This document shows, piece by piece, positions 1 through 64,000 of a DNA stretch of 64,000 nucleotides (positions are counted from its first letter, which is position 1; each line of letters begins with the position of its first letter). This DNA is from Minisyncoccota bacterium. GTDB taxonomy: Bacteria; Patescibacteriota; Minisyncoccia; Phycocordibacterales; DATDWN01. The notes under the pieces are model-generated. The model did no database searches. It had not been told where the DNA came from and saw nothing but the letters and a program-made list of their open reading frames with translations. Location: positions 2,369 through 66,368 of the forward strand of contig JBAZZC010000006.1 in the NCBI GenBank assembly GCA_041658985.1. Direction: 5' to 3'. Made by a program: the position numbers and the translations under genes.

Positions 1-108
1 TGCGACGAACCAATCGGACTCAAAAGGCTCGAGGCTCTACCTGAAGCAAGTCGCTGTGTGACCTGCGAAGAGAAATTCGAGGAAGACAAACAACAGCACT
101 AGCCTGCC
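1..108 (+). CDS. 3' end of a DksA/TraR-family C4 zinc-finger protein (partial at window edge, GC-rich)
   Basis: Frame 3 reads ...CVTCEEKFEEDKQQH*. The CxxC spacing matches a TraR/DksA C-terminus. GC-rich, unlike the surrounding genome. A hairpin plus T-run terminator follows at ~150-215. Confidence 0.35.
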
Positions 109-224
109 CAAGTACACTTGGGGGTGTTCCGGACCGGATCCCAGCCCGGCTCCGGAGCACTCCACCCCGCACACGCCTCGTCGGCTAACCAAAATCGGCC
201 GATGAGGTTTTTGTTATTTATCCG

Positions 225-253
225 CAGGCTAACTAGTGATATAATAATCTAAG
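225..253 (+). repeat. Solo arm of the TTATCCGCACAC-type inverted-repeat family (copy F), carrying an extended -10 TGATATAAT
   Basis: TTTATCCGCAGGCTAACTAGTGATATAAT resembles the arms of copies A-E and the sequence at 29311-29339. No partner arm is visible in the window. Confidence 0.4.
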
Positions 254-273
254 TTATAAATTAAATTAACTTT

Positions 274-2043
274 ATGTATAAAAAATTAATTTTTCTTGTC
301 CTTTTTGCTTTTTTGTCTGCCTACGCAGGCGGACCGTTATCTCTTTTTGCCGCTTCGGCTTCTATTGATTATTTCTATACCAGTACAACCGTCCCCGTCG
401 GCACTCAAATTTTCTTTAGAGTCAACCCCTTAGGCTTTCCTGGTTCTATTGTGTATTCAGTCACTGATTCCCTTTCCGGGTCCAGCGTCTCCAATTCACG
501 TATAGATAGCTATGGGTCATTTGTTTGGACACCAACCTTACAGGACGTCGGCACTCACAATATTATTATCAACTTGTCAGATTCATCCGGAAATACTGCC
601 TCTGTTACTCAACAAATAACAGTGCCTTTTGTACCCACTGTTGTAATCCAAAACCTTTTTCCCAGCACCTCGGTTAACGCCAAACAAACCGTTTTCTTTA
701 ACGCTTTTGCAACAGGATTTACAAACCCAACCTATTATGCCAGTGACTCTGTTTATAATTCAAGCATGACCGCAACAAACATGAACGCTTCTGGTGGTTT
801 CAGTTGGACACCCAGAGAATTTGATGCGGGAAGTCATGTTATTACCGTACTAGTAACAGACAGCGCCGGACACAGAGCCACTGCCACACAAACTATTACT
901 GTCGGAGTAGCCACTACGACCATAACGTTACTTTCTCCAGGAAATACAGTCGCCTCCAAACAAAATGTTACTTTTAAAGTTACCCCCACAGGTTTTACAA
1001 ACCCCACCCATGCAGTATCTGATTCTGTTTCGGGAAGTAGTATTGGTAATGGAAACATAAACGGTCTTGGGATTTTTAGTTGGACCCCCACTATAAATGA
1101 TTTAGGTACCCATCTAATTACAATAAAAACAAGTGATACCTCTGGAAATACCTCAACTATTTCACAACAAATAACCGTGACCAGTCCAAAAATAGAAATT
1201 TTATCTGTAAACCCTGGCACAGCCGTTAATGTTGGAACTATCCTATCTTTCATTGCGACTTCAACTGGATTAACAAACCCAAATTACACAATTACTGATT
1301 CATTGAGTGGAACAAGTGTCTCTAAGAGCAGTAGAGCCACAACTGGTGGCTTCTCTTGGACTCCAAAAGGTAACGACTTGGGGTCGCACACCATAAGAAT
1401 ATTGGCCATGGATAATTATGGTAGTAGTGCAAATGGAGAGGTGTTAGTAACAGTCAAACCGCAAACAAATGCAGTAATTTCTTATCCTGCAGGTAGCGGA
1501 ATTGTAACCCCCCCAACAAATACTAAGACCACAGTCACAAATTATACCTTTAAAAAATATCTTTCTCTTGGGTCATCCGGTGCTGATGTTTCTGCACTAC
1601 AGACCATTCTAAAACAAAAAGGATTTTTGTCTGGAGATATTACTGGATATTATGGAAATCTAACGACAAAAGCTGTTAGAGATTTTCAGTTGTCAAAAGG
1701 TCTAGAACAAGCTGGAGTTATAGGCCCAAGAACAAGAGTGGCGTTAAATAGCTTGAGTAATACTACAACTACTTCAACTCCCCCAACCACATCAGCGACC
1801 CCAGGAGCAGGAACAAACACTGCAAAATACACATTTACTAAACCATTAACGATAGGTTCGGCCGGCACCGAAGTGTTTGAGTTACAAAAAAAATTAACCA
1901 GTCTAGGTCTATATTCTGGGCCAATTACTGGAACATATAACTCATTAACCTGGGAGGCAGTTAAAAAATTCCAATCTCAACATAACCTAGAACAAGTTGG
2001 GAGTATTGGGCCGGGCACAAGAAACGCCCTAAATAATAACTAA
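274..2043 (+). CDS. Secreted cell-surface protein with a signal peptide, four tandem ~110-aa Ig-like repeats and two C-terminal peptidoglycan-binding (PG_binding_1-like) domains
   Basis: 589-aa ORF with a hydrophobic N-terminus. The repeat motif GFTNPTY...SDS.SGSS...GGFSWTP..DLG.H.I occurs four times. The C-terminus has two copies of L.LGS.G..V..LQ..L...G.....ITG.Y...T..AV..FQ... Confidence 0.7.
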   Translation: MYKKLIFLVLFAFLSAYAGGPLSLFAASASIDYFYTSTTVPVGTQIFFRVNPLGFPGSIVYSVTDSLSGSSVSNSRIDSYGSFVWTPTLQDVGTHNIIINLSDSSGNTASVTQQITVPFVPTVVIQNLFPSTSVNAKQTVFFNAFATGFTNPTYYASDSVYNSSMTATNMNASGGFSWTPREFDAGSHVITVLVTDSAGHRATATQTITVGVATTTITLLSPGNTVASKQNVTFKVTPTGFTNPTHAVSDSVSGSSIGNGNINGLGIFSWTPTINDLGTHLITIKTSDTSGNTSTISQQITVTSPKIEILSVNPGTAVNVGTILSFIATSTGLTNPNYTITDSLSGTSVSKSSRATTGGFSWTPKGNDLGSHTIRILAMDNYGSSANGEVLVTVKPQTNAVISYPAGSGIVTPPTNTKTTVTNYTFKKYLSLGSSGADVSALQTILKQKGFLSGDITGYYGNLTTKAVRDFQLSKGLEQAGVIGPRTRVALNSLSNTTTTSTPPTTSATPGAGTNTAKYTFTKPLTIGSAGTEVFELQKKLTSLGLYSGPITGTYNSLTWEAVKKFQSQHNLEQVGSIGPGTRNALNNN

Positions 2044-2607
2044 TTATACTAATTTTTGTTCAGTGTGACTATGTATATCTCCAACTTTATTTTGGTGACT
2101 AAATATTATTCTACGAACTTCTTCTGGATGCCTAACGGTTGTCATATTAAATTCCTGACTATTTTCACTGGCAGTTTGAACTCTAATGTTTCCGAACTTT
2201 AAAAAAGTTGGGATAAAACCCTGAACATCTAATGTAACATCCTGTATTCTATCAAAACGCAGATTTGAAACCTCTCTATGAAAAATGTTTTTTTGGTCAA
2301 TTATAATAATACGTTTTTCCGTTACATACCAAACATCTAAATAGTATTTTGTCCATTCAACAAAAAAGGAAATCCACAGAAAAAGTAACCACAGTGTATA
2401 AAAAAATAAAAAAAGAGCATATTTATTTCCATAAAAATTTATATTAAAAAATTCAGGAATAAATATTTCAACTATCTTAAATAAGATAATCGGCAAAAGA
2501 GCAGCAAATAGCAAAACTGTGGCATAACCCACAAAAACGATCCAGTGTTTACGAACTTCAAAGACAACATGCTCGTCCGACTCTAGATGTAGTGCTTTGT
2601 ATAACAT
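2044..2607 (-). CDS. Membrane protein with a bPH_2/YdbT-like (membrane-flanked PH) domain
   Basis: 187-aa ORF with two TM helices followed by a soluble domain. It abuts the upstream stop with no gap. Confidence 0.5.
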   Translation of the reverse strand: MLYKALHLESDEHVVFEVRKHWIVFVGYATVLLFAALLPIILFKIVEIFIPEFFNINFYGNKYALFLFFYTLWLLFLWISFFVEWTKYYLDVWYVTEKRIIIIDQKNIFHREVSNLRFDRIQDVTLDVQGFIPTFLKFGNIRVQTASENSQEFNMTTVRHPEEVRRIIFSHQNKVGDIHSHTEQKLV

Positions 2608-2609
2608 GA

Positions 2610-2858
2610 TTAGTAATAATTTAAAGCTATAGTGGAAATCACAAACAAAGTTACCGATACTATTACAAATGTAGTCTCAGCAAGAATAACCTTAGCACTA
2701 TACATTCCATATTCAGACCAGTGATAGATAAGAGCCGCAGAGACAATCACATATAAAACAAAAAAGAGTCCTAAAACAATAGGAAGAATTGGTGTGGTAC
2801 TAAAAAAGGATGACATAAAATTTGGAAGTGCTGGAATTATGAATGGTGGTGGTTCCAT
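2610..2858 (-). CDS. Small integral membrane protein (start trimmed to MEPPPF)
   Basis: ORF 2610-2909. The extension beyond Met18 runs into repeat arm G, so the start is trimmed. Three predicted TM segments. Confidence 0.4.
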   Translation of the reverse strand: MEPPPFIIPALPNFMSSFFSTTPILPIVLGLFFVLYVIVSAALIYHWSEYGMYSAKVILAETTFVIVSVTLFVISTIALNYY

Positions 2859-2864
2859 ATAAAT

Positions 2865-3005
2865 ATTTATCCGCACACTAATTTTGCCATTGTTTTCAAT
2901 ATTCTGCAACAGAACCCTGTATAAATTCGACTTGAACTGTTTGCGTCAAAAAAATAGAAAGCCATGTTGAAAACCAGAATGATGGCAAATTTAGTGTTCG
3001 GATAT
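2865..3005. repeat. Paired-arm inverted-repeat element, family 1 copy G
   Basis: Left arm TTTATCCGCACACTAATTTTGCCATTGTTTT pairs with right arm AATGATGGCAAATTTAGTGTTCGGATA across a ~75-nt AT-rich spacer. It lies between the DedA stop and the small membrane ORF start, 7 nt from the ATG. Confidence 0.6.
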
Positions 3006-3021
3006 ACCAAATAAAGAAAAA

Positions 3022-3618
3022 CTATTCACTTTTGATAAGATACTTTTTAGCAAGCTTGCTAGATATTATAAACGAAAGAACAACAATAATAATACTTATT
3101 ACAATAAACCCAATAATATTTAGATACCCGTCTATTTTTATATATGAACTACCAATATAATACCCCAAAAACAACAAAGCAGAAGTTTTTAGAATAGTCA
3201 TTATTAAATTAATCCAAAGATATTGAAGGAAATTAACTTTAGCAATTCCCGCTGTTATCTGTATTACCGTACCCGTACCATGAAAAAATTTTGCCGCAAG
3301 GAGTGTCTTGATTTTGTGCTTTCTAAAGTGATTCTCCAAAAACTCCTCACTATTTTCATCATAGCCAAACCAGGACCCGTGTTTTTTTATCCAGACAGAC
3401 TTTTGCCAATATCTACCAACAACATAATGTAATACATCTCCCGTTAAATCACCCACAGCCAACAAAATATAAACTATATAAATATTCAACAAACCCAAAT
3501 AAATAAAAAAGCCAGAAATAACCGTGACGATTGGGCCTTCAAACACTGCGATTGGAAAAATCAGTAAGTATTTATATTGTTCTAAAAAAAACGAAATATC
3601 CGATGAGGATAAAAACAT
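3022..3618 (-). CDS. DedA/SNARE-associated family membrane protein
   Basis: 198 aa, multi-TM, with the DedA-like motif VTVISGFFIYLG...GDLTGDVLHY. Confidence 0.7.
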   Translation of the reverse strand: MFLSSSDISFFLEQYKYLLIFPIAVFEGPIVTVISGFFIYLGLLNIYIVYILLAVGDLTGDVLHYVVGRYWQKSVWIKKHGSWFGYDENSEEFLENHFRKHKIKTLLAAKFFHGTGTVIQITAGIAKVNFLQYLWINLIMTILKTSALLFLGYYIGSSYIKIDGYLNIIGFIVISIIIVVLSFIISSKLAKKYLIKSE

Positions 3619-3788
3619 ACTAAAATAATGACAATTATATAGATAAAAAGCAAGTAGAAAAATTAAATTGACTTATGGAAAAAAATTTGCTTTAATTGGC
3701 CTATCAACTGGCTCTGGGGCCTTTTTTAAATTGAACTGTATCTTTTGATTTGAAGATTTGGATGCAGTTCGCGAAAGACGAAAAAAAT

Positions 3789-3830
3789 ATGACGAGCTTT
3801 ACTCGTCGTAAAGTGAGGAATGTTTTTTGA
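3789..3830 (+). promoter_or_regulatory. 13-codon upstream ORF (MTSFTRRKVRNVF) overlapping a perfect hairpin in the typA leader
   Basis: ATG at 3789 and TGA at 3828. Codons 2-7 form the hairpin GACGAGCTTTACTCGTC. A TTGACT -35-like motif sits ~100 nt upstream. Confidence 0.25.
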
Positions 3831-3870
3831 AGTCCGACAAAGAAATGCGCCAAATATACAAATCAAACAT

Positions 3871-5673
3871 ATGGAAATTAGAAACATAGCTATCATAGCC
3901 CACGTAGATCACGGCAAGACCACACTGACTGATGCTCTTATGCGTCAAACAGGAATGGTCACAGAAGAAAACGTGACAATGGATTCAAATGCACTTGAAC
4001 TAGAACGAGGTATTACTATTTATGCAAAAAACACATCCATTTATTATCCGTCCCAAAACTCCGGTAGAGAAGTAACAAAAATAAACATTGTAGATACTCC
4101 AGGGCACTCTGATTTTGGTTCAGAGGTGGAGCGAGTGCTTCGTTCTATTGATACAGTTTTACTTTTAGTTGATGCTCAGGAAGGACCAATGCCTCAAACA
4201 AGATTTGTTTTAAAAAAATCTCTAGAACTAGGATTAAAACCAATTGTTATAATAAACAAAATTGATAAGCCCGCATCCAGACCAGAAGAAGTCCACGAAC
4301 TTGTTCTTGAACTTTTTATGGAGCTCGGAGCAAATGATGAACAGCTAAACTTCACAACTGTCTACGCAATAGGGCGAGATGGAATAGCTAAGATGAAGTT
4401 AGAAGATGAGAGTAAAGATTTGACTCCCCTACTAGAGACAATTCTAGGGGAAGTTCCACCTGCCTCTGGTGACAAAAATCTTCCAGCCAGACTTCAGTCT
4501 TTCAATTTATCATATGACAACTTTCTCGGACGACTTGCTGTTTGTCGAGTATACGAAGGCACAATAAAAAACGGCGATGCTGTTTTTGTTAAACAACATG
4601 AGGGAGGAAAAATTATTCCAGGAAAATTGACAAAGCTTTTTAGTTTTGAGGGAATAAAAAGAAAAGAAATAGAAGAAGCTGTGGCTGGAGATATTGTTAT
4701 GATAGCCGGATTGCCTTCGGTCTATATTGGAGACACAATTTGTAAAGATGAAAACGCAGAGATGCTTCCCTCTATTAACATAGACGAACCAACAATCTCT
4801 CTCAATTTTTTGGTTAATGACTCCCCCTTTGCCGGAAGAGAAGGAAAATATGTGACAGGAAGACAAATCCGAGAAAGACTAGAAAAAGAACTAGAAATAA
4901 ATGTTGGTCTGAAAATTGACTGGAATGATAATTCTCCGTCAATTGGTTATACAGTTTACGGCCGTGGCGAATTACATATTGCCATCCTTCTTGAAAACAT
5001 GCGCCGAGAAGGTTATGAACTTCAAGTGTCACAACCAAAAGTTATCATAAAAGAAAAGGATGGAGTACAACTTGAACCATTTGAGGAAGTAACCATAGAT
5101 GTTCCCGAGGAATTGGCTAGTTCTGTTATATCAAAACTGACCGAAAGAAGAGGAATTCTCATGAATGTAAAGAAAACCCACGGGCACCAGAGAGTAATTT
5201 TTGAAATCCCAACCAGAGGACTTTTGGGTTATAGAGGACAATTTATTGTAGATACAAAGGGTCTGGGAATATTAGCCTCTAGGTTTGTAGAATTTCGTCC
5301 ATATGTCGGTGAGATAAAACGCACAAGTTATGGCTCTATGGTTTCAATGGAAAGTGGTAAGGTTTTGGCTTTTGCACTAGATAATCTCCAACAAAGAGGC
5401 ACTCTTTACGTTGAGCCTGGGGTTGAGGTCTATATTGGAATGGTGATAGGAAATGTTTCCAAGGGTGATGACTTGTCAGTCAACCCAACAAAAGGCAAAC
5501 AACTATCAAACATGCGGGCTTCCGGTTCAGATGATAAAGTCTATCTTGCCGCAACATATAAATTAGATATTGAAAAAGCTATGGAGACAATGAATGCCGA
5601 TGAGTTTATAGAAATTACTCCAAAATCAGTGCGTCTCAGAAAAAAAATAGTAAAGAAACCACTACCTAAGTAG
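3871..5673 (+). CDS. typA: GTP-binding translational GTPase TypA/BipA (start moved to MEIRNIAIIAHVDHGKTT)
   Basis: G1-G4 GTPase motifs (AHVDHGKTTL, DTPGH, NKID), EF-G-like domains and a BipA-type C-terminus. The ORF upstream of Met18 is read-through. Confidence 0.9.
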   Translation: MEIRNIAIIAHVDHGKTTLTDALMRQTGMVTEENVTMDSNALELERGITIYAKNTSIYYPSQNSGREVTKINIVDTPGHSDFGSEVERVLRSIDTVLLLVDAQEGPMPQTRFVLKKSLELGLKPIVIINKIDKPASRPEEVHELVLELFMELGANDEQLNFTTVYAIGRDGIAKMKLEDESKDLTPLLETILGEVPPASGDKNLPARLQSFNLSYDNFLGRLAVCRVYEGTIKNGDAVFVKQHEGGKIIPGKLTKLFSFEGIKRKEIEEAVAGDIVMIAGLPSVYIGDTICKDENAEMLPSINIDEPTISLNFLVNDSPFAGREGKYVTGRQIRERLEKELEINVGLKIDWNDNSPSIGYTVYGRGELHIAILLENMRREGYELQVSQPKVIIKEKDGVQLEPFEEVTIDVPEELASSVISKLTERRGILMNVKKTHGHQRVIFEIPTRGLLGYRGQFIVDTKGLGILASRFVEFRPYVGEIKRTSYGSMVSMESGKVLAFALDNLQQRGTLYVEPGVEVYIGMVIGNVSKGDDLSVNPTKGKQLSNMRASGSDDKVYLAATYKLDIEKAMETMNADEFIEITPKSVRLRKKIVKKPLPK

Positions 5674-5778
5674 TAAAATCTAGAATTTCTATTGATTTTT
5701 ATTAAGAAGATGACCTCACCACACGCCGGAGTGTTGTAGTGCGTGCGATGAGGCCATTTTCTCTACAAGAACTGGGGG

Positions 5779-6102
5779 CTAGTGCTGACGGACGGCATAT
5801 CGCCACCGGTGGTTTAATCTCACGGGTGCTTGCCGTGGCCGAGTAAAGACCAAAAGAAACTGCTCGGCCCGCCTTTTCTCATCTTTTTCCAGTCGTTCCA
5901 CAGCGAAAAGCACGGCGACAATCCTGCCAAGTGGCTCCTGAGGAAACTTGTACGCCTCCCCATGCTCCACATCGCGCACGACTTCTCTTTCCACGTGCGC
6001 AAGCTCGGCGAGTTCAACCCGACTGATTGAGGGATACCTCTCTCTCCCACACCGAACAATATGACCAAACGCCCTCACGACCCGAACCATCGCCTTTGAC
6101 AT
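5779..6102 (-). CDS. GC-rich cassette gene: Xre-family helix-turn-helix regulator
   Basis: SISRVELAELAHVEREVVRDVEHGEAYKFPQEPLGRIVAVL matches the Xre HTH signature. RBS GGGGG lies before the ATG at 6102. A TTGCAA/TGATAAT promoter-like pair lies upstream and a hairpin downstream. ~60% GC. Confidence 0.5.
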   Translation of the reverse strand: MSKAMVRVVRAFGHIVRCGRERYPSISRVELAELAHVEREVVRDVEHGEAYKFPQEPLGRIVAVLFAVERLEKDEKRRAEQFLLVFTRPRQAPVRLNHRWRYAVRQH

Positions 6103-6173
6103 GCGACCCCCACGATTAGATGCCACACTCCACTTACAATCAAATCATTATCACAAAAACTTTGCAAACACAT

Positions 6174-6938
6174 TTATAAACAGTCATTTATATCAAACTC
6201 TCCAATACGTGTTCTTTTTATGTGAAAAGTTGTGGCAATAGCATCAAAAACCCCAGCAAAATCGGAGACAAGTTGTCTAACATAAAAACCACTTGATGCA
6301 GACATTGAGATTTGATCTATAACAAAATCTTTTTCCAAATTATTTACCAAAATTTCTACCCATTTGTTTAAAATTTCTTTCTGTCTGAAATCCCCAATAA
6401 CCAATTTAATTTTTGCTTTAACATCATTTAATAAATCACTACCCTTGATTGTCCTCCTAGAGATATGACCGGCTTCAAATATCTCAACCTCGTGTTTTGG
6501 TATCTCTATTTCATGAAGTTTTCCGCTTCTGGCCCAAGTTAAAAGAGGTACTCCGTTTACTGGTTTGGATGAATAGGCCGGATATTTTTGTTCAAATTTA
6601 CCAACTAGCTCTTCAACGGCTTTCTTGACCTCCACCGTTGTGGGTATACTTAATTCTTTTGTAGAAACAAGACCAAGCAAATCCAAGGTGTCGGTCGAAA
6701 ATCCCCAAAGTATTTCAAAAACATATGTTTTTTTTAAATCCAAATATTTTTCTTTTTCAAGAATTTCGACACCAGACAAGACCAAAAGAAGCCCCTCGGC
6801 AATTGGGTCAAGACGACCAGCATAGGTCATGGGAACATCAAAATATGCCTTATTTTCCATCTTAAATCTCATGACGGCCTGATTCGGTGTCTCCCCCAGT
6901 TTCTTGTATAATAAATGTTGACCACTATTTTTTTCCAT
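6174..6938 (-). CDS. truB: tRNA pseudouridine(55) synthase TruB (start trimmed to MEKNSG)
   Basis: Catalytic motif AGRLDPIAEGLL, TruB N-terminal domain and a PUA-like C-terminus. The ORF extension reads into repeat arm A. Confidence 0.8.
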   Translation of the reverse strand: MEKNSGQHLLYKKLGETPNQAVMRFKMENKAYFDVPMTYAGRLDPIAEGLLLVLSGVEILEKEKYLDLKKTYVFEILWGFSTDTLDLLGLVSTKELSIPTTVEVKKAVEELVGKFEQKYPAYSSKPVNGVPLLTWARSGKLHEIEIPKHEVEIFEAGHISRRTIKGSDLLNDVKAKIKLVIGDFRQKEILNKWVEILVNNLEKDFVIDQISMSASSGFYVRQLVSDFAGVFDAIATTFHIKRTRIGEFDINDCL

Positions 6939-6951
6939 ATACTCTGATACA

Positions 6952-7099
6952 ATTAATCCGAACACTAACTTTAGCATCGTTGCCTAGTGTTTTCGTATAT
7001 TATTACCCAATTTGATATTTACTATAGAATAATACATAGTTAATACTAAATAACAAGCAACAGTAAAAACACAATGCTAAAGTTAGTGTGCGGATAAAT
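6952..7099. repeat. Paired-arm inverted-repeat element, family 1 copy A (between divergent truB and hisS)
   Basis: Arms TTAATCCGAACACTAACTTTAGCATCGTTG and CAATGCTAAAGTTAGTGTGCGGATAAAT. The right arm ends 1 nt before the hisS ATG. The spacer is AT-rich with outward promoter-like hexamers. Confidence 0.65.
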
Positions 7100-8386
7100 A
7101 TGAGCAATAAATCAAAATTAAGCACAGAGAGTTATAAGGGGGTTAGGGATTTTTATCCTGAGGATTTATTTATTCAAAATTATATTTTTAACACCTGGCG
7201 GAGGGTTGTGGAAAGTTTTGGCTACACAGAATACAGTGCTTCAGTACTGGAACCAGCTGAACTTTACAAAGCTAAAACTGGAGAAGAAATCGTTAACGAA
7301 CAAACTTACACCTTTACTGACCGTGGAAAACGAGAGGTAACTTTGCGTCCCGAAATGACTCCAACTGTTGCCCGAATGGTTGCCCAAAAACAACATGATT
7401 TGGTTTTTCCTCTGCGTTGGTATTCAATACCAAATCTTTTCCGATATGAGAAACCACAAAAGGGGCGCCTGCGAGAACACTGGCAATTAAATGTGGATAT
7501 TTTTGGAGTTGATTCTAATTATGCTGATATTGAAATAATCACTATCGCCCACCGAATAATGAAAGGCTTTGGAGCAAAGGATGATGACTTCGTAATAAAA
7601 ATCAATAATAGAAAAATAATAAATGCTTTGTATAAAAAATTTGATTTAGATGAAGAAAAATCCCACAAAGTCTCAAAAATTATAGACAAAAAAAATAAGA
7701 TTTCTGTTGCCGGCTTTGAAGAAGCCCTGACAGAAATTATGGGTGAAAGAGCCTTAGAGTTTATTACATCCATGGAATCAAACGAAAAACTAATTGAGGC
7801 CCTAGGAAGTAATAACAAATATACAAATGAACTGGCTTCCCTCATTGAACAACTTCAGGACTCTGGAGTAACAAACATTACTTTTGACCCAACACTTATG
7901 CGTGGCTTTGATTATTATACAGATATGGTTTTTGAGGTTTTTGATTTACACCCAGATAACAACAGGTCGGTTTTTGGGGGTGGCAGATACAATGACCTTT
8001 TGGACATCTTTGGGGCACCAAAAGTACCCGCAGTCGGATTTGGAGCTGGAGACGTAACGATAAGAGACTTTATGGAAACACACGGCCTAACACCCAAGTA
8101 TAAAAAAACTATTGACCTTTATATTTGCACTACCGAAACTAAATATGTAAAAGAGGCAAATAAACTGGCCAATAATTTACGACAAAACGGTTTGAATGTA
8201 GCTGTAGATTTTAGTGACAAAAAACTCGGTGACCAGGTCAAGACAGCCCACAAACAAAATATTCCTTATGTTATTTGTGTTGGTGAAGATGAGGTAAAAT
8301 CTGGTCTGTATAAAGTAAAAAATATGGATACTGGTGAGGAAGTAAAGGCAAGGATAGATGAGATAGTGAATGCTATTAAAAAATAG
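7100..8386 (+). CDS. hisS: Histidyl-tRNA synthetase
   Basis: Class II motifs (RPEMTPTVAR, FRYEKPQKGR, GGGRYD) and a C-terminal anticodon-binding domain. Confidence 0.9.
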   Translation: MSNKSKLSTESYKGVRDFYPEDLFIQNYIFNTWRRVVESFGYTEYSASVLEPAELYKAKTGEEIVNEQTYTFTDRGKREVTLRPEMTPTVARMVAQKQHDLVFPLRWYSIPNLFRYEKPQKGRLREHWQLNVDIFGVDSNYADIEIITIAHRIMKGFGAKDDDFVIKINNRKIINALYKKFDLDEEKSHKVSKIIDKKNKISVAGFEEALTEIMGERALEFITSMESNEKLIEALGSNNKYTNELASLIEQLQDSGVTNITFDPTLMRGFDYYTDMVFEVFDLHPDNNRSVFGGGRYNDLLDIFGAPKVPAVGFGAGDVTIRDFMETHGLTPKYKKTIDLYICTTETKYVKEANKLANNLRQNGLNVAVDFSDKKLGDQVKTAHKQNIPYVICVGEDEVKSGLYKVKNMDTGEEVKARIDEIVNAIKK

Positions 8387-8409
8387 TCTCAAATTTTAAA
8401 TAATATTTT

Positions 8410-8576
8410 AGACACGTATAAATCACTGGTGTGATTTTACTATGCTCGTCAATCAAGAAAACAATCTTCCTCAGTACTGGCCCTCTCGCAAACTCCTCGT
8501 TGAGTACAACTTCGTCAAACAGTGCTTCGGGCTGGCGTACTTCGTCGTTGTTTTCTAATTGACTGTGCAATGTCTA
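8410..8576 (-). repeat. Copy 1 of a duplicated ~160-nt GC-moderate structured element (candidate ncRNA or MITE)
   Basis: ~90% identical to 47493-47646 on the opposite strand, with one 19-vs-10-nt indel. Terminal complementarity GTCAATTAGAAAACAA / TTGTTTTCTTGATTGAC. Confidence 0.5.
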
Positions 8577-8628
8577 AAATATCACTTAAAATTTTGCGAA
8601 CGGTTAGGTTCACTGTTATACTGACAAT

Positions 8629-9210
8629 ATGAAAAAAATTGTTTTTGATATTGAAACAAAAAATATATTTCAGGATGTCGGGTCAAGTGACCCAGTTGAT
8701 TTAGATATCTCCCTAGTCGGAGTTTATGATTATGAAACAAATAAGTACGACAGTTTCCTGCAAGAGGATTTTGATAAGCTGTGGGACCTAATAAAAAAGA
8801 CAGATATGTTTATAACCTTCAACGGTGACCATTTTGATATTCCCCTGCTCAATAAATACTATAAAAAAGCCGGTCACGGAGACCTCTCAAAAATTCGTTC
8901 GCTGGATTTGCTTAAAGAAATCAGAAACTGCTACGGTCGGAGAATGAAACTAGACCAAATAGCCCAAGGCACTTTCGGAGCTGGAAAAAGCGGAGATGGA
9001 CTAGAGGCGGTAGCCTGGTGGCGAAACGGAGAAATAGAGAAAATAAGAAAATATTGTCTGGACGACGTCCGTCTGACCAAAGATGTCTACGAGTATGCCC
9101 TAAAAAATAAGAAACTAATCTTCAAAGAAGGGCCTTTTACAAAAGAAATCAAATTGGATACCAAACATTGGGAGCCAGTATCAGAAGTTAAAACGCAGAG
9201 TTTGTTTTAG
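8629..9210 (+). CDS. Stand-alone DnaQ/PolB-exonuclease-like 3'-5' exonuclease (RNase H fold)
   Basis: Exo I motif FDIET and Exo II-like motif ITFNGDHFDIP. TTGCGA-17-TATACT promoter upstream. Confidence 0.5.
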   Translation: MKKIVFDIETKNIFQDVGSSDPVDLDISLVGVYDYETNKYDSFLQEDFDKLWDLIKKTDMFITFNGDHFDIPLLNKYYKKAGHGDLSKIRSLDLLKEIRNCYGRRMKLDQIAQGTFGAGKSGDGLEAVAWWRNGEIEKIRKYCLDDVRLTKDVYEYALKNKKLIFKEGPFTKEIKLDTKHWEPVSEVKTQSLF

Positions 9211-9235
9211 GTAAAAATCTTTTTTTCATCACAAT

Positions 9236-9370
9236 CTTTTCAGAGCAACCCTAAGAAATTCCAGCGAATTTCTTAAGGCCAGTCCTCACCCTCTATCTGT
9301 CAAGAGCCCTCGCTTTGCTCGGGTCTATGACAGAACCATGCTAGAGGGTTGCGGGGTCTCTGAAAAAATT
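9236..9370 (+). ncRNA. Candidate structured RNA element (multi-stem, strand uncertain)
   Basis: Closing helix CAGAGCAACCCT...AGGGTTGC(GGGGT)CTCTG. Internal perfect hairpin AAGAAATTC-CAGC-GAATTTCTT and nested stem CTGTCA...TGACAG. No family recognised. Confidence 0.25.
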
Positions 9371-9776
9371 ATGATTCAACAAGATTTTAATTTTTATTTA
9401 TCCCTAAGGTTGTGCCTTTAAAATTATTGTTTTTATAAACGAAAAAGAGGCGGCGGGGACTCTGCTGGCAGTCCCCACCCCTCTCGTGTTCCTTGGCCAG
9501 AGTGCCTCGCTCCCTCGAGAGCTACTGGCCGTCAATCCACACATCTGACCGTGTCGTGTCGCTACTGGCCAGTCGAGGTCGCCGTCGGCGCCATCTTGGT
9601 GGTTGTCGCCGCCGCCGTCGTCCTGGTCTTCGCCGTGCGTCGCTTCGTCGCCGTGGTCATTTCCTGCACCTCCTGTGTCCCGGAAAGAGTTGACGTGGAT
9701 GACGCGACTCCGCGATGCCATCCTCTATTAGCATAACAAAACAGTATTTACTGTGTCAATAGTTATCCACAGCACC

Positions 9777-10592
9777 CTAAAACACTAGAAATAGAATTAT
9801 TGCCAAGACTACCCTATACCAAATAAAGAGATTAAGGTTGTGAGTTTTAAGATAATTAATTAAAAAATTTATGGCAAATAGACCAGTAATAAAAGCCGTG
9901 ATACATCCAAGTAAAAGTGGTAAACCAAAATCCATAGAAAGTAACCCATGGCGAACTTCAAAAAGTTTTTTCAGTCCAGCCCCTAATAAAACCGGAATGG
10001 AAAGCAGGAAACTAAATCTCACAGCTTCATCTTTACTAAGACCTGCGATTAATCCACCAGAAATAGTTGAGCCAGAACGAGACATGCCTGGAACCAAAGC
10101 CAAACACTGAAACAGACCAATTATTATTCCCCTGACCCATGAGAGTGATTTGTTTTGTTTGGCTGTTTTTTCCGCATACCAAAAAAGAATACTCCCGAGA
10201 ATTAAAGTCAGGGCCACCAGCTCCACATTACGAAAAATTGTCTCCATCCAGTTTTCAAATATAAGACCAAAAAAAACGGCTGGAATTGTACCAAGCAAAA
10301 TCGCATAAATTAATGTTTTATTTGCTTGTAATTCCATGTTTTTCCGCCTAATGGTTCGCCAAACATCCTTAATTAATGGCCAAATATCTCCCCAAAAATA
10401 GATAATAAGTGCTAAGGTAGCCGATAACTGCAAAATAGCATCAAAAGCCAGACCACTTAAATCATTTGTATCAAAAAGCCTCCTGAATATGATAAGGTGG
10501 CCGGAGGACGAAACAGGAATAAATTCTGTTGCTCCTTCTATAAAACCAAGTATTATTGCTACAACGTACGTCATATAGTACAATGTTAGCAC
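9777..10592 (-). CDS. uppP: Undecaprenyl-diphosphatase (UppP/BacA)
   Basis: 271-aa polytopic membrane protein with BacA motifs (SRSGSTI, PGMSRSG-like). Confidence 0.85.
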   Translation of the reverse strand: MLTLYYMTYVVAIILGFIEGATEFIPVSSSGHLIIFRRLFDTNDLSGLAFDAILQLSATLALIIYFWGDIWPLIKDVWRTIRRKNMELQANKTLIYAILLGTIPAVFFGLIFENWMETIFRNVELVALTLILGSILFWYAEKTAKQNKSLSWVRGIIIGLFQCLALVPGMSRSGSTISGGLIAGLSKDEAVRFSFLLSIPVLLGAGLKKLFEVRHGLLSMDFGLPLLLGCITAFITGLFAINFLINYLKTHNLNLFIWYRVVLAIILFLVF

Positions 10593-10616
10593 AAAATTAA
10601 AATTAACTTAAAAAAT

Positions 10617-11309
10617 ATGAGTGTAGAAAAATTGTCTGTACCAATAGCCATCGTAATTGCCGGAGGTCTAATAGCTGGGGCTTTATATTATTCAAACACA
10701 AAGGCTCCAAGCCAAGTAGTAAACAACAATGTACCACCAACAAACAATAATCTTGAGATGAAACCTGTTTCGTCCGATGACCACATCTTAGGAAACCCAA
10801 ATGCAGATATAATAATAGTGGAATATTCAGACCCCGAATGTCCATTTTGTAAAACATTTCATACTACATTACAAAGAGTCATGACTGAATATGGCAAGGA
10901 CGGTAAGGTCGCTTGGGTTTACAGACATTTTCCTATAGACCAATTACATTCAAAAGCACGAAAAGAAGCAGAGGCAACAGAATGTGCTAATGAACTTGGT
11001 GGTGACGGAAAATTTTGGGAATATATTAACCTCTTATATCAGACAACAAATTCAAATAACTCTTTAGACCCAGCAGAGTTACCTAAAATAGCAAAAACAG
11101 TAGGACTTAATGTTGATGCGTTTAATACCTGCTTATCAAGTGGAAAATATGCTGAAAAAGTGGAAGCTAATTATCAAGATGCAGTAAAAGCCGGTGGACG
11201 AGGTACTCCGAACTCAATAATTCTTTCAAAAGATGGCACAAAAACACCCATTGAAGGAGCCATGCCTTATGAGTCTCTCAAGGGTATCATAGACGCCTTA
11301 CTGAAGTAG
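10617..11309 (+). CDS. Membrane-anchored DsbA-family thiol:disulfide oxidoreductase (CPFC active site)
   Basis: N-terminal TM segment, thioredoxin fold with YSDPECPFC, and a DsbA-like helical insertion. Confidence 0.7.
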   Translation: MSVEKLSVPIAIVIAGGLIAGALYYSNTKAPSQVVNNNVPPTNNNLEMKPVSSDDHILGNPNADIIIVEYSDPECPFCKTFHTTLQRVMTEYGKDGKVAWVYRHFPIDQLHSKARKEAEATECANELGGDGKFWEYINLLYQTTNSNNSLDPAELPKIAKTVGLNVDAFNTCLSSGKYAEKVEANYQDAVKAGGRGTPNSIILSKDGTKTPIEGAMPYESLKGIIDALLK

Positions 11310-14270
11310 TTTGCGATAACCGCAATATTTACATTCCCTATCTGAACAATATTCAGTGGTGATTTTACCACTCCAGACACTTTCTATAACAGATTGAATT
11401 TCTTGTTTCACTCGTTTTACATCATCTTCTTCTACTGGAAGTGTTATCGTTGGACACCTGCCTTTGTCATCTGGAGATACAAAAACCAGTGACGTAGAAA
11501 TCTTTTTTGTTCGCCACTCACGGTTGTTTTGCAAAAGCAATTTGTAAAAAATAAGTTGTCTAAAATAATTACCGTCATCATTTTTTGTCTCTCCTTTAAT
11601 AGCTTCAACGGACATTTTTTGCCGAGTCTTATAGTCAAAAACAGCAGTCTCATCCCCCGTATCAATAATAACATCAAGTTTGCCGTGAACAGGAATGGTT
11701 ACTTTCTCTTTTTTATATACTCCATCAAATGGAAACTTTATCCATCTTTCTGTTGACACAATTCCTTTAGTATTAAAGTGTTCAGTTAAAGCAACAGCTA
11801 CTGCAGGAGTATTTTCAATTAATTCTTTTTTTAGGGCTTCTTTGTCGCCGGGAGAAAGCAGAGATTTATCAATATATTCCGTAATTCTGGTCGCAATAAT
11901 TTTTTCTATTTTTTTAGGAGAATGTTCTTGCTCTCTCCACACTTCCGATAAGGCATCGTGCATGCTACTTCCCTTCTCGGCTGAAACTGACGGAGCCTGT
12001 GGTAATTTTAAAATACTCTCATACATAAACTTGCTTGGACATTCTAAAAAGTGATTTAAGGCCGTGACAGACAAACCATTCTCCAACAGAACTCTCTTTG
12101 CTTCACTTATCATTAAATCATTGTACTCACTATTTATAGTTTTGCCTTTTGCGTTCTCTAGGGAGATATCACTTCTAGGCAAAGAAACTGTGACAACATT
12201 GTCTTTGTGCAGTTCATCCACAAATCGAAGGGGGGTTAAGGTTTTCCCGTCTGACTCTTCTAAAGAAGACAAAATAACTGCGTGCTTGCGAGCGCGGGTT
12301 ATGGCCACATAAAACAATCGCCTAATATCTCGAACGTCGTGGTCCCTTAAATTTTTCTCTGGAAGAATAAAAGAGGAGCCGTGAGACCTCCCCACCCAAG
12401 TCTCCTCGCTGGTGTATGGCATAAAGATATAATCAAATTCTAATCCCTTTGACCCGTGAGCAGTCATGGCTTTGATTGGAAAATCTGGTGCACCGACAGA
12501 AACCTTAACGGTCTTTGATTCAGCTGACTGTCTATGAGCCAACATTATTTTCATTAACTCTGTCGGATTATCTATGTCTCCATCACGAGCCAGTGACTCT
12601 GCTAGAGTAATAATAGCTCGCCAGACATGAACAAATGATGGGTCTCTGGAGACCAGAGCGGTAAACCCAGATTCTTCTCCACAATGGATAATTCCTCCTA
12701 CCGCCCCACTATCTAACATTCTTTTTTTAATATTTAAAATAGCCGGTATCTGTTTGTCTAATTCAGAAACCTGGCCGGACCTCAGTAAACGAATAATCTC
12801 TACCGCCTTACCAAAATTCAGACCCCACATACCAATAGCTAAAGTTTTACTGAGGGCATCAATTTTTGATGGGTCTACAACATATTCAATTAAATCAAAG
12901 AAGGCCATGCCAATAGGGTGATGAAAAATATCTAAACTTCTTTCCGAAGAAACAGAAATACCATGTGATTCAAGGACCCTTAAAACCCTTTCTAATTCAC
13001 GATTCCTTCTTGTAATAACCGCCACTGTCGCCTTGGGTTCATCTTTGGAAATTTTTCTAAGCTCATCTACCAAATATTTTTCGGTGGCAGAAGTGTTTTC
13101 TCCGATGACTATATCAAGAGGCCTCTTTTTTAAATCACTCCCAGGTTTTAACTGTACTCTGAGGTCTACATACTGCCCCTCATCATAATTATTTTCAATC
13201 ATAGCAAAACTGGCGTCCAATATTCCTTGATGTGACCGATAATTAGTGTTAAGAGCAATGACTTCCATGGATGGCCATCTTTTTTGCAGAGATAAAAAGT
13301 TGTCCACCGAGGCCCCTTGAAAACGATATATAGCCTGCTTTTCATCACCAACTATAAAAATATTTGGGGTCTCAAAAAATTCGGCAATTAAACTAATAAT
13401 ATAATTCTGGGCATCATTTGTGTCCTGATGTTCATCAACTAGTATGTAAAGAAATCTTTCTTGGACCAACCTCAACAACAGCTGGTCGGTACGCAAAGCC
13501 ACAAGAAATTCTATTATTAAATCATCATAGTCACGTAACTTTGCAGAATTTTTTTCTTCTTCGTATTTTTCGTATAAGTCAGCAAATAAAAAAGTCTTGT
13601 CTAATTTTTCTAATTTTTCTAGTGCCTCTGCTTTTAATTTGCCTTTGGTGATTCCTCTGGTAGATATATTTGACTCGTCATTTTTTGTTTTTTTTGTTTC
13701 TGCTTTGACATATTCCCGTACCATACTAGGAGTTAGGGCTTCTTTTTTTGAATCAGATATGGCTTTGATTATGGAAGATATGTAGGCGTCTGGCCGACTA
13801 AGCGGTCTAAGGGAAGTAAATCTTTGGTCTGTGAGAATGGAGCGGACGATCGATTCCTGTTCAACATCCGTCATTTGTTTAAAATCTCCTATCCTAATAA
13901 AGTGGTCAGGATATTCAGCCATCATAGCAGAAGCAAATCCATGAAAGGTGTGAATGTAAACATCGTGAGCCTCACTACCAATTACTTCCCGAAGTTTTTC
14001 TCGCATGGCTTTTACTCCAGCATCAGTATAGGTAATGGCTAAAATGCCGTGTGCTGGTGTGTCTGTTTTTCGTAAAATTTGAGCGATTCGTAGAGTCAAA
14101 ATTGTGGTTTTCCCGGTACCTGGACCAGCCACTACCAAAACCGGACCATCAATAGTATCAACCGCTTTTTTTTGTTCTGCGTTTAGTTTTTTATATTTTT
14201 CCTCAAATTCTTTACTAGAGATCATATGTATAGGATAACACGAAAATAGTTCCGTGTTGATTGGGGACAT
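11298..14270 (-). CDS. UvrD/PcrA-family SF1 helicase fused to a C-terminal Cas4/RecB-type PD-(D/E)xK nuclease with a 4-Cys cluster (AddA/AdnB-like)
   Basis: Walker A GPGTGKT, SF1 motifs and a DEHQD box. The C-terminus has ...CPSKF... plus VIIDTGDETAVFDYKT plus C-SDRE-C-KY-C. Confidence 0.85.
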   Translation of the reverse strand: MSPINTELFSCYPIHMISSKEFEEKYKKLNAEQKKAVDTIDGPVLVVAGPGTGKTTILTLRIAQILRKTDTPAHGILAITYTDAGVKAMREKLREVIGSEAHDVYIHTFHGFASAMMAEYPDHFIRIGDFKQMTDVEQESIVRSILTDQRFTSLRPLSRPDAYISSIIKAISDSKKEALTPSMVREYVKAETKKTKNDESNISTRGITKGKLKAEALEKLEKLDKTFLFADLYEKYEEEKNSAKLRDYDDLIIEFLVALRTDQLLLRLVQERFLYILVDEHQDTNDAQNYIISLIAEFFETPNIFIVGDEKQAIYRFQGASVDNFLSLQKRWPSMEVIALNTNYRSHQGILDASFAMIENNYDEGQYVDLRVQLKPGSDLKKRPLDIVIGENTSATEKYLVDELRKISKDEPKATVAVITRRNRELERVLRVLESHGISVSSERSLDIFHHPIGMAFFDLIEYVVDPSKIDALSKTLAIGMWGLNFGKAVEIIRLLRSGQVSELDKQIPAILNIKKRMLDSGAVGGIIHCGEESGFTALVSRDPSFVHVWRAIITLAESLARDGDIDNPTELMKIMLAHRQSAESKTVKVSVGAPDFPIKAMTAHGSKGLEFDYIFMPYTSEETWVGRSHGSSFILPEKNLRDHDVRDIRRLFYVAITRARKHAVILSSLEESDGKTLTPLRFVDELHKDNVVTVSLPRSDISLENAKGKTINSEYNDLMISEAKRVLLENGLSVTALNHFLECPSKFMYESILKLPQAPSVSAEKGSSMHDALSEVWREQEHSPKKIEKIIATRITEYIDKSLLSPGDKEALKKELIENTPAVAVALTEHFNTKGIVSTERWIKFPFDGVYKKEKVTIPVHGKLDVIIDTGDETAVFDYKTRQKMSVEAIKGETKNDDGNYFRQLIFYKLLLQNNREWRTKKISTSLVFVSPDDKGRCPTITLPVEEDDVKRVKQEIQSVIESVWSGKITTEYCSDRECKYCGYRKLLQ

Positions 14271-14288
14271 GGTGACCTCAACACGGAA

Positions 14289-14486
14289 CTATTCAGCGAC
14301 ACAAACTGGAACTGGAGGTAAGACAACCGCCTTCCAGACCCCTTCTTGGTGATTGAACTCCATATCCTCAAGAAGTTTCCAGCACTCATCACAGTAGCGA
14401 TACCCCTGAAAAATGACACGAACTTTCTTTCCGTGGCAGAATGGGCAACGCCTCTCGCCATCCTTGATATACGAAGCTTCAATCAT
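14289..14486 (-). CDS. Small C4 zinc-ribbon protein co-transcribed upstream of the helicase-nuclease
   Basis: CPFCHG...YCDEC. RBS GGAGGT lies 4 nt before the ATG at 14486. Palindrome ATGACCATGGGGTCAT sits just upstream. 18 nt separate it from the helicase start. Confidence 0.5.
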   Translation of the reverse strand: MIEASYIKDGERRCPFCHGKKVRVIFQGYRYCDECWKLLEDMEFNHQEGVWKAVVLPPVPVCVAE

Positions 14487-14562
14487 GTGACCTCCAAAAA
14501 ACAAATATGACCCCATGGTCATTTCGCATTTATAGTAACATTTTATATTTTTTTACACAAAC

Positions 14563-14620
14563 AAAAAAGCCTCGTGCCGGTGGGGATGCCCACATTGGGC
14601 ACCCCACCTACACGAGACCG
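14563..14620 (-). terminator. Rho-independent terminator of GC-island gene 1
   Basis: GGTGGGGATGCCCA-CAT-TGGGCACCCCACC stem followed by a U-run on the minus strand. Confidence 0.6.
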
Positions 14621-14622
14621 CG

Positions 14623-15240
14623 TCAGAAGTTCAGCCTTAGACCGGCCGAACCCCCAACTTTCTTCCCTTCCTTGACCGGCGCGACCCAGAGGTCGAACGG
14701 ACCGAACGACCTCTCAATGTACGGCCCGGTTCCGACGAACCGAGTGGAATTGGCCCCGAGCTTCCAGGAGCCGAGACGGACGGTGCCGGTGTACCGATAC
14801 CAGTATCCGCTCCCGCCGTTCTCATGTGAACTCTCAAGAGTCACTCGACCCTTGCTAATCCACAAGTTGCCTGCGAAGCGAAGTGGCTTCCTGTTGGTCT
14901 CCGCACCAACCAAGAAAGCCACCTGGATGGAGTCAACGGGGGCAAACGTCAGACCGACGAGCCCTTCGGCCCATTTCTCGGTTGACCACTGTCCCCCATC
15001 CTCTGTCCACTGGTTCGTGCCCCACCCCCACACGGCCCACCCGAACTTGCCCTTGATGGGGCCTTCCAGATAGACCGTAACCGAGGGGCTCGTATGCCCC
15101 CCAACGTACTCGTTGTACGATTCGACGAATCGAGTTGGCTCCTGCGCCGACGCCGGCACAAGTGAGGCCACCATCATGACGAGCAAGATGATGACCGTGA
15201 CACCGAAAGTCCGCGGACGAGTATCCAGTGTGATGTCCAT
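14623..15240 (-). CDS. GC-rich secreted protein, possibly an outer-membrane beta-barrel (signal peptide, C-terminal ...LRLNF)
   Basis: 205 aa with an SP ending ASAQ. It has alternating hydrophobic beta-strand-like segments and a C-terminal Phe. ~62% GC with its own promoter and terminator. Confidence 0.5.
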   Translation of the reverse strand: MDITLDTRPRTFGVTVIILLVMMVASLVPASAQEPTRFVESYNEYVGGHTSPSVTVYLEGPIKGKFGWAVWGWGTNQWTEDGGQWSTEKWAEGLVGLTFAPVDSIQVAFLVGAETNRKPLRFAGNLWISKGRVTLESSHENGGSGYWYRYTGTVRLGSWKLGANSTRFVGTGPYIERSFGPFDLWVAPVKEGKKVGGSAGLRLNF

Positions 15241-15254
15241 TGAAACCTCTTTGG

Positions 15255-15330
15255 AATCGGCTGGGGCGACATGCCCCTCTGCTCACAACAATAGCACCAA
15301 AATATTAAATTGTCAATATAAAATTTTGAT
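15255..15330 (-). promoter_or_regulatory. Promoter/5'UTR module of island gene 1 (TTGACA-17-TATTGT, then a GGGGC..GCCCC hairpin)
   Basis: 40 nt are nearly identical to 16085-16125 upstream of the paralogue. Confidence 0.5.
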
Positions 15331-15333
15331 ACG

Positions 15334-15384
15334 AAAAAAGCCCCGTGCCTGCGGAACCCGAGATGGGTTCCGCCGCACGAGACC
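15334..15384 (-). terminator. Rho-independent terminator of GC-island gene 2
   Basis: GCGGAACCC-GAGAT-GGGTTCCGC followed by a U-run. The outer flanks are shared with the terminator at 14563-14620. Confidence 0.6.
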
Positions 15385-15389
15385 GCGCA

Positions 15390-16064
15390 CTACTTGGTCG
15401 ACGCCCAGTGGACACCGACGTAGTACATGTACTGCTTCGCGTTCCCGTTCCGAGAGACGCTCCCGGTAACCGAGAAGTTGTTGTTGACCCTCTGGGTGTA
15501 CGACACCCCAGGGATCCGGTTCAGCGGGTCGTCGAGGAAGTTGAGAAGCGTGTAAGTCAAGCCGACAGGCCCGATATTGGCGTTGAAGCTCGCCAAGTAC
15601 CCAATCCACAGCTTCTCGGGGTTAACCCCGGAGCGCCAGTTCCTCGGCTCGACGCCGATGAACAGACACGGCCACTGAAAAGTCCCTACCGAGACCTCCT
15701 GCCCGGCAATCTTGCCGACCGGCAGACTCATATTCAGGTAGGGACCGACCCACGGAGAGCCCTGGAAGTGCCCAGCCGAACCGGCGACGGTTCCTGTGAG
15801 CTTTCCGAGCTTGAACTCGGGCCCCCAGACAACCCACGCCTGCTCCTGCTGAAATGCCACCTCGAGAAGATGGCCCCGGCCGTTCTTGAAGTCGACGATC
15901 CCGGTTATGCCAGAGCTGATCGGATCCTCACCGGCGGACACCGTGGCACCGGACAGCTTGTAGCCGCCGGGGTCCGCAGGCGGAGTCGCCGTCTGTGCCT
16001 GCGCCGCGAACGGCGTGAGACAGAGGACAAACAGGATGGATGCGACGAGTGTCTGTCTCTTCAC
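15390..16064 (-). CDS. Paralogous GC-rich secreted protein (GTG start, signal peptide ...AAQAQ)
   Basis: Start moved to the GTG at 16064, behind the duplicated promoter module. N-terminal signal peptide; overall similar architecture to 14623-15240. Confidence 0.45.
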   Translation of the reverse strand: MKRQTLVASILFVLCLTPFAAQAQTATPPADPGGYKLSGATVSAGEDPISSGITGIVDFKNGRGHLLEVAFQQEQAWVVWGPEFKLGKLTGTVAGSAGHFQGSPWVGPYLNMSLPVGKIAGQEVSVGTFQWPCLFIGVEPRNWRSGVNPEKLWIGYLASFNANIGPVGLTYTLLNFLDDPLNRIPGVSYTQRVNNNFSVTGSVSRNGNAKQYMYYVGVHWASTK

Positions 16065-16084
16065 GTTGGTCCTTTCGGTATCTT

Positions 16085-16140
16085 GGAGGCGACATGCCCC
16101 TCTGCTCACAACAATAGCACCAAACATCCATTTTGTCAAT
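16085..16140 (-). promoter_or_regulatory. Duplicated promoter/5'UTR module of island gene 2
   Basis: TTGACA...TATTGT plus the same GC hairpin as upstream of gene 1. Confidence 0.45.
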
Positions 16141-16202
16141 ATATCTCCTCCCCCCACCTTCACACAATAAAACCTTTAATCTCGTTGAACTAAAATCTTT
16201 TT

Positions 16203-16310
16203 GGAACATCCGCAGGCTTCCAGCATAGTTCTGTCAAGGCATCCCTTCTTGACAGATGGAAGCCGAGGACATGAACAAACCCAAGCGCTGGCTTGGGTTT
16301 GTGTTTTCAA
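16203..16310 (+). ncRNA. Candidate small RNA: nested 5' hairpin plus an intrinsic terminator, with no upstream plus-strand gene
   Basis: GCTTCCA..CTGTCAAG..CTTGACAG..TGGAAGC followed by CAAACCCAAGC-GCTG-GCTTGGGTTTG and TGTTTT. Confidence 0.2.
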
Positions 16311-16339
16311 AAAGGTTTTGGTGAAAAAGAGATTAAAAA

Positions 16340-17659
16340 TTAATAATAACTTCTCAGTCGATTTATCTTCTCATGCTGTCTTATCTTCTCATGTGCCTTG
16401 GCTTCAATCTGTCTGATACGCTCACGAGTAACCCCAAACTCCTTCCCCACTTCTTCTAGGGTATGCGTCACACCATCAACTAACCCGTGTCGAAGCTCTA
16501 AAATCTTTCTCTCTTTCTCTGGTAAGTCATTTAGAATTTCCTTGACTTGGTCAGAAATAATTCGTCTAGCCGACTCCTGCTCTGGAGACAATATTTTTTC
16601 ATCAGCCAAAAAGTCACCGAGTTTGCTTTTACTATCATCTTCATTTTCTCCTATCGGAGCTTCAAGCGAAAGAGTGCTTTGGTCAATTTTTTCAATAGTA
16701 TAAATTTTATCAACAGGAAGATTCATTTCAATAGCAATCTCTTCTGGTAGTGGGTCACGCCCCAAGTCCTGACTAAGACGCCTGACTACCTGTTTATACT
16801 TGGCAATGGTTTCCACCATGTGCACTGGAACACGAATGGTTCGTGACTGGTCCGCTAAAGCCCGAGTGATGGCCTGACGAATCCACCAGGTAGCATAGGT
16901 AGAAAACTTGTAACCCTTAGTCCAATCAAACTTACTAACGGCCTTAAAAAGGCCCAGGTTTCCCTCTTGTATGAGGTCAAGAAGCGTAAGGTCAGGACTT
17001 CGGTTAGCATATTTCTTGGCAATGGAAACCACCAAGCGTAAGTTAGCACGTGCTAAAAGATTTATAGCCTCAATATCTCCTTTTTCTATACGTTTTGCCA
17101 GTTCCTTTTCTTGACCACCGGAGATAAGTTGATATTGGCCAATTTCTTTAAGATACATCTGGATTGAATCGTAGGAAGATTCCCCACCACGACCATATGA
17201 ATATTTTTTGTTTAAGAGGTCATCACTTAAAGGCGACTCCAATAGTCCGCCCCCCTCCAAAATATCAATACCACTTACTGATAATTTTTCATAGAGTTCA
17301 TCGAGAAAAATAATATCATCTTCAATTGTTGGAAATTCTTTCAGAATCTCATCATAAGTTACATAACCTCTTTCTTTACCTTTGGCTAAAAGCCTAATTA
17401 ACCCCTCGCTTTGTTTATCAGCTTTTTTCATCACCACCTCTTTTTTCTTGGGGAGTGTCTTTGAAGCTCTCATAGCTAAAGAAGTTCTGCTCTTTTTCTT
17501 TTTGCGAATTTTTGGTACAACAAATTTTTTAGATTTTTGTAACTTACGTTTTATGTGTTTTTTGGATGCCTTTACCTTAGCTTTTACCAATTTTTTAGTA
17601 TGCTGTCGTGGTTTATGCCCAGTCTCTTTCTTGTTTTTTGTTTTTTTCTTTTTTTTCAT
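16340..17659 (-). CDS. rpoD: RNA polymerase sigma-70 (RpoD) with an ~80-aa Lys-rich N-terminal tail
   Basis: Regions 1.2, 2 ([12 protein letters not shown]), 3 and 4 ([20 protein letters not shown]). The N-terminus is a [11 protein letters not shown]... low-complexity tail. Confidence 0.9.
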
Positions 17660-17660
17660 T

Positions 17661-19397
17661 TTATATTATTTTGCTTTTAATTAAATTGATTTGTTGTGAC
17701 AAAACCTGACACTCTTCTAAATATTTTGATATTTCCTTTTCGTTTTTTGATTGTTCAGCTTTTTGAAGATTTATCATGGCTATAGCAAACTCTTGTTTCA
17801 AATATTCTTCCTCCAATCCTAAAAGCAAATAATCAATATCCTTTTTTAAATTATTTTTGCCACCATAGTAACTTTCTATTTCAAACAAAAGTAGGTCCCT
17901 TTCTTTCTCGTGTTGACTTACAAGTTGTTCCATTCTGTCTCCAAAAATTTCTTTGGCTTTTTTTTCTATTTCTTCAATATCAATATTATTTTCTGTCGTA
18001 GCTTGCGCCTTATATGTTAAAGGGTTCAATCCTTTTTGCCATATAATAATACCCAAGATTCTTCTTTCCATAGCTTCTATACGTTTTCTTGGTATAGAAA
18101 CCTGCCCCTCATCTTTTAAAATATTTACGGAATCCGTTCCGACCAATTTCAAATCATCCCACAGAGCCTCCTCTTTTATAAAGGTTTTTTGGGCAATGCT
18201 TTTTATAAAGTGAGCTTTTTCTATGGTACTAGTTAGTAAAGCAATATAAGGTAAGACATTTTTTCTTATCTCTTGGCCAAGTTTGCGGGGTTCTAGATTA
18301 CGAGAAAGCAAATTATCTGTGTAAAAATCGATTATGTGTTTAGAATTTTTTAAACACTCTCTCAGTTTTGTTGGGTCATCCTTAGCTAAATCAGCTGGGT
18401 CAAACCCTTCTGGTATGGTAGCCAACTTTAATTCCATACCCATAGAAAGTGCTAAACGACTACTTCTATCCGAAGCAGAGAAACCAGCACTGTCGCCATC
18501 ATATGACATAATAATTCTGTTTGAAAGTCGACGAAGTTTAATGAGATGATTTTCGGTCAGAGCTGTACCAGACGAAGCAACTGTATTTGTAATACCAACC
18601 TGATGGAGCATTATTAAGTCCATTTGCCCTTCTACCAAAATTGAATAATCTTTTAGTCGGATGTCTTTTTTGGCTTTATCCAACCCGAACAAAATTTCTG
18701 ATTTATTAAATAGAGCCGTTTCTGGACTATTGAGATATTTTGGCGATTTGTCATCAGAAATCAGAATCCTTCCCGAAAAACCAACCACTCTTCCTGATGA
18801 GTCATTAATTGGAAACATAATTCTCCCACGAAAAGTGTCGTAGTGGGAATCTTCTGTACCCTCTTTTCTTTTTATTAAACCAACAGAAAGCATGTCTTTC
18901 GGAGTTACATCTCTATCTAAAAGATATTCGTATAAATCTCGCCACTCTACAGAACTTAAACCCAGACGAAAATCTTTTATTGTTTTATCTGTTATCCCCC
19001 TATTATAGAGATAATCCAGGGCTTGTTTGTCTTCTGATAACCTTTTCTCATAAAAGAAAACGGCTTGTTCTAAAATTGAGTGTAGCTTTTGTTTTTCTGT
19101 TTTTTCCCCGGCATTATATTGTTCCAATTCTACTCCCGCTTTTTCAGCTAGAACTTTCAAACTACCAATAAAATCCAGCCCTTCAAACTCCTGAACAAAG
19201 GTAAATATATCCCCCTTGGCCTGACATCCAAAACAATAATAACTTCCCCTATCTGGAGAAACAAAAAAGGATGGTGTCTTTTCATTATGAAATGGACACT
19301 TACCTTTAAAATTACTTCCCGCTTTCTCTAACTTCATATAACTAGAGATAAGTGAGACAATATCTATTTTTGATTTGATTTGGTCTACAGAGGACAT
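17661..19397 (-). CDS. dnaG: DNA primase DnaG
   Basis: Zinc-binding domain [11 protein letters not shown]...CFGC, TOPRIM domain (EGQMD) and a C-terminal helical domain. Its stop lies 2 nt from the rpoD start. Confidence 0.9.
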
Positions 19398-19505
19398 GGA
19401 TTTAAAATGAGTCTACAAAGTCCTTAAAGTCAAAAGTCTTTAAAGTAGATACCCCCATCCTGGATTAGCTTTATGGACTTTATAGACTTTATGAACTTTT
19501 GACTG

Positions 19506-22500
19506 TTATTGATAACGGTTTCGTTCGTCAATGATTTCTGGTCTAGCGGCTCTCATTTCAGCAATCATGTCGTACTTTTTACTACCCTTAAACCCTGTTC
19601 CAGCTGGAATAAGCCGTCCAAGAATAACATTCTCCATAAGTCCGGCTAGTTTATCGGCTGTGCCTTTAATGGCACTTGATATAAGCATTCGTGTTGTATG
19701 CTGAAAGGCTGCTGCTGCCAAGAAACTCTTTCGCGACAAAGATACATCTGTGATACCCATAACCACACCCTCGGCTTTTGCTTCTTCTAATCCAAGTTCT
19801 TTCAATCTTGCATTTTCTTCAGCAAGAAAAGCTAGTTCAACTAAATCCCCCTCCAAAAAGATACTGTCCCCAGGATTTTTTACTCTCTTTCTCGAGAACA
19901 TTTGTCGCACGATGGTTTCAATGTGTTTTCTGGAAACATTTTCACCCTGAAGTTCATAAGGTTTGTTAATTTCGTGAATAATATAATCAATCGTCTTGTC
20001 CTTACCTGCATATCTGAAAAGCTCATCTATATCAGCCGAACCATCTGTAATCATCTCTCCTTTTTTTACCTCATCACCAATCTTGACTAAAATTGTTCGA
20101 CTAAGAGAAATTGAATACTCAATCTTATCTTTACTCTTTGTTCTATCTTCTAAAATTGGGGTAATAACAATTACCTTTTCTTTGTCGGTCACCCTTATAT
20201 CAGAAATTGTACCAGACACTGAACAAACAACTGCTGGATTTTTTGGTTTTCTTTTTTCAAACAATTCCTCTACTCTAGGAAGACCAGAAACGATATCTCC
20301 AGCAACTGATGCTGTACCTCCTGCGTGGAAAGTTCTCATTGTCAGCTGTGTTCCTGGCTCTCCAATCGCTTGTCCAGCCACTGTACCAACAGCCTCACCA
20401 AGTTCAACCACCTTATTTTTACCAAGATCAGCTCCATAACATTTCACACAAATACCATTTAGGGTTTTACATGAAAGTGGAGACCTTACGTTAACAGAAG
20501 TAACACCCACCATCTCTATTTCCTGAGCTTCTTTTTTGTTAATCAATTGGTCTTTTTTAAACATGACTTTTCCATTCTTATCTACAACATCAGCAGCCAA
20601 AAATCTCCCTTTTATGTGTTTTGCAATAGGAATTTCTATTCCTGATATGGCAAATTTATCTATAACCACACCCTCCTTTGTTCCACAATCCTCTTCTGTG
20701 ATAATTGTATCTTGAGCTACGACGAACATTTTCCTAGTTAGATATCCAGATTTAGCCGTGTTAAGAGCAGTATCGGTTAGACCTTTTCTAGCTCCGTGGG
20801 TGGTAATAAAATATTCAAGTGGAGTAAGACCCTCCTTTGAACAAGAAATTATCGGGAAATCAATAGTCTCCCCCGCTGTGTTTGTAATAAGTCCCTTCAT
20901 ACCAGCCATTTGGGTAATATTTCCCATCGTACCTCGAGCACCCGACGACACCATGTCTATAACCGAACCGTTTTTTGGAAGAGTTGCGGGCATAAGCTTT
21001 TCTACTTCAGCTTTTGCGGCATGCCAGATTTCTATAGTTTGTCTTAAGCGTTCTTCTTTAGAAATAAGTCCTGTATTAAAGTGTTCCATTATGGCATCGG
21101 CTTTCTTTCTAGATTTATCAATAATATCCTTTTTGCCTTCCGGAATTAAAATATCATCTATTCCCCAAGTTGTACCAGAATGGGTAGCATATTTGAATCC
21201 GAAATTTTTAATTTTGTCTATAATAACCGCCACATTTTCAATGCCATATTTTTCTATCAGGTCGTCAACCAAAAAAGTTGTCTTCTTTTTATTTATTTCT
21301 CCATTTATGAAAGGATAATCCTTTGGAAGAACCGAATTAAACAGCAAACGCCCCACAGTTGTCTCAAATAACTTCCCGTTAAATTGTCTGTATCTCTCTG
21401 ATTCAGAAGGCAAGACTTTTATTTTTGCTCTAAACGATACAGCCTCAAGGTCATAGGCGGTAATAGCTGTGTTTGGAGATGAGAAAAATTTTCCTTCTCC
21501 CTTTTCACCATCAATTTCTTTTGTCATCCAATAACAACCCAAAACGATATCAAGCATTTTAGCAGACACGGTTGGGTCTCCTGAACCAGGTTTTAAGATG
21601 TTTTTATCTGACGCCATTATTTCTCTAGCTTCTAATTGAGCTTCGTCGGATAACGGCACATGAACAGCCATTTGGTCACCGTCGAAATCGGCATTAAATG
21701 CTGAACAAACCAAAGGATGAAGTTGAATGGCATTTCCTTCTATCAGAACTGGTTTAAAGGCTTGAATACCGAGACGATGTAAAGTTGGCGCACGGTTTAG
21801 AAGAACATATTTACCAGAGATAACTTCCTCAAGAATAGCCCAAACTTCTGGAATACCATCTTCTATAAGCTTACTAGCTCCTCTTATATTGTATGCAAGT
21901 TCTTTTTGTATAATTTGTGAAATAATAAAAGGTTTAAAAAGCTCTAAGGCCATGTGTTTTGGTAGACCACATTGATTTAGGTGTAAATCTGGACCAACGA
22001 CAATCACAGACCTTCCAGAATAATCTACTCTTTTACCCAAAAGATTTTGTCGAAACAAACCTCTTTTTCCCTTAAGATTGTCGGCGATGGATTTTAATGG
22101 TCGTCTCTGTGACTGGTTTATGGCACCAGATGCCGAACCATGTCTTATGGTGTTATCTATAAGAGCATCAACTGCTTCTTGAAGAATTCTTTTTTCGTTT
22201 CGCAAGATAACATCTGGAGCATGGATTTCCTTTAGCTTTTTTAATCGATTGTTTCTATTTATAACTCGTCTATATAGGTCATTAACATCCGACGTAGCAT
22301 ATCTACCACCATCAAGTGGAACCATTGGTCGAAGAGCAGGTGGCATAACAGGAATGTTTATCAAGAACATCCATTCAGGTCTTATGTTGGAGTTAATCAT
22401 TGCCCCAATGACATTGATTCTTTTGTTTATCTTTGCAACATCCAAACTATTGGCTTTTTCCAATTCTTTTTTAAGTTGAGATAAGAGTTTATGTAGGTCA

Positions 22501-23183
22501 ATTTTTTTGAAGATATTATAAATTGCCTCAGCTCCTATACCAGCCTCAAAAAGGGTTCCGTATTTCATCCCAAAATTATAATATTCTATCTCGTCTAGCA
22601 CTCTACCCTCTTGGATAGATTCTATTTCTCGTTTTGCATTAAGAAGCATTTCTTTAACTACTTCTTTTGTTTTTTCATCCTGGAGAGATTTGATTTTCGC
22701 TTTGTATTCTGAATCAAGGTCCTTTAATGTCCGAGTCCTGTCTTCTTCTGAAACTTTCGTGATAATATATCCGGCAAAATAAATCACTTTTTCTATATCT
22801 GCTGTAGGAATACCCAAAACCAAACTAATGCGACTTGGCATTGATTTCAAAAACCAGATGTGTGAGACAACTGTCGCAAGCTCTATATGTCCCATTCTCT
22901 CCCTACGAACAATAGACCTGGTTATTTCCACCCCACATTTTTCACAAACAATTCCCTTGTAACGAATACCACGATATTTTCCACAATAACATTCGTAGTC
23001 CTTATCTGGACCAAAGATTTTCTCATCAAAAAGACCATTTTTTTCACTACGCTGTGTCCTATAATTTATTGTTTCCGGTTTAGTTACTTCGCCAAAAGAC
23101 CATTCCTTTATTCTTTCAGGAGAAGCTACTTTCAAAGCTATTGTTTCAAAATTATTTGGGTCTGTTGTTGTTCTTGTTTTCAT
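19506..23183 (-). CDS. rpoC: RNA polymerase beta' subunit
   Basis: Zn finger CYCGKYRG...CEKCGVE, catalytic NADFDGDQM and trigger loop. 1225 aa. Confidence 0.95.
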
Positions 23184-23230
23184 CTTTTTTGTTTAGAAAT
23201 TAGAAATTAAAAATTAGAAATTTATTTATC

Positions 23231-26200
23231 TTAACTTTCTAATCTTTCCCCATTTATATCTTTCGACCCTTTTTTAATCTGAACATCTAAAGCAAGCCCT
23301 CGTAAATTATTTAGAAGAACATTGAAAGATGCTGGCGTGTTGAGCTGAGTAATCGGCAGACCCTTAACAATGGCATCAAAAGCCGCTGACCTACCAATAA
23401 TGTCATCTGATTTGATAGTTAGAATTTCTTGTAGTGTATGTGCTGCCCCGTGACCCAAAAGTGCCCAGACTTCCATTTCTCCAAATCTCTGTCCTCCATT
23501 CTGAGCTTTTCCACCAAGAGGTTGCTGTGTAATAAGAGAGTATGGACCAATAGAACGCATGTGAATCTTGTCTTCCACCATGTGATGCAGTTTAAGAATA
23601 TACATGTAACCAACAGCAACATCTTGCTCAAAAGCTTCACCAGTTCGGCCGTCAAAAAGTTTCATTTTTCCAGTTTCACTGAATCCTGCTTTTTTTAATT
23701 CGTCCTTGATTTCCTCACCAGTTGCTCCAGCAAACGGAGGAACAATTGCTTGGTAACCCAAGGTATGCGCTGCTAATCCTAAGTGAAGCTCTAGGATTTG
23801 TCCCAAGTTCATACGAGACGGCACACCAAGCGGAGTCAAAATAACATCAATAGGTGTACCATCCACCATATATGGCATATCTTCCTCTGGAAGGATTCTT
23901 GAAATAACACCTTTGTTTCCGTGTCGTCCAGCAAGTTTGTCTCCTACTGAGACATTTCGAAGTTGAGCCACCTCAATATGAATTCTTTTTATAATACCAG
24001 AATCTAATTTATCACCATTTTCTCTTGAAAAAATTTGGACCTTTATGATTCGCCCTTTTTTACCACCCTCCATTCTTTTTGATGTATCTTTTACATCATG
24101 AGCCTTCTCCCCAAAGAGTGAGCGCAACAATCTTTCTTCTGGAGTAAGTTGGGTTTCTCCTTTTGGAGTAATTTTACCAACGAGAATATCTCCCGGTCTA
24201 ACTTCTGCTCCGACTTGGACAATACCATCCTCTGCAAGGTTTTTTAATTTTGCCTCACCTACATTAGGAATATCACAAGTAGTAACTTCTGGACCCAATT
24301 TTGTATCCCGAACATTAACCACAAATTCTTCTATGTGAATAGATGTGAATTTACTGTCTTTTACCACCCTTTCAGAGAGAATAATAGCGTCTTCATAGTT
24401 TGAGCCACTCCAAGACATAAAGGCAACTAACATGTTCTGTCCGATTGCTGATTGTCCATCCTTGCTTGCTGATGTGTCTGCAATTATTTCTCCTTTTTTT
24501 ATCTTGTCACCAACATTAACCCTTGGTCTCTGATGGAAAGCTGTAAAGTTATTTGTTCGAGAAAATCTTATAAGTTCGTACTCTTTATATTTGTCCTGAT
24601 TGTTTTTCGTAATGATTTTTATGCCGTCAGAATGAGTAACAACCCCATCTTCAGTTGCTATAACTAGTCTGCCGGTATCTCGTAAGGCATCCGCTTCTAT
24701 ACCTGTAGCAACAAGAGGTACCTCTGAAATAACACAAGGTGTAGCTTGTCTCTGCATATTAGAAGCCATAAGGGCTCGGTTTGCTTCATCATGGTTTAGA
24801 AATGGAATCATTGATGTAGAAATAGAGAAAGCTTGGTTGGTTGAAACATCAATAAAATCGACTTTATCTCTTGAAATAATACCGGGGTTCCCTTCTGTAC
24901 GAATCTCAACATCATCCACTAAAATTTTTCCATTTTCATCTACCGGGGTCGCCGCATGAGCAATGGCATAGCTTTCCTCTTCAGAAGCATTTAGAAATAC
25001 AATTTCATCAGTTACTACTCCCTTTTTAACTTTTGCATATGGGGTCTCTATCATTCCAAAACTATTAATTCTGGCGTAGATGGCCAAACGTAAAACCAGA
25101 CCAATGTTTGGACCCTCTGGCGTATTAATCGGACAAAGTCGTCCATAGTGAGAATGATGCACGTCACGAACCTCATATCCTGCTCTTGTACGATTAAGAC
25201 CTCCGGGACCAAGTGCAGACAACGTTCGCAAATATTCTATTTCAGAAAGAGGATTTGTCTGGTCCATAAAGTGAGAAAGTTGGTTCGTGGTGAAAAATTC
25301 TTTAATACGTGCCTGAAGTGGCTTTGGAGATATAAATTGAACAGGTAAGGTAACGTCGGTATCAATAGTAGACATTCTGTTTTGAATGTTTCTTTTGATT
25401 TGAGCCATGCCTGTACGGATTTTCTGTTGAAAAAGCTCCCCAACAAATCTCACTCTGCGACTACCAAGATGGTCAATGTCGTCTTCCATAGCATCCGGAG
25501 TGTTGTTTAGAAAAGCCACATGAGAAATTATAGTAACTAGATCATCAAGGGAGATGGTCTTTTTCTTGAGTTCCTTGTCGTCCATTTTTTTATTGAATCG
25601 CTTATTAAATCGATATCTTCCGACAGGAGAGAGGTCGTATCTTTCCTCTTCAAAAATTGAGTTAACAAACTCACGAGCATTTTCGGCTGTGGCCAAATCA
25701 CCATCACGTAATCTTTTGTGTATTTCAATGAAAGCATCATCTACACTCTTGTCTCTGTCTTTCAGTAAGGTTTTTTCTATGGTTTGAGTTGCAAACTTGT
25801 CATCAGCAAAAAGCTTTTTAATCCCCGCATCATCTTTGGCCCCTAAAACCCTAAGAAGGGTTGTACAGACAAATTTTCTTTTGCGGTCAATACGCACATA
25901 AACCACCCCATCTAGGTCAGATTCAATTTCTACCCAAGCCCCACGAGAAGGTATAATCTTGGCCCCAAAAAGTTTGCGCCCTTTTATTTCAGAAGCAGTA
26001 AAAAACACTCCATATGAGCGTGCTAACTGAGGAACAATAACTCGTTCAATTCCAGAAATAATAAAGGTACCGTGGGAAGTCATCAAAGGAAAATCAGCCA
26101 TAAAAATCTCCTGCTCCTTTTCTGTGCCAAGAACATGATTCTTTAATTTTACCTTAACCTTGAGGGGTGCTTCGTAGGAAAGTTTGTTATCTTTTGCAAA

Positions 26201-26428
26201 ATACTCATCATGTTTAGCCTGGGCCAATTCAAAACCAGTAAAATCTAGAGTAAACTTCTTTTCCGAAAAATCTTTTATAGAAGAAAATTCTTCAAAGACT
26301 TCTTTTAGTCCCTTTTCTACAAGCCATTTAAAAGAGTCCAGTTGTGGTTCAACAAAGTTCGGCGTCGAAACAAGTGGCTTTTTAAAGCGACTGAAAAACT
26401 TCTGTGGACGAGCAGTTGTTGTATTCAT
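23231..26428 (-). CDS. rpoB: RNA polymerase beta subunit
   Basis: 1065 aa with the conserved rif region, GEMEVWAL and the C-terminal clamp. Confidence 0.95.
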   Translation of the reverse strand: MNTTTARPQKFFSRFKKPLVSTPNFVEPQLDSFKWLVEKGLKEVFEEFSSIKDFSEKKFTLDFTGFELAQAKHDEYFAKDNKLSYEAPLKVKVKLKNHVLGTEKEQEIFMADFPLMTSHGTFIISGIERVIVPQLARSYGVFFTASEIKGRKLFGAKIIPSRGAWVEIESDLDGVVYVRIDRKRKFVCTTLLRVLGAKDDAGIKKLFADDKFATQTIEKTLLKDRDKSVDDAFIEIHKRLRDGDLATAENAREFVNSIFEEERYDLSPVGRYRFNKRFNKKMDDKELKKKTISLDDLVTIISHVAFLNNTPDAMEDDIDHLGSRRVRFVGELFQQKIRTGMAQIKRNIQNRMSTIDTDVTLPVQFISPKPLQARIKEFFTTNQLSHFMDQTNPLSEIEYLRTLSALGPGGLNRTRAGYEVRDVHHSHYGRLCPINTPEGPNIGLVLRLAIYARINSFGMIETPYAKVKKGVVTDEIVFLNASEEESYAIAHAATPVDENGKILVDDVEIRTEGNPGIISRDKVDFIDVSTNQAFSISTSMIPFLNHDEANRALMASNMQRQATPCVISEVPLVATGIEADALRDTGRLVIATEDGVVTHSDGIKIITKNNQDKYKEYELIRFSRTNNFTAFHQRPRVNVGDKIKKGEIIADTSASKDGQSAIGQNMLVAFMSWSGSNYEDAIILSERVVKDSKFTSIHIEEFVVNVRDTKLGPEVTTCDIPNVGEAKLKNLAEDGIVQVGAEVRPGDILVGKITPKGETQLTPEERLLRSLFGEKAHDVKDTSKRMEGGKKGRIIKVQIFSRENGDKLDSGIIKRIHIEVAQLRNVSVGDKLAGRHGNKGVISRILPEEDMPYMVDGTPIDVILTPLGVPSRMNLGQILELHLGLAAHTLGYQAIVPPFAGATGEEIKDELKKAGFSETGKMKLFDGRTGEAFEQDVAVGYMYILKLHHMVEDKIHMRSIGPYSLITQQPLGGKAQNGGQRFGEMEVWALLGHGAAHTLQEILTIKSDDIIGRSAAFDAIVKGLPITQLNTPASFNVLLNNLRGLALDVQIKKGSKDINGERLES

Positions 26429-26461
26429 ATAAAATATGTTTGTAAAAATCTTGCCTTATTA

Positions 26462-26604
26462 ATAAATCCGAACACCAACTTTGACATCGTTACTTCTGTC
26501 CCAAGTTTTGCTAACCAGACTTATCTATGTGTCCATCAATACTTAATGGGTCATATCATTAAAGTAACAATGGGACAATGTCAAAGTTGGTGTGCGGATA
26601 AAAA
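26462..26604. repeat. Paired-arm inverted-repeat element, family 1 copy B (rpoB upstream/leader region)
   Basis: Arms AATCCGAACACCAACTTTGACATCGTTACTTCTGTCCCA and TGGGACAATGTCAAAGTTGGTGTGCGGATAAAA. The arm-specific variants CCAACTTTGAC co-vary in both arms. Confidence 0.65.
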
Positions 26605-26615
26605 CGAACACAAAC

Positions 26616-26648
26616 ACAAAGAGACCCTTTCCCCAAAGGGCTCTGTTT
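26616..26648 (-). terminator. Intrinsic terminator closing the lexA-DUF167 operon ahead of rpoB (hairpin is near-symmetric)
   Basis: AGAGACCCTTT-CCCC-AAAGGGCTCT with T-runs on both sides. Confidence 0.55.
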
Positions 26649-26811
26649 CTGTTATTAATTTTTTAGCGATTTTGTCGCAAAATAGTGTAAGCGGACCAAT
26701 TAACCTTGTAATCCCTTCACTTTCCACCAAGACTCAATCGTATGAAGTTAAAACTGAGTATACGTCAAGAGCATATTATCTGTCAAGTAAAGTCAACAGA
26801 GTTATCCACAG

Positions 26812-26922
26812 TTTATCCAGGCACCAAGTAGACAAGAAAAACACACCCTTACTAGCCACTTCTGTACATCGATGAACACAGATTAATTAATACTAATGAG
26901 TTATACTTGTCTACTTGGTGCC
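26812..26922. repeat. Family-2 inverted-repeat element, module 1 (arms TTTATCCAGGCACCAAGTAGACAAG)
   Basis: 25-bp perfect inverted arms across a ~60-nt spacer that contains ACTAGCCACTTCTGTACATCGATGAACA. Confidence 0.6.
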
Positions 26923-26949
26923 TGGATGAATTCACAGTGGGTTTGACAC

Positions 26950-27070
26950 CTACATCCAGGCACTAATTGAATGAGTGTAATTCCTTGATATTAATCTATT
27001 TATGTTCATCGATGTACAGAAGTGGCTAGTAGAGATATTTTCTTCTCATTCAATTAGTGCCTGGATAAAT
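26950..27070. repeat. Family-2 inverted-repeat element, module 2 (arms ATCCAGGCACTAATTGAATGAG), an inverted and diverged copy of module 1
   Basis: Its spacer carries the reverse complement of the same 30-nt core. The arms are perfect within this copy but differ from module 1 after ATCCAGGCAC. Confidence 0.6.
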
Positions 27071-27327
27071 TAGTCTGGAATTTCAAAAATCTTCCTCTTG
27101 GACGTTGCCCCAGAAACCAACCTTACAAGAGATGGAGCAATATCAAAATATTTTGCCAATACTTTAATAATGGCTTCGTTGGCTTTTCCTCCTACAGGCA
27201 CCTCTTTTACTGAAACTTTGTATTCTACCATCCCCTGTCCACCTTTATCAAAATCAAGTGTTGGCTGTCCGACACGTTCCACCACTTCAATCTTTGCTTT
27301 TGGTTTAGCTATAACTACAATCCTCAT
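27070..27327 (-). CDS. DUF167/YggU-family small protein
   Basis: 85 aa with a YggU-like fold signature (...EGKANEAIIKVLAKYF...). Overlaps the lexA stop. Confidence 0.55.
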   Translation of the reverse strand: MRIVVIAKPKAKIEVVERVGQPTLDFDKGGQGMVEYKVSVKEVPVGGKANEAIIKVLAKYFDIAPSLVRLVSGATSKRKIFEIPD

Positions 27328-27328
27328 T

Positions 27329-27907
27329 TTAATATTTTCGGATTACTCCGCGTACTATCGCTGCTACCTTCAGGTCATACTGTGGATAAATTGGTGAATA
27401 GTTTTTATTGGCCGGTTTTAGATAAACTAATCCCCCCTTCTTTTTAAAATACTTCATAGTCCAACCCCCGTCAACTTCTGCAATAACAATATCTCCATCC
27501 TTTGGGTCTCCCTTTCTTTCCACCAGAACCAAGTCACCCTCTTTTATACCCTCATCTATCATTGAGTCACCTTTTACTTCTAATAAATAAGTTCCCTCTT
27601 TATTACCCACAAGATATTCATCTAAGCTCAAAGAATCAAATATGTTGGCATCAACAGAGGTTGGAATACCCGCCTCAACCAAACCAAGAAGTGGAATCTC
27701 TCCAAAAATTTTCATGGGGGTCAGTCTCCCGCTTGAGTCCTTATCAACCACCTCATCCTCAACCAACTTATTGATTAATTTGTAAACAGCATTTTTTGAC
27801 CTGAATCCAACAAGAGACATTATTTCCTTGTACCCAGGCATTCTCCGATTTTTTTGATAGAAAGAGATAATTTTATTTTTTTGTGAGATGTATTTTTCTT
27901 CAGACAT
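27329..27907 (-). CDS. lexA: LexA repressor (S24 peptidase)
   Basis: N-terminal wHTH, cleavage site near AG, and the catalytic Ser and Lys in GDSM...KGDPKDGDIVIAEVDGGWTMKYFKK. Confidence 0.85.
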   Translation of the reverse strand: MSEEKYISQKNKIISFYQKNRRMPGYKEIMSLVGFRSKNAVYKLINKLVEDEVVDKDSSGRLTPMKIFGEIPLLGLVEAGIPTSVDANIFDSLSLDEYLVGNKEGTYLLEVKGDSMIDEGIKEGDLVLVERKGDPKDGDIVIAEVDGGWTMKYFKKKGGLVYLKPANKNYSPIYPQYDLKVAAIVRGVIRKY

Positions 27908-27912
27908 ACTAG

Positions 27913-28055
27913 TTTATCCGCACACTAACTCTGGTATCGTTGCCTCGTCTCCAGATTTAGTTGTGGTTATTTTTATTTGCGTTTATAAAAGTAATAAATT
28001 TAATATTAATTATGGCAACACTGGAGACAATACCAGAGTTAGTGTTCGGATTAAT
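27913..28055. repeat. Paired-arm inverted-repeat element, family 1 copy C (between the small ORF and lexA)
   Basis: Arms TTTATCCGCACACTAACTCTGGTATCGTTGCCTCGTCTCCAG and CTGGAGACAATACCAGAGTTAGTGTTCGGATTAAT (~40 bp). The left arm ends 5 nt before the lexA ATG. Confidence 0.65.
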
Positions 28056-28255
28056 TAAACTGTACTAAATGCTCTCCCAAACCAATTATTAGCAGACCTA
28101 TTTTCTTTCTTAACTTCTGCCAATCTGGATAAAATAAATCTATGCCTTTTTGCTTCCCTTGCATACGATAAACCTTTTATGATTTTGTGGTCAATAACAT
28201 CATTTAAAACTTCCAATTCACTTCTCAATATTTTTTCTAAATTTTGTTTACTCAT
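28055..28255 (-). CDS. Hypothetical 66-aa basic protein, first gene of the lexA operon (likely SOS-controlled)
   Basis: The ORF lies 36 nt downstream of the LexA box and co-directional with lexA. No family recognised. Confidence 0.4.
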   Translation of the reverse strand: MSKQNLEKILRSELEVLNDVIDHKIIKGLSYAREAKRHRFILSRLAEVKKENRSANNWFGRAFSTV

Positions 28256-28290
28256 GATGTTTGTTATTAAAATTTATATATAGATAGTAT

Positions 28291-28306
28291 AGTGAACTAC
28301 GGTTCA
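28291..28306. promoter_or_regulatory. LexA (SOS) box, Cheo-type GTGAAC-N4-GTTCAC
   Basis: Perfect 6+4+6 dyad GTGAACTACGGTTCAC matching the Gram-positive-type GAAC-N4-GTTC consensus. It sits between the divergent lexA operon and the IS transposase. Confidence 0.6.
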
Positions 28307-28339
28307 CCCGTCAAGTAGGTAGATGTGGATAACTCCACG

Positions 28340-29340
28340 CATATCCCTTGACAACATAATTACAGGGTATATACTTAGGGTATGAAAACAAACAAATACA
28401 CAATACAAGACTTAAAAAACCAGTTCCCCACAGACGAGGTTTGTGCGGAATACATCTTTGACTCCCTACATAGCCGTAAATGCTCATGTGGTGGCGAATA
28501 CAAGCAATTAAAGGGTCGTAGACAGTTTCAATGCTCTAAATGTAGGTATCAGGTAGCCCCGACTGTTAACACCATATTTCACAAATCACCCACCCCACTA
28601 ACTCTCTGGTTTCATGCTTTGTTTGTTTTCTCTACTTCAAAGTCTGGTCTTTCTGCAAAGAACCTAGAAAGCCAAATTGGTGTAACCTATAAATGTGCTT
28701 GGAGGATGTTAAACCAGATTAAGAAGGCACTAAAACAAAGTGGCGATAAATTAAAAGGTGTTGTAGAAACTGACGCTGGATATTTTGGTGGTGTAAAAAA
28801 CGCAGGTAGAAACAATGAGAACTTAAGTGAATCTATGAGAGCTAAAGCTGTTGTTTTAATAGCAGTAGAAAGAAATGGAAACATTAAAGCTAAAATAAGC
28901 GAAAACGCCACAGCAGACAGCCTTGAAAAGTTTGTGAGAGATAGTGTAGAAGAAAAGGCAATATTACTATCTGATAACGCAAGGGGTTTTAACAGATTAA
29001 ACAAAAACTATAGGCATTTCTCAGTCAATCACAGTAAAGGCGAATATGTGAGATACAAAACTCATGTAAACACAGTAGAGACATTCATTTCTCACCTAAA
29101 ACGAAGTATCGGGGGGACATTTAAGAGCGTTTCAAAGAAACACCTGCAGTCTTACCTAGACGCTTTTGTCTTTCATTATAACAATCGGCACAACGACAGA
29201 GAGAGGTTTTCTTCTTTGCTCGGTGCTGTATTACAGTCTTAAGGGTAAATAGGAAACTTGACTTTTTCATATAAATAGTATAAACATTATAACTTATACA
29301 CAGGTATTTTGCATCCGTAGGTAATAGTGATATAATTACA
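28340..29340 (+). mobile_element. Approximate extent of the IS1595-family insertion (ends not resolved)
   Basis: A ~20-nt imperfect direct repeat, AGTAGGTAGATGTGGATAA and CGTAGGTAATAGTGATATAA, flanks the transposase. The right flank resembles a family-1 arm. No clean terminal inverted repeat or target-site duplication was found. Confidence 0.3.
28382..29242 (+). CDS. IS1595-family (ISXO2-like) transposase
   Basis: N-terminal zinc ribbon (CSCGG...CSKCRY) plus a DDE domain. TTGACA-16-TATACT promoter ends 6 nt before the ATG, suggesting a leaderless mRNA. Confidence 0.8.
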   Translation: MKTNKYTIQDLKNQFPTDEVCAEYIFDSLHSRKCSCGGEYKQLKGRRQFQCSKCRYQVAPTVNTIFHKSPTPLTLWFHALFVFSTSKSGLSAKNLESQIGVTYKCAWRMLNQIKKALKQSGDKLKGVVETDAGYFGGVKNAGRNNENLSESMRAKAVVLIAVERNGNIKAKISENATADSLEKFVRDSVEEKAILLSDNARGFNRLNKNYRHFSVNHSKGEYVRYKTHVNTVETFISHLKRSIGGTFKSVSKKHLQSYLDAFVFHYNNRHNDRERFSSLLGAVLQS

Positions 29341-29394
29341 AAAGTTCGCAAATTAATGCTTTTTGTCAAGGCAAGATGAGATGAGGGGAATATT

Positions 29395-29484
29395 TGCGGA
29401 GGATACAGGGATTGAACCTGTGTAACGGTATTAAGCGTGTTGTCGGTGTCGTAGACCGATGCATTACCACTCTGCCAATCCTCC
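29395..29484 (-). tRNA. tRNA gene: anticodon loop CUACGAC gives ACG (Arg) tentatively, with an atypically long ~21-nt variable region
   Basis: Reverse complement has GGAGGAT acceptor stem, AGTGGTAA D-loop, TCGGT/ACCGA anticodon stem, ACAGG-TTCAATC-CCTGT T-arm and ATCCTCC 3' acceptor. No encoded CCA. Confidence 0.5.
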
Positions 29485-29754
29485 TTTTATCTTGTCTTGA
29501 TAAAGAACATTAGTTTTAACAATTACCGCTTAGGCGGTTTTTGTTTTGTATAAAAAACACTCCCGTCAACAGCCAATAATGGTTAGATTATTAGCTAATG
29601 ACTGGAGTCTTTAATAAAAACCACACTTTTAACTGATAATGTAACTAAGCTGTTGAACTTCCGAACAGAAAACTTGAAGTTACCCCTAATTATATCAGTT
29701 TTACTAGACACGCACAAGGGATTTTGGTCAATTTTACTATTGACATCAACTATT

Positions 29755-29931
29755 TTCTGTATTTGAAAGTTTTTCTTTCTTAATAGACTTTCTCTTCTCT
29801 CTCCAAAGTATAAACCATACTACACCAATAATAACTAGAAGAAATACCCCTTTAGTTTCTAAAGTGATTTCCCAGAAGACTTTTATTAAATCTATTACTA
29901 ATCTAGATACTGAACCCATATTTTTATATTA
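29755..29931 (-). CDS. 58-aa single-TM membrane peptide
   Basis: MGSVSRLVIDLIKVFWEITLETKGVFLLVIIGVVWFILWREKRK... Absent from the ORF track, which omits ORFs under 60 aa. Confidence 0.3.
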
Positions 29932-30000
29932 TATAGAGGTGTTTGAACTATTTAATTTATTTTTTCGGTGTCTCTTTGCCAATGTAAAAGTTTAGTTAAG

Positions 30001-30147
30001 GAGCATAAATCTCATCGGGAACACATCCATCTGAAGGACTCCCCTGAGAAGGTTCTGAAGGAGAAATTACAGCTTGTACTATGAACCACAATACGAGCAC
30101 TATAACTAAAACAAATATCCAGTCAGATAGATTTTTCATATATTTTA
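30001..30147 (-). CDS. 48-aa secreted/membrane peptide
   Basis: MKNLSDWIFVLVIVLVLWFIVQAVISPSEPSQGSPSDGCVPDEIYAP. Overlaps the start of the upstream gene by 3 nt. Confidence 0.3.
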
Positions 30148-30660
30148 TTTATTTTTTGGTTTGTCTAAATCTTCAGGAGTAAAGCCATTTTCAGATAGTA
30201 GTATATCTCTAAAATAAATACCCCCAATCCTTCTTACAGTTTCAAGGCTCATCCCATATTTATAGGAAGTCTCTTTTAGTTTAGATTCAAAATCTCCAAA
30301 ATCTAGTTTATCAAAACAATCAAAGGCATTCTCTTGAATATCATATTGATTTGTTAAATCTTTTTTAAATCCACACCTAGAAATAAGCATGTTTTTGTTT
30401 TTATTAATATATTCTTTTAGTCCACTATTTTCTAATATCTCAACTCCCCTAGGAAGTAGTTTTATTGGTGAAGCTGAACCAAAAGCGTTATCCATCCTAC
30501 CCTCAAGTTTAGTGATACTTTCTTTAATCCACGTTATTGAGGTTTCAATACCTGTAAAACGTCCTCCAGATTTCCATGCAATAATAATAAGAGAACCTGA
30601 GATAGTTACGATTACTCCAATAAATTGAGGCCATCCAATTTGTATAACAAGATTTTCCAT
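30145..30660 (-). CDS. Membrane-anchored hypothetical protein (N-terminal TM plus 140-aa soluble domain)
   Basis: 171-aa ORF with no recognisable family. Part of a four-gene small-protein operon next to the tRNA and IS. Confidence 0.45.
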   Translation of the reverse strand: MENLVIQIGWPQFIGVIVTISGSLIIIAWKSGGRFTGIETSITWIKESITKLEGRMDNAFGSASPIKLLPRGVEILENSGLKEYINKNKNMLISRCGFKKDLTNQYDIQENAFDCFDKLDFGDFESKLKETSYKYGMSLETVRRIGGIYFRDILLSENGFTPEDLDKPKNK

Positions 30661-30743
30661 TTGATTTAATTATATCATTTTTAACAATAAAGGAATAACG
30701 AGACACATTACTCCTAATGGGGAGGAGTGCGGGTATATGACTT

Positions 30744-30971
30744 TTATTCCTTTATTTCAACGTGTTTCCACCACCCTATAAAGATACTAAGCATAACAGC
30801 CGAAAAAACAAACAATGCCCACCATTTTGAGGAAAAAGGTTCAAATTGTAAACCCCTGATAAATAAATCCAAAATGTTAGTAATAAAAAATGTACCTATA
30901 AGAAATCCCACCATCCTTACAATTTTATTCATAACATCATTATAGACTAGTTTATTTATATTTGAAAACAT
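30744..30971 (-). CDS. 75-aa two-TM membrane protein
   Basis: Hydrophobic ORF heading the operon. Confidence 0.35.
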   Translation of the reverse strand: MFSNINKLVYNDVMNKIVRMVGFLIGTFFITNILDLFIRGLQFEPFSSKWWALFVFSAVMLSIFIGWWKHVEIKE

Positions 30972-31095
30972 GAGTTATGTCGCTATGGGATATGCATGGA
31001 TAACTCAAAAGAAAAACTGACTGTTTAATTTATTTCAAGATTGTGATAGATTTACGGTAGACACGGGCCAAGAGGCCCAAACAAGGAGCTAGACA

Positions 31096-31317
31096 ATGCG
31101 ACTGCGAGTACAACTACCAGCTCTTGAGATCCAACCCCCGAACTTCGACGATTTTTCTTCTGGGAGAACTATCCCAGAGACTGTTCCGAAGAGATGGCGA
31201 CTGCGAGAAGGCGATATCATTCCGTGGAAGTTCAAGATGTTCAACGGAACCGCCATCGTGGTCTCGGCGACAACTATTTCTGGAGAGTGTGTCGCTACTC
31301 TCAAGAACGGGCTCTAG
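31096..31317 (+). CDS. GC-rich cassette gene: 73-aa hypothetical protein
   Basis: RBS CAAGGAG 8 nt before the ATG. Followed by the terminator CCGCCTACACAACCCGTTGTGTGAGGCGG plus TTTGTGTTT at 31337-31375. Confidence 0.45.
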   Translation: MRLRVQLPALEIQPPNFDDFSSGRTIPETVPKRWRLREGDIIPWKFKMFNGTAIVVSATTISGECVATLKNGL

Positions 31318-31336
31318 TTCGTCGCCCGATAACCCC

Positions 31337-31375
31337 CCGCCTACACAACCCGTTGTGTGAGGCGGGTTTGTGTTT
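31337..31375 (+). terminator. Intrinsic terminator of the 31096 cassette
   Basis: 13-bp stem with a 3-nt loop, followed by a T-run. Confidence 0.6.
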
Positions 31376-31862
31376 ACACAATGTCACCTATTATTGGATT
31401 AACCAAGTCAGCATAGTCAGTTGATTTCATTCCGATAGAAAAACTTTTGTCTCCTGCATTAAAAATAATTTTTTCTTGCTGTAACAATCCCCTATCAACA
31501 TAAATAGATAGGTTAAACAAGTTCCCAAAGGGCGGAACTCCCCCAAGCAGTACCCCATTTGTGATTTTCAAAACCTCTTCTTCTGTGGCAAATCTGATAT
31601 CAGACAGACCAAACTGTTCTTTTATTTTTGCTGTATCAAATTTTTTACTGCCTTGTACAACAAACATTACAAAAAGTTTGCCAACGCCAGGCTTTTTTAC
31701 CCGAGTAATAAGAGCTTTTGCTCCCTGGTCTATTGTGTAGCCAGTACGAACCCTTGAGGCTTCCTCACTTGTCCTCACCGGCTCGTGTTCAAAGGTCTCA
31801 AACCAATAACCACTGTTTGTTAAAATTCTCTTTATTATCTCCGTTAGCTGGTGGTAAATCAC
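31374..31862 (-). CDS. YbaK/ProX-type aminoacyl-tRNA deacylase
   Basis: 162 aa with the YbaK fold motif (...GGVPPFGN...). Confidence 0.65.
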   Translation of the reverse strand: MIYHQLTEIIKRILTNSGYWFETFEHEPVRTSEEASRVRTGYTIDQGAKALITRVKKPGVGKLFVMFVVQGSKKFDTAKIKEQFGLSDIRFATEEEVLKITNGVLLGGVPPFGNLFNLSIYVDRGLLQQEKIIFNAGDKSFSIGMKSTDYADLVNPIIGDIV

Positions 31863-31946
31863 GAGTAATAAACTATAAGATTTATAAAATTGAAAGCGAT
31901 TCCTTTCACAAGGAGACTTCTTGAAGAATTAATGAGAAAATCCTCT

Positions 31947-32789
31947 TTAATCATTAATAAAAGCCCCGTACATAGTAGATAAACCATTACTGAAATAAAT
32001 ACTTCTTATCGCCTTCTTTTTCGGGTTATCATTTATGATTTCATTTTTTAAATAATGTTCACCAAGTTTTCCTTCTGTTCTTACTTCTTCAATTCCACAC
32101 AAAGGCCTCAATTGTTCTTCAAAATATAAAAAGAGTCTTTTTGGAGCGTTTATATCACTACCCTCTAGAGAAGATGTTGATGTAATACCATTTTTTTTAA
32201 GAAGTTCGTAGGCTTTAGTTCTTACTTCTGCTACCATATCATACACCATATCTCGGACCCCAGAATTTACTGGATTTCCACTATCATTAAATGATTCATC
32301 AATTTTTGAAATTATTTTATCAACTTCTTTTTCTAATACTTTAATTTCTGCTTTTATTCCCTCATCTCTTATTTCTATTCCACGATCTATTACAGCTTCC
32401 CCTTGAATTTCTTCAAAAACAGCAGGCTGGGAAGCTAATAAAGCAAGTCTCTCTTTTTCGGCGTCAAATTGATTCTTGCGTATCCTTATCAATCCTTCAA
32501 CTTTTTTTAATTCGGCCTCATCAGATCTGGTAAATTCGCCAGTTTCTCTCATACTAACAAACATAGTTCGTAATGTCTCGGCTTCCTGTAATAACTCAAA
32601 TAACCCTGGAAGGTTACTGGCCAATTCCCTATGTAACTTAACTTTTTCCTCTAGATAAGATTGTTGTCTTTTTTTTAATCTGACTATTGTTTCTCTTAAT
32701 AGTCTTGTTTGCTCCACAATTCCATCTTCAGTCAAATCAGCATCTTCATTTTTTTCCACTTCTTCTGTTTTAGATCCTTCTTCGCTCAT
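31947..32789 (-). CDS. Coiled-coil hypothetical protein (start trimmed to MSEEGSK)
   Basis: ~280 aa, Glu/Lys-rich and heptad-like. No family recognised. Confidence 0.4.
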   Translation of the reverse strand: MSEEGSKTEEVEKNEDADLTEDGIVEQTRLLRETIVRLKKRQQSYLEEKVKLHRELASNLPGLFELLQEAETLRTMFVSMRETGEFTRSDEAELKKVEGLIRIRKNQFDAEKERLALLASQPAVFEEIQGEAVIDRGIEIRDEGIKAEIKVLEKEVDKIISKIDESFNDSGNPVNSGVRDMVYDMVAEVRTKAYELLKKNGITSTSSLEGSDINAPKRLFLYFEEQLRPLCGIEEVRTEGKLGEHYLKNEIINDNPKKKAIRSIYFSNGLSTMYGAFIND

Positions 32790-33029
32790 GTTTTTATAAG
32801 CTAATTCTAATAACATTATTCTACTCCCCCTAAAAAAGATTACAAGGCCCAAATCCCTAAGGAGTCTCCTTGGGGAATGGTCATCGTTCTAGTAGACAGC
32901 AAAATTTTACAATAAAACCCCGCCGTAGAAAATCTACGCGGGGTCCAGAAACACGGGAGGGCTAAGGTCAAAGGGTCCAAGAAGGACACAGTGACCTTAG
33001 CCCTAAGTGCTAACTTGCCTGCCCCGTAG

Positions 33030-33389
33030 TCAGCTTTGCTGTACTACTGGGGCGAGAACGGCAGACATGTTGATGACGTTGAAGTCGCCACCCAGCCAGC
33101 GCACGTCCCAACGCCATTTGCCGTCGAGGTTGCCCCAGTAGAGGTACAGGACGCAACGAAGACCACCTGGGTTCCGAAGAACCGTGCCATCAAAGGTGAT
33201 GAACTGGATGTTCCCGTTCACCCGTTCCTTCCATGTCTCGGGAATGAGGTGCTGATTGCACCAGAAGAACAGAAACACGACCGCGTCGAGGCGGATGTGC
33301 CTCAAGGCCACCAGTCGTTTCAGCCTCTTTTCGCCTTTAACCGACAACTCGCCAGTCTTGAGCGTCGACACCAGGCGAACTTGGTCCAT
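33030..33389 (-). CDS. GC-rich cassette gene B (119 aa, hypothetical)
   Basis: ~58% GC and co-directional with 33477-33719. Confidence 0.35.
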   Translation of the reverse strand: MDQVRLVSTLKTGELSVKGEKRLKRLVALRHIRLDAVVFLFFWCNQHLIPETWKERVNGNIQFITFDGTVLRNPGGLRCVLYLYWGNLDGKWRWDVRWLGGDFNVINMSAVLAPVVQQS

Positions 33390-33476
33390 ATTGATCTCGG
33401 TCAGCCCGAGTGAGCGAACGTCCTGTTCCTCACTGCCCGTGAGACCGTTGCCATTGGCTGGACCTTTCCAGATCGT

Positions 33477-33719
33477 CTAGCCCGTGCCGATGAAGGCGGA
33501 GTCGAACGATTTGGGTCGGTCGATAATGACCCTGAACGCACTGACGATAAGGCGAGCACCGTTCTTGAGGAAGGCGGTGAATCTCTTACCGAATTCCTCG
33601 GGTGTGAGTTCGATCACTTCATTCTGAAGTGACCCTCCGTCGAGTTCATCCCAGTTGACCTGGGTTCCAACCCGAGCAGAGATTTGCAGAGCTTGACCGC
33701 GTGATACGGCTTGACTCAT
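33477..33719 (-). CDS. GC-rich cassette gene A (80 aa, hypothetical)
   Basis: ATG at 33719. A 16-bp perfect inverted repeat lies just upstream. Confidence 0.35.
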   Translation of the reverse strand: MSQAVSRGQALQISARVGTQVNWDELDGGSLQNEVIELTPEEFGKRFTAFLKNGARLIVSAFRVIIDRPKSFDSAFIGTG

Positions 33720-33756
33720 GACATCTCTCCCTTTCTTGCTAGAGGACTCCCGATGT

Positions 33757-33809
33757 GGTAGTCATAGCCAAAAAATCTCATATCTATAAGACCTTTTGGC
33801 TATGACTAC
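33757..33809. promoter_or_regulatory. 16-bp perfect inverted repeat GTAGTCATAGCCAAAA-N21-TTTTGGCTATGACTAC (operator-like)
   Basis: Lies between the capA-like gene's 3' end and the start of the GC cassette at 33477-33719. Confidence 0.4.
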
Positions 33810-33870
33810 TCGCAAGTTAGTGTGTTAAAGAACTTGATCTACTACATTAGACACCTTTTAGGTAACCACG

Positions 33871-34917
33871 TCAAGATATCGGGGTAATTTCAAAACTACA
33901 TCCAGCCGGATTTAGACTTTTTAAATACTTCTCACAAAAAACAGTTCTTTCATCACCCACCATAAATTCTGGAGCAAATACTTTTATATTAAATGGAAAC
34001 AAAGTATAAACACTTTTTGAGTCCTGAAATTCAACTCCCACCCCAAGCCCCACAGTTGTATCTCCAAAATTTTGGTCGAAAACAAAATTACCAAGAGAAT
34101 AGAAAACCATTTTACCTTTATATATTTCCATCGGCTCTACCACATGTGGATGGTGACCAAATATAACGTCAGCCCCGTTGTCTATAAGCTTATGAGCTAT
34201 ATCAATTTGTGTACTATTGGCTTCTAGTTTGTATTCTTCTCCCCAATGAATATTAACTACGATATAATCATTTTCTGAATCTAGTTTCTTTATTAAAGCA
34301 TAAGCCTTGTCGGTAAGAGCTGGCGAAATCGTCTGGTCTATTCCTACAAAAGCCATCCTTTTATCATTAACCATAACCAACCTATAACTTTCTTCTAGTT
34401 CTTGATCTCCAATATAACTGATCCCAAATTGCTTTAGATACTGTTTGGTGCTTTCATACCCGACAGAAAAACAGTCACGGCTATGGTTGTTGGCAATATT
34501 GACCATATTTATACCAATGGTTTTTAATAATTCGGGAGTAGTAGAAGCAAATTGAAAGTTATAAGCCTTTTGCTGACACTCGTTTCTATCCATTTCCACA
34601 ATAGGACCTTCTAGGTTTGCAATAATAATGTCAAATTTATCTATAAAATCAAAATCTCTCTTGATGTATTCAAATGGGTCACGCCCTCGGTTTTCTATTA
34701 TATTTCTCACCCCTCTGTCAAACATGACATCACCAAAATTTAAAACGGACGGATAGTTCTTTTGGACAACATCTTGTTTTGTCATATCAACGATACTAGC
34801 CTTCATCTTATCCTTCGACATATCAAAAGAGTAATTATAAATATAATAGTTTGTGCCAAAAAAGAGGGTGAGTAGTATACCTAATAATAAACATTGCAAA
34901 CTATTCATGTTTTGCAT
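33871..34917 (-). CDS. CapA/PgsA-family metallophosphatase (poly-gamma-glutamate/capsule synthesis-like)
   Basis: N-terminal TM segment, DRG...GNHE-like metallophosphoesterase motifs (ANNHSRD, GHHPHV). Confidence 0.65.
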   Translation of the reverse strand: MQNMNSLQCLLLGILLTLFFGTNYYIYNYSFDMSKDKMKASIVDMTKQDVVQKNYPSVLNFGDVMFDRGVRNIIENRGRDPFEYIKRDFDFIDKFDIIIANLEGPIVEMDRNECQQKAYNFQFASTTPELLKTIGINMVNIANNHSRDCFSVGYESTKQYLKQFGISYIGDQELEESYRLVMVNDKRMAFVGIDQTISPALTDKAYALIKKLDSENDYIVVNIHWGEEYKLEANSTQIDIAHKLIDNGADVIFGHHPHVVEPMEIYKGKMVFYSLGNFVFDQNFGDTTVGLGVGVEFQDSKSVYTLFPFNIKVFAPEFMVGDERTVFCEKYLKSLNPAGCSFEITPIS

Positions 34918-34973
34918 TTTAACACAAAATCAGAAATCCAATTTACTACGATATATCGTAGTAAATTGAAATT

Positions 34974-36647
34974 TTATAAAAACAGCCTAGCCAGACGCAA
35001 TTTAAGATAACTTGTCTTCTTTTTTTGTTTTGCCATTAAATTATACACCGGAGAAAGGGTTGTGGTTTTGGTCTTTTTGAAAGCCAACAAAATATCATCC
35101 AACTCACTCCGCTTCAGTTCCCTTTTTAAATATGTCACATCTGGACATTTTTTCGCTATTATCAAGTCTTCAATATGGGAGACAATGGTTTCTTGTTTTA
35201 CTCCCCTGGCCTCGGCAATATCTTTTAATGGAACTTCTTGTTCTAAAAATCCAGCTGTTATTTCCTGTGAAGATTTCTTGACCTCCTTATTCTGCTCTTT
35301 TTCTTTTCGTCGAATTTTTACTTTTTCTTCCGGCTCAATCTTTTTCATCCATTCTTTTTGTTTCTCCAAAATTTCTTCTCGCGACATACTGTCAAGTCGC
35401 GTTCTTGACACCTCAGAATCCTTCTGAAATTTTTGGTCCATCTCTAATACTTCTAAATCCACCTCCAAAGACATGTCGTTAAAACCCAAGAGTTTCATCC
35501 CATCTAAAGATCTAACTCTTGAGAGAGCCACATAACCCATTCCTCTTACAAACGACTTGGACAAATCCACTTCCATAGCATCCAGAGACATTCCTTGACT
35601 TTTGTGTACCGTTATGGCCCAAGCGAGACGAAGAGGACGCTGTGAAATTTCGGCCTTGACTTTTCCTTCTTCCTCAATTTTCCACGATTGAGGCGTAACA
35701 GAAAACTTCATACCATTATTTGTTTCCACAATTGGGTCGCCAAAAGAATTAAAATCTACCACTACTCCCAATGTACCATTTACATACCCACCTTCAGCGT
35801 GGTTTTTAGTAAACATAACTCTTGCTCCCTTTTTTAATTCAAGCACTTCTGGTGAAAGACAGTTTTTCTTCAGGGTCTCTGCTAGATTCCGTGCGCCTTT
35901 TGATGTCATGTGATAATCTTTTTTTGGAGTACTCAAAAGGTCAAGGTATTTTTTGTTAACCACATCCACATCTATATTGTGAGTGTATAGTCTAGTAGAT
36001 TCCTTGCCTGACTGCGGGTCCTTATCTAGACGAGATTTTAGAAGTTCAAGTGTCTCAACATCAACTTTATTTTTTCTAATTTTGTTTAATATAGAAAGAT
36101 AGACATTGTCTTTTTGGCGATGTTGCTCGGATATGTAACAAACTGTTAGTTTCGCATCTTTCCAACAATCAGCTTTGTAAGCAAACTCGGACTCCACAAC
36201 ATTTCCACGAGTAACAGGAGGGAGTTGAAAAAAATCTCCAGACAAAATAACTTGCATTCCGCCAAACGGCCTTTCGTTATGTTTCATTTGCCTGCAAATC
36301 CACTCAATGAGGTCTAGTCTAAAATGATGAAGCATGGAAACTTCATCTATTATCAAAACCCTTGTTCTCTCAAATCTTTTATAGAGATAGGCTCTCTGCA
36401 TCATTTCATCTATATCTCTGTCAGTTAAAACATCTCGCACACCAATTCCCGACCAAGAATGTATAGTCATACCACCAAGATGGGTAGCGGCGATACCAGT
36501 AGAGGCGGTTACCGCAACATCCACAGCATGTGATTTTAAATATTGAATGTAAGAATTAAGCACGTGAGTTTTACCGCTCCCCGCAGGACCGGTCAGAAAG
36601 ACATTTTTACCCATTTTTAATATATCCAGAGCTTCTTGTTGAGTCAC
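34974..36647 (-). CDS. Pif1/RecD-family SF1B helicase with a C-terminal HTH-like tail
   Basis: Walker A GPAGSGKT and Pif1 motifs (DEVSM, VTVHKSQG). 557 aa. Confidence 0.8.
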   Translation of the reverse strand: MTQQEALDILKMGKNVFLTGPAGSGKTHVLNSYIQYLKSHAVDVAVTASTGIAATHLGGMTIHSWSGIGVRDVLTDRDIDEMMQRAYLYKRFERTRVLIIDEVSMLHHFRLDLIEWICRQMKHNERPFGGMQVILSGDFFQLPPVTRGNVVESEFAYKADCWKDAKLTVCYISEQHRQKDNVYLSILNKIRKNKVDVETLELLKSRLDKDPQSGKESTRLYTHNIDVDVVNKKYLDLLSTPKKDYHMTSKGARNLAETLKKNCLSPEVLELKKGARVMFTKNHAEGGYVNGTLGVVVDFNSFGDPIVETNNGMKFSVTPQSWKIEEEGKVKAEISQRPLRLAWAITVHKSQGMSLDAMEVDLSKSFVRGMGYVALSRVRSLDGMKLLGFNDMSLEVDLEVLEMDQKFQKDSEVSRTRLDSMSREEILEKQKEWMKKIEPEEKVKIRRKEKEQNKEVKKSSQEITAGFLEQEVPLKDIAEARGVKQETIVSHIEDLIIAKKCPDVTYLKRELKRSELDDILLAFKKTKTTTLSPVYNLMAKQKKKTSYLKLRLARLFL

Positions 36648-36733
36648 TGTGTTATTGTATCAGTTTGAAAGTTCTTTATAACACTTGACAAATACTAATA
36701 ATGGTTTAATATCTCTTTTGGAAGGAGCCCAAT

Positions 36734-36946
36734 ATGACTGAGTACAGGACAGTAGCTGGCCCGACTATTTCAACAATACAGATAGGGGGGGTCAGCAACG
36801 CGACAGTGACAGACATGGAGAATCCGTGTCTCAACAAAATGGTCAAAGAAGGGTGGGAGATTCACGCCGTCATCACCCATCACTCCATCAACCCCGACTG
36901 CACCGCAATCGCATTCATTATGGAGAGAAAGGTGGAGGAGGAATAA
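36734..36946 (+). CDS. GC-rich cassette gene: DUF4177-like 70-aa protein
   Basis: RBS GGAAGGAG. MTEYRTV...LNKMVKEGWEIHAVI resembles DUF4177. Terminator CCGCCGAGAAACCGCCAAACGGTCTCCGGCGG plus TTTTCT at 36950-36990. Confidence 0.45.
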   Translation: MTEYRTVAGPTISTIQIGGVSNATVTDMENPCLNKMVKEGWEIHAVITHHSINPDCTAIAFIMERKVEEE

Positions 36947-37171
36947 CACCGCCGAGAAACCGCCAAACGGTCTCCGGCGGTTTTCTCAATTAAAAATCTC
37001 GTTGAGTCATGTCTTGAGAAAGGCCTTTCGCAGGAGTTTAGAAAATAAAGGAAGTATTCTGACTATTATTTTCTTGAACGACGAGAAGTTCGCTAGCTCA
37101 CCAGAGCTAGATAGATTGCCTTTCGAGAGATATGACGAGAAAGAGATTTTGAAAGTATTTATAGTGAAAAA

Positions 37172-37831
37172 TTATTTGCTCTCTTTTTTCCATTTTTCAA
37201 TTTCCGTATGATTTCCTGAAAGTAGAACTTTTGGCACTTTATATTTTTTTCCTTTATATTCAAAAATTTCGGGGCGAGTATAAACATCATGACTTGAAAT
37301 ACGAGATTCTTCTAGAGAATCAAAATTGCCGAGTACACCCTTCACCTGCCTTGCTACACAATCTAGAACAACCATAGCTGGTAGTTCCCCACCAGTTAAT
37401 ACGAAAGGTCCGACAGAGACTTCTTCCATTTTAAATATTTTTTTTACCCGTGCATCTATGCCCTCATATCTACCACAAACAAAAATGATATCTGTGTATT
37501 TTTTTGCTGTTTTTTTTGCATAGTCAGTTGTAAATTGTTTTCCACCAGGTGAGAAAAATACAATCTTTATTTTTGATTTTGTACTCAACTTGGACATCCG
37601 ATGTCCAAGTGCTTTTTGAATGGCTTTTATTACTGGAAGCGCTTGCAGTACCATCCCCGGGCCACCACTATATGGTTTCTGGTCTATATGTCTCCATTTA
37701 TTATCAGAAAAATCCCGAGGATTATAGAAACTAACTTTTATTTTTTTATCTTTTATGGCCCGCGCAATAATAGACTCGTTTAGATACGAGCTGAAACTGT
37801 TAGGAAATAGTGTAATAATGTGAAATCGCAT
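37172..37831 (-). CDS. trmD: tRNA (guanine37-N1)-methyltransferase TrmD
   Basis: SPOUT knot motifs (CGRYEGIDAR, PFVLTGGE). TTCAAA...TATAAAT ends 5 nt before the ATG, suggesting a leaderless mRNA. Confidence 0.9.
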   Translation of the reverse strand: MRFHIITLFPNSFSSYLNESIIARAIKDKKIKVSFYNPRDFSDNKWRHIDQKPYSGGPGMVLQALPVIKAIQKALGHRMSKLSTKSKIKIVFFSPGGKQFTTDYAKKTAKKYTDIIFVCGRYEGIDARVKKIFKMEEVSVGPFVLTGGELPAMVVLDCVARQVKGVLGNFDSLEESRISSHDVYTRPEIFEYKGKKYKVPKVLLSGNHTEIEKWKKESK

Positions 37832-37927
37832 TTAATATTTATAACACAAATTCTATGTTTTGAACAGACACGAAAAAGGAGGGGTGGCATCCCCCTCCTC
37901 TAGCCACACGACACCAGACCCAGATGT

Positions 37928-38233
37928 CTAGCCGACGACCTTACGAAATAGCCTCGCAAATTCGGCTGGTCCGTACACATCCACCTTGTGACCAGGGAAT
38001 ATCACGACCTTATCCCCGGAATTAACAAAGTTTCTGGTGCCGTCAACCACGAAATCGTACCGTGGAAAATTCTTGTGTTGGTTGCAGGTGTATGAATCCG
38101 TGGCGTCACAGGAGCACCGAACGAGTTTGACCACGAAGATGTTGCTGTTCGGGCCTGACGGAGCGAAAGTCTGTACTTTCACCCGCACAGGAATGGTCTC
38201 GTACGCTTCTGGCTCGACAGATCTGTTACTCAT
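37928..38233 (-). CDS. GC-rich cassette gene (101 aa) inserted between the KH gene and trmD
   Basis: Own promoter TTGACT-17-TACTAT, RBS GGGGGT, and terminator AGGAGGGG-GATGCCA-CCCCTCCT plus U-run at 37880-37915. Confidence 0.45.
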   Translation of the reverse strand: MSNRSVEPEAYETIPVRVKVQTFAPSGPNSNIFVVKLVRCSCDATDSYTCNQHKNFPRYDFVVDGTRNFVNSGDKVVIFPGHKVDVYGPAEFARLFRKVVG

Positions 38234-38317
38234 AATACCCCCAAAAAACTGGTTGTCATTGATGTTCCAATCTGATAGTAGAATGTGCCAAATTAACAAA
38301 TTAGTCAATATAAACAA

Positions 38318-38345
38318 AAAACACCCGGCAGGTGTTTTTTGTTTA
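38318..38345. terminator. Bidirectional intrinsic terminator (AAAAAACACC-CGGCA-GGTGTTTTTT)
   Basis: Closes the rpsP-KH transcript before the GC cassette. The stem is flanked by A-runs and T-runs on both strands. Confidence 0.55.
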
Positions 38346-38489
38346 AAATTTAATTTAAATTTATATCTTTAAGGTCCTAAAGGATAATTTTGAGTGAAGT
38401 TCAAGGCGCGAAGTTTTGTTTGTGACCAAGCTGTATAGAAATACTGCGCGTGGAACAAACAAAACAAGCAACGCAGAAATTCGCCAAAA

Positions 38490-38804
38490 TTAGATCTTTA
38501 GGTCGGCCATTGCGTCGTCAAGGGATTTCGTCGCTCCAGCCTTTACCTCTGGCATGCTTCCTGCCGGCTCATTGATTTTTAAATTTACTCTTGAGTTGTT
38601 TTTCATTCCAACTACACGAAGTAGTGTTCTGATAGCCTTTGCTGTATTTCCCTCACGACCAATTATTTTACCCATATCGTCCTTGTGAACGTCTAGGTTC
38701 ATAAGCACTCCCATTTCATCTACTGTCCTCACGATTTTTACATCTTCTGGGTGTTCAACTAATGCCTTAACCACGAAATCTAAAAATTTTACGTCGTTTT
38801 CCAT
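38490..38804 (-). CDS. KH-domain RNA-binding protein (YlqC-like)
   Basis: GKIIGREGNTAKAIRTLL KH motif. Downstream of rpsP as in rpsP-ylqC operons. Confidence 0.8.
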   Translation of the reverse strand: MENDVKFLDFVVKALVEHPEDVKIVRTVDEMGVLMNLDVHKDDMGKIIGREGNTAKAIRTLLRVVGMKNNSRVNLKINEPAGSMPEVKAGATKSLDDAMADLKI

Positions 38805-38964
38805 AATGAATTCTATCGATTAATTGTAAAAGAATACAGAAATATTATATCAACAAAAATTGACTTTCGTCAAACCCGGTAGTGAATTTTGGCATAGGCG
38901 CAGCCATGCTCTGAAAGAGCAATGCCAAAATCTACTACCAGGTCAAACTATCTATTTTAGATGC

Positions 38965-39393
38965 TTATTCTGTTGCTTTCTCTTCAGTCGGAGTGACTGT
39001 TTCTACTGGAGCCTCTACAACAACCTCTGCCTCGGCTGGAGTTTCAACAACTTCTTCTTTGGTCTCTTCTACTGACTCTGTCTTTACTGCCGCCTCTTCT
39101 TTTGCTTCCTTAACGATTGGTTTTTTCAAAGGTAACACATTGATTTTCTTACCATCAATGATTTTTTTCGTCACAAGCATATTATGAACGGTGTGAGAGG
39201 TTTGAGCTCCTTTTGACATCCAATAGGTAACTCTGTCCGCTTTAAAAGTCGAGTCCTCTCCGTGTCTAGAATCAAAATTGCCTAGATTTTCTAAATATTT
39301 ACCACTCTTTGTTGAGTTCTTTGAGTCAGTCAAAACCAACCGAAATGTCGGTTCGTGTTTTCTTCCCACTCTTTGTAATCTAATTTTTAGCAT
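38965..39393 (-). CDS. rpsP: Ribosomal protein S16 with a ~60-aa acidic Glu/Val/Thr-rich C-terminal extension
   Basis: MLKIRLQRVGRKHEPTFRLV... followed by a KEAKEEAAVKTESVEETKEEVV... tail. Confidence 0.85.
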   Translation of the reverse strand: MLKIRLQRVGRKHEPTFRLVLTDSKNSTKSGKYLENLGNFDSRHGEDSTFKADRVTYWMSKGAQTSHTVHNMLVTKKIIDGKKINVLPLKKPIVKEAKEEAAVKTESVEETKEEVVETPAEAEVVVEAPVETVTPTEEKATE

Positions 39394-39712
39394 TATAGAA
39401 CCTAATTCAAAAATAATTGTTAATAAAATAATAAATACTTGATTGTCTAAACACCATAATTTTGGCAAAAAATAGAGTTTCGTCAGTCGCTCGTACAGTT
39501 GTACGCCTCCCTCCTCATCTTCTATTTTTTTCTCAAAATTCTGCTGTTTATACTAATCATTATTTTCTGAATTAGGTTCTGATATACTAACAGAATAAAT
39601 CAAAACGGTCAATTTTAACCAAAAAACGAAAAGGTGCTCGCGACTTGTATCCAACGATCGGACAGCACGAACACCTTTTCCCGACATCAAACTGGTTGTC
39701 ATGAAGCGCCCC

Positions 39713-39979
39713 CTACTCCTTTTGACCACCCGCCTTTACTTTATTGAGAGCCATTTCTTTCTCAAGGGAGAAAAACTCGGCTCTTTTAATCCTCTGGGAG
39801 AGAGCATAAATCCAGCTTACATTGCAGGGGTCGTGGGCTTTTACCCACTCAAGGTAAGCTTTCCCTTCCGTGATGAGTTGGTACATCCACTCAAGAGGAT
39901 CTTCCGGGTGAAGCTTTCTAAGGGCTTCAGCGCAGTCGACAAGTTCTTGTTCCACTTGAACCTTGTTTTGTTTTCCCAT
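39713..39979 (-). CDS. Moderately GC-rich 88-aa hypothetical protein with its own RBS and terminator
   Basis: RBS GGAGGTG and a terminator hairpin plus T6 at ~39610-39665. Confidence 0.4.
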   Translation of the reverse strand: MGKQNKVQVEQELVDCAEALRKLHPEDPLEWMYQLITEGKAYLEWVKAHDPCNVSWIYALSQRIKRAEFFSLEKEMALNKVKAGGQKE

Positions 39980-40082
39980 TTTTTCACCTCCTTCGTGGGA
40001 AAATGGATTGGGTTGTCGGGTTACAAATCTAACAAGAATATATCATTTTTTGTTAATTGAGTAAATATGCTATAATGCTGGC

Positions 40083-42050
40083 GTGAAGATAGATTTAAAA
40101 AAGAAGGTTTTAGTGGGACCCATAAGCATCAACACAAAAGGTGTTGGTTTTTTTGACATAATTGATAAGGACAGCATAGAAATCCAGCCACAATACGTTA
40201 ATAGGGCCTTCCATGGAGATACAGTAGAGATTTCCCTGACTGGAAAAAGGATAAAAGGAAGAGAGCAGGGCAAGGTCAACAAAATAATTCAAAGGATAAA
40301 AACAGAATTTGTCGGAGTTGTAGATAAACATGATGGAAGTATTTTTATTATTCCAGACGATAAAAGATTGTATGTGGACATATTTTTACCAGAAGAAACA
40401 AAAGTCACTGCCGGAGATAAGGTTTTAGTAAAAATCGTTGATTGGGAAGCAAAAAATCTCCAGGGCAACCTCTTAAAAGTCATTGGTAAGAAAGGTGAAA
40501 ACAACACAGAAATGGAATCTATCGTCCTGGAGAAAGGTTTTAGAATTGAATTCCCTGTGGAAGTGCAGAGAGAGGCAGAAAAGATAAAAAATGAATATAA
40601 AAACCATTTCGAAGCCGAGGCAAAAAACAGAAAAGACATGAGAAGTATAACAACCATGACCATAGACCCGGCAGATGCCAAAGACTTTGACGATGCTATC
40701 TCCTTTCAGGATTTAGGAAATAATCAATACGAAATTGGTGTTCATATTGCCGATGTCTCGTATTTTGTAACCCCAAACACAAAACTTGATAAAGAATCAG
40801 AAAAAAGAGGACTGTCTGTCTACCTTGTTGACCGAACAATTCCAATGCTCCCAGAAATTCTTTCTAACGACTTGTGTTCCCTGAACCCAAATGAAGACAA
40901 GTTTACTTTTTCTGCCGTATTTACCTTAAATAGCAATGGTGATGTAGAAAAGGAATGGTTTGGTCGCACAGTAATACATAGTGACAAAAGATTTTCATAT
41001 GAGGAAGCGCAGGATGTTATAGACGGCCTGCCTGCCATGCCTGCGCATGCAGGGCAGGCAGGGAAAAAGCAAGGGTCCCACCAAAAAGAGCTTCGTAAAC
41101 TAAAAGAAATCGCTCAAAAACTGGAGAAGAAAAAATATCATGGCGGAGCAATAAACTTTGAAACAGAAGAAGTAAAATTTGAGTTAGACAAAGCCGGTAA
41201 GCCGATTCGTGTTTATAAAAAAAGTCGCCTAGAAACACACAAACTGGTAGAAGAGTTCATGCTTTTAGCCAATCGAGCGGTAGCAAAATTTGTTTTCATG
41301 TCACAAAATAAAGACATCCGTAAAAAAGGCGCCCAGAGTGTCTACAGAATTCACGCCAACCCAGACCCAGAAAGAATACAAAACTTGGCTATATTTTTAA
41401 AAGCCCTTGGTTTTGAATTGAAAAATAAAGATGGACACGTAACTTCAAAAGATATAAATAAACTTTTGGAGGAAGTTGAGGGTACACCAAACGAGGAACT
41501 GATAAAAACAGCCACTATCCGTAGTATGGCCAAAGCGGTTTATTCCACAAAAAATATCGGGCACTTTGGTCTGGCTTTCACATATTACACACACTTCACT
41601 TCACCCATCCGCCGGTATCCAGACCTTCTTGTTCATAGATTTCTTGAAAGAGAATTAAAGGGAGGAAAAATAGAACAAAACGAGTATCAAAAATTTGAAC
41701 AAATCTGTTTGGAATCCAGCGAGCTTGAAAAGAAAGCCTCTGATGCAGAAAGAGCAAGTATAAAATACAAACAAGTAGAATACATGACAGAACATGTCGG
41801 ACAGGATTATGATGGAACAATAACTGGTGTGACGGAGTGGGGTATCTACATAGAAGAAAAAGAAACAAAGTGTGAGGGTATGGTAAAACTTCGTGATTTA
41901 GATGATGACTACTACTCACTTGATGAAAAAAATTACACCCTGAAAGGAGAAAAAACTGGACGAAAATTTACTTTGGGTGATTCTGTGAGATTTCGGGTTG
42001 TGTCAGCCGATATGGAAAAAAGGGTCTTAGATTATAAACTGTTGGACTAA
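40083..42050 (+). CDS. rnr: Ribonuclease R (RNB family 3'-5' exoribonuclease)
   Basis: Cold-shock-like N-terminus, RNB catalytic domain (DPADAKDFDDAIS) and a C-terminal S1 domain. Confidence 0.85.
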   Translation: MKIDLKKKVLVGPISINTKGVGFFDIIDKDSIEIQPQYVNRAFHGDTVEISLTGKRIKGREQGKVNKIIQRIKTEFVGVVDKHDGSIFIIPDDKRLYVDIFLPEETKVTAGDKVLVKIVDWEAKNLQGNLLKVIGKKGENNTEMESIVLEKGFRIEFPVEVQREAEKIKNEYKNHFEAEAKNRKDMRSITTMTIDPADAKDFDDAISFQDLGNNQYEIGVHIADVSYFVTPNTKLDKESEKRGLSVYLVDRTIPMLPEILSNDLCSLNPNEDKFTFSAVFTLNSNGDVEKEWFGRTVIHSDKRFSYEEAQDVIDGLPAMPAHAGQAGKKQGSHQKELRKLKEIAQKLEKKKYHGGAINFETEEVKFELDKAGKPIRVYKKSRLETHKLVEEFMLLANRAVAKFVFMSQNKDIRKKGAQSVYRIHANPDPERIQNLAIFLKALGFELKNKDGHVTSKDINKLLEEVEGTPNEELIKTATIRSMAKAVYSTKNIGHFGLAFTYYTHFTSPIRRYPDLLVHRFLERELKGGKIEQNEYQKFEQICLESSELEKKASDAERASIKYKQVEYMTEHVGQDYDGTITGVTEWGIYIEEKETKCEGMVKLRDLDDDYYSLDEKNYTLKGEKTGRKFTLGDSVRFRVVSADMEKRVLDYKLLD

Positions 42051-42091
42051 AACCTAATAATGTTGTATAATGCCAGAGGAGGTGTCACGCC

Positions 42092-42520
42092 ATGGTAGCA
42101 AGAGTGTTGCAATGGCTTCAAGTGATGCCATTGAAAAAGAAGCGAGAGAAAAAACTCCGCGGAGTCGCCCTTGCAGTAAAGATCGCGGGTGACATCGCAG
42201 AAGCTGGACTGCTTAGGGTGGTGGAGAGAGATGACAATCCACCTGGAGAGGTCTGCGCCAAAATCAGAGTCTACACCAGACTGAGGGTAACTACCAAGAT
42301 AGAGGGTACGGAACCACCAGTCTACTACTCCGAATGGAAAGAGTTCAGGTGGTGGGTCAATCTTCGCCCAAAACACTTTCCAGCAAGTGTGGAAAACCCA
42401 GGTCCCCTGATTCCAGAAGCACACCAGATTCACTCTATTGAATTCTGGTTCGCAAAGAAAAGAAGCTGTCGGCATCTCGCCGACCCCAGTACACATCTCA
42501 CGATCAAATCGTGGGAATGA
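42092..42520 (+). CDS. GC-rich cassette gene (142 aa, hypothetical)
   Basis: TTGGAC-17-TATAAT promoter overlapping the rnr stop, RBS AGAGGAGG, and a downstream CCCCC...GGGGG hairpin. Confidence 0.4.
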   Translation: MVARVLQWLQVMPLKKKREKKLRGVALAVKIAGDIAEAGLLRVVERDDNPPGEVCAKIRVYTRLRVTTKIEGTEPPVYYSEWKEFRWWVNLRPKHFPASVENPGPLIPEAHQIHSIEFWFAKKRSCRHLADPSTHLTIKSWE

Positions 42521-42579
42521 TAACCCCCAAGTGAATCGTTTTCGTGACGGTGAACAAGGGGGTTTCGCGTTTTAAAAAA

Positions 42580-44613
42580 TTATAATCTTTCAAGTATCTT
42601 TACTACTCCTTTATTTGCATCAACCTCTACAATGTCTCCATCTTTCAGTATTTGAGTTGCAATCCTTGTTCCAATAATACATGGTTTTTTGAGTTCCCTA
42701 GCAGTAATAGCTGCATGAGAAGTGATTCCTCCCTCATCAGTTATAATTGCACCAGCTTTTAATACAGCAGGTAAAAAGTCAGTTGTGGTCATAGGAGAAA
42801 CAATAACATCTCCTTCCATCACCTCCCCCACCTGTTCTCTTCGTCTTAAGATTTTTACTTTACCAGTCACCCTCCCCTTTTGAGCGATTTCGCCTCTTAT
42901 CTCATTAGACCCCTCCCCACTTACAACATCTTTTTTAAAAATAAAGTTTGGATGTAATTTATTAAATTCATCTAGGGTTATCATTAATCTTTCTGCCCCT
43001 TGAACCGCAAGAAAATGCTCCCTTCGTTTTTTTAATATATCAATATCTGGAATTGAATCTAGCTCGTCAAAGAAAATTGTTGTCTCTAAACCTTTTAATT
43101 CTGGATACAAACTAATAAGACTGTTACGAATAACTATGTCGTTTTTTGCAAAGAAGTCGTCTTCGTTTCGCATTTCAATAGCCTTATCCATCACATTTTT
43201 TGGTGTCCTATCATCTAAAGTAGAGTAATAGTACGGAATATAATAAGCCATGGTCTCTTTTGATATTTCAATCAATTTCTTTATCTTTTCAATAGAGAGC
43301 ATCTTTTCTTCCCACAATTTATGGATTGCTGACAATTTTTCTTTGTATTTTTTCAGAACTTCATCCATAAATTCCGAAGTTTCAGAGTTTTTCTTTAAAA
43401 TAGTACTTGATAACCACCTAGTAGCCCTTACATTTTCCCAAACTTCAATACTTCCTTGACTCATATAGTTAATAATGATTGGAGTATATGGATTTTTCCA
43501 ACCATATTCTTTTTCAACTGCTTCAGAACAGCCATAAGGCCACATTTCCTGCATTATGTACGTTGTGTCACGAGTTATTTTTTCAAAAATTATTTTTCTT
43601 GGTCCAAATATTGTGGTTAATGTTTTTTTCCAAAAACCATTTTGACTCTTTTGATTTGGTTTTTCTTTTAATAAGGTTGTGATTGGACGGCTTTGTAAAA
43701 TATAAAAATTTCCACCCTCAAGTGCCCACTCAATGTCACAAGGAAAATCGTAGTGATTCTCAATTTTTATTATTAAGTCAGCCAACTCAAGAATTTGTGC
43801 TTCTGTAAGAACTTGAGATGAGGCTTTGGGTTCTGAAATATCTAGCCATTCATTACCACCAGTCTCTGCACGATAAAGCCCCCTCGTTTGAGTGGAGATA
43901 TTCGTATCAATAATTTCTCTTGGTTCTTTTTCAACGACATAAGAATTTGGGGTAATCTGTCCTGATACAATTGCTTCGCCCAAGCCAAACCCGGCTTCTA
44001 TTACTATTTGATTTTTGTCTTCTGTAACAGGATGAACAGAAAAGGCAACGCCTGATATTTCGGAATCAACCATTTTTTGAACAACAACTGCTACTGATAT
44101 TTTAGTTGTGTGCAAGCCCTTTTCAAACCTGTAAAATATAGCTCTCGGGGTAAAGAGAGAGGCCCAACATTTTTGAATATTTTCAAGTAAATTTTCTTCT
44201 TTTGTATTTAAAAATGAATCAAGTTGTCCCGCCCAAGCGTTTTCTGTTCCATCTTCGGCCGTAGCAGAAGAGCGAACGGCAACAAATTTAGCATCTAATT
44301 CTTTAAACTGTTTTTTTATTTCATCTACAATATTCTCTGGTATTGTTACATTCTTAATTAGACCTTGTATTTTTTCTGAAACATTTTCTACTGTGTGTAT
44401 TTCTCTGTGGTCAACCCCATAAAGAGCACTATCAATTTCTTGAATCAAATCCGACTCTTTTATAAACTGGTCAAAAGCTGTGGACAAGATAATAAATCCA
44501 GAAGGTATCGGCATCCCCGCCTGTGCCATTTCACCAAGGGAGGCACCCTTACCTCCAGCCAAAGTAACATCTTTTTTATTTATCTCTGTAAATTTTTTAG
44601 TAAAATTCCACAT
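42580..44613 (-). CDS. PEP-utilising enzyme family protein with an N-terminal PpsA-like ATP-grasp and a C-terminal phosphohistidine swivel domain; no obvious PEP/pyruvate TIM barrel
   Basis: N-terminal KGASLGEM...GFIILSTAFDQF and C-terminal GGITSHAAITARELKKPCIIG. 677 aa. Confidence 0.65.
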   Translation of the reverse strand: MWNFTKKFTEINKKDVTLAGGKGASLGEMAQAGMPIPSGFIILSTAFDQFIKESDLIQEIDSALYGVDHREIHTVENVSEKIQGLIKNVTIPENIVDEIKKQFKELDAKFVAVRSSATAEDGTENAWAGQLDSFLNTKEENLLENIQKCWASLFTPRAIFYRFEKGLHTTKISVAVVVQKMVDSEISGVAFSVHPVTEDKNQIVIEAGFGLGEAIVSGQITPNSYVVEKEPREIIDTNISTQTRGLYRAETGGNEWLDISEPKASSQVLTEAQILELADLIIKIENHYDFPCDIEWALEGGNFYILQSRPITTLLKEKPNQKSQNGFWKKTLTTIFGPRKIIFEKITRDTTYIMQEMWPYGCSEAVEKEYGWKNPYTPIIINYMSQGSIEVWENVRATRWLSSTILKKNSETSEFMDEVLKKYKEKLSAIHKLWEEKMLSIEKIKKLIEISKETMAYYIPYYYSTLDDRTPKNVMDKAIEMRNEDDFFAKNDIVIRNSLISLYPELKGLETTIFFDELDSIPDIDILKKRREHFLAVQGAERLMITLDEFNKLHPNFIFKKDVVSGEGSNEIRGEIAQKGRVTGKVKILRRREQVGEVMEGDVIVSPMTTTDFLPAVLKAGAIITDEGGITSHAAITARELKKPCIIGTRIATQILKDGDIVEVDANKGVVKILERL

Positions 44614-44615
44614 AT

Positions 44616-46868
44616 TTATTTGGCTATTGTCACTGCTTGGTCAAAAGCCACAGACAAAAGCTTAGACCCGCCACCCATACCCATAGTTACACCATATAGA
44701 ACTCCGGCGCGAGACATTGTTTCGCGGTTGTGGGTAATTAAAATTAGTTGAGAATATTTTGAAAGATTTTCTATCATATCTCCGTATTTTTTTGAATTTG
44801 CTTCATCCAGCGCTGCGTCTGTTTCATCTAGAATAATAAACGGTGGTGGATTAACTTGAGAAACAGCAAAAAGTAAGGCGATGGAGGTCAGGGCCCTTTC
44901 GCCACCAGAGAGCATCATAAGTCCTTTTATTTTTTTCTTTGGAAGATTCACCTCTATATCTATTCCTTCCTCTACTTCCTCTGGAACTGTATCCTCCAGA
45001 GTTGGGTCTTCCTCGAGAAGCAAATCATCTACTTCTTTCTTTTTGTGCTTCGGCGGTGCCACGACGGAAAGCCTTGCTTCTCCCCCCCCAAACATAACAG
45101 CAAAATATTCTTTAAACTGAATGTTTATTTTATCAACTCCATTTTTAAACTCTGTTGAAAGTCGCACATCTAAATCAGCAATTAGTTCTGTCAGAGACTG
45201 TGCTGATTTTTCCAAATCAGTTAATTCTTTTTCCAAAAAGGCATCCCTTTCACTCACTTCCGTATATTCCTTTAAAACGTCAGTACCTTCTGTCCCTCCA
45301 GCGTCCTCAAGACGGATTTTTGTTTTCTCTATTTTGCGACGACGTTCTTCCTGTGCACTTCTTGGTTCGTCAAAATCAAATAAAAGAGACTGAAACTGTA
45401 AGACGTGAGTGCCAAGCATCATACCAAGTTCCGTCAGTTCTCTTTTGAAATCCTCACGAACCAGACGAAGTGTCTCTTCCTCTGCTTTTAAACTGTGTAG
45501 TTTGGAGCGAACTTCTTGCGATTCGGACATAATTCGAAAAACCGCTTTCTCAGCATCACGATTTGAATCTTTTTCTTTCTCTATTTTATTTTGCAGGGCT
45601 GTATATTGGTTAGTTAATCCATTTTCTTTATTCTTTATCTCTTCCAGAGACTCTTCAATTTGCCTCTTTGAGTTTTTAAGATTTTCAATATCTTTGGTGG
45701 CCTCAGAAAGAAGTGAGCTGTCAACCTTTTCCTTGTTTTTGTCCACAAATCTCGAGAGCAATTCCCCAACCTCGTCCAGTGCCGTCAGTAACTTCTCCAA
45801 ACTGCCATCTCTTTTTGCCTCTTTTATTTTTTCTTCAATTTGAGAAGATAGTGTTTCCACAGAAACTAAAGTTACGGTCTTGTGCTCTAAGGAATGTGCT
45901 ATTTCCTCCTGTTTTTTGACCATCCTGACAAGTGAAGAAATCTCGCCATCAAGTTTGCCGGCCTCACGAAACAAACCATCTTTTTCTTCACGAATTTTTT
46001 GTAATTCTCTCTCCAGTGTAATAAGTTCTTCCGATGTGGCATCTTTATGTTTACTACTATCTAAAATATGTTTAGCCTCTTCTAGTTCTGTATTGAGCTC
46101 TTTTTCTTTTTCTAGCAATGGCAACTTTTGACTTTCGACTTTTGACTTTTGACTACTAATATATTCTTCTTCTCGTCTGCAATATTCAAGAGCATCTTTT
46201 TGTAATTCATCGCGAAGCTCAATTGATTTTTGAACTTTTTCAACTTGTTTTTTCAGGAAGCGAATGTGTGGCATTATTTCTCGACGAAGTGATTGGGTTT
46301 GAGTAATGTTTTCTCTTGTCTTTTCCAACTTTCTTTCACTTTCTTGTTTTTTATATTGATACATCTTGAGACCCAAGGCGTCCTCTATCATTGATTTTCT
46401 TTCTTTTATATTTGCATTGAGAATTCTGTCCGCTTCACCTTGGGAAATAATATGATGCCCCGATGAGCCAATATGGGCAGAAGCCAAAAGTTCCACCACA
46501 TCACGAAGGCGCACCTGTGAGCCATTTATTATGTACTCATTTACCGAATCACGATGAACTACTCGTTCAATGGTGACTGTTTCATAATCAATCGGGAGAA
46601 ATTTACTACTATTATCAAAGATGATTTTTACACTAGCTCTGTTTGCCCTCGGTGTATCATTTGAGCCATTCCAGATTAAATCTTCACCCTTTTTTCCACG
46701 AAGAGACTTAATGGATTGTTCACCCAAAACGAAACTAAAGGCTTCAGCCACATTTGACTTACCAGAACCATTTGGCCCAACAATAGCCGAAATTTTAGAC
46801 GTGAACTGAAGCTCGCTCTTTTTAGCAAAGGATTTAAACCCGTTTAGTTCAATACTTTTTAAATACAT
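44616..46868 (-). CDS. smc: Short SMC-like chromosome-segregation ATPase (750 aa, coiled coil, no recognisable hinge)
   Basis: Walker A GPNGSGKSN and C-terminal signature LSGGERALTSIALLFA with Walker B ILDETDAALD. Confidence 0.75.
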   Translation of the reverse strand: MYLKSIELNGFKSFAKKSELQFTSKISAIVGPNGSGKSNVAEAFSFVLGEQSIKSLRGKKGEDLIWNGSNDTPRANRASVKIIFDNSSKFLPIDYETVTIERVVHRDSVNEYIINGSQVRLRDVVELLASAHIGSSGHHIISQGEADRILNANIKERKSMIEDALGLKMYQYKKQESERKLEKTRENITQTQSLRREIMPHIRFLKKQVEKVQKSIELRDELQKDALEYCRREEEYISSQKSKVESQKLPLLEKEKELNTELEEAKHILDSSKHKDATSEELITLERELQKIREEKDGLFREAGKLDGEISSLVRMVKKQEEIAHSLEHKTVTLVSVETLSSQIEEKIKEAKRDGSLEKLLTALDEVGELLSRFVDKNKEKVDSSLLSEATKDIENLKNSKRQIEESLEEIKNKENGLTNQYTALQNKIEKEKDSNRDAEKAVFRIMSESQEVRSKLHSLKAEEETLRLVREDFKRELTELGMMLGTHVLQFQSLLFDFDEPRSAQEERRRKIEKTKIRLEDAGGTEGTDVLKEYTEVSERDAFLEKELTDLEKSAQSLTELIADLDVRLSTEFKNGVDKINIQFKEYFAVMFGGGEARLSVVAPPKHKKKEVDDLLLEEDPTLEDTVPEEVEEGIDIEVNLPKKKIKGLMMLSGGERALTSIALLFAVSQVNPPPFIILDETDAALDEANSKKYGDMIENLSKYSQLILITHNRETMSRAGVLYGVTMGMGGGSKLLSVAFDQAVTIAK

Positions 46869-47005
46869 TTCGTCTTCTAGTATATCAAATTTTTTTCATA
46901 ACAGAAAAAACAATAACAAAGGAAAAAAGTAATCTACTAAAATAATTTGACAAAACCGTCCTTTAATAGGATCATATTGGCTGGACCCTTTCAAGGAGGC
47001 CCGTT

Positions 47006-47326
47006 TTGAAAGCTAGAGGCTTCAACCTTTTCGCACTCGGCGCTCTGTTCGGAGTTCTCCTAACGGCAGGTGTTGGCCGATACAAGGCCAACGACCAGCC
47101 GACGGAGGTCGTCACGAACCACGACTGGACGTGGGTCAAGGTGGAAAACCTCGTGGGCGTACCCACGAAGGGACACGACTACAGTTTCGGTGACATGTGT
47201 AGCATCATGCCTGGCGGGGTACTGGAGGTCCAAAGAAAGGTGGACCCCTGGGTAGTGCTGGAGTACACAAGTCCCCGAGAACCAACCGAGCCCGAGTGTG
47301 GGAGAGCGGGACCATTTTCAGCATGA
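47006..47326 (+). CDS. GC-rich cassette gene: small secreted protein (TTG start, signal peptide)
   Basis: RBS AGGAGG 7 nt before the TTG. TTGACA promoter upstream. Two hairpins follow, the second with T6, at 47372-47460. Confidence 0.45.
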   Translation: MKARGFNLFALGALFGVLLTAGVGRYKANDQPTEVVTNHDWTWVKVENLVGVPTKGHDYSFGDMCSIMPGGVLEVQRKVDPWVVLEYTSPREPTEPECGRAGPFSA

Positions 47327-47492
47327 AGCTGGCTGAGTTCGACAGACGATGGCCTGCGACACGATAAGTACCTCATGGGATCCTGTAGACTGACAATGCG
47401 TCACTCTACAGGATCCCAGCCCCCGAATTGGAAAACTCCGTTCGGTGGGTTTTTTCGTTTAAAAATCACAATATTGAGTTATAACTTTTTCA

Positions 47493-47646
47493 AGACATTG
47501 CACAGTCAATTAGAAAACAACGACGAAGTACGCCAGCCCGAAGCACTGTTTGAGCGTAGCGAGTTTGCGAAAGGGCCAGTACTGAGGAAGATTGTTTTCT
47601 TGATTGACGAGCATAGTAAAATCGCACCAGCGATTTATACGTGTCT
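47493..47646 (+). repeat. Copy 2 of the duplicated ~160-nt structured element
   Basis: See 8410-8576. Immediately precedes the rnc stop. Confidence 0.5.
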
Positions 47647-47671
47647 TGAAAAAGTTAGTAACGAAATAATT

Positions 47672-48367
47672 TTATTGCCAACCACGAGTTACCAGAGCTG
47701 AGCGGGCTGCAGCCTGTTCCGCCTCCTGTTTGGAAACACCATCACCTGTGGCTACTAAATCTTTGCCAACATATACACCAACCGTGAATCTTTTTTCGTG
47801 GTCAGGTCCGGCTTCTTTTATTGTTTTATATGCAGGAGTAATACCATCAAACTCCTGAGCTTTTTCTTGAAACAAGCTTTTAGCGTCAACGTGACTCCCT
47901 GTTGAAATTATATTTTCTATCTTTGGTGTAAAATTTTTCTCAATGAAGTCTTTTGCGGAATCATATCCTTGGTCAATGTAAATCGCACCAATAAGAGCTT
48001 CTAAAGCATTGGCTAGAATATATTGTCTGGCGCGCCCAACATCTTTGCTCTCACCTTTTGAGAGCAGTAAGTAATCACCCATTCCAAGAACCGTAGCAAT
48101 CTGGGAACAAGTATCTGCATTTACTAAGGCCGACCTGTAAGCGGTTAGTTCCCCCTCGGCCCTGTCTTCATATTTTTTAAATAAATAGTCGGTGATAACC
48201 AATTCCAAAACAGCATCGCCAAGAAATTCCAATCTTTCATTGTGTGCCAGACCAGATTGTTTGTTTTCATTTATATATGAACGATGAACAAAAGCCTGCG
48301 TCAAAAGAGCCTCATCTTTAAATGACAGCCCCGCCTCTTTTTGAAATTTTGCAAAATCTGTTGTCAT
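47672..48367 (-). CDS. rnc: Ribonuclease III
   Basis: Signature ERLEFLGDAVLELVITDYLF and a C-terminal dsRBD. Confidence 0.9.
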   Translation of the reverse strand: MTTDFAKFQKEAGLSFKDEALLTQAFVHRSYINENKQSGLAHNERLEFLGDAVLELVITDYLFKKYEDRAEGELTAYRSALVNADTCSQIATVLGMGDYLLLSKGESKDVGRARQYILANALEALIGAIYIDQGYDSAKDFIEKNFTPKIENIISTGSHVDAKSLFQEKAQEFDGITPAYKTIKEAGPDHEKRFTVGVYVGKDLVATGDGVSKQEAEQAAARSALVTRGWQ

Positions 48368-48374
48368 GGTATTT

Positions 48375-48480
48375 ATACGAATATGCGAACAATGCGAATC
48401 TACGAATGGCTACGAATTAAATGCTGGTTTGATTGTGTTATTCGTTGACATTCGCATCATTCGTTACATTTGTATATTCG
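48375..48480. repeat. Converging arrays of hexamer ACGAAT (x5) and its complement ATTCGT/ATTCGC (x4) in the nusB-rnc intergenic region
   Basis: TATACGAATATGCGAACAATGCGAATCTACGAATGGCTACGAAT ... ATTCGTTGACATTCGCATCATTCGTTACATTTGTATATTCGTATC. Confidence 0.5.
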
Positions 48481-48483
48481 TAT

Positions 48484-49392
48484 CTACTTCTTCAGTAGTA
48501 TATTTATCGCCTTGGTAATTAGTGGCAATATATCATTATAGAAGTTTAAGTCAATTATGTCGGCTAGCTTAAACCATTTAGCATCATCAAGCCCACCCTT
48601 GGCTTCTGGATGTAAATCTTGGTATTTTGCCTCAGCTAAAAAATACGTAACGTGTTTTCTTATCTTGCCTTTTTCTGGATGATAGGTTGGGTATTCATTT
48701 TCACCAAGTTTTTCTTTTATTTTTATATCAAGCCCCAACTCCTCTTTTATTTCTCGAATAGTTCCGTTCTCAACACTTTCATTTTTTGTCTCTTCCGAAT
48801 CACCAATTTTCCCTTTTGATAAAGTCCAGTGACCAAAGACATCGTGAACTAAAGCAAGATAAATATCTTCTCCATCCTTGGCATAAACAACCGCACCACC
48901 CAAATGTTGCATGGGAATATTTGTCGGCATATGCACTTTCCTTTTGTCTTTTGATGTTTCTTCTTTACCGGGCTCTCCCAGTTCTTTGTAAACCGCACCC
49001 AAAACTCCATTAACAAATTTACTTGAGGTCTCTCCACCAAAGGCTTTAGACAGTTCAATGGCCTCGTTTATAGCAACCTTTGGAGGAACTTCCCCTCTAT
49101 CAGAGAACAACAGTTCGTATAACCCAATACGAAGAATATTTCTGTCTATAATACTTATTTTATCTATTGGCCAGTCAGGAGCTGCCTTTTCTATAATCAA
49201 ATCTATATCTTTTTGTTTTTCCAAAACACCGTCTAGTAAATTCTCCATAAATGAAAAATCTCCGTGACCCGGAGCAAATTCCTGTACATTGCGCTTAAAA
49301 ATAGTAGGTATTTCTTTTTTATCTTTTGAGGCAAAGTCCCACTCAAAGAGTGTTTGTAATACTATACTTCTGGAAAGGTGCCTGTTTGCCAT
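48484..49392 (-). CDS. NusB antitermination factor fused to a C-terminal NUDIX hydrolase
   Basis: NusB fold at residues 1-135. The Nudix box GKIGDSEETKNESVENGTIREIKEELGL lies in the C-terminal half. Single uninterrupted 302-aa ORF. Confidence 0.7.
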   Translation of the reverse strand: MANRHLSRSIVLQTLFEWDFASKDKKEIPTIFKRNVQEFAPGHGDFSFMENLLDGVLEKQKDIDLIIEKAAPDWPIDKISIIDRNILRIGLYELLFSDRGEVPPKVAINEAIELSKAFGGETSSKFVNGVLGAVYKELGEPGKEETSKDKRKVHMPTNIPMQHLGGAVVYAKDGEDIYLALVHDVFGHWTLSKGKIGDSEETKNESVENGTIREIKEELGLDIKIKEKLGENEYPTYHPEKGKIRKHVTYFLAEAKYQDLHPEAKGGLDDAKWFKLADIIDLNFYNDILPLITKAINILLKK

Positions 49393-49486
49393 TAAACTAG
49401 TGATTAGGTTCTAGTAACTAGGTTTTAGTATATCAAGAAACATATTCCCTGCCTAGACACTAGAACCTATAACCTTAAACCTAATC

Positions 49487-49702
49487 TTATCTGTCCTCTT
49501 TCTTTGAAAGCTTTTCTCTCTTTGTTCTCTTAGCAATCTTCGCCTGCATATCAATAACTACTCTACCCTTATACTGGCCAGTAACAATAGATGCTCTGTG
49601 ACGTAAGTGCGGAACATTTGTGTTTTTGTCCAAAGTTACAGCAGGAGAAGACAATCGGTGATGAGACCGAGTTCTGTTTCGCTGACTCTTTGTATGACGC
49701 AT
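49487..49702 (-). CDS. rpmF: Probable ribosomal protein L32 (bL32), Cys-less (zinc-free) variant
   Basis: MRHTKSQRNRTRSHHRLSSPAVT...YKGRVV matches the L32 pattern K.R.RR..H.L..P with the Cys positions replaced. Confidence 0.5.
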   Translation of the reverse strand: MRHTKSQRNRTRSHHRLSSPAVTLDKNTNVPHLRHRASIVTGQYKGRVVIDMQAKIAKRTKREKLSKKEDR

Positions 49703-49850
49703 TCTTACAACCATAATTAAAAATCATAACATATCTGTTTTAAAAAAACAACTTTACATACATAAAATAAATCCCAACTTACTTACTACCTCATTATTAT
49801 AAATTAGACAAAAATGTGCGACCGCATTATTTTGTCTAATTTATGACTTA

Positions 49851-50456
49851 CTATCCTTTAGTATAATTTGACACAAACCGACAAAAACTCTTTCGGTGAA
49901 TGTCGGATAGACCAACTTTTTTTAAAACTCCTCGGTGTCTCAAAGTTCCATACCCTTTATGAATTTCAAGCCCATATTTTGGATATTTTTTTGCTAGTCG
50001 ACACATCAAGGTATCGCGAGACACTTTTGCTAATATTGAGGCCCAAGCTATTATTTTTTCCTTTTCATCACCCCTTATGATTGTCCTTTGATTAATAAAT
50101 TTTTTTGGCGCCTTAAGACCACCATCTAATAAAATTTTTAATTCACAATTTTTAATTTTTAATTTTTCAAAACCTTTTTCAATCGCAAATCTAATGGCAA
50201 ACGAAATTCCTTTCTTATCAATAATTCTATTTGAAACATTTACCACCACATAGGAAATTTCTGTGTGTTTTAAATATTTTGCATATTTTTGACGAAGTTC
50301 TGGAGAGAGTTTTTTGCTATCTTTTCCAAGTGGTGGTAGACTTTTGTTTCTCTTTAATTTTTTATACAAATTTTCTTCACAAACAACCACACAAACTGTA
50401 ACTGGTCCTGCCAAAGGCCCCCTTCCTACTTCATCAATTCCTACTATATATTTCAT
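49851..50456 (-). CDS. rnhB: Ribonuclease HII
   Basis: GIDEVGRGPLAGPV catalytic motif. 201 aa. Confidence 0.85.
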   Translation of the reverse strand: MKYIVGIDEVGRGPLAGPVTVCVVVCEENLYKKLKRNKSLPPLGKDSKKLSPELRQKYAKYLKHTEISYVVVNVSNRIIDKKGISFAIRFAIEKGFEKLKIKNCELKILLDGGLKAPKKFINQRTIIRGDEKEKIIAWASILAKVSRDTLMCRLAKKYPKYGLEIHKGYGTLRHRGVLKKVGLSDIHRKSFCRFVSNYTKG

Positions 50457-50631
50457 TTCGTTATTTTAACATACCCTATGTTTACCTAAATAATTTTTTA
50501 TGATATTTCAATTTGGTACAATATATTGTATCAAATTGAAATATTGGAGAGATTGTTTTTTTATAAAAACAAAAAGAGCCGTCGGCGCACGAAACGCAAA
50601 CGGACTCTTTGGAAAAAACGTACTGACACAC

Positions 50632-50898
50632 TTACTTGCGCTTGGCAAGTCGTTGAAGCGCATTATCCGCTTCACGGACTTGCGTCGTCAGGCGAAATAC
50701 CTCAAGACGCAAATCCTCACACTCACGAACCAGACGAACAGCGTTTGCCAAAAGGCTAATCTTGGCGTTGGCATCTGGGTCTGGATTGCCAGAATCAACA
50801 CCATCCTTGAGAAACCTGATTTGGACAAGCATCAGGGCTTTGAAAGCATCAAGGGGAATCTCGAGCTTCCTTCCTGTTACCAACTCTTGCGTACTCAT
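50632..50898 (-). CDS. GC-rich cassette gene b (89 aa), N-terminal paralogue of 50910-51248
   Basis: RBS GGAGGA. Terminator AAGAGCCGT...ACGGACTCTT plus U-run at 50565-50625. Confidence 0.4.
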   Translation of the reverse strand: MSTQELVTGRKLEIPLDAFKALMLVQIRFLKDGVDSGNPDPDANAKISLLANAVRLVRECEDLRLEVFRLTTQVREADNALQRLAKRK

Positions 50899-50909
50899 AC
50901 TTCCTCCAA

Positions 50910-51248
50910 TCAAGAACCTGTTGTTGTCTTGGCCTGCAGTTCAACGAGGCCACAGGTGCATGGCTTGGCCTCGTGAACAACGACACCACCATGACCGATG
51001 ACGGCCGGAACCATGGTGCACCCGTCTGTGTGCTGGATGTACGGCTTCAGCGCCTCGACCTTCGCACGAAGGTCAGCGAGTTCGCGAACCGCAAGGACAG
51101 CAGGCTCGAGGACTTCTTCCTGCTCTCTGGTGTAACCATCACCACCCCCGGTCCTGAGGTAATGAATTTTGATCAGGATTTTCTGCAACACCCGATCAAG
51201 AGAGTCGACGAGCTTTCTTCCTTTGACCAAATCACTCAGGTCGTCCAT
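50910..51248 (-). CDS. GC-rich cassette gene a (113 aa) with a CxC motif near the C-terminus
   Basis: RBS GGGAGG. N-terminus ...LVKGRKLVDSLD... parallels ...LVTGRKLEIPLD... of gene b. Its stop lies 12 nt upstream of gene b's start codon. Confidence 0.4.
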   Translation of the reverse strand: MDDLSDLVKGRKLVDSLDRVLQKILIKIHYLRTGGGDGYTREQEEVLEPAVLAVRELADLRAKVEALKPYIQHTDGCTMVPAVIGHGGVVVHEAKPCTCGLVELQAKTTTGS

Positions 51249-51389
51249 TGACTTTGCCTCCCACCACAAAATACCACTACTTTTCCCAAATATCAAGCCC
51301 CTCTCCACCATAATGATGACATGCTATAATGTGAATCGAGCCTGTATTCACTTTATAACTTTCTACTTTATAACTTTATAACTCCTCAC

Positions 51390-54300
51390 ATGTCATCGAA
51401 ATTTATTCATCTACACACCCACTCCCACTATTCTCTTCTTAACGCCTTACCAAAAATTGAGGCCCTTATTTCTGAAGCTAAAAAATATGATATGCCAGCA
51501 TTAGCTCTAACCGACAACTGCAACTTATATGGAGCTATTGAATTTTATAAAGCCTGTAAGAAAAAGGAGGTGAAACCAATAATCGGCATTGATGCCTATG
51601 TTGCTTATCGCTCAAGACACGACAAACAAACTGGAGTTGATAAGGAGCGCTATCGACTAGTTCTTCTTGCAGAAAATGAGGTGGGTTATAAAAATTTAAT
51701 TAAACTGGTTACATATGCTCACCTAGAGGGTTTTTACTACAAACCCAGAGTTGACCGTGAGCTTTTAGAAAAATATCACGAAGGACTTATTGCTATCGCC
51801 CCATCTTTTTCTAGTGACATCTTGAAATCACTTCAGCTGGCTAACGACGAGCAAGCAATGGAAAGATTGACTTGGTACAAACAAGTCTTTGATGGTACAA
51901 GTCAAAATCCAAACTTTTTTCTTGAGGTAACCCATCACCCAGAAATGAAAGGTCACGACAAAGATATGGAAAGAATTGTGGAATTTGCCACACGCACAAA
52001 TACACCTTTAGTTGCCGCACATGATGTTTACTATATAAACAAAGAAGACCGTGTGGCTCGAGATACTTTACTTGCGGTTCAATCTCAGAATGATGAAAAA
52101 ATAGAAGAAGGAGATGATGATTTTTCTTTCATAAGTCCAGAACAAGCAGAAAAATATTTTAAAGATTTACCAGATGCACTTGAAAATAACGCAAAAATTG
52201 TTGATAGATGTAATTTAGAAATTTCAATCGGCAAATGGTTTCTACCAAATTATGTTGTGGAAAGTGGTCTATCATATGACGACGAACTTCGTCGAATTAC
52301 AGAAGAAGGTATAAAAAAACGAGGGCTAAAGAAAACCCCAGAAATTGAGGAAAGAATGGAATATGAATTAAAAATAATAAAAGATAAGGGATATGCATCA
52401 TATTTTTTGGTTGTATCTGACCTCCTACGTTTTGCCCATGAAAATGGCATCTTAACTACAATTAGAGGCTCTGTCGCTGGTTCTCTGGTTACCTATCTTG
52501 CTGGTATTACAAACGTAGACCCGATTCTTTACATGCTTCCTTTTGAAAGATTTTTAAACCCAGAAAGACCATCAGCACCAGATATTGATATGGATTTTGC
52601 CGATACTAAACGAGATGAAGTGATAGATTATGCAAGACAAAAATACGGCGTTGATAAAGTAGCCCAAATAGGAACCTTTGGAACAATGGCTGCTCGCGGA
52701 GCAGTGCGAGATGTTACTCGTGCTCTCGGATTTCCATATGGAACCGGTGATGCAATTGCAAAACTTATTCCAATGGGAGCCCAAGGTTTTCCAATGACAC
52801 TTGATAGAGCCATAAAGGAAACTCCGGAACTCAAACAAATGTACGAAACGGATGTAGATGTAAAAAAAATAATCGACATGGCAAAAAAGATAGAGGGGTG
52901 TGCAAGACACATTTCTGTTCACGCTGCTGGTGTTGTTATTTCTCCGACACCACTCACTGACTATGTACCACTTCAATACGATACTAAGGGTGACAACAAG
53001 ATTATAACTCAATATGACATGAATGATGTTGGTGAAGACGGTGTTGGTCTTCTAAAGTTTGATTTTCTTGGAATAAGAAACCTTTCTATCTTAGCTGATG
53101 CGGTAAAACTAACTGAAAAATTGGAGGGTGTAAAAGTAGACATTGAAAATGTTCCAATAGATGATAAAAAAACTTTTGAGATGCTGGCCAAGGGAGAAAC
53201 CGTCGGGCTCTTTCAACTTAATGGTGATGGAATGACACACGCTCTTATGGAACTTGTACCGACGGCTATATACGACATTAATCTCATGGTTGCTCTTTAT
53301 CGTCCTGGACCAATGGATAACATTTATGAATACATAGCCAGAAAACATGGCAAGAAGCCAGTAACATATTTACACCCAAAAATGAAGGGTTTTTTGGAAA
53401 GAACTTATGGAGTACTGGTTTATCAGGACGACTTGCTTTACACCGCTATTGAAGTTGCAGGATACACTTGGGGTGAAGCAGATAAATTTCGAAAAGCCGT
53501 TGGAAAGAAAATCCGTGAAGAAATGGCTAAACAGCACGTTAAATTCGTAGAAGGCTGTCAGAAACACGGAGGGATGTCAGAAAAAAAGGCGGAAGAACTT
53601 TGGAACCTATTTGAACCATTCCAGGGTTACGGTTTCAACAAAGCCCATGCCGCAAGTTATGGAAAAGTTGCTTACCAGACAGCCTATATGAAAGCCAACT
53701 TTCCTGCTGTCTACATGTCTGCTGTTCTAACAGCCGAATCTGGTGATGTAGAAAAAATCGCAGAAATAATCAGCGAATGTAAAAGAATGGGTATCCCTGT
53801 TTTACCTCCAGACGTCAATGAATCTTTTGAAGGCTTCACGGTCATTAAGAAAAGTGGTGAAAACGAAAAGGACGCTATTCGATTCGGACTAACAACAATT
53901 AAAAACTTTGGGGAAGGAATCGCCTCATCAATTATTGCCGAGAGAAAAGCCGGTGGAAAATTTACTTCTCTTTCAGATTTTCTTCGTCGCATAAAAGATA
54001 AAAATTTGAATAAAAAATCTCTTGAATCACTTATAAAAACCGGTGCCATGGATTTATTTGGAGACAGAGCAGAAATGTTACACAATTTGGATAGAATACT
54101 TGCATTCAGTAAAGAAGAAAGAGGTAAGGGTGATGCCCAGGATTCGCTTTTCGTCGGAATCGCCGAGGTCATATCTGCTGGTGATATCATTCTTGAACCA
54201 ACACCAAAAACAAACCCGACAGATAAATTAATGTGGGAAAAAGAACTTCTTGGGCTTTATATTTCTGGACACCCCCTGGAAAGCTTCAAACACAAATTAG

Positions 54301-54596
54301 AAAACAAAGAAACAAACATTAAAAAAATAAAAGATAAGGCCAAAGAAAGAGAAGCTGTGGTCGTAGGCGGAATTATTGAGGAGATTAGAAGCGTTACAAC
54401 AAAAAATGGTGAAAAAATGGTTTTCCTTAAACTGGCCGACTTAACAGATTCAATTGAAGCGGTAGCTTTTCCAAAAGTCTTTGAAGAATTTCAAGATATT
54501 TTGATTCCAGAAAGTTGTGTGGTTATAAAGGGCACATTTTCCACCAGAAACGCCGGAAAAAGTATTTTGATTGATAAGGTGAAATTGATGGAGTAA
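51390..54596 (+). CDS. dnaE: DNA polymerase III alpha subunit
   Basis: PHP domain HLHTHSHYSLL, Pol IIIalpha catalytic core (GLLKFDFLGIRNLS) and an OB fold. 1068 aa. Confidence 0.95.
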   Translation: MSSKFIHLHTHSHYSLLNALPKIEALISEAKKYDMPALALTDNCNLYGAIEFYKACKKKEVKPIIGIDAYVAYRSRHDKQTGVDKERYRLVLLAENEVGYKNLIKLVTYAHLEGFYYKPRVDRELLEKYHEGLIAIAPSFSSDILKSLQLANDEQAMERLTWYKQVFDGTSQNPNFFLEVTHHPEMKGHDKDMERIVEFATRTNTPLVAAHDVYYINKEDRVARDTLLAVQSQNDEKIEEGDDDFSFISPEQAEKYFKDLPDALENNAKIVDRCNLEISIGKWFLPNYVVESGLSYDDELRRITEEGIKKRGLKKTPEIEERMEYELKIIKDKGYASYFLVVSDLLRFAHENGILTTIRGSVAGSLVTYLAGITNVDPILYMLPFERFLNPERPSAPDIDMDFADTKRDEVIDYARQKYGVDKVAQIGTFGTMAARGAVRDVTRALGFPYGTGDAIAKLIPMGAQGFPMTLDRAIKETPELKQMYETDVDVKKIIDMAKKIEGCARHISVHAAGVVISPTPLTDYVPLQYDTKGDNKIITQYDMNDVGEDGVGLLKFDFLGIRNLSILADAVKLTEKLEGVKVDIENVPIDDKKTFEMLAKGETVGLFQLNGDGMTHALMELVPTAIYDINLMVALYRPGPMDNIYEYIARKHGKKPVTYLHPKMKGFLERTYGVLVYQDDLLYTAIEVAGYTWGEADKFRKAVGKKIREEMAKQHVKFVEGCQKHGGMSEKKAEELWNLFEPFQGYGFNKAHAASYGKVAYQTAYMKANFPAVYMSAVLTAESGDVEKIAEIISECKRMGIPVLPPDVNESFEGFTVIKKSGENEKDAIRFGLTTIKNFGEGIASSIIAERKAGGKFTSLSDFLRRIKDKNLNKKSLESLIKTGAMDLFGDRAEMLHNLDRILAFSKEERGKGDAQDSLFVGIAEVISAGDIILEPTPKTNPTDKLMWEKELLGLYISGHPLESFKHKLENKETNIKKIKDKAKEREAVVVGGIIEEIRSVTTKNGEKMVFLKLADLTDSIEAVAFPKVFEEFQDILIPESCVVIKGTFSTRNAGKSILIDKVKLME

Positions 54597-54641
54597 TCAT
54601 AATTTATCATTACTCAACTTAAAAATTATTTAATATCTCAT

Positions 54642-55028
54642 TTACGCCATGGCTGAAATGGAAGAGTTGTATGGTTGTGCTAATTTAAATGTTTTGAATT
54701 TATTCCTTATTTTTATCTCCTCAAGGTAGCTTAGAAATTGTTTTGGCAGTGGTGACGGCCCGACCCAAATACTCTTTTGTATCATGACATATCCAAATTT
54801 AATTAAATGTCGCCTAAACCAATCTCTTTCTTTTTTTAGCTCGTGTGGAATATCATACATGACGATAAGATTTTTTGGTAAACTTTTATTGAAAGGAGAC
54901 TGGAAAGAAATATGATATGGGTTTCTTTTTTTTATTACTGATTTGTTGTTTTGTTTTTTAGTAGATACTGGTAAACCAAACATATTTACTTTCACACCTT
55001 TATAATTAAAAATTTTTTGCTTACCCAT
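54642..55028 (-). CDS. Solo Cas2/VapD-superfamily protein with a ~45-aa Lys-rich N-terminal extension
   Basis: LIVMYDIPHELKKERDWFRRHLIKFGYVMIQKSIWVG parallels the Cas2 pattern (ILMFDMP..ERK.YRKFRKFL..GF.M.Q.SVY). No cas1 or CRISPR array nearby. Confidence 0.45.
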   Translation of the reverse strand: MGKQKIFNYKGVKVNMFGLPVSTKKQNNKSVIKKRNPYHISFQSPFNKSLPKNLIVMYDIPHELKKERDWFRRHLIKFGYVMIQKSIWVGPSPLPKQFLSYLEEIKIRNKFKTFKLAQPYNSSISAMA

Positions 55029-55050
55029 ATATTCTATTATACACTACTAT

Positions 55051-55078
55051 CCCCATATACGCCATGGCGTATATGGGG
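55051..55078. promoter_or_regulatory. 28-bp perfect palindrome CCCCATATACGCCATGGCGTATATGGGG overlapping the -35 region of the Cas2-like gene
   Basis: It lies directly upstream of TGTATAAT (extended -10), which ends 8 nt before the ATG of 54642-55028, suggesting a leaderless mRNA. Confidence 0.5.
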
Positions 55079-55159
55079 ATATACAGTATTGTTAGTGTTT
55101 TTATATAGTTGTTTGTATAACAAAGGGCTGGTCGAGTTGACCAGCCCCAAGAACACACA

Positions 55160-55714
55160 TCAGTCTCTGTCGGCCCTGTGCCGATCTGATTCGGTACGCT
55201 TCACAGCATGTGTGGCACGTTCTGCTCGCACCTGCGCCACAATCTTGCGTTTCCGCTCGAGGAGATCGGTCGGGGAGCCAGGATCACCACACAGTTGTTG
55301 TAGATAGAATTCGCTCAGGCGCCGAGCACCTGCCAGACTGGCTTTGTCACGAGCAGGCTCAGAGTGAAGCCGGATGAGGTGGAAAGCCTCGTTCTGATCC
55401 ACTCGAGCAATATGCTCAATGACGGCCACCCAAACAGCTGACAGAAGAGAATTTCTGTAGATCTCCTTGAAAATCTCCAGGTCCCCGATCTGTTGGAGTT
55501 GACGCAGAGCATCGTAGGCTGCATCCTGGTCTACTCCAATTGCAATCTCGTACAGCCGGCGCCCCAACCGGAATGCATCCGCTACACTCCTTGCAAAAAC
55601 CTTGCGATACTTACGAAAGAACTCTGTGTCTTTCGTAGTCACTTCATGTTCTGAGAGAATCTGAAGTGTTGAGTTGATCTCCGTTCCCGTCATGGACGAA
55701 AGTAAGCTGGCCAT
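55160..55714 (-). CDS. GC-rich cassette gene (184 aa, hypothetical)
   Basis: TTGACA-16-TATAAAT promoter and RBS GGAG. Terminator GGGCTGGTC-AACTC-GACCAGCCC plus U-run at 55110-55145. Confidence 0.45.
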   Translation of the reverse strand: MASLLSSMTGTEINSTLQILSEHEVTTKDTEFFRKYRKVFARSVADAFRLGRRLYEIAIGVDQDAAYDALRQLQQIGDLEIFKEIYRNSLLSAVWVAVIEHIARVDQNEAFHLIRLHSEPARDKASLAGARRLSEFYLQQLCGDPGSPTDLLERKRKIVAQVRAERATHAVKRTESDRHRADRD

Positions 55715-55881
55715 ATGGCTGGCTCCTTCTAATAAGGTAACTGCTGGCTCGGGATGAGCTGGCTCAAAGTTACCCTTTCCGTGTTTATTTATACTCTAAA
55801 AGCTACGTCTGTCAACAGAATGAGGAGAGTTCTTCTACATTTGACATTGACACAAGATTTAAGATTTTGTAGGATAAAAAG

Positions 55882-55944
55882 GTGAAATCAGCATTAAGAA
55901 CTACAACAACCACAACAACAACTATTCTGCCCTCCTCGAGGTAG
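55882..55944 (+). CDS. thrS leader peptide, 20 codons with eight consecutive Thr codons (MKSALRTTTTTTTTILPSSR)
   Basis: GTG start with AGGA 6 nt upstream. The codons are ACT ACA ACA ACC ACA ACA ACA ACT. A terminator hairpin follows 29 nt after the stop, and thrS starts at 56044. Confidence 0.4.
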   Translation: MKSALRTTTTTTTTILPSSR

Positions 55945-55972
55945 TGGTTTTGTTAAAATCAAACTTTAACTG

Positions 55973-56004
55973 AACGGGCCTCGAAAGAGGGCCGTTTCGT
56001 TTTT
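55973..56004 (+). terminator. Attenuator terminator between the Thr leader peptide and thrS
   Basis: AACGGGCCTC-GAAA-GAGGGCCGTT plus TCGTTTTT. The leader 3' segment GCCCTCCTCGAGG can pair alternatively with CCTCGA / GAGGGC. Confidence 0.5.
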
Positions 56005-56043
56005 ATTAGATTATTTAATACAAATAGGATAATATATAAACAT

Positions 56044-57801
56044 ATGGAAAAGGAAAAATTAGAGAAAATAAGACATTCACTCTCACACCTCATGAGTATG
56101 GCAGTCCAAGAACTGTATCCACAAGTTGGCCTGGGAGTTGGACCAGCCATTGATAATGGTTTTTATCAAGACTACGACTTACCAGAAGCAATTACCCCAG
56201 AAATTCTACCGAAACTAGAGAAACGAATCAGAGAAATGATAAAAGAAAATATTGAGTTCAAACAACACAATATGGATTTTGACAAAGCTTACAAATTATA
56301 CGTTCACGACCCTTATAAAACTTGGTTTATTGATGATTTGAAAGCACGAGGAGAAAAATATGTTAGCTTTTATAAATCTGATTGGTTCGACAACCTCTGT
56401 GCCGGTCCACACGTTAATTCAACCAAGGAAATTGACCCTGAAACCTTTCGGTTAGACAGAATTGCTGGAGCGTATTGGCGAGGAGATGAAAAAAATAAAA
56501 TGCTTACTCGTATTTATGGACTAGCTTTTGAATCAAAAGAGGTTCTGGATGCATATATCCTCCAACAAGAAGAAGCTAAGAAAAGAGACCACAGAAAGCT
56601 TGGTGTAGAGCTTGACCTTTTTCACTTTTCAGACACCGTTGGTAAGGGTCTTCCCCTCTTTACTCCAAAAGGAGCAACTATCAGGCGCGAACTGGAAAGA
56701 TTTATTATTGATGAAGAAATAAAACGTGGATATTTACACGTTAAGACACCAGACCTTGCTAGGTTGGACCTGTTCAAAAAATCTGGTCATTATCCTCATT
56801 ACAAAGATTCAATGTATGCCCCAATAAAGATTGATGATGAAGAATTTATGCTAAGACCCATGACCTGTCCTCATCACTTTGAACTTTACCTGAGACAACC
56901 ACACAGTTATCGTGAGTTACCAATGAGAATTGCCGAACTTGCCCAACTCTATCGCTACGAACAATCTGGTGAATTGTCGGGGCTTCTTCGAGTGAGAACA
57001 TTTTGCTTGGCCGATGCTCATATAATTTGTGCGTCACCCGAACAAGCTGTTTCTGAAATTGGTAAAGCCTTGGACCTCATAGAATATGTTTCTGGGGTTT
57101 TTGGACTCAAGCATGGAGAAAATTTCTGGTATAGATTATCTTTGGGCGACAGAAATAACACCGAAAAATATTTTAAAAATGACTCCGCCTGGGACATGGG
57201 TGAGGACCTTCTAAGAAAACACCTACAATCTCGCGGTTCTTATTTTGTTGAGGCGCCGGGAGAGGCTGCATTTTACGGACCAAAGGTTGATATCCAAATG
57301 AAAAATATTAACGGAAAAGAGGACACTGCTTTCACTGTGCAGTATGATTTTTGTATGCCGGAGAGATTTGACCTGACTTACACAGCAGAAGACGGTTCCA
57401 AAAAACAGGCTGTGGTAGTTCATCGGTCATCTATTGGTGCGATTGAACGCATAATGGCCTTTCTCATTGAACACTATGCTGGAAACTTCCCTCTTTGGCT
57501 TTCTCCGGTGCAAATCAAAGTAATTCCAGTCAGGACAAACCATAATGAGTATGCAAAAAAAGTTTTTGATTTGTTAAAAGAAAGTGGAATTCGTGCAGAG
57601 ATTGATGTTGAGGATTCAAATCTTGGAGGAAAAGTTCGAGAGACCAAAAATCAAAGAATTCCATATTGGATTGTTGTTGGAGACAAAGAAGTAGAAGCAG
57701 ATAAAGTTAATCTAGAATCTCGTGACGCAGGTCAGCTTGGACAAATGACAGCCAAAGAGTTGGTTTCAAAACTCTTAGAAGAAATCAAACACAAAAAATA
57801 A
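56044..57801 (+). CDS. thrS: Threonyl-tRNA synthetase (short form lacking the N-terminal TGS domain)
   Basis: Editing-domain HxxxH (HSLSHLM), class II core and C-terminal anticodon-binding domain. 585 aa. Confidence 0.95.
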   Translation: MEKEKLEKIRHSLSHLMSMAVQELYPQVGLGVGPAIDNGFYQDYDLPEAITPEILPKLEKRIREMIKENIEFKQHNMDFDKAYKLYVHDPYKTWFIDDLKARGEKYVSFYKSDWFDNLCAGPHVNSTKEIDPETFRLDRIAGAYWRGDEKNKMLTRIYGLAFESKEVLDAYILQQEEAKKRDHRKLGVELDLFHFSDTVGKGLPLFTPKGATIRRELERFIIDEEIKRGYLHVKTPDLARLDLFKKSGHYPHYKDSMYAPIKIDDEEFMLRPMTCPHHFELYLRQPHSYRELPMRIAELAQLYRYEQSGELSGLLRVRTFCLADAHIICASPEQAVSEIGKALDLIEYVSGVFGLKHGENFWYRLSLGDRNNTEKYFKNDSAWDMGEDLLRKHLQSRGSYFVEAPGEAAFYGPKVDIQMKNINGKEDTAFTVQYDFCMPERFDLTYTAEDGSKKQAVVVHRSSIGAIERIMAFLIEHYAGNFPLWLSPVQIKVIPVRTNHNEYAKKVFDLLKESGIRAEIDVEDSNLGGKVRETKNQRIPYWIVVGDKEVEADKVNLESRDAGQLGQMTAKELVSKLLEEIKHKK

Positions 57802-57823
57802 TTATTAGCCTAATTATACTTCG

Positions 57824-58057
57824 ATGAAAAAAAGATTATATAAGAGTGAGGAAGATAAAGTATTCGCTGGAGTAATTGGAGGTATTGCGGAATATTTTGA
57901 TATGGACCCAACAATTCTCCGACTTCTTTATATTCTAATAGCTGTCCTAACGGGGTTGGTTCCGGCTATTATTGGCTACATCATCGCAGCCCTCATTGTC
58001 CCCCACAAACCAAGAGTTTACCACGTGGAACACACCGAACCAGAAAAAACCGCTTAA
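57824..58057 (+). CDS. PspC-domain membrane protein
   Basis: VFAGVIGGIAEYFDMDPTILRLLYIL motif plus a TM segment. Confidence 0.6.
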   Translation: MKKRLYKSEEDKVFAGVIGGIAEYFDMDPTILRLLYILIAVLTGLVPAIIGYIIAALIVPHKPRVYHVEHTEPEKTA

Positions 58058-58077
58058 CAAAGCGATCTTTTGGCTTA

Positions 58078-60180
58078 TTAGATATCAATATTGGCGCGAG
58101 TGGCATTAGACTGGATAAATGACTTCCTGGCTGGAACGTCAGTTCCCATGAGGACATCAAAAACCTTGTCTGCAGAAACAGTATCGTCAACTACAACTTG
58201 TTTTAGGATTCTTCTTGCTGGGTCCATTGTTGTCTCCCACAATTCTTCCGAGTTCATTTCTCCAAGACCTTTGTAACGCTGAATATTTATTCGTCCCGAT
58301 GCCGATGTTGCTTTCTTTGATTGCTTTCCCTCTTTTTCCGATTCATCCTCCTCTAGTTCACTTTCAACCTCGGCACTGGTATTGTTTTCAATCTCGTCAA
58401 TTTCGGCAATAGGACGACCAACAATTTTTGCTTTTTCTTCATCAGAATATGCGTAAAACACTTCCTTACCTTTTTTTATTTTATAAAGTGGCGGTTGTGC
58501 AATATAAACAAACCCACCATCAATAAGCGGTCTGAAATATCTGTAAAGCAAAGTCAAAATAAGTGTGCGAATATGCGCACCATCAACATCAGCATCCGTT
58601 GCTATGATTATTTTGTGATAGCGAAGTTTAGAAACATCAAATGTGTCGCCTATTGCCGTCCCCAAAGCAATAACTAAATTCCTGATTTGCTCTGATTCAA
58701 GAAGTCTATCCAGTCTTGCTCTCTCAATATTTAAAATTTTTCCTCGGAGTGGAAGTATGGCCTGTGTTCGTCTGTCTCGCCCAGTCTTTGCCGTACCACC
58801 AGCAGAATCTCCTTCCACAATAAACAATTCTGAATCTTCTGCGCTTTTACTTTGACAATCCGCAAGTTTTCCTGGAAGGGTCATGCCTTCCAAAGCGCCC
58901 TTTCGTAAAACAGAATCTTTGGCTGCCTTTGCGGCTTTTCTGGCCTTCAGGGCAATAACTACCTTATTGATTATAGCCTTAGCATCATCGGGATTTTCTT
59001 CTAGAAAATAGGTAAAGGCTTCGGAAAAAACTGTATTAACAGAACTTTGTGCCTCCACAGAGCCTAATTTTGCCTTTGTTTGACCCTCAAATTGAACTTC
59101 ACGAAGCATAACTGAAATAACTGCAGTCAAGCCTTCCAGCACGTCTTCCCCTGTAAAATTATCCTCCGAATCTTTAATTAAATTATTTTTTCTACCATAT
59201 GTATTTAATGTTCTAGTCAGTGCTGTTTTAAAACCAGTAACATGTGTTCCGCCTTCGGAGTTATAAATATTATTCGCAAAAGGTAAAAGCCTACAAGAAA
59301 TATCATCTACATATTGAAGAGATATTTCCACTGATTCATATTCGTTGGTTTTCTTTTCTATGTAAAAAACATTTTTATGAATCGGTTTTTGGTCACTGTT
59401 GTAAAATTTTACAAGAGACAGAAGACCCCCCTCAAAATAAAACGTCATTGAAGGAATCTCTAGTCCCAGTTCAGTTATATTAAAAACTTCATCTTCTTTT
59501 ATTTTTCCCGTAAAGCCTCTGGCATCATTTACTACAATTCTCAAACCCTTAACAAGATATGCCTGTTGACGAAGATGTTCTACGATATTATTAAAATCAA
59601 ACTCAACAATTGGAAAAATTGATTTATCTGGCTCAAATATAACAATCGTTCCGTTTTGCTTAGTCGTTCCGATTTTTTTTACAGCCGCTTTCTTTTTTCC
59701 CTGAGAATATTCTTGCATGTAAATTCCTCCATCTTTATATACTGTAACTTTACAATAAATAGAAAGTGCATTTACAACAGAAGCTCCCACACCGTGAAGA
59801 CCTCCAGAGACCTTATAGCCACCATCCTCACCCCCAAACTTACCTCCGGCGTGAAGTGTGGTCATAATTGTCTCAAGTGCAGAAACTTTCGTCTGTTTAT
59901 GAATGTCCACCGGAATACCACGACCGTTGTCTGTAACACGCACACGATTTCCGGGTAAAAGAGTAACTTCAATGTGGTTGGCAAAACCTCCCATCGCCTC
60001 GTCGCGAGAGTTGTCAAATATCTCCGTTATAAGGTGATGAAGTCCATCGGGCCCTGTTGTACCTATGTACATACCTGGGCGCTTCCTGACGGGCTCTAGG
60101 CCCTCTAAAATGGTGATTGCATCTGCCCCGTAAGAGTCTGTCGTAGCTTTCGCCTTATATGTCTTTGGGTTCTTGGCCAT
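58078..60180 (-). CDS. gyrB: DNA gyrase subunit B
   Basis: GHKL ATPase (HAGGKFGG), TOPRIM (EGDSAGG) and a GyrB C-terminal tail. 700 aa. Confidence 0.95.
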   Translation of the reverse strand: MAKNPKTYKAKATTDSYGADAITILEGLEPVRKRPGMYIGTTGPDGLHHLITEIFDNSRDEAMGGFANHIEVTLLPGNRVRVTDNGRGIPVDIHKQTKVSALETIMTTLHAGGKFGGEDGGYKVSGGLHGVGASVVNALSIYCKVTVYKDGGIYMQEYSQGKKKAAVKKIGTTKQNGTIVIFEPDKSIFPIVEFDFNNIVEHLRQQAYLVKGLRIVVNDARGFTGKIKEDEVFNITELGLEIPSMTFYFEGGLLSLVKFYNSDQKPIHKNVFYIEKKTNEYESVEISLQYVDDISCRLLPFANNIYNSEGGTHVTGFKTALTRTLNTYGRKNNLIKDSEDNFTGEDVLEGLTAVISVMLREVQFEGQTKAKLGSVEAQSSVNTVFSEAFTYFLEENPDDAKAIINKVVIALKARKAAKAAKDSVLRKGALEGMTLPGKLADCQSKSAEDSELFIVEGDSAGGTAKTGRDRRTQAILPLRGKILNIERARLDRLLESEQIRNLVIALGTAIGDTFDVSKLRYHKIIIATDADVDGAHIRTLILTLLYRYFRPLIDGGFVYIAQPPLYKIKKGKEVFYAYSDEEKAKIVGRPIAEIDEIENNTSAEVESELEEDESEKEGKQSKKATSASGRINIQRYKGLGEMNSEELWETTMDPARRILKQVVVDDTVSADKVFDVLMGTDVPARKSFIQSNATRANIDI

Positions 60181-60424
60181 GATTTTCTGGTATTTTTCTT
60201 TAATTATATAGTATGTATTATAGCAAAAAGTGGAGTCAGAAGCTAGTCTTTTTTGGTATTATTTTGCGTCTTTGTGTGGATATGTTAGACTTATTTTATG
60301 AGCAAAAATCTACAGCAAAACACAGTTGGATTTTTCTTCTTTAGCACTCAATCCCGAGAGCCGATGTTTGTGCTGTAGAAACCCCAAAAACTTACAACCT
60401 AAACACCAGCTCTCGAGGCTGGTG

Positions 60425-60570
60425 TTTACCCGCTACACTAACTTTACCATTGTTTTTGTATTCTAATTCAAAATGTTGTTGAATAGTGTTTTTTTCATGA
60501 GACTACTGAAAATAATAGTAGTATTCTGTTAGAAAAACAGAATGATGGTAAAGTTAGTGTGCGGGTTTAC
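60425..60570. repeat. Paired-arm inverted-repeat element, family 1 copy D (between divergent gyrB and pheS)
   Basis: Arms TTTACCCGCTACACTAACTTTACCATTG and AATGATGGTAAAGTTAGTGTGCGGGTTTAC. The arm-specific variants CCCGC and TTTACCAT co-vary. Confidence 0.6.
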
Positions 60571-60602
60571 TTTTTAATAATTTTTAACTAAACTATAAAA
60601 AC

Positions 60603-61418
60603 ATGAAAAAAACCATCTATAAAGTGCCAACAGACGAACAAGATAAGCTCTTAAAAGAGTTGGAAGGCAGGAGTGATACAGAGGCAGTACGAATAAAACA
60701 CTACTTAGCCATGGAGGACTTGTCTCGAACAAAAGGCAACCCTTTATGTGAAATTGTAGAAAAAGTAACAAATTTACCGAATTTGAAGGATTTTGACCAC
60801 ATTAATATCCCAGAAGTTATACCAACAAGTATAATCTTTGATTTGTTCGGTTTTTCGGCTGATCATCCAGCTCGAAGTAAATCTGACACATATTATGTAG
60901 ACGAGAAAAATGTTTTGCGTACGCACGATACGGTTATGTGGTATTACTATTTCAACTTACCAGAAGTAAAAGAAAAAATAGCAAGGGGTGAGGATTTGGG
61001 AGTCTTCTGTTATGGTAAAGTCTACCGTAAGGATGAGATAGACCGAAAACACATGAATATTTTCCACCAAATGGGCGCTCTTTATCTTGTGCCAGACAGT
61101 AAAAGAACGGTACCGTTTGATGAATTAAAAAAGGTGTTGGCAGATATTGTAGAAACAGTTTTCGGAAAAGAGATAAAATATCGTTTCTCTCCTGAGACAT
61201 TCCCCTACACAGACCCATCGACTGAAGTCGAAGTTGAAATAAATAACGAATGGTTTGAGATACTAGGTAGTGGTATGCCAAAAAAGGAGGTTTTGAAAAA
61301 TTTTGGTATTGAAGGTTATAACGGTTGGGCTTTTGGATTTGGTCTGGAAAGACTAGCTATAATTGACATGGAATTACCTGATATTCGCCGCTTTGGTCAA
61401 AAGACCCAAGGGTTATAA
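60603..61418 (+). CDS. pheS: Phenylalanyl-tRNA synthetase catalytic core of mitochondrial/monomeric type (no N-terminal coiled coil), truncated by a frameshift
   Basis: HPARSKSDTYYV, LRTH, GKVYRKDEIDRKHMNIFHQ, motif 2 YRFSPETFPYTDPSTEVEVEI and motif 3 AFGFGLERLAII. Ends ...DIRRFGQKTQGL*. Confidence 0.8.
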   Translation: MKKTIYKVPTDEQDKLLKELEGRSDTEAVRIKHYLAMEDLSRTKGNPLCEIVEKVTNLPNLKDFDHINIPEVIPTSIIFDLFGFSADHPARSKSDTYYVDEKNVLRTHDTVMWYYYFNLPEVKEKIARGEDLGVFCYGKVYRKDEIDRKHMNIFHQMGALYLVPDSKRTVPFDELKKVLADIVETVFGKEIKYRFSPETFPYTDPSTEVEVEINNEWFEILGSGMPKKEVLKNFGIEGYNGWAFGFGLERLAIIDMELPDIRRFGQKTQGL

Positions 61419-61741
61419 AGCAATTAAAGCTTGGCCAAAAATTCGTAGAGGTCAGTAAATATCCACCTATCGTCCGTGATATTTCATTTGTTGTCAAAAA
61501 TGATTTCATACCAAATGATTATTTTGACCTGGTTAGAGAAACAGCCCCCAATCTTGTTGAAGAAGTTCATCTGTTGGACAAATATGAAAATGAAGAAAAA
61601 TTCGGAAAAGAGATGGTAAGTTATGCTTTTAGAATTACCTACCGCTCCACAGAAAGAACTCTTGCTTCCGAGGAAATAGATGTGATTCACAAAAAACTTG
61701 AACAGGAAACTACAAGAATATTCAACGCAAAGGTTCGTTAA
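61403..61741 (+). pseudogene. Frame-shifted continuation encoding an FDX-ACB (ferredoxin-fold anticodon-binding) domain. Together with 60603-61418 it would form a ~379-aa monomeric PheRS.
   Basis: The -1 frame reads DPRVIKQLKLGQKFVEVSKYPPIVRDISFVVKNDF...RITYRSTERTLASEEID, which is typical of FDX-ACB. The junction is at the A-run CAAAAGACCC near 61398-61404. One extra A would restore DIRRFGQKDPRVIKQL, matching the PheS C-terminal consensus. Confidence 0.55.
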
Positions 61742-61753
61742 ACAACATTAAAA

Positions 61754-63001
61754 ATGCCTGATATTTCAAATATAATTACATATATATTTTTATTTATATC
61801 TCTTTACTTTGAGGTCTTTATCCTTATTACTTACTTTGAAAACCGTCTCGAAATAAAAAGTGAGGAAAATTTTATAACCCTCGGAGTAAAAAAATATCCA
61901 ACAGTTACAATAATAGTTCCGTGTTGGAATGAAGAATTTACTGTTTCAAAAACTATACATTCTTTGCTCTCTCTGGATTATCCAAAAAGTAAGCTGAAAA
62001 TAATGGTTATAGATGATGGCTCCACAGACAAAACTTGGGAGAAAATCCAAAAGTTCAAAAATAATTCGCAGGTTGAAATATACACCAAGACCAATGGGGG
62101 TAAATACACCGCATTAAACTTTGGAATCTCAAAAATGAGTAGTGATTTGGTGGGTTGTCTCGACGCGGATTCATATGTTCATAAAGATGCACTAAAAAAT
62201 ATTGTGGTTTATTTTCAAGACAAAGAAACAATGGCCGTTGCTCCATCGGTAAGGTTGTGGCAACCAAAAGGCCCTCTTCAACTTTTGCAAAAAGTAGACT
62301 ATGCTTTTGGAATATTTAACAGAAAGATGTTTCATTATTTGCAAGCTGTCTATATTACACCAGGACCGTTCTCCATATTCAGACTTGATGTCTTCAAAAA
62401 ACTCGGAGGGTACAGACACGCTCATAATACAGAAGATATAGAGATTGCCCTCAGAATGCAGAAGAACGGTTACAAAATTGTTCACGCTCATAATGCTATG
62501 GTTTATACAGTCGCTCCAAACAGTTTAAGAAAATTACTCAAACAAAGGACCCGATGGGTTTATGGTTTTATTAAAAACGCTGGTGATTACAGACAAATGT
62601 TTTTCAAAAGAAAATACGGAAATCTCGGAGTTTTTATTTTGCCTATGGCTGCGATTTCAATTATTTCTATCTTAAGTATTGCCAGTATCTCAATCATTAG
62701 TGTATTAAATCTTTTATCGAACAAGTACTTGGAAATACAAGCTGTGGGATTAAGTTTTCATTGGCCATTTAGCAGGTTTGAGTGGTTTTATGTAAACACA
62801 GAAATCATCTCAATTGTTGCAATAATAACCACTGTCGGAACAATAACAATGATAGTAATCTCAAAAAGAATGGCTGAAGGAAAATTCAATCTTGGAATGG
62901 ACTTGATATATTTTCTAACATTGTATATGTTTATAGCGCCCTTGTGGATTGGTAAAGCAGTCTACAATGTCATATTCAGCATTAAAGCCTCCTGGAGATA
63001 A
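61754..63001 (+). CDS. Family-2 glycosyltransferase (membrane-embedded, cellulose/chitin-synthase-like topology)
   Basis: GT-A motifs (DDGSTD, DAD, QRTRW-like QxxRW) with N-terminal and C-terminal TM segments. Confidence 0.75.
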   Translation: MPDISNIITYIFLFISLYFEVFILITYFENRLEIKSEENFITLGVKKYPTVTIIVPCWNEEFTVSKTIHSLLSLDYPKSKLKIMVIDDGSTDKTWEKIQKFKNNSQVEIYTKTNGGKYTALNFGISKMSSDLVGCLDADSYVHKDALKNIVVYFQDKETMAVAPSVRLWQPKGPLQLLQKVDYAFGIFNRKMFHYLQAVYITPGPFSIFRLDVFKKLGGYRHAHNTEDIEIALRMQKNGYKIVHAHNAMVYTVAPNSLRKLLKQRTRWVYGFIKNAGDYRQMFFKRKYGNLGVFILPMAAISIISILSIASISIISVLNLLSNKYLEIQAVGLSFHWPFSRFEWFYVNTEIISIVAIITTVGTITMIVISKRMAEGKFNLGMDLIYFLTLYMFIAPLWIGKAVYNVIFSIKASWR

Positions 63002-63142
63002 ATCCGCACACTAACTCTAGCATTGTCTTTTTTGTTGCAGGGGTTAGTATCAAAATAATAGATTTTATTAATATAATAGTAGATAGCATTACTAAGTTTG
63101 GAAAGACGATGCAACGATGCCAGAGTTAGTGTGCGGATAAAA
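63000..63142. repeat. Paired-arm inverted-repeat element, family 1 copy E (between the GT2 stop and the next gene's start)
   Basis: Arms AAATCCGCACACTAACTCTAGCATTGTC and GATGCCAGAGTTAGTGTGCGGATAAAAC. The left arm starts at the GT2 stop codon and the right arm ends 1 nt before the ATG at 63144. Confidence 0.65.
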
Positions 63143-63143
63143 C

Positions 63144-63848
63144 ATGGAACCAAAAAAAATAAGCTCAAAAAAATATCTGTTTTCTTTTATTATTACCGCA
63201 ATAATATTTGCGACTGCGATTTACCTTAGTAATTATTTTAGTCAGAAAAAACTAGATGAAATAAGAAACATCCAAGACAAAATATCTATTGACATCCTCT
63301 CCTCAGAAACTCAATTTTCCTTGCTCGAACAATCTCTTTGTAAAGATTTGGGTACAGGAACGTTGTCTTCTGAGCTCGGTGAGCTCGAAAACAAGCTAAC
63401 ATATACAGAAAACACCAGAGGGACAAATGACCCGGAAGTTTCAACCCTTAAAAGATATTATTCCCTTCTGGAAATCAAGGACTATCTGTTAATGAATAAG
63501 ATAAGTGAAAAATGCAAGAAAACACCACTCTCAATAATATATTTTTATTCAACAAATAATGACTGCCTGGACTGCGAAAAGGAGGGCTATGTATTAACCA
63601 AACTTAGAGAAACCTATCCAGAGCTACGAATATACTCTTTTGACTACAACCTAGACCTGTCAGCGGTTAAAACTCTCATATCTATAAATAAAATTAAAAA
63701 CGAACTCCCTGCTCTTATAATTAAAGAGAAAACTTATTATGGTTTTCAAAGTATAGAAGATTTGGAGAAAATTATACCAGAATTACAGACACTCAAAAAA
63801 GAAAAAGAGGCCACAAGCACAACGGCTACAACGACAAAGAGAGATTAG
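63144..63848 (+). CDS. Membrane-anchored hypothetical protein with a CxxC (CLDC) motif, possibly thioredoxin-like
   Basis: N-terminal TM segment, coiled region, ...NNDCLDCEKEG... and a Thr-rich C-terminal tail. Confidence 0.45.
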   Translation: MEPKKISSKKYLFSFIITAIIFATAIYLSNYFSQKKLDEIRNIQDKISIDILSSETQFSLLEQSLCKDLGTGTLSSELGELENKLTYTENTRGTNDPEVSTLKRYYSLLEIKDYLLMNKISEKCKKTPLSIIYFYSTNNDCLDCEKEGYVLTKLRETYPELRIYSFDYNLDLSAVKTLISINKIKNELPALIIKEKTYYGFQSIEDLEKIIPELQTLKKEKEATSTTATTTKRD

Positions 63849-64000
63849 GGGTTTTTAATATACTTATTCATCCTCCACTTTCTACCCTTTCCCTTGTTTA
63901 AATTTTTAAAATAAGGTGTTAGAGAATGACAATTTGGACACAGCAATCTCAAGTTTGCTTCTTTGTTGTTTTCTGAATTACCATCAATGTGATCTACCTC

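What the first reader, a model, noticed from the sequence alone, without database searches (positions are those of the whole stretch)
60603..61741. Mitochondrial-type monomeric PheRS (catalytic core plus FDX-ACB anticodon-binding domain) interrupted by a 1-nt frameshift in an A-run
The pheS ORF lacks the bacterial N-terminal coiled-coil and ends 10 residues after motif 3. The next 113 codons in the -1 frame encode a typical FDX-ACB domain (KYPPIVRDISFVV...), which in bacteria normally sits at the PheT C-terminus and in mitochondria is fused to the alpha chain. Inserting one A at CAAAAG (~61400) restores DIRRFGQKDPRVIKQLKLGQKF, matching the PheS C-terminal consensus DIRLFxENDLRFLxQF. The result would be a ~379-aa single-chain PheRS. 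Either this is a homopolymer sequencing error masking an intact monomeric PheRS, which is rare or undescribed outside organelles, or it is a genuine frameshift (pseudogene or programmed).
Basis: partly seen in the sequence, partly recalled or inferred. Interest (0 to 1): 0.8.

Follow-up and report, generated by a model that had tools for sequence, protein, structure and literature searches.

The report
Single-chain bacterial PheRS gene, one T missing
This gene encodes a compact, mitochondria-like one-piece phenylalanine-tRNA ligase that is common and highly conserved in Paceibacteria (CPR bacteria); the break is a single missing T that a near-identical sister assembly does not have, so the frameshift is trivial, but the enzyme family is barely described.

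Summary
ORF 60603-61418 holds a PheS-type class II core. The next frame, up to 61741, holds an FDX-ACB anticodon-binding domain. The frame break is not in the CAAAAG run. It is one missing T between 61389 and 61390 (CGC C^G CTT TGG), inside Leu263. A sister assembly matches the window at all but 8 SNP positions over all 64,000 bases. It carries that T and an intact 379-aa gene, and this is the only indel between the two. All 80 best GTDB relatives are also in frame. The frameshift is therefore an assembly or consensus error, or a very recent strain variant. It is not a programmed shift.

The repaired protein is a mitochondrial-type single-chain PheRS. Its best solved match is human FARS2 over its full length (TM 0.8). 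All four residues that read anticodon base G34 are conserved. It is as conserved as GyrB and sits in conserved housekeeping synteny. At least 550 GTDB species carry it. It passes no curated NCBIfam cut-off, and I found no paper describing it. I could not test whether it is the only PheRS in these genomes.

The parts
60603..61389 (+). 5' part of the gene in its original frame: start codon, short helical N-terminal region (residues 1-37), class II PheS-type catalytic module (motifs 1-3), through R262 and the first base (C) of Leu263
   Evidence: (PF01409 residues 38-274)
61389..61390 (+). Site of the single-base deletion. The sister assembly and the repaired gene read C-T-G (Leu263); the window reads C-G.
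61390..61741 (+). 3' part of the gene, now in the -1 frame. It covers the last base of codon 263, LWSKDPRVIKQLKLGQKF linker, the FDX-ACB anticodon-binding domain (residues 285-379 = window 61454-61738) and the stop codon at 61739-61741.
   Evidence: (PF03147, E 1.3e-21)
61390..61418 (+). Out-of-frame tail of the truncated ORF as it stands (RFGQKTQGL, stop at 61416-61418).
60181..60602 (.). 422-bp intergenic region between divergent gyrB and the PheRS gene. It presumably holds the promoter. No Rfam leader such as a T-box was found, and no consensus promoter was called upstream of the start codon.
58078..60180 (-). gyrB, the conserved upstream neighbour (part of the synteny dnaE - thrS - gyrB - PheRS - GT2)
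61754..63001 (+). Family 2 glycosyltransferase, the conserved downstream neighbour

Best explanation
The locus is one gene for a 379-aa single-chain phenylalanyl-tRNA synthetase of the mitochondrial architecture. It has a short helical N-terminus, a class II PheS-type catalytic module and a C-terminal FDX-ACB (B8-type) domain that reads G34 of the tRNA-Phe anticodon. It has no coiled-coil, no beta subunit and no B3/B4 editing domain. By analogy with human mtPheRS it would work as a monomer. It activates Phe in a pocket lined by F200, Y202, T203, A243 and the motif-3 glycines. It binds the anticodon through D326, Y328, S340 and R379. It swings the anticodon-binding domain from a closed to an open state to charge tRNA-Phe, without proofreading. 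In this lineage of Paceibacteria it is most likely the housekeeping PheRS, possibly the only one. In this particular assembly the gene lacks one T of codon Leu263 (window 61389/61390). That deletion splits the gene into a 271-aa ORF and an orphaned anticodon-binding domain. It is an assembly or consensus error, or a very recent strain-level variant, not a feature of the gene. Shown: the architecture, the fold, the residue conservation, the position of the deletion and the existence of an intact allele. Inferred: Phe specificity, monomeric action, and being the sole PheRS.
For: Position of the deletion and the intact allele:
- Intact orthologues place the gap at 61389/90.
- The sister assembly k141_991391 covers all 64,000 bases of the window. 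It differs at 8 SNP positions and this one indel.
- Its 379-aa protein P0121 equals the T-repaired window gene exactly.
- 80 of 80 GTDB relatives are single, full-length and in frame. Of the 120 best database hits, 119 are intact two-domain proteins.

Architecture and fold:
- Pfam finds PF01409 plus PF03147.
- The best solved sequence match is human mtPheRS (E 7e-55, 190 bits), against bacterial PheS alpha (2e-33, 119 bits) and PheT beta (2e-6).
- The AF2 model has pLDDT 93.4 and pTM 0.89. Foldseek's best hits are 5mgh and 3cmq at TM 0.79-0.80 over about 386 columns. Bacterial PheS matches only the core, at TM about 0.53.

Function:
- The G34-recognition residues of hmPheRS (D364, F366, S375, R414; PMC7540514) map to D326, Y328, S340 and R379. 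These are invariant or at least 90% conserved in 120 homologues.
- Phe-pocket residues F232, F234, T235 and the E. coli A294 equivalent map to invariant F200, Y202, T203 and A243.

Housekeeping role:
- Identity to orthologues is 72/82/71%, against 75/82/71% for GyrB in the same genome pairs. ThrRS in two of those pairs is only 46% and 69%.
- The synteny dnaE-thrS-gyrB-PheRS-GT2 is conserved, next to tsf, rpsB, prfA and rpmE.
- At least 550 GTDB species carry it.
- It occurs on chromosomes or contigs of about 0.67-0.83 Mb.
- A Paceibacterales bin with canonical PheS and PheT has no second PF01409 or PF03147 gene among its 866 genes.
- The CPR 43-marker set keeps PheRS alpha but has no PheRS beta.
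Against: - I could not show that canonical pheS and pheT are absent from any genome that carries this gene. Only the 64-kb window, about 78 kb of the sister contig and 1.2 Mb of flanks could be checked.
- The protein is below the curated cut-offs of all three relevant NCBIfam equivalogs. Its nominally best hit is the 'PheS-related mystery ligase SrmL' model (224 bits against a cut-off of 300).
- Two polar pocket residues of hmPheRS are replaced family-wide: Gln124 by W113 and Glu159 by G158. Amino-acid specificity is therefore not proven.
- The nearest relative outside Paceibacteria (an Oligoflexia MAG) sits among genes unrelated to translation.
- A single-base deletion outside a homopolymer is not a typical short-read error, so the break could be a real allele.
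Confidence: 0.6

Rival explanations
1. The protein is an accessory PheS-like paralogue, a 'mystery ligase' in the sense of NCBIfam SrmL. It coexists with a canonical (alpha-beta)2 PheRS and has another substrate or role. The frameshift could then be a real and tolerated loss in one strain.
For: The top NCBIfam model is NF051887 SrmL (224 bits), though below its cut-off of 300. The pocket is remodelled: Q124 to W113 and E159 to G158. The Oligoflexia relative P0135 lies in a context unrelated to translation. Some Paceibacteria do keep canonical PheS and PheT. Absence of PheST in carriers of this gene was not shown.
Against: Conservation is at the level of GyrB. The G34-reading residues are invariant. 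The synteny is housekeeping and conserved. The gene is present and intact in 80 of 80 GTDB species sampled, out of at least 550, in genomes of only about 0.7-0.8 Mb. The one fully tabulated genome with canonical PheS and PheT lacks this gene. The SrmL cut-off is not met.
Confidence: 0.2
2. The missing T is a genuine mutation in the sampled population. It would be a recent pseudogenisation or a strain-specific allele, not an assembly error.
For: The site is not a homopolymer. The two assemblies also differ by real-looking micro-diversity, with 7 clustered SNPs at 1326-1380 in a surface-protein gene, so they sample slightly different populations. De Bruijn graph assemblers normally need read support for a path (my own knowledge).
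Against: It is the only indel in 64 kb. The 113 downstream codons are identical to the intact allele. If the gene is essential, a fixed null allele is not viable. No other relative is broken.
Confidence: 0.4
3. Programmed -1 ribosomal frameshifting at CAA_AAG (61399-61404) joins the two ORFs.
For: A_AAG is a known -1 slip-prone site in E. coli (my own knowledge). It lies inside the 27-nt overlap before the 0-frame stop.
Against: Every relative, including the same strain, is in frame. A slip at that site would yield RFGQ in place of the invariant LLWS. There is no heptameric slippery site and I did not look for a downstream stimulatory structure.
Confidence: 0.02

Closest known systems
Mitochondrial phenylalanyl-tRNA synthetase (human FARS2, yeast Msf1; TIGR00469 pheS_mito; 'PheRS-M' of AARS Online; PDB 3CMQ, 3TUP)
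   Same: Both are single chains with a PheS catalytic module fused to an FDX-ACB (B8) anticodon-binding domain. Neither has a coiled-coil, a beta subunit or an editing domain. It is the best sequence and fold match over the full length. The linker motif is shared (DIRLLWSxDxRv against DIRLFWCEDERF). The G34-binding D, aromatic, S and C-terminal R are conserved. The predicted model resembles the closed form.
   Different: The gene is bacterial (a CPR chromosome with gyrB, dnaE, rpoBC). It is shorter (377-391 aa against about 415 mature residues) and lacks the insertion that splits the human alignment into two stretches. It scores 218 bits against the TIGR00469 cut-off of 258. It has pocket residues W113 and G158 in place of Gln124 and Glu159. 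In a crude NJ tree it falls in a sister clade, not inside the eukaryotic clade.
Bacterial heterotetrameric PheRS (PheS alpha TIGR00468 plus PheT beta TIGR00472)
   Same: The catalytic module is homologous to PheS (32-37% identity to E. coli PheS). The C-terminal domain is homologous to the B8/FDX-ACB end of PheT (TIGR00472 positions 692-798).
   Different: It has no N-terminal coiled-coil (PF02912). It has no separate beta chain with B1-B7, including the B3/B4 editing site. It is below the TIGR00468 cut-off (173 against 237). No pheT is adjacent to it or anywhere in the DNA I could check.
NCBIfam NF051887 'PheS-related mystery ligase SrmL'
   Same: It has the same overall layout. The model aligns over residues 50-368, positions 16-344 of 349, and is nominally the best NCBIfam hit.
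   Different: The score of 224 bits is below the curated cut-off of 300, so it is not a member. I found no literature on SrmL, so nothing about its function can be transferred.
Programmed -1 frameshift genes (for example dnaX A_AAA_AAG)
   Same: There are two overlapping frames and an A_AAG in the overlap.
   Different: The frameshift is not conserved. The same strain and all relatives are in frame.

Membership tests
Mitochondrial-type single-chain PheRS (TIGR00469 / PheRS-M) | One polypeptide with a class II PheS catalytic module followed by a C-terminal FDX-ACB anticodon-binding domain | tested here: met
   Pfam PF01409 residues 38-274 plus PF03147 residues 285-379 on the repaired gene. The same holds in the intact allele P0121.
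Mitochondrial-type single-chain PheRS (TIGR00469 / PheRS-M) | Curated model score at or above the TIGR00469 cut-off (258.35 bits) | tested here: not met
Mitochondrial-type single-chain PheRS (TIGR00469 / PheRS-M) | Full-length fold like human mtPheRS | tested here: met
   AF2 pLDDT 93.4. Foldseek hits 5mgh and 3cmq at TMq 0.79-0.80, rmsd 3.1-3.3 A, about 386 columns.
Mitochondrial-type single-chain PheRS (TIGR00469 / PheRS-M) | Residues that recognise G34 of tRNA-Phe (hmPheRS D364, F366, S375, R414) | tested here: met
   They map to D326, Y328, S340 and R379, invariant or at least 90% conserved in 120 homologues.
Mitochondrial-type single-chain PheRS (TIGR00469 / PheRS-M) | Phe-binding pocket as in hmPheRS | tested here: inconclusive
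   F200, Y202, T203 and A243 are conserved, but Gln124 is replaced by W113 and Glu159 by G158.
Mitochondrial-type single-chain PheRS (TIGR00469 / PheRS-M) | Active as a monomer, and the only PheRS of its compartment or cell | not testable with these tools
   This needs biochemistry and whole-genome gene inventories. Only partial genome sequence was reachable.
Mitochondrial-type single-chain PheRS (TIGR00469 / PheRS-M) | Eukaryotic nuclear gene with an organellar product | tested here: not met
   The context is a bacterial CPR chromosome with rpoB, rpoC, rpoD, dnaG, dnaE and gyrB.
Bacterial PheS alpha subunit (TIGR00468) | Score at or above 237.45 bits, an N-terminal coiled-coil domain, and a partner pheT | tested here: not met
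   172.9 bits. No PF02912. No PheT-like sequence outside the gene's own FDX-ACB in the window or in 89 related loci.
SrmL, PheS-related mystery ligase (NF051887) | Score at or above 300 bits | tested here: not met
   224.2 bits.
Programmed -1 ribosomal frameshift | The frameshift is conserved among relatives and has a slippery site at the junction | tested here: not met
   The same strain and 80 of 80 GTDB relatives are in frame. The true junction c^g is not slippery.

The most novel reading that the evidence does not exclude
A large clade of Paceibacteria (at least 550 GTDB species) has replaced the universal bacterial (alpha-beta)2 PheRS with a 379-aa monomeric, editing-free enzyme of the mitochondrial architecture as its only PheRS. 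This bacterial lineage shares the alpha-core/B8 fusion with mitochondrial PheRS as a sister clade. The 'mitochondrial chimera' would then have been invented in bacteria, not in the eukaryotic host. The family-wide change of Gln124 to Trp and Glu159 to Gly may harden the pocket against Tyr and m-Tyr, in place of proofreading.
Probability: 0.55. Interest if true: 0.7.

Novelty: new variant of a known kind. Interest (0 to 1): 0.45.

Why it matters
The frameshift does not matter. It is a one-base difference between two assemblies of the same strain, and it should simply be repaired or flagged in annotation. NCBI currently lists a 271-aa 'hypothetical protein' for it.

The gene family may matter. 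A review of PheRS forms (PMC3275996) says the heterotetramer is conserved in all known prokaryotes and that the monomeric form is unique to mitochondria. Here the monomeric form is a slowly evolving, syntenic gene in hundreds of bacterial species with genomes of about 0.7-0.8 Mb. It is missed by all curated family models.

If it is their sole PheRS, three things follow:
- It is a clear case of genome streamlining of the translation apparatus, with more than 1,100 aa of PheS plus PheT replaced by 379 aa.
- It is a natural test of life without PheRS editing.
- It makes the origin of FARS2 testable by phylogeny.

It also bears on marker-gene sets that expect pheS and pheT in Patescibacteria.

Tried and rejected
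1. Rejected: it yields RFGQ instead of the invariant LLWS, and the sister assembly shows that the missing base is a T 12 nt upstream.

2. Programmed frameshift. Rejected because the shift is not conserved.

3. An error-prone assembly. Rejected: there is only one indel in 64 kb against the sister contig.

4. Finding canonical pheT or pheS in carriers of this gene.
- tblastn of E. coli PheT and PheS against the window, 9 contextual loci and 80 GTDB loci found only the fused gene.
- A PheT alignment (A5) built from mislabelled PLSDB chromosomes, and scanned against JGI metagenomes, returned only typical full-length PheT genes and no usable CPR seed.
- Supplement searches of CPR papers gave one informative genome, PMX_810_sub, which has the canonical pair and no fused gene. 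Otherwise they gave nothing.
- The Anantharaman 2016 marker table lists PheRS alpha only, with a count of 1 in the one Zambryskibacteria genome in the part I read. This is ambiguous, because it is unclear which gene type was counted.

5. Looking up the window's own truncated protein on contigs. It is not on record.

6. A leader RNA or T-box upstream. There is no Rfam hit.

7. SrmL literature. None was found.

8. The NJ tree has no bootstrap support, one outgroup and mostly unnamed metagenomic sequences. I use it only as a hint.

Full report
**What is in the sequence**

On the + strand an ATG-initiated ORF runs from 60603 to 61418 (271 aa). The frame one base behind it is open from about 61390 to a TAA at 61739-61741. 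That frame reads ...WSKDPRVIKQLKLGQKFVEVSKYPPIVRDISFVV...AKVR.

A joined translation carries two Pfam domains:
- tRNA-synt_2d, the class II 'F' core: residues 38-274, E 2.9e-54.
- FDX-ACB: residues 285-379, E 1.3e-21.

It has no N-terminal PheS coiled-coil domain.

**Where the frame actually breaks**

Alignment of the DNA with two intact orthologues instead opens the single-base gap between 61389 and 61390, in gatattcgcc^gctttgg.

All close homologues read DIRLLWS(E/D/A/K)D(P/E/K)RV at this point. Human mitochondrial PheRS reads DIRLFWCEDERF. Putting a T after 61389 gives GAT ATT CGC CTG CTT TGG TCA AAA GAC = DIRLLWSKD. That destroys L263, L264, W265 and S266, which are invariant or at least 90% conserved in 120 homologues.

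The decisive evidence is a cluster mate of the truncated protein. P0121 (379 aa; NCBI MFA6415722.1, locus tag WCW47_03095, 'Candidatus Paceibacterota bacterium') is letter-for-letter the T-repaired protein. Its contig is ENA ERZ27249449 k141_991391 (235,949 bp).

I fetched the stretch of that contig that matches the window, in four overlapping pieces, and compared it with the whole window:
- All 64,000 bases of the window are covered.
- There are 8 SNP positions: seven clustered at 1326-1380 and one at 51022.
- There is exactly one indel, the T missing at 61389/61390.

The break is therefore a non-homopolymer single-base deletion inside codon Leu263 (CTG), and an intact allele exists in the same strain-level population.

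**Is the break biology or artefact?**

- The 80 best loci among at least 550 matching GTDB species representatives each give a single full-length in-frame match (79 complete; L058 is cut by its contig end).
- 119 of the 120 best protein hits are intact two-domain proteins of 375-451 aa. The exception is the window's own truncated product, P0049.
- The 113 codons downstream of the break are identical to the intact allele.

A programmed frameshift is thus excluded for practical purposes. A slip at A_AAG would also give the wrong, non-conserved peptide.

The window's assembly is not generally indel-prone, with one indel in 64 kb. The clustered SNPs suggest that the two assemblies sample slightly different populations, so a real and very recent allele cannot be excluded. 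Without reads I put an artefact at about 55% and a real variant at about 40%. If the gene is essential, a fixed null allele would not be viable, which favours the artefact or a minor allele.

**What the intact gene encodes**

Sequence comparison with solved structures:

| Match | E-value | Bits | Coverage |
|---|---|---|---|
| Human mitochondrial PheRS (5mgu, 3cmq) | about 1e-54 | about 190 | both domains |
| Best bacterial PheS alpha chain | 2e-33 | 119 | core only |
| Bacterial PheT beta chains | 2e-6 or weaker | 30 or less | last ~90 residues |

An AlphaFold2 model of P0121, built with 120 homologues, is confident (mean pLDDT 93.4, pTM 0.89). Its best Foldseek matches are the closed form of human mtPheRS (5mgh, 3cmq; TM 0.79-0.80, rmsd about 3.2 A, about 386 columns). 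Bacterial PheS matches only the core, at TM about 0.53.

Residue mapping through the HMMER alignment, checked against 120 homologues:
- The four residues that read G34 of tRNA-Phe in the human enzyme are D364, F366, S375 and R414 (PMC7540514). They correspond to D326, Y328, S340 and the C-terminal R379. All are invariant or at least 90% conserved.
- The aromatic pair and neighbour of the Phe pocket (F232, F234, T235) and the size-determining Ala (E. coli A294) come from PMC3275996. They correspond to invariant F200, Y202, T203 and A243.
- Two polar residues that hydrogen-bond the hydroxyl of m-Tyr in the human enzyme are replaced family-wide: Gln124 by W113 (invariant) and Glu159 by G158 (at least 90%).
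- The 'MW' signature is shared with the nearest outgroups (P0132, P0135, P0137, P0138), which keep an Asp at the second position.

I read this as a more hydrophobic pocket that might discriminate against Tyr and m-Tyr in an enzyme with no editing domain. That is speculation. It also leaves some room for an altered substrate.

**Evidence that it is a housekeeping enzyme**

- Between the window and three relatives, identity is 72%, 82% and 71%. GyrB in the same genome pairs gives 75%, 82% and 71%. ThrRS in two of those pairs gives only 46% and 69%.
- The neighbourhood dnaE - thrS - gyrB - PheRS - GT2 glycosyltransferase is conserved, with tsf, rpsB, prfA and rpmE nearby.
- In a library of 1.84 billion representatives at 50% identity, the whole Paceibacterial family collapses into essentially one cluster. 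Only 192 clusters reach E 1e-30 or better. By my scaling of the solved-structure scores to this library's size, canonical PheS falls below that level, so I take these clusters to be the fused, mitochondrial-like superfamily.
- Carriers include records labelled Zambryskibacteria, Taylorbacteria, Kaiserbacteria, Colwellbacteria, Nomurabacteria, Jorgensenbacteria and Minisyncoccia. They also include chromosome-scale records of 808-829 kb.

**Is it the only PheRS?**

I could not settle this.
- No PheT-like or second PheS-like sequence exists in the window or in 1.2 Mb of flanks from 80 species; the called genes on the sister-contig pieces I fetched show none either.
- One Ca. Paceibacterales bin has its whole 866-gene annotation table held as text. 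It has canonical PheS (with the N-terminal domain) and PheT, and no second PF01409 or PF03147 gene. This fits mutually exclusive distribution, but it is a single genome.
- The 43-marker set that Anantharaman et al. used for CPR keeps 'PheRS alpha' and has no 'PheRS beta'. The authors say markers were dropped because many CPR lack them or have divergent versions. That the parent list contained the beta subunit is my recollection, not something I checked.
- Attempts to obtain a Paceibacterial PheT seed failed.

I estimate 60-70% that this is the sole PheRS in its carriers.

**Comparison with known families**

For the intact protein, NCBIfam gives the following scores:

| Model | Score (bits) | Curated cut-off (bits) |
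|---|---|---|
| SrmL 'PheS-related mystery ligase' (NF051887) | 224 | 300 |
| pheS_mito (TIGR00469) | 218 | 258 |
| pheS (TIGR00468) | 173 | 237 |

It is a member of none of them, which explains why NCBI names these proteins 'hypothetical protein'.

It works like mitochondrial PheRS and shares that enzyme's defining fusion. It differs in being bacterial and shorter, in lacking the insertion between motifs 2 and 3, and in its pocket.

A crude neighbour-joining tree rooted on E. coli PheS groups the Paceibacterial family with a few other metagenomic or bacterial sequences, including an Oligoflexia MAG protein. That group is sister to the clade that holds the eukaryotic mitochondrial enzymes, such as S. 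osmophilus Msf1, Salpingoeca and Aspergillus. The tree has no support values and mostly unnamed tips, so it is only a lead.

**Literature**

Eight full-text searches and several targeted reads found no description of a bacterial single-chain PheRS. A 2010 review states that the heterotetramer is conserved in all known prokaryotic species and that the mitochondrial enzyme is the only monomeric class II example (PMC3275996). AARS Online and the 2023 NAR paper by the same group list PheRS-M without mentioning bacteria in the passages I read. The library is incomplete, so absence there is not proof.

**Verdict**

The frameshift part of the finding is ordinary and its location was mis-assigned. The architecture part is right and points to a widespread, uncharacterised bacterial branch of the mitochondrial-type PheRS. 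I call it a new variant of a known kind. Interest is moderate overall, and higher if whole-genome inventories confirm that it replaces PheS and PheT.

Noticed in passing
window 14450-16250: A GC-rich island of about 1.8 kb (55-65% GC against a window mean of 38.7%) lies between a UvrD/PD-(D/E)XK helicase-nuclease gene and rpoD. Its overlapping ORFs on both strands have no Pfam hit, and there is no Rfam family hit. It is identical in the sister assembly. It could be a large structured RNA or a foreign insert.
   Followed up: partly
window 29396-29484 (-): tRNA-Arg(ACG) is 88-89 nt long. Rfam aligns the 71-position tRNA model across 88 bases, which implies an insertion of about 17 nt, either a long variable region or an intron.
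   Followed up: no
window 31374-31862 (-): A free-standing 162-aa YbaK/ProX-type aminoacyl-tRNA editing domain (PF04073 tRNA_edit). This is of interest in a genome whose PheRS has no editing domain, although this family is known for ProRS-related trans-editing (the known role is my own knowledge).
   Followed up: no
window 1326-1380: Seven SNPs against the sister assembly cluster within 55 bp of the gene for a 589-aa Ig-like/peptidoglycan-binding surface protein (274-2043). The rest of the 64 kb has one SNP. This is a localised hypervariable spot or a recombination tract.
   Followed up: no
window 54642-55043 (-): A small ORF with a Cas2-like/PaaX_M domain lies between dnaE and thrS. I did not look for a CRISPR array.
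   Followed up: no
window 44616-46868 (-): The SMC-like protein is only 750 aa, with the SMC_N model spanning residues 2-730, which is short for SMC. It is the same length in the sister assembly, so it is not a truncation artefact.
   Followed up: no
window 28382-29242 (+): An IS1595-family DDE transposase lies next to the long tRNA-Arg and a LexA-like S24 peptidase gene (27329-27907).
   Followed up: no
L003-L006, positions 4491-5735 (L003 coordinates): The closest relative (81% identical PheRS) has a 414-aa ThrRS without the N-terminal tRNA_SAD editing-associated region. The window's ThrRS is 585 aa and has that region. Editing-domain content of aaRS genes therefore varies between close Paceibacteria.
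   Followed up: no
L009 (GCA_019694465.1, JAIBBV010000034.1) 8001-9245: An Oligoflexia MAG encodes a 414-aa fused PheS-core/FDX-ACB protein (41% identical, with the same 'MW' pocket signature) among genes unrelated to translation. It is a possible paralogue case worth comparing.
   Followed up: partly
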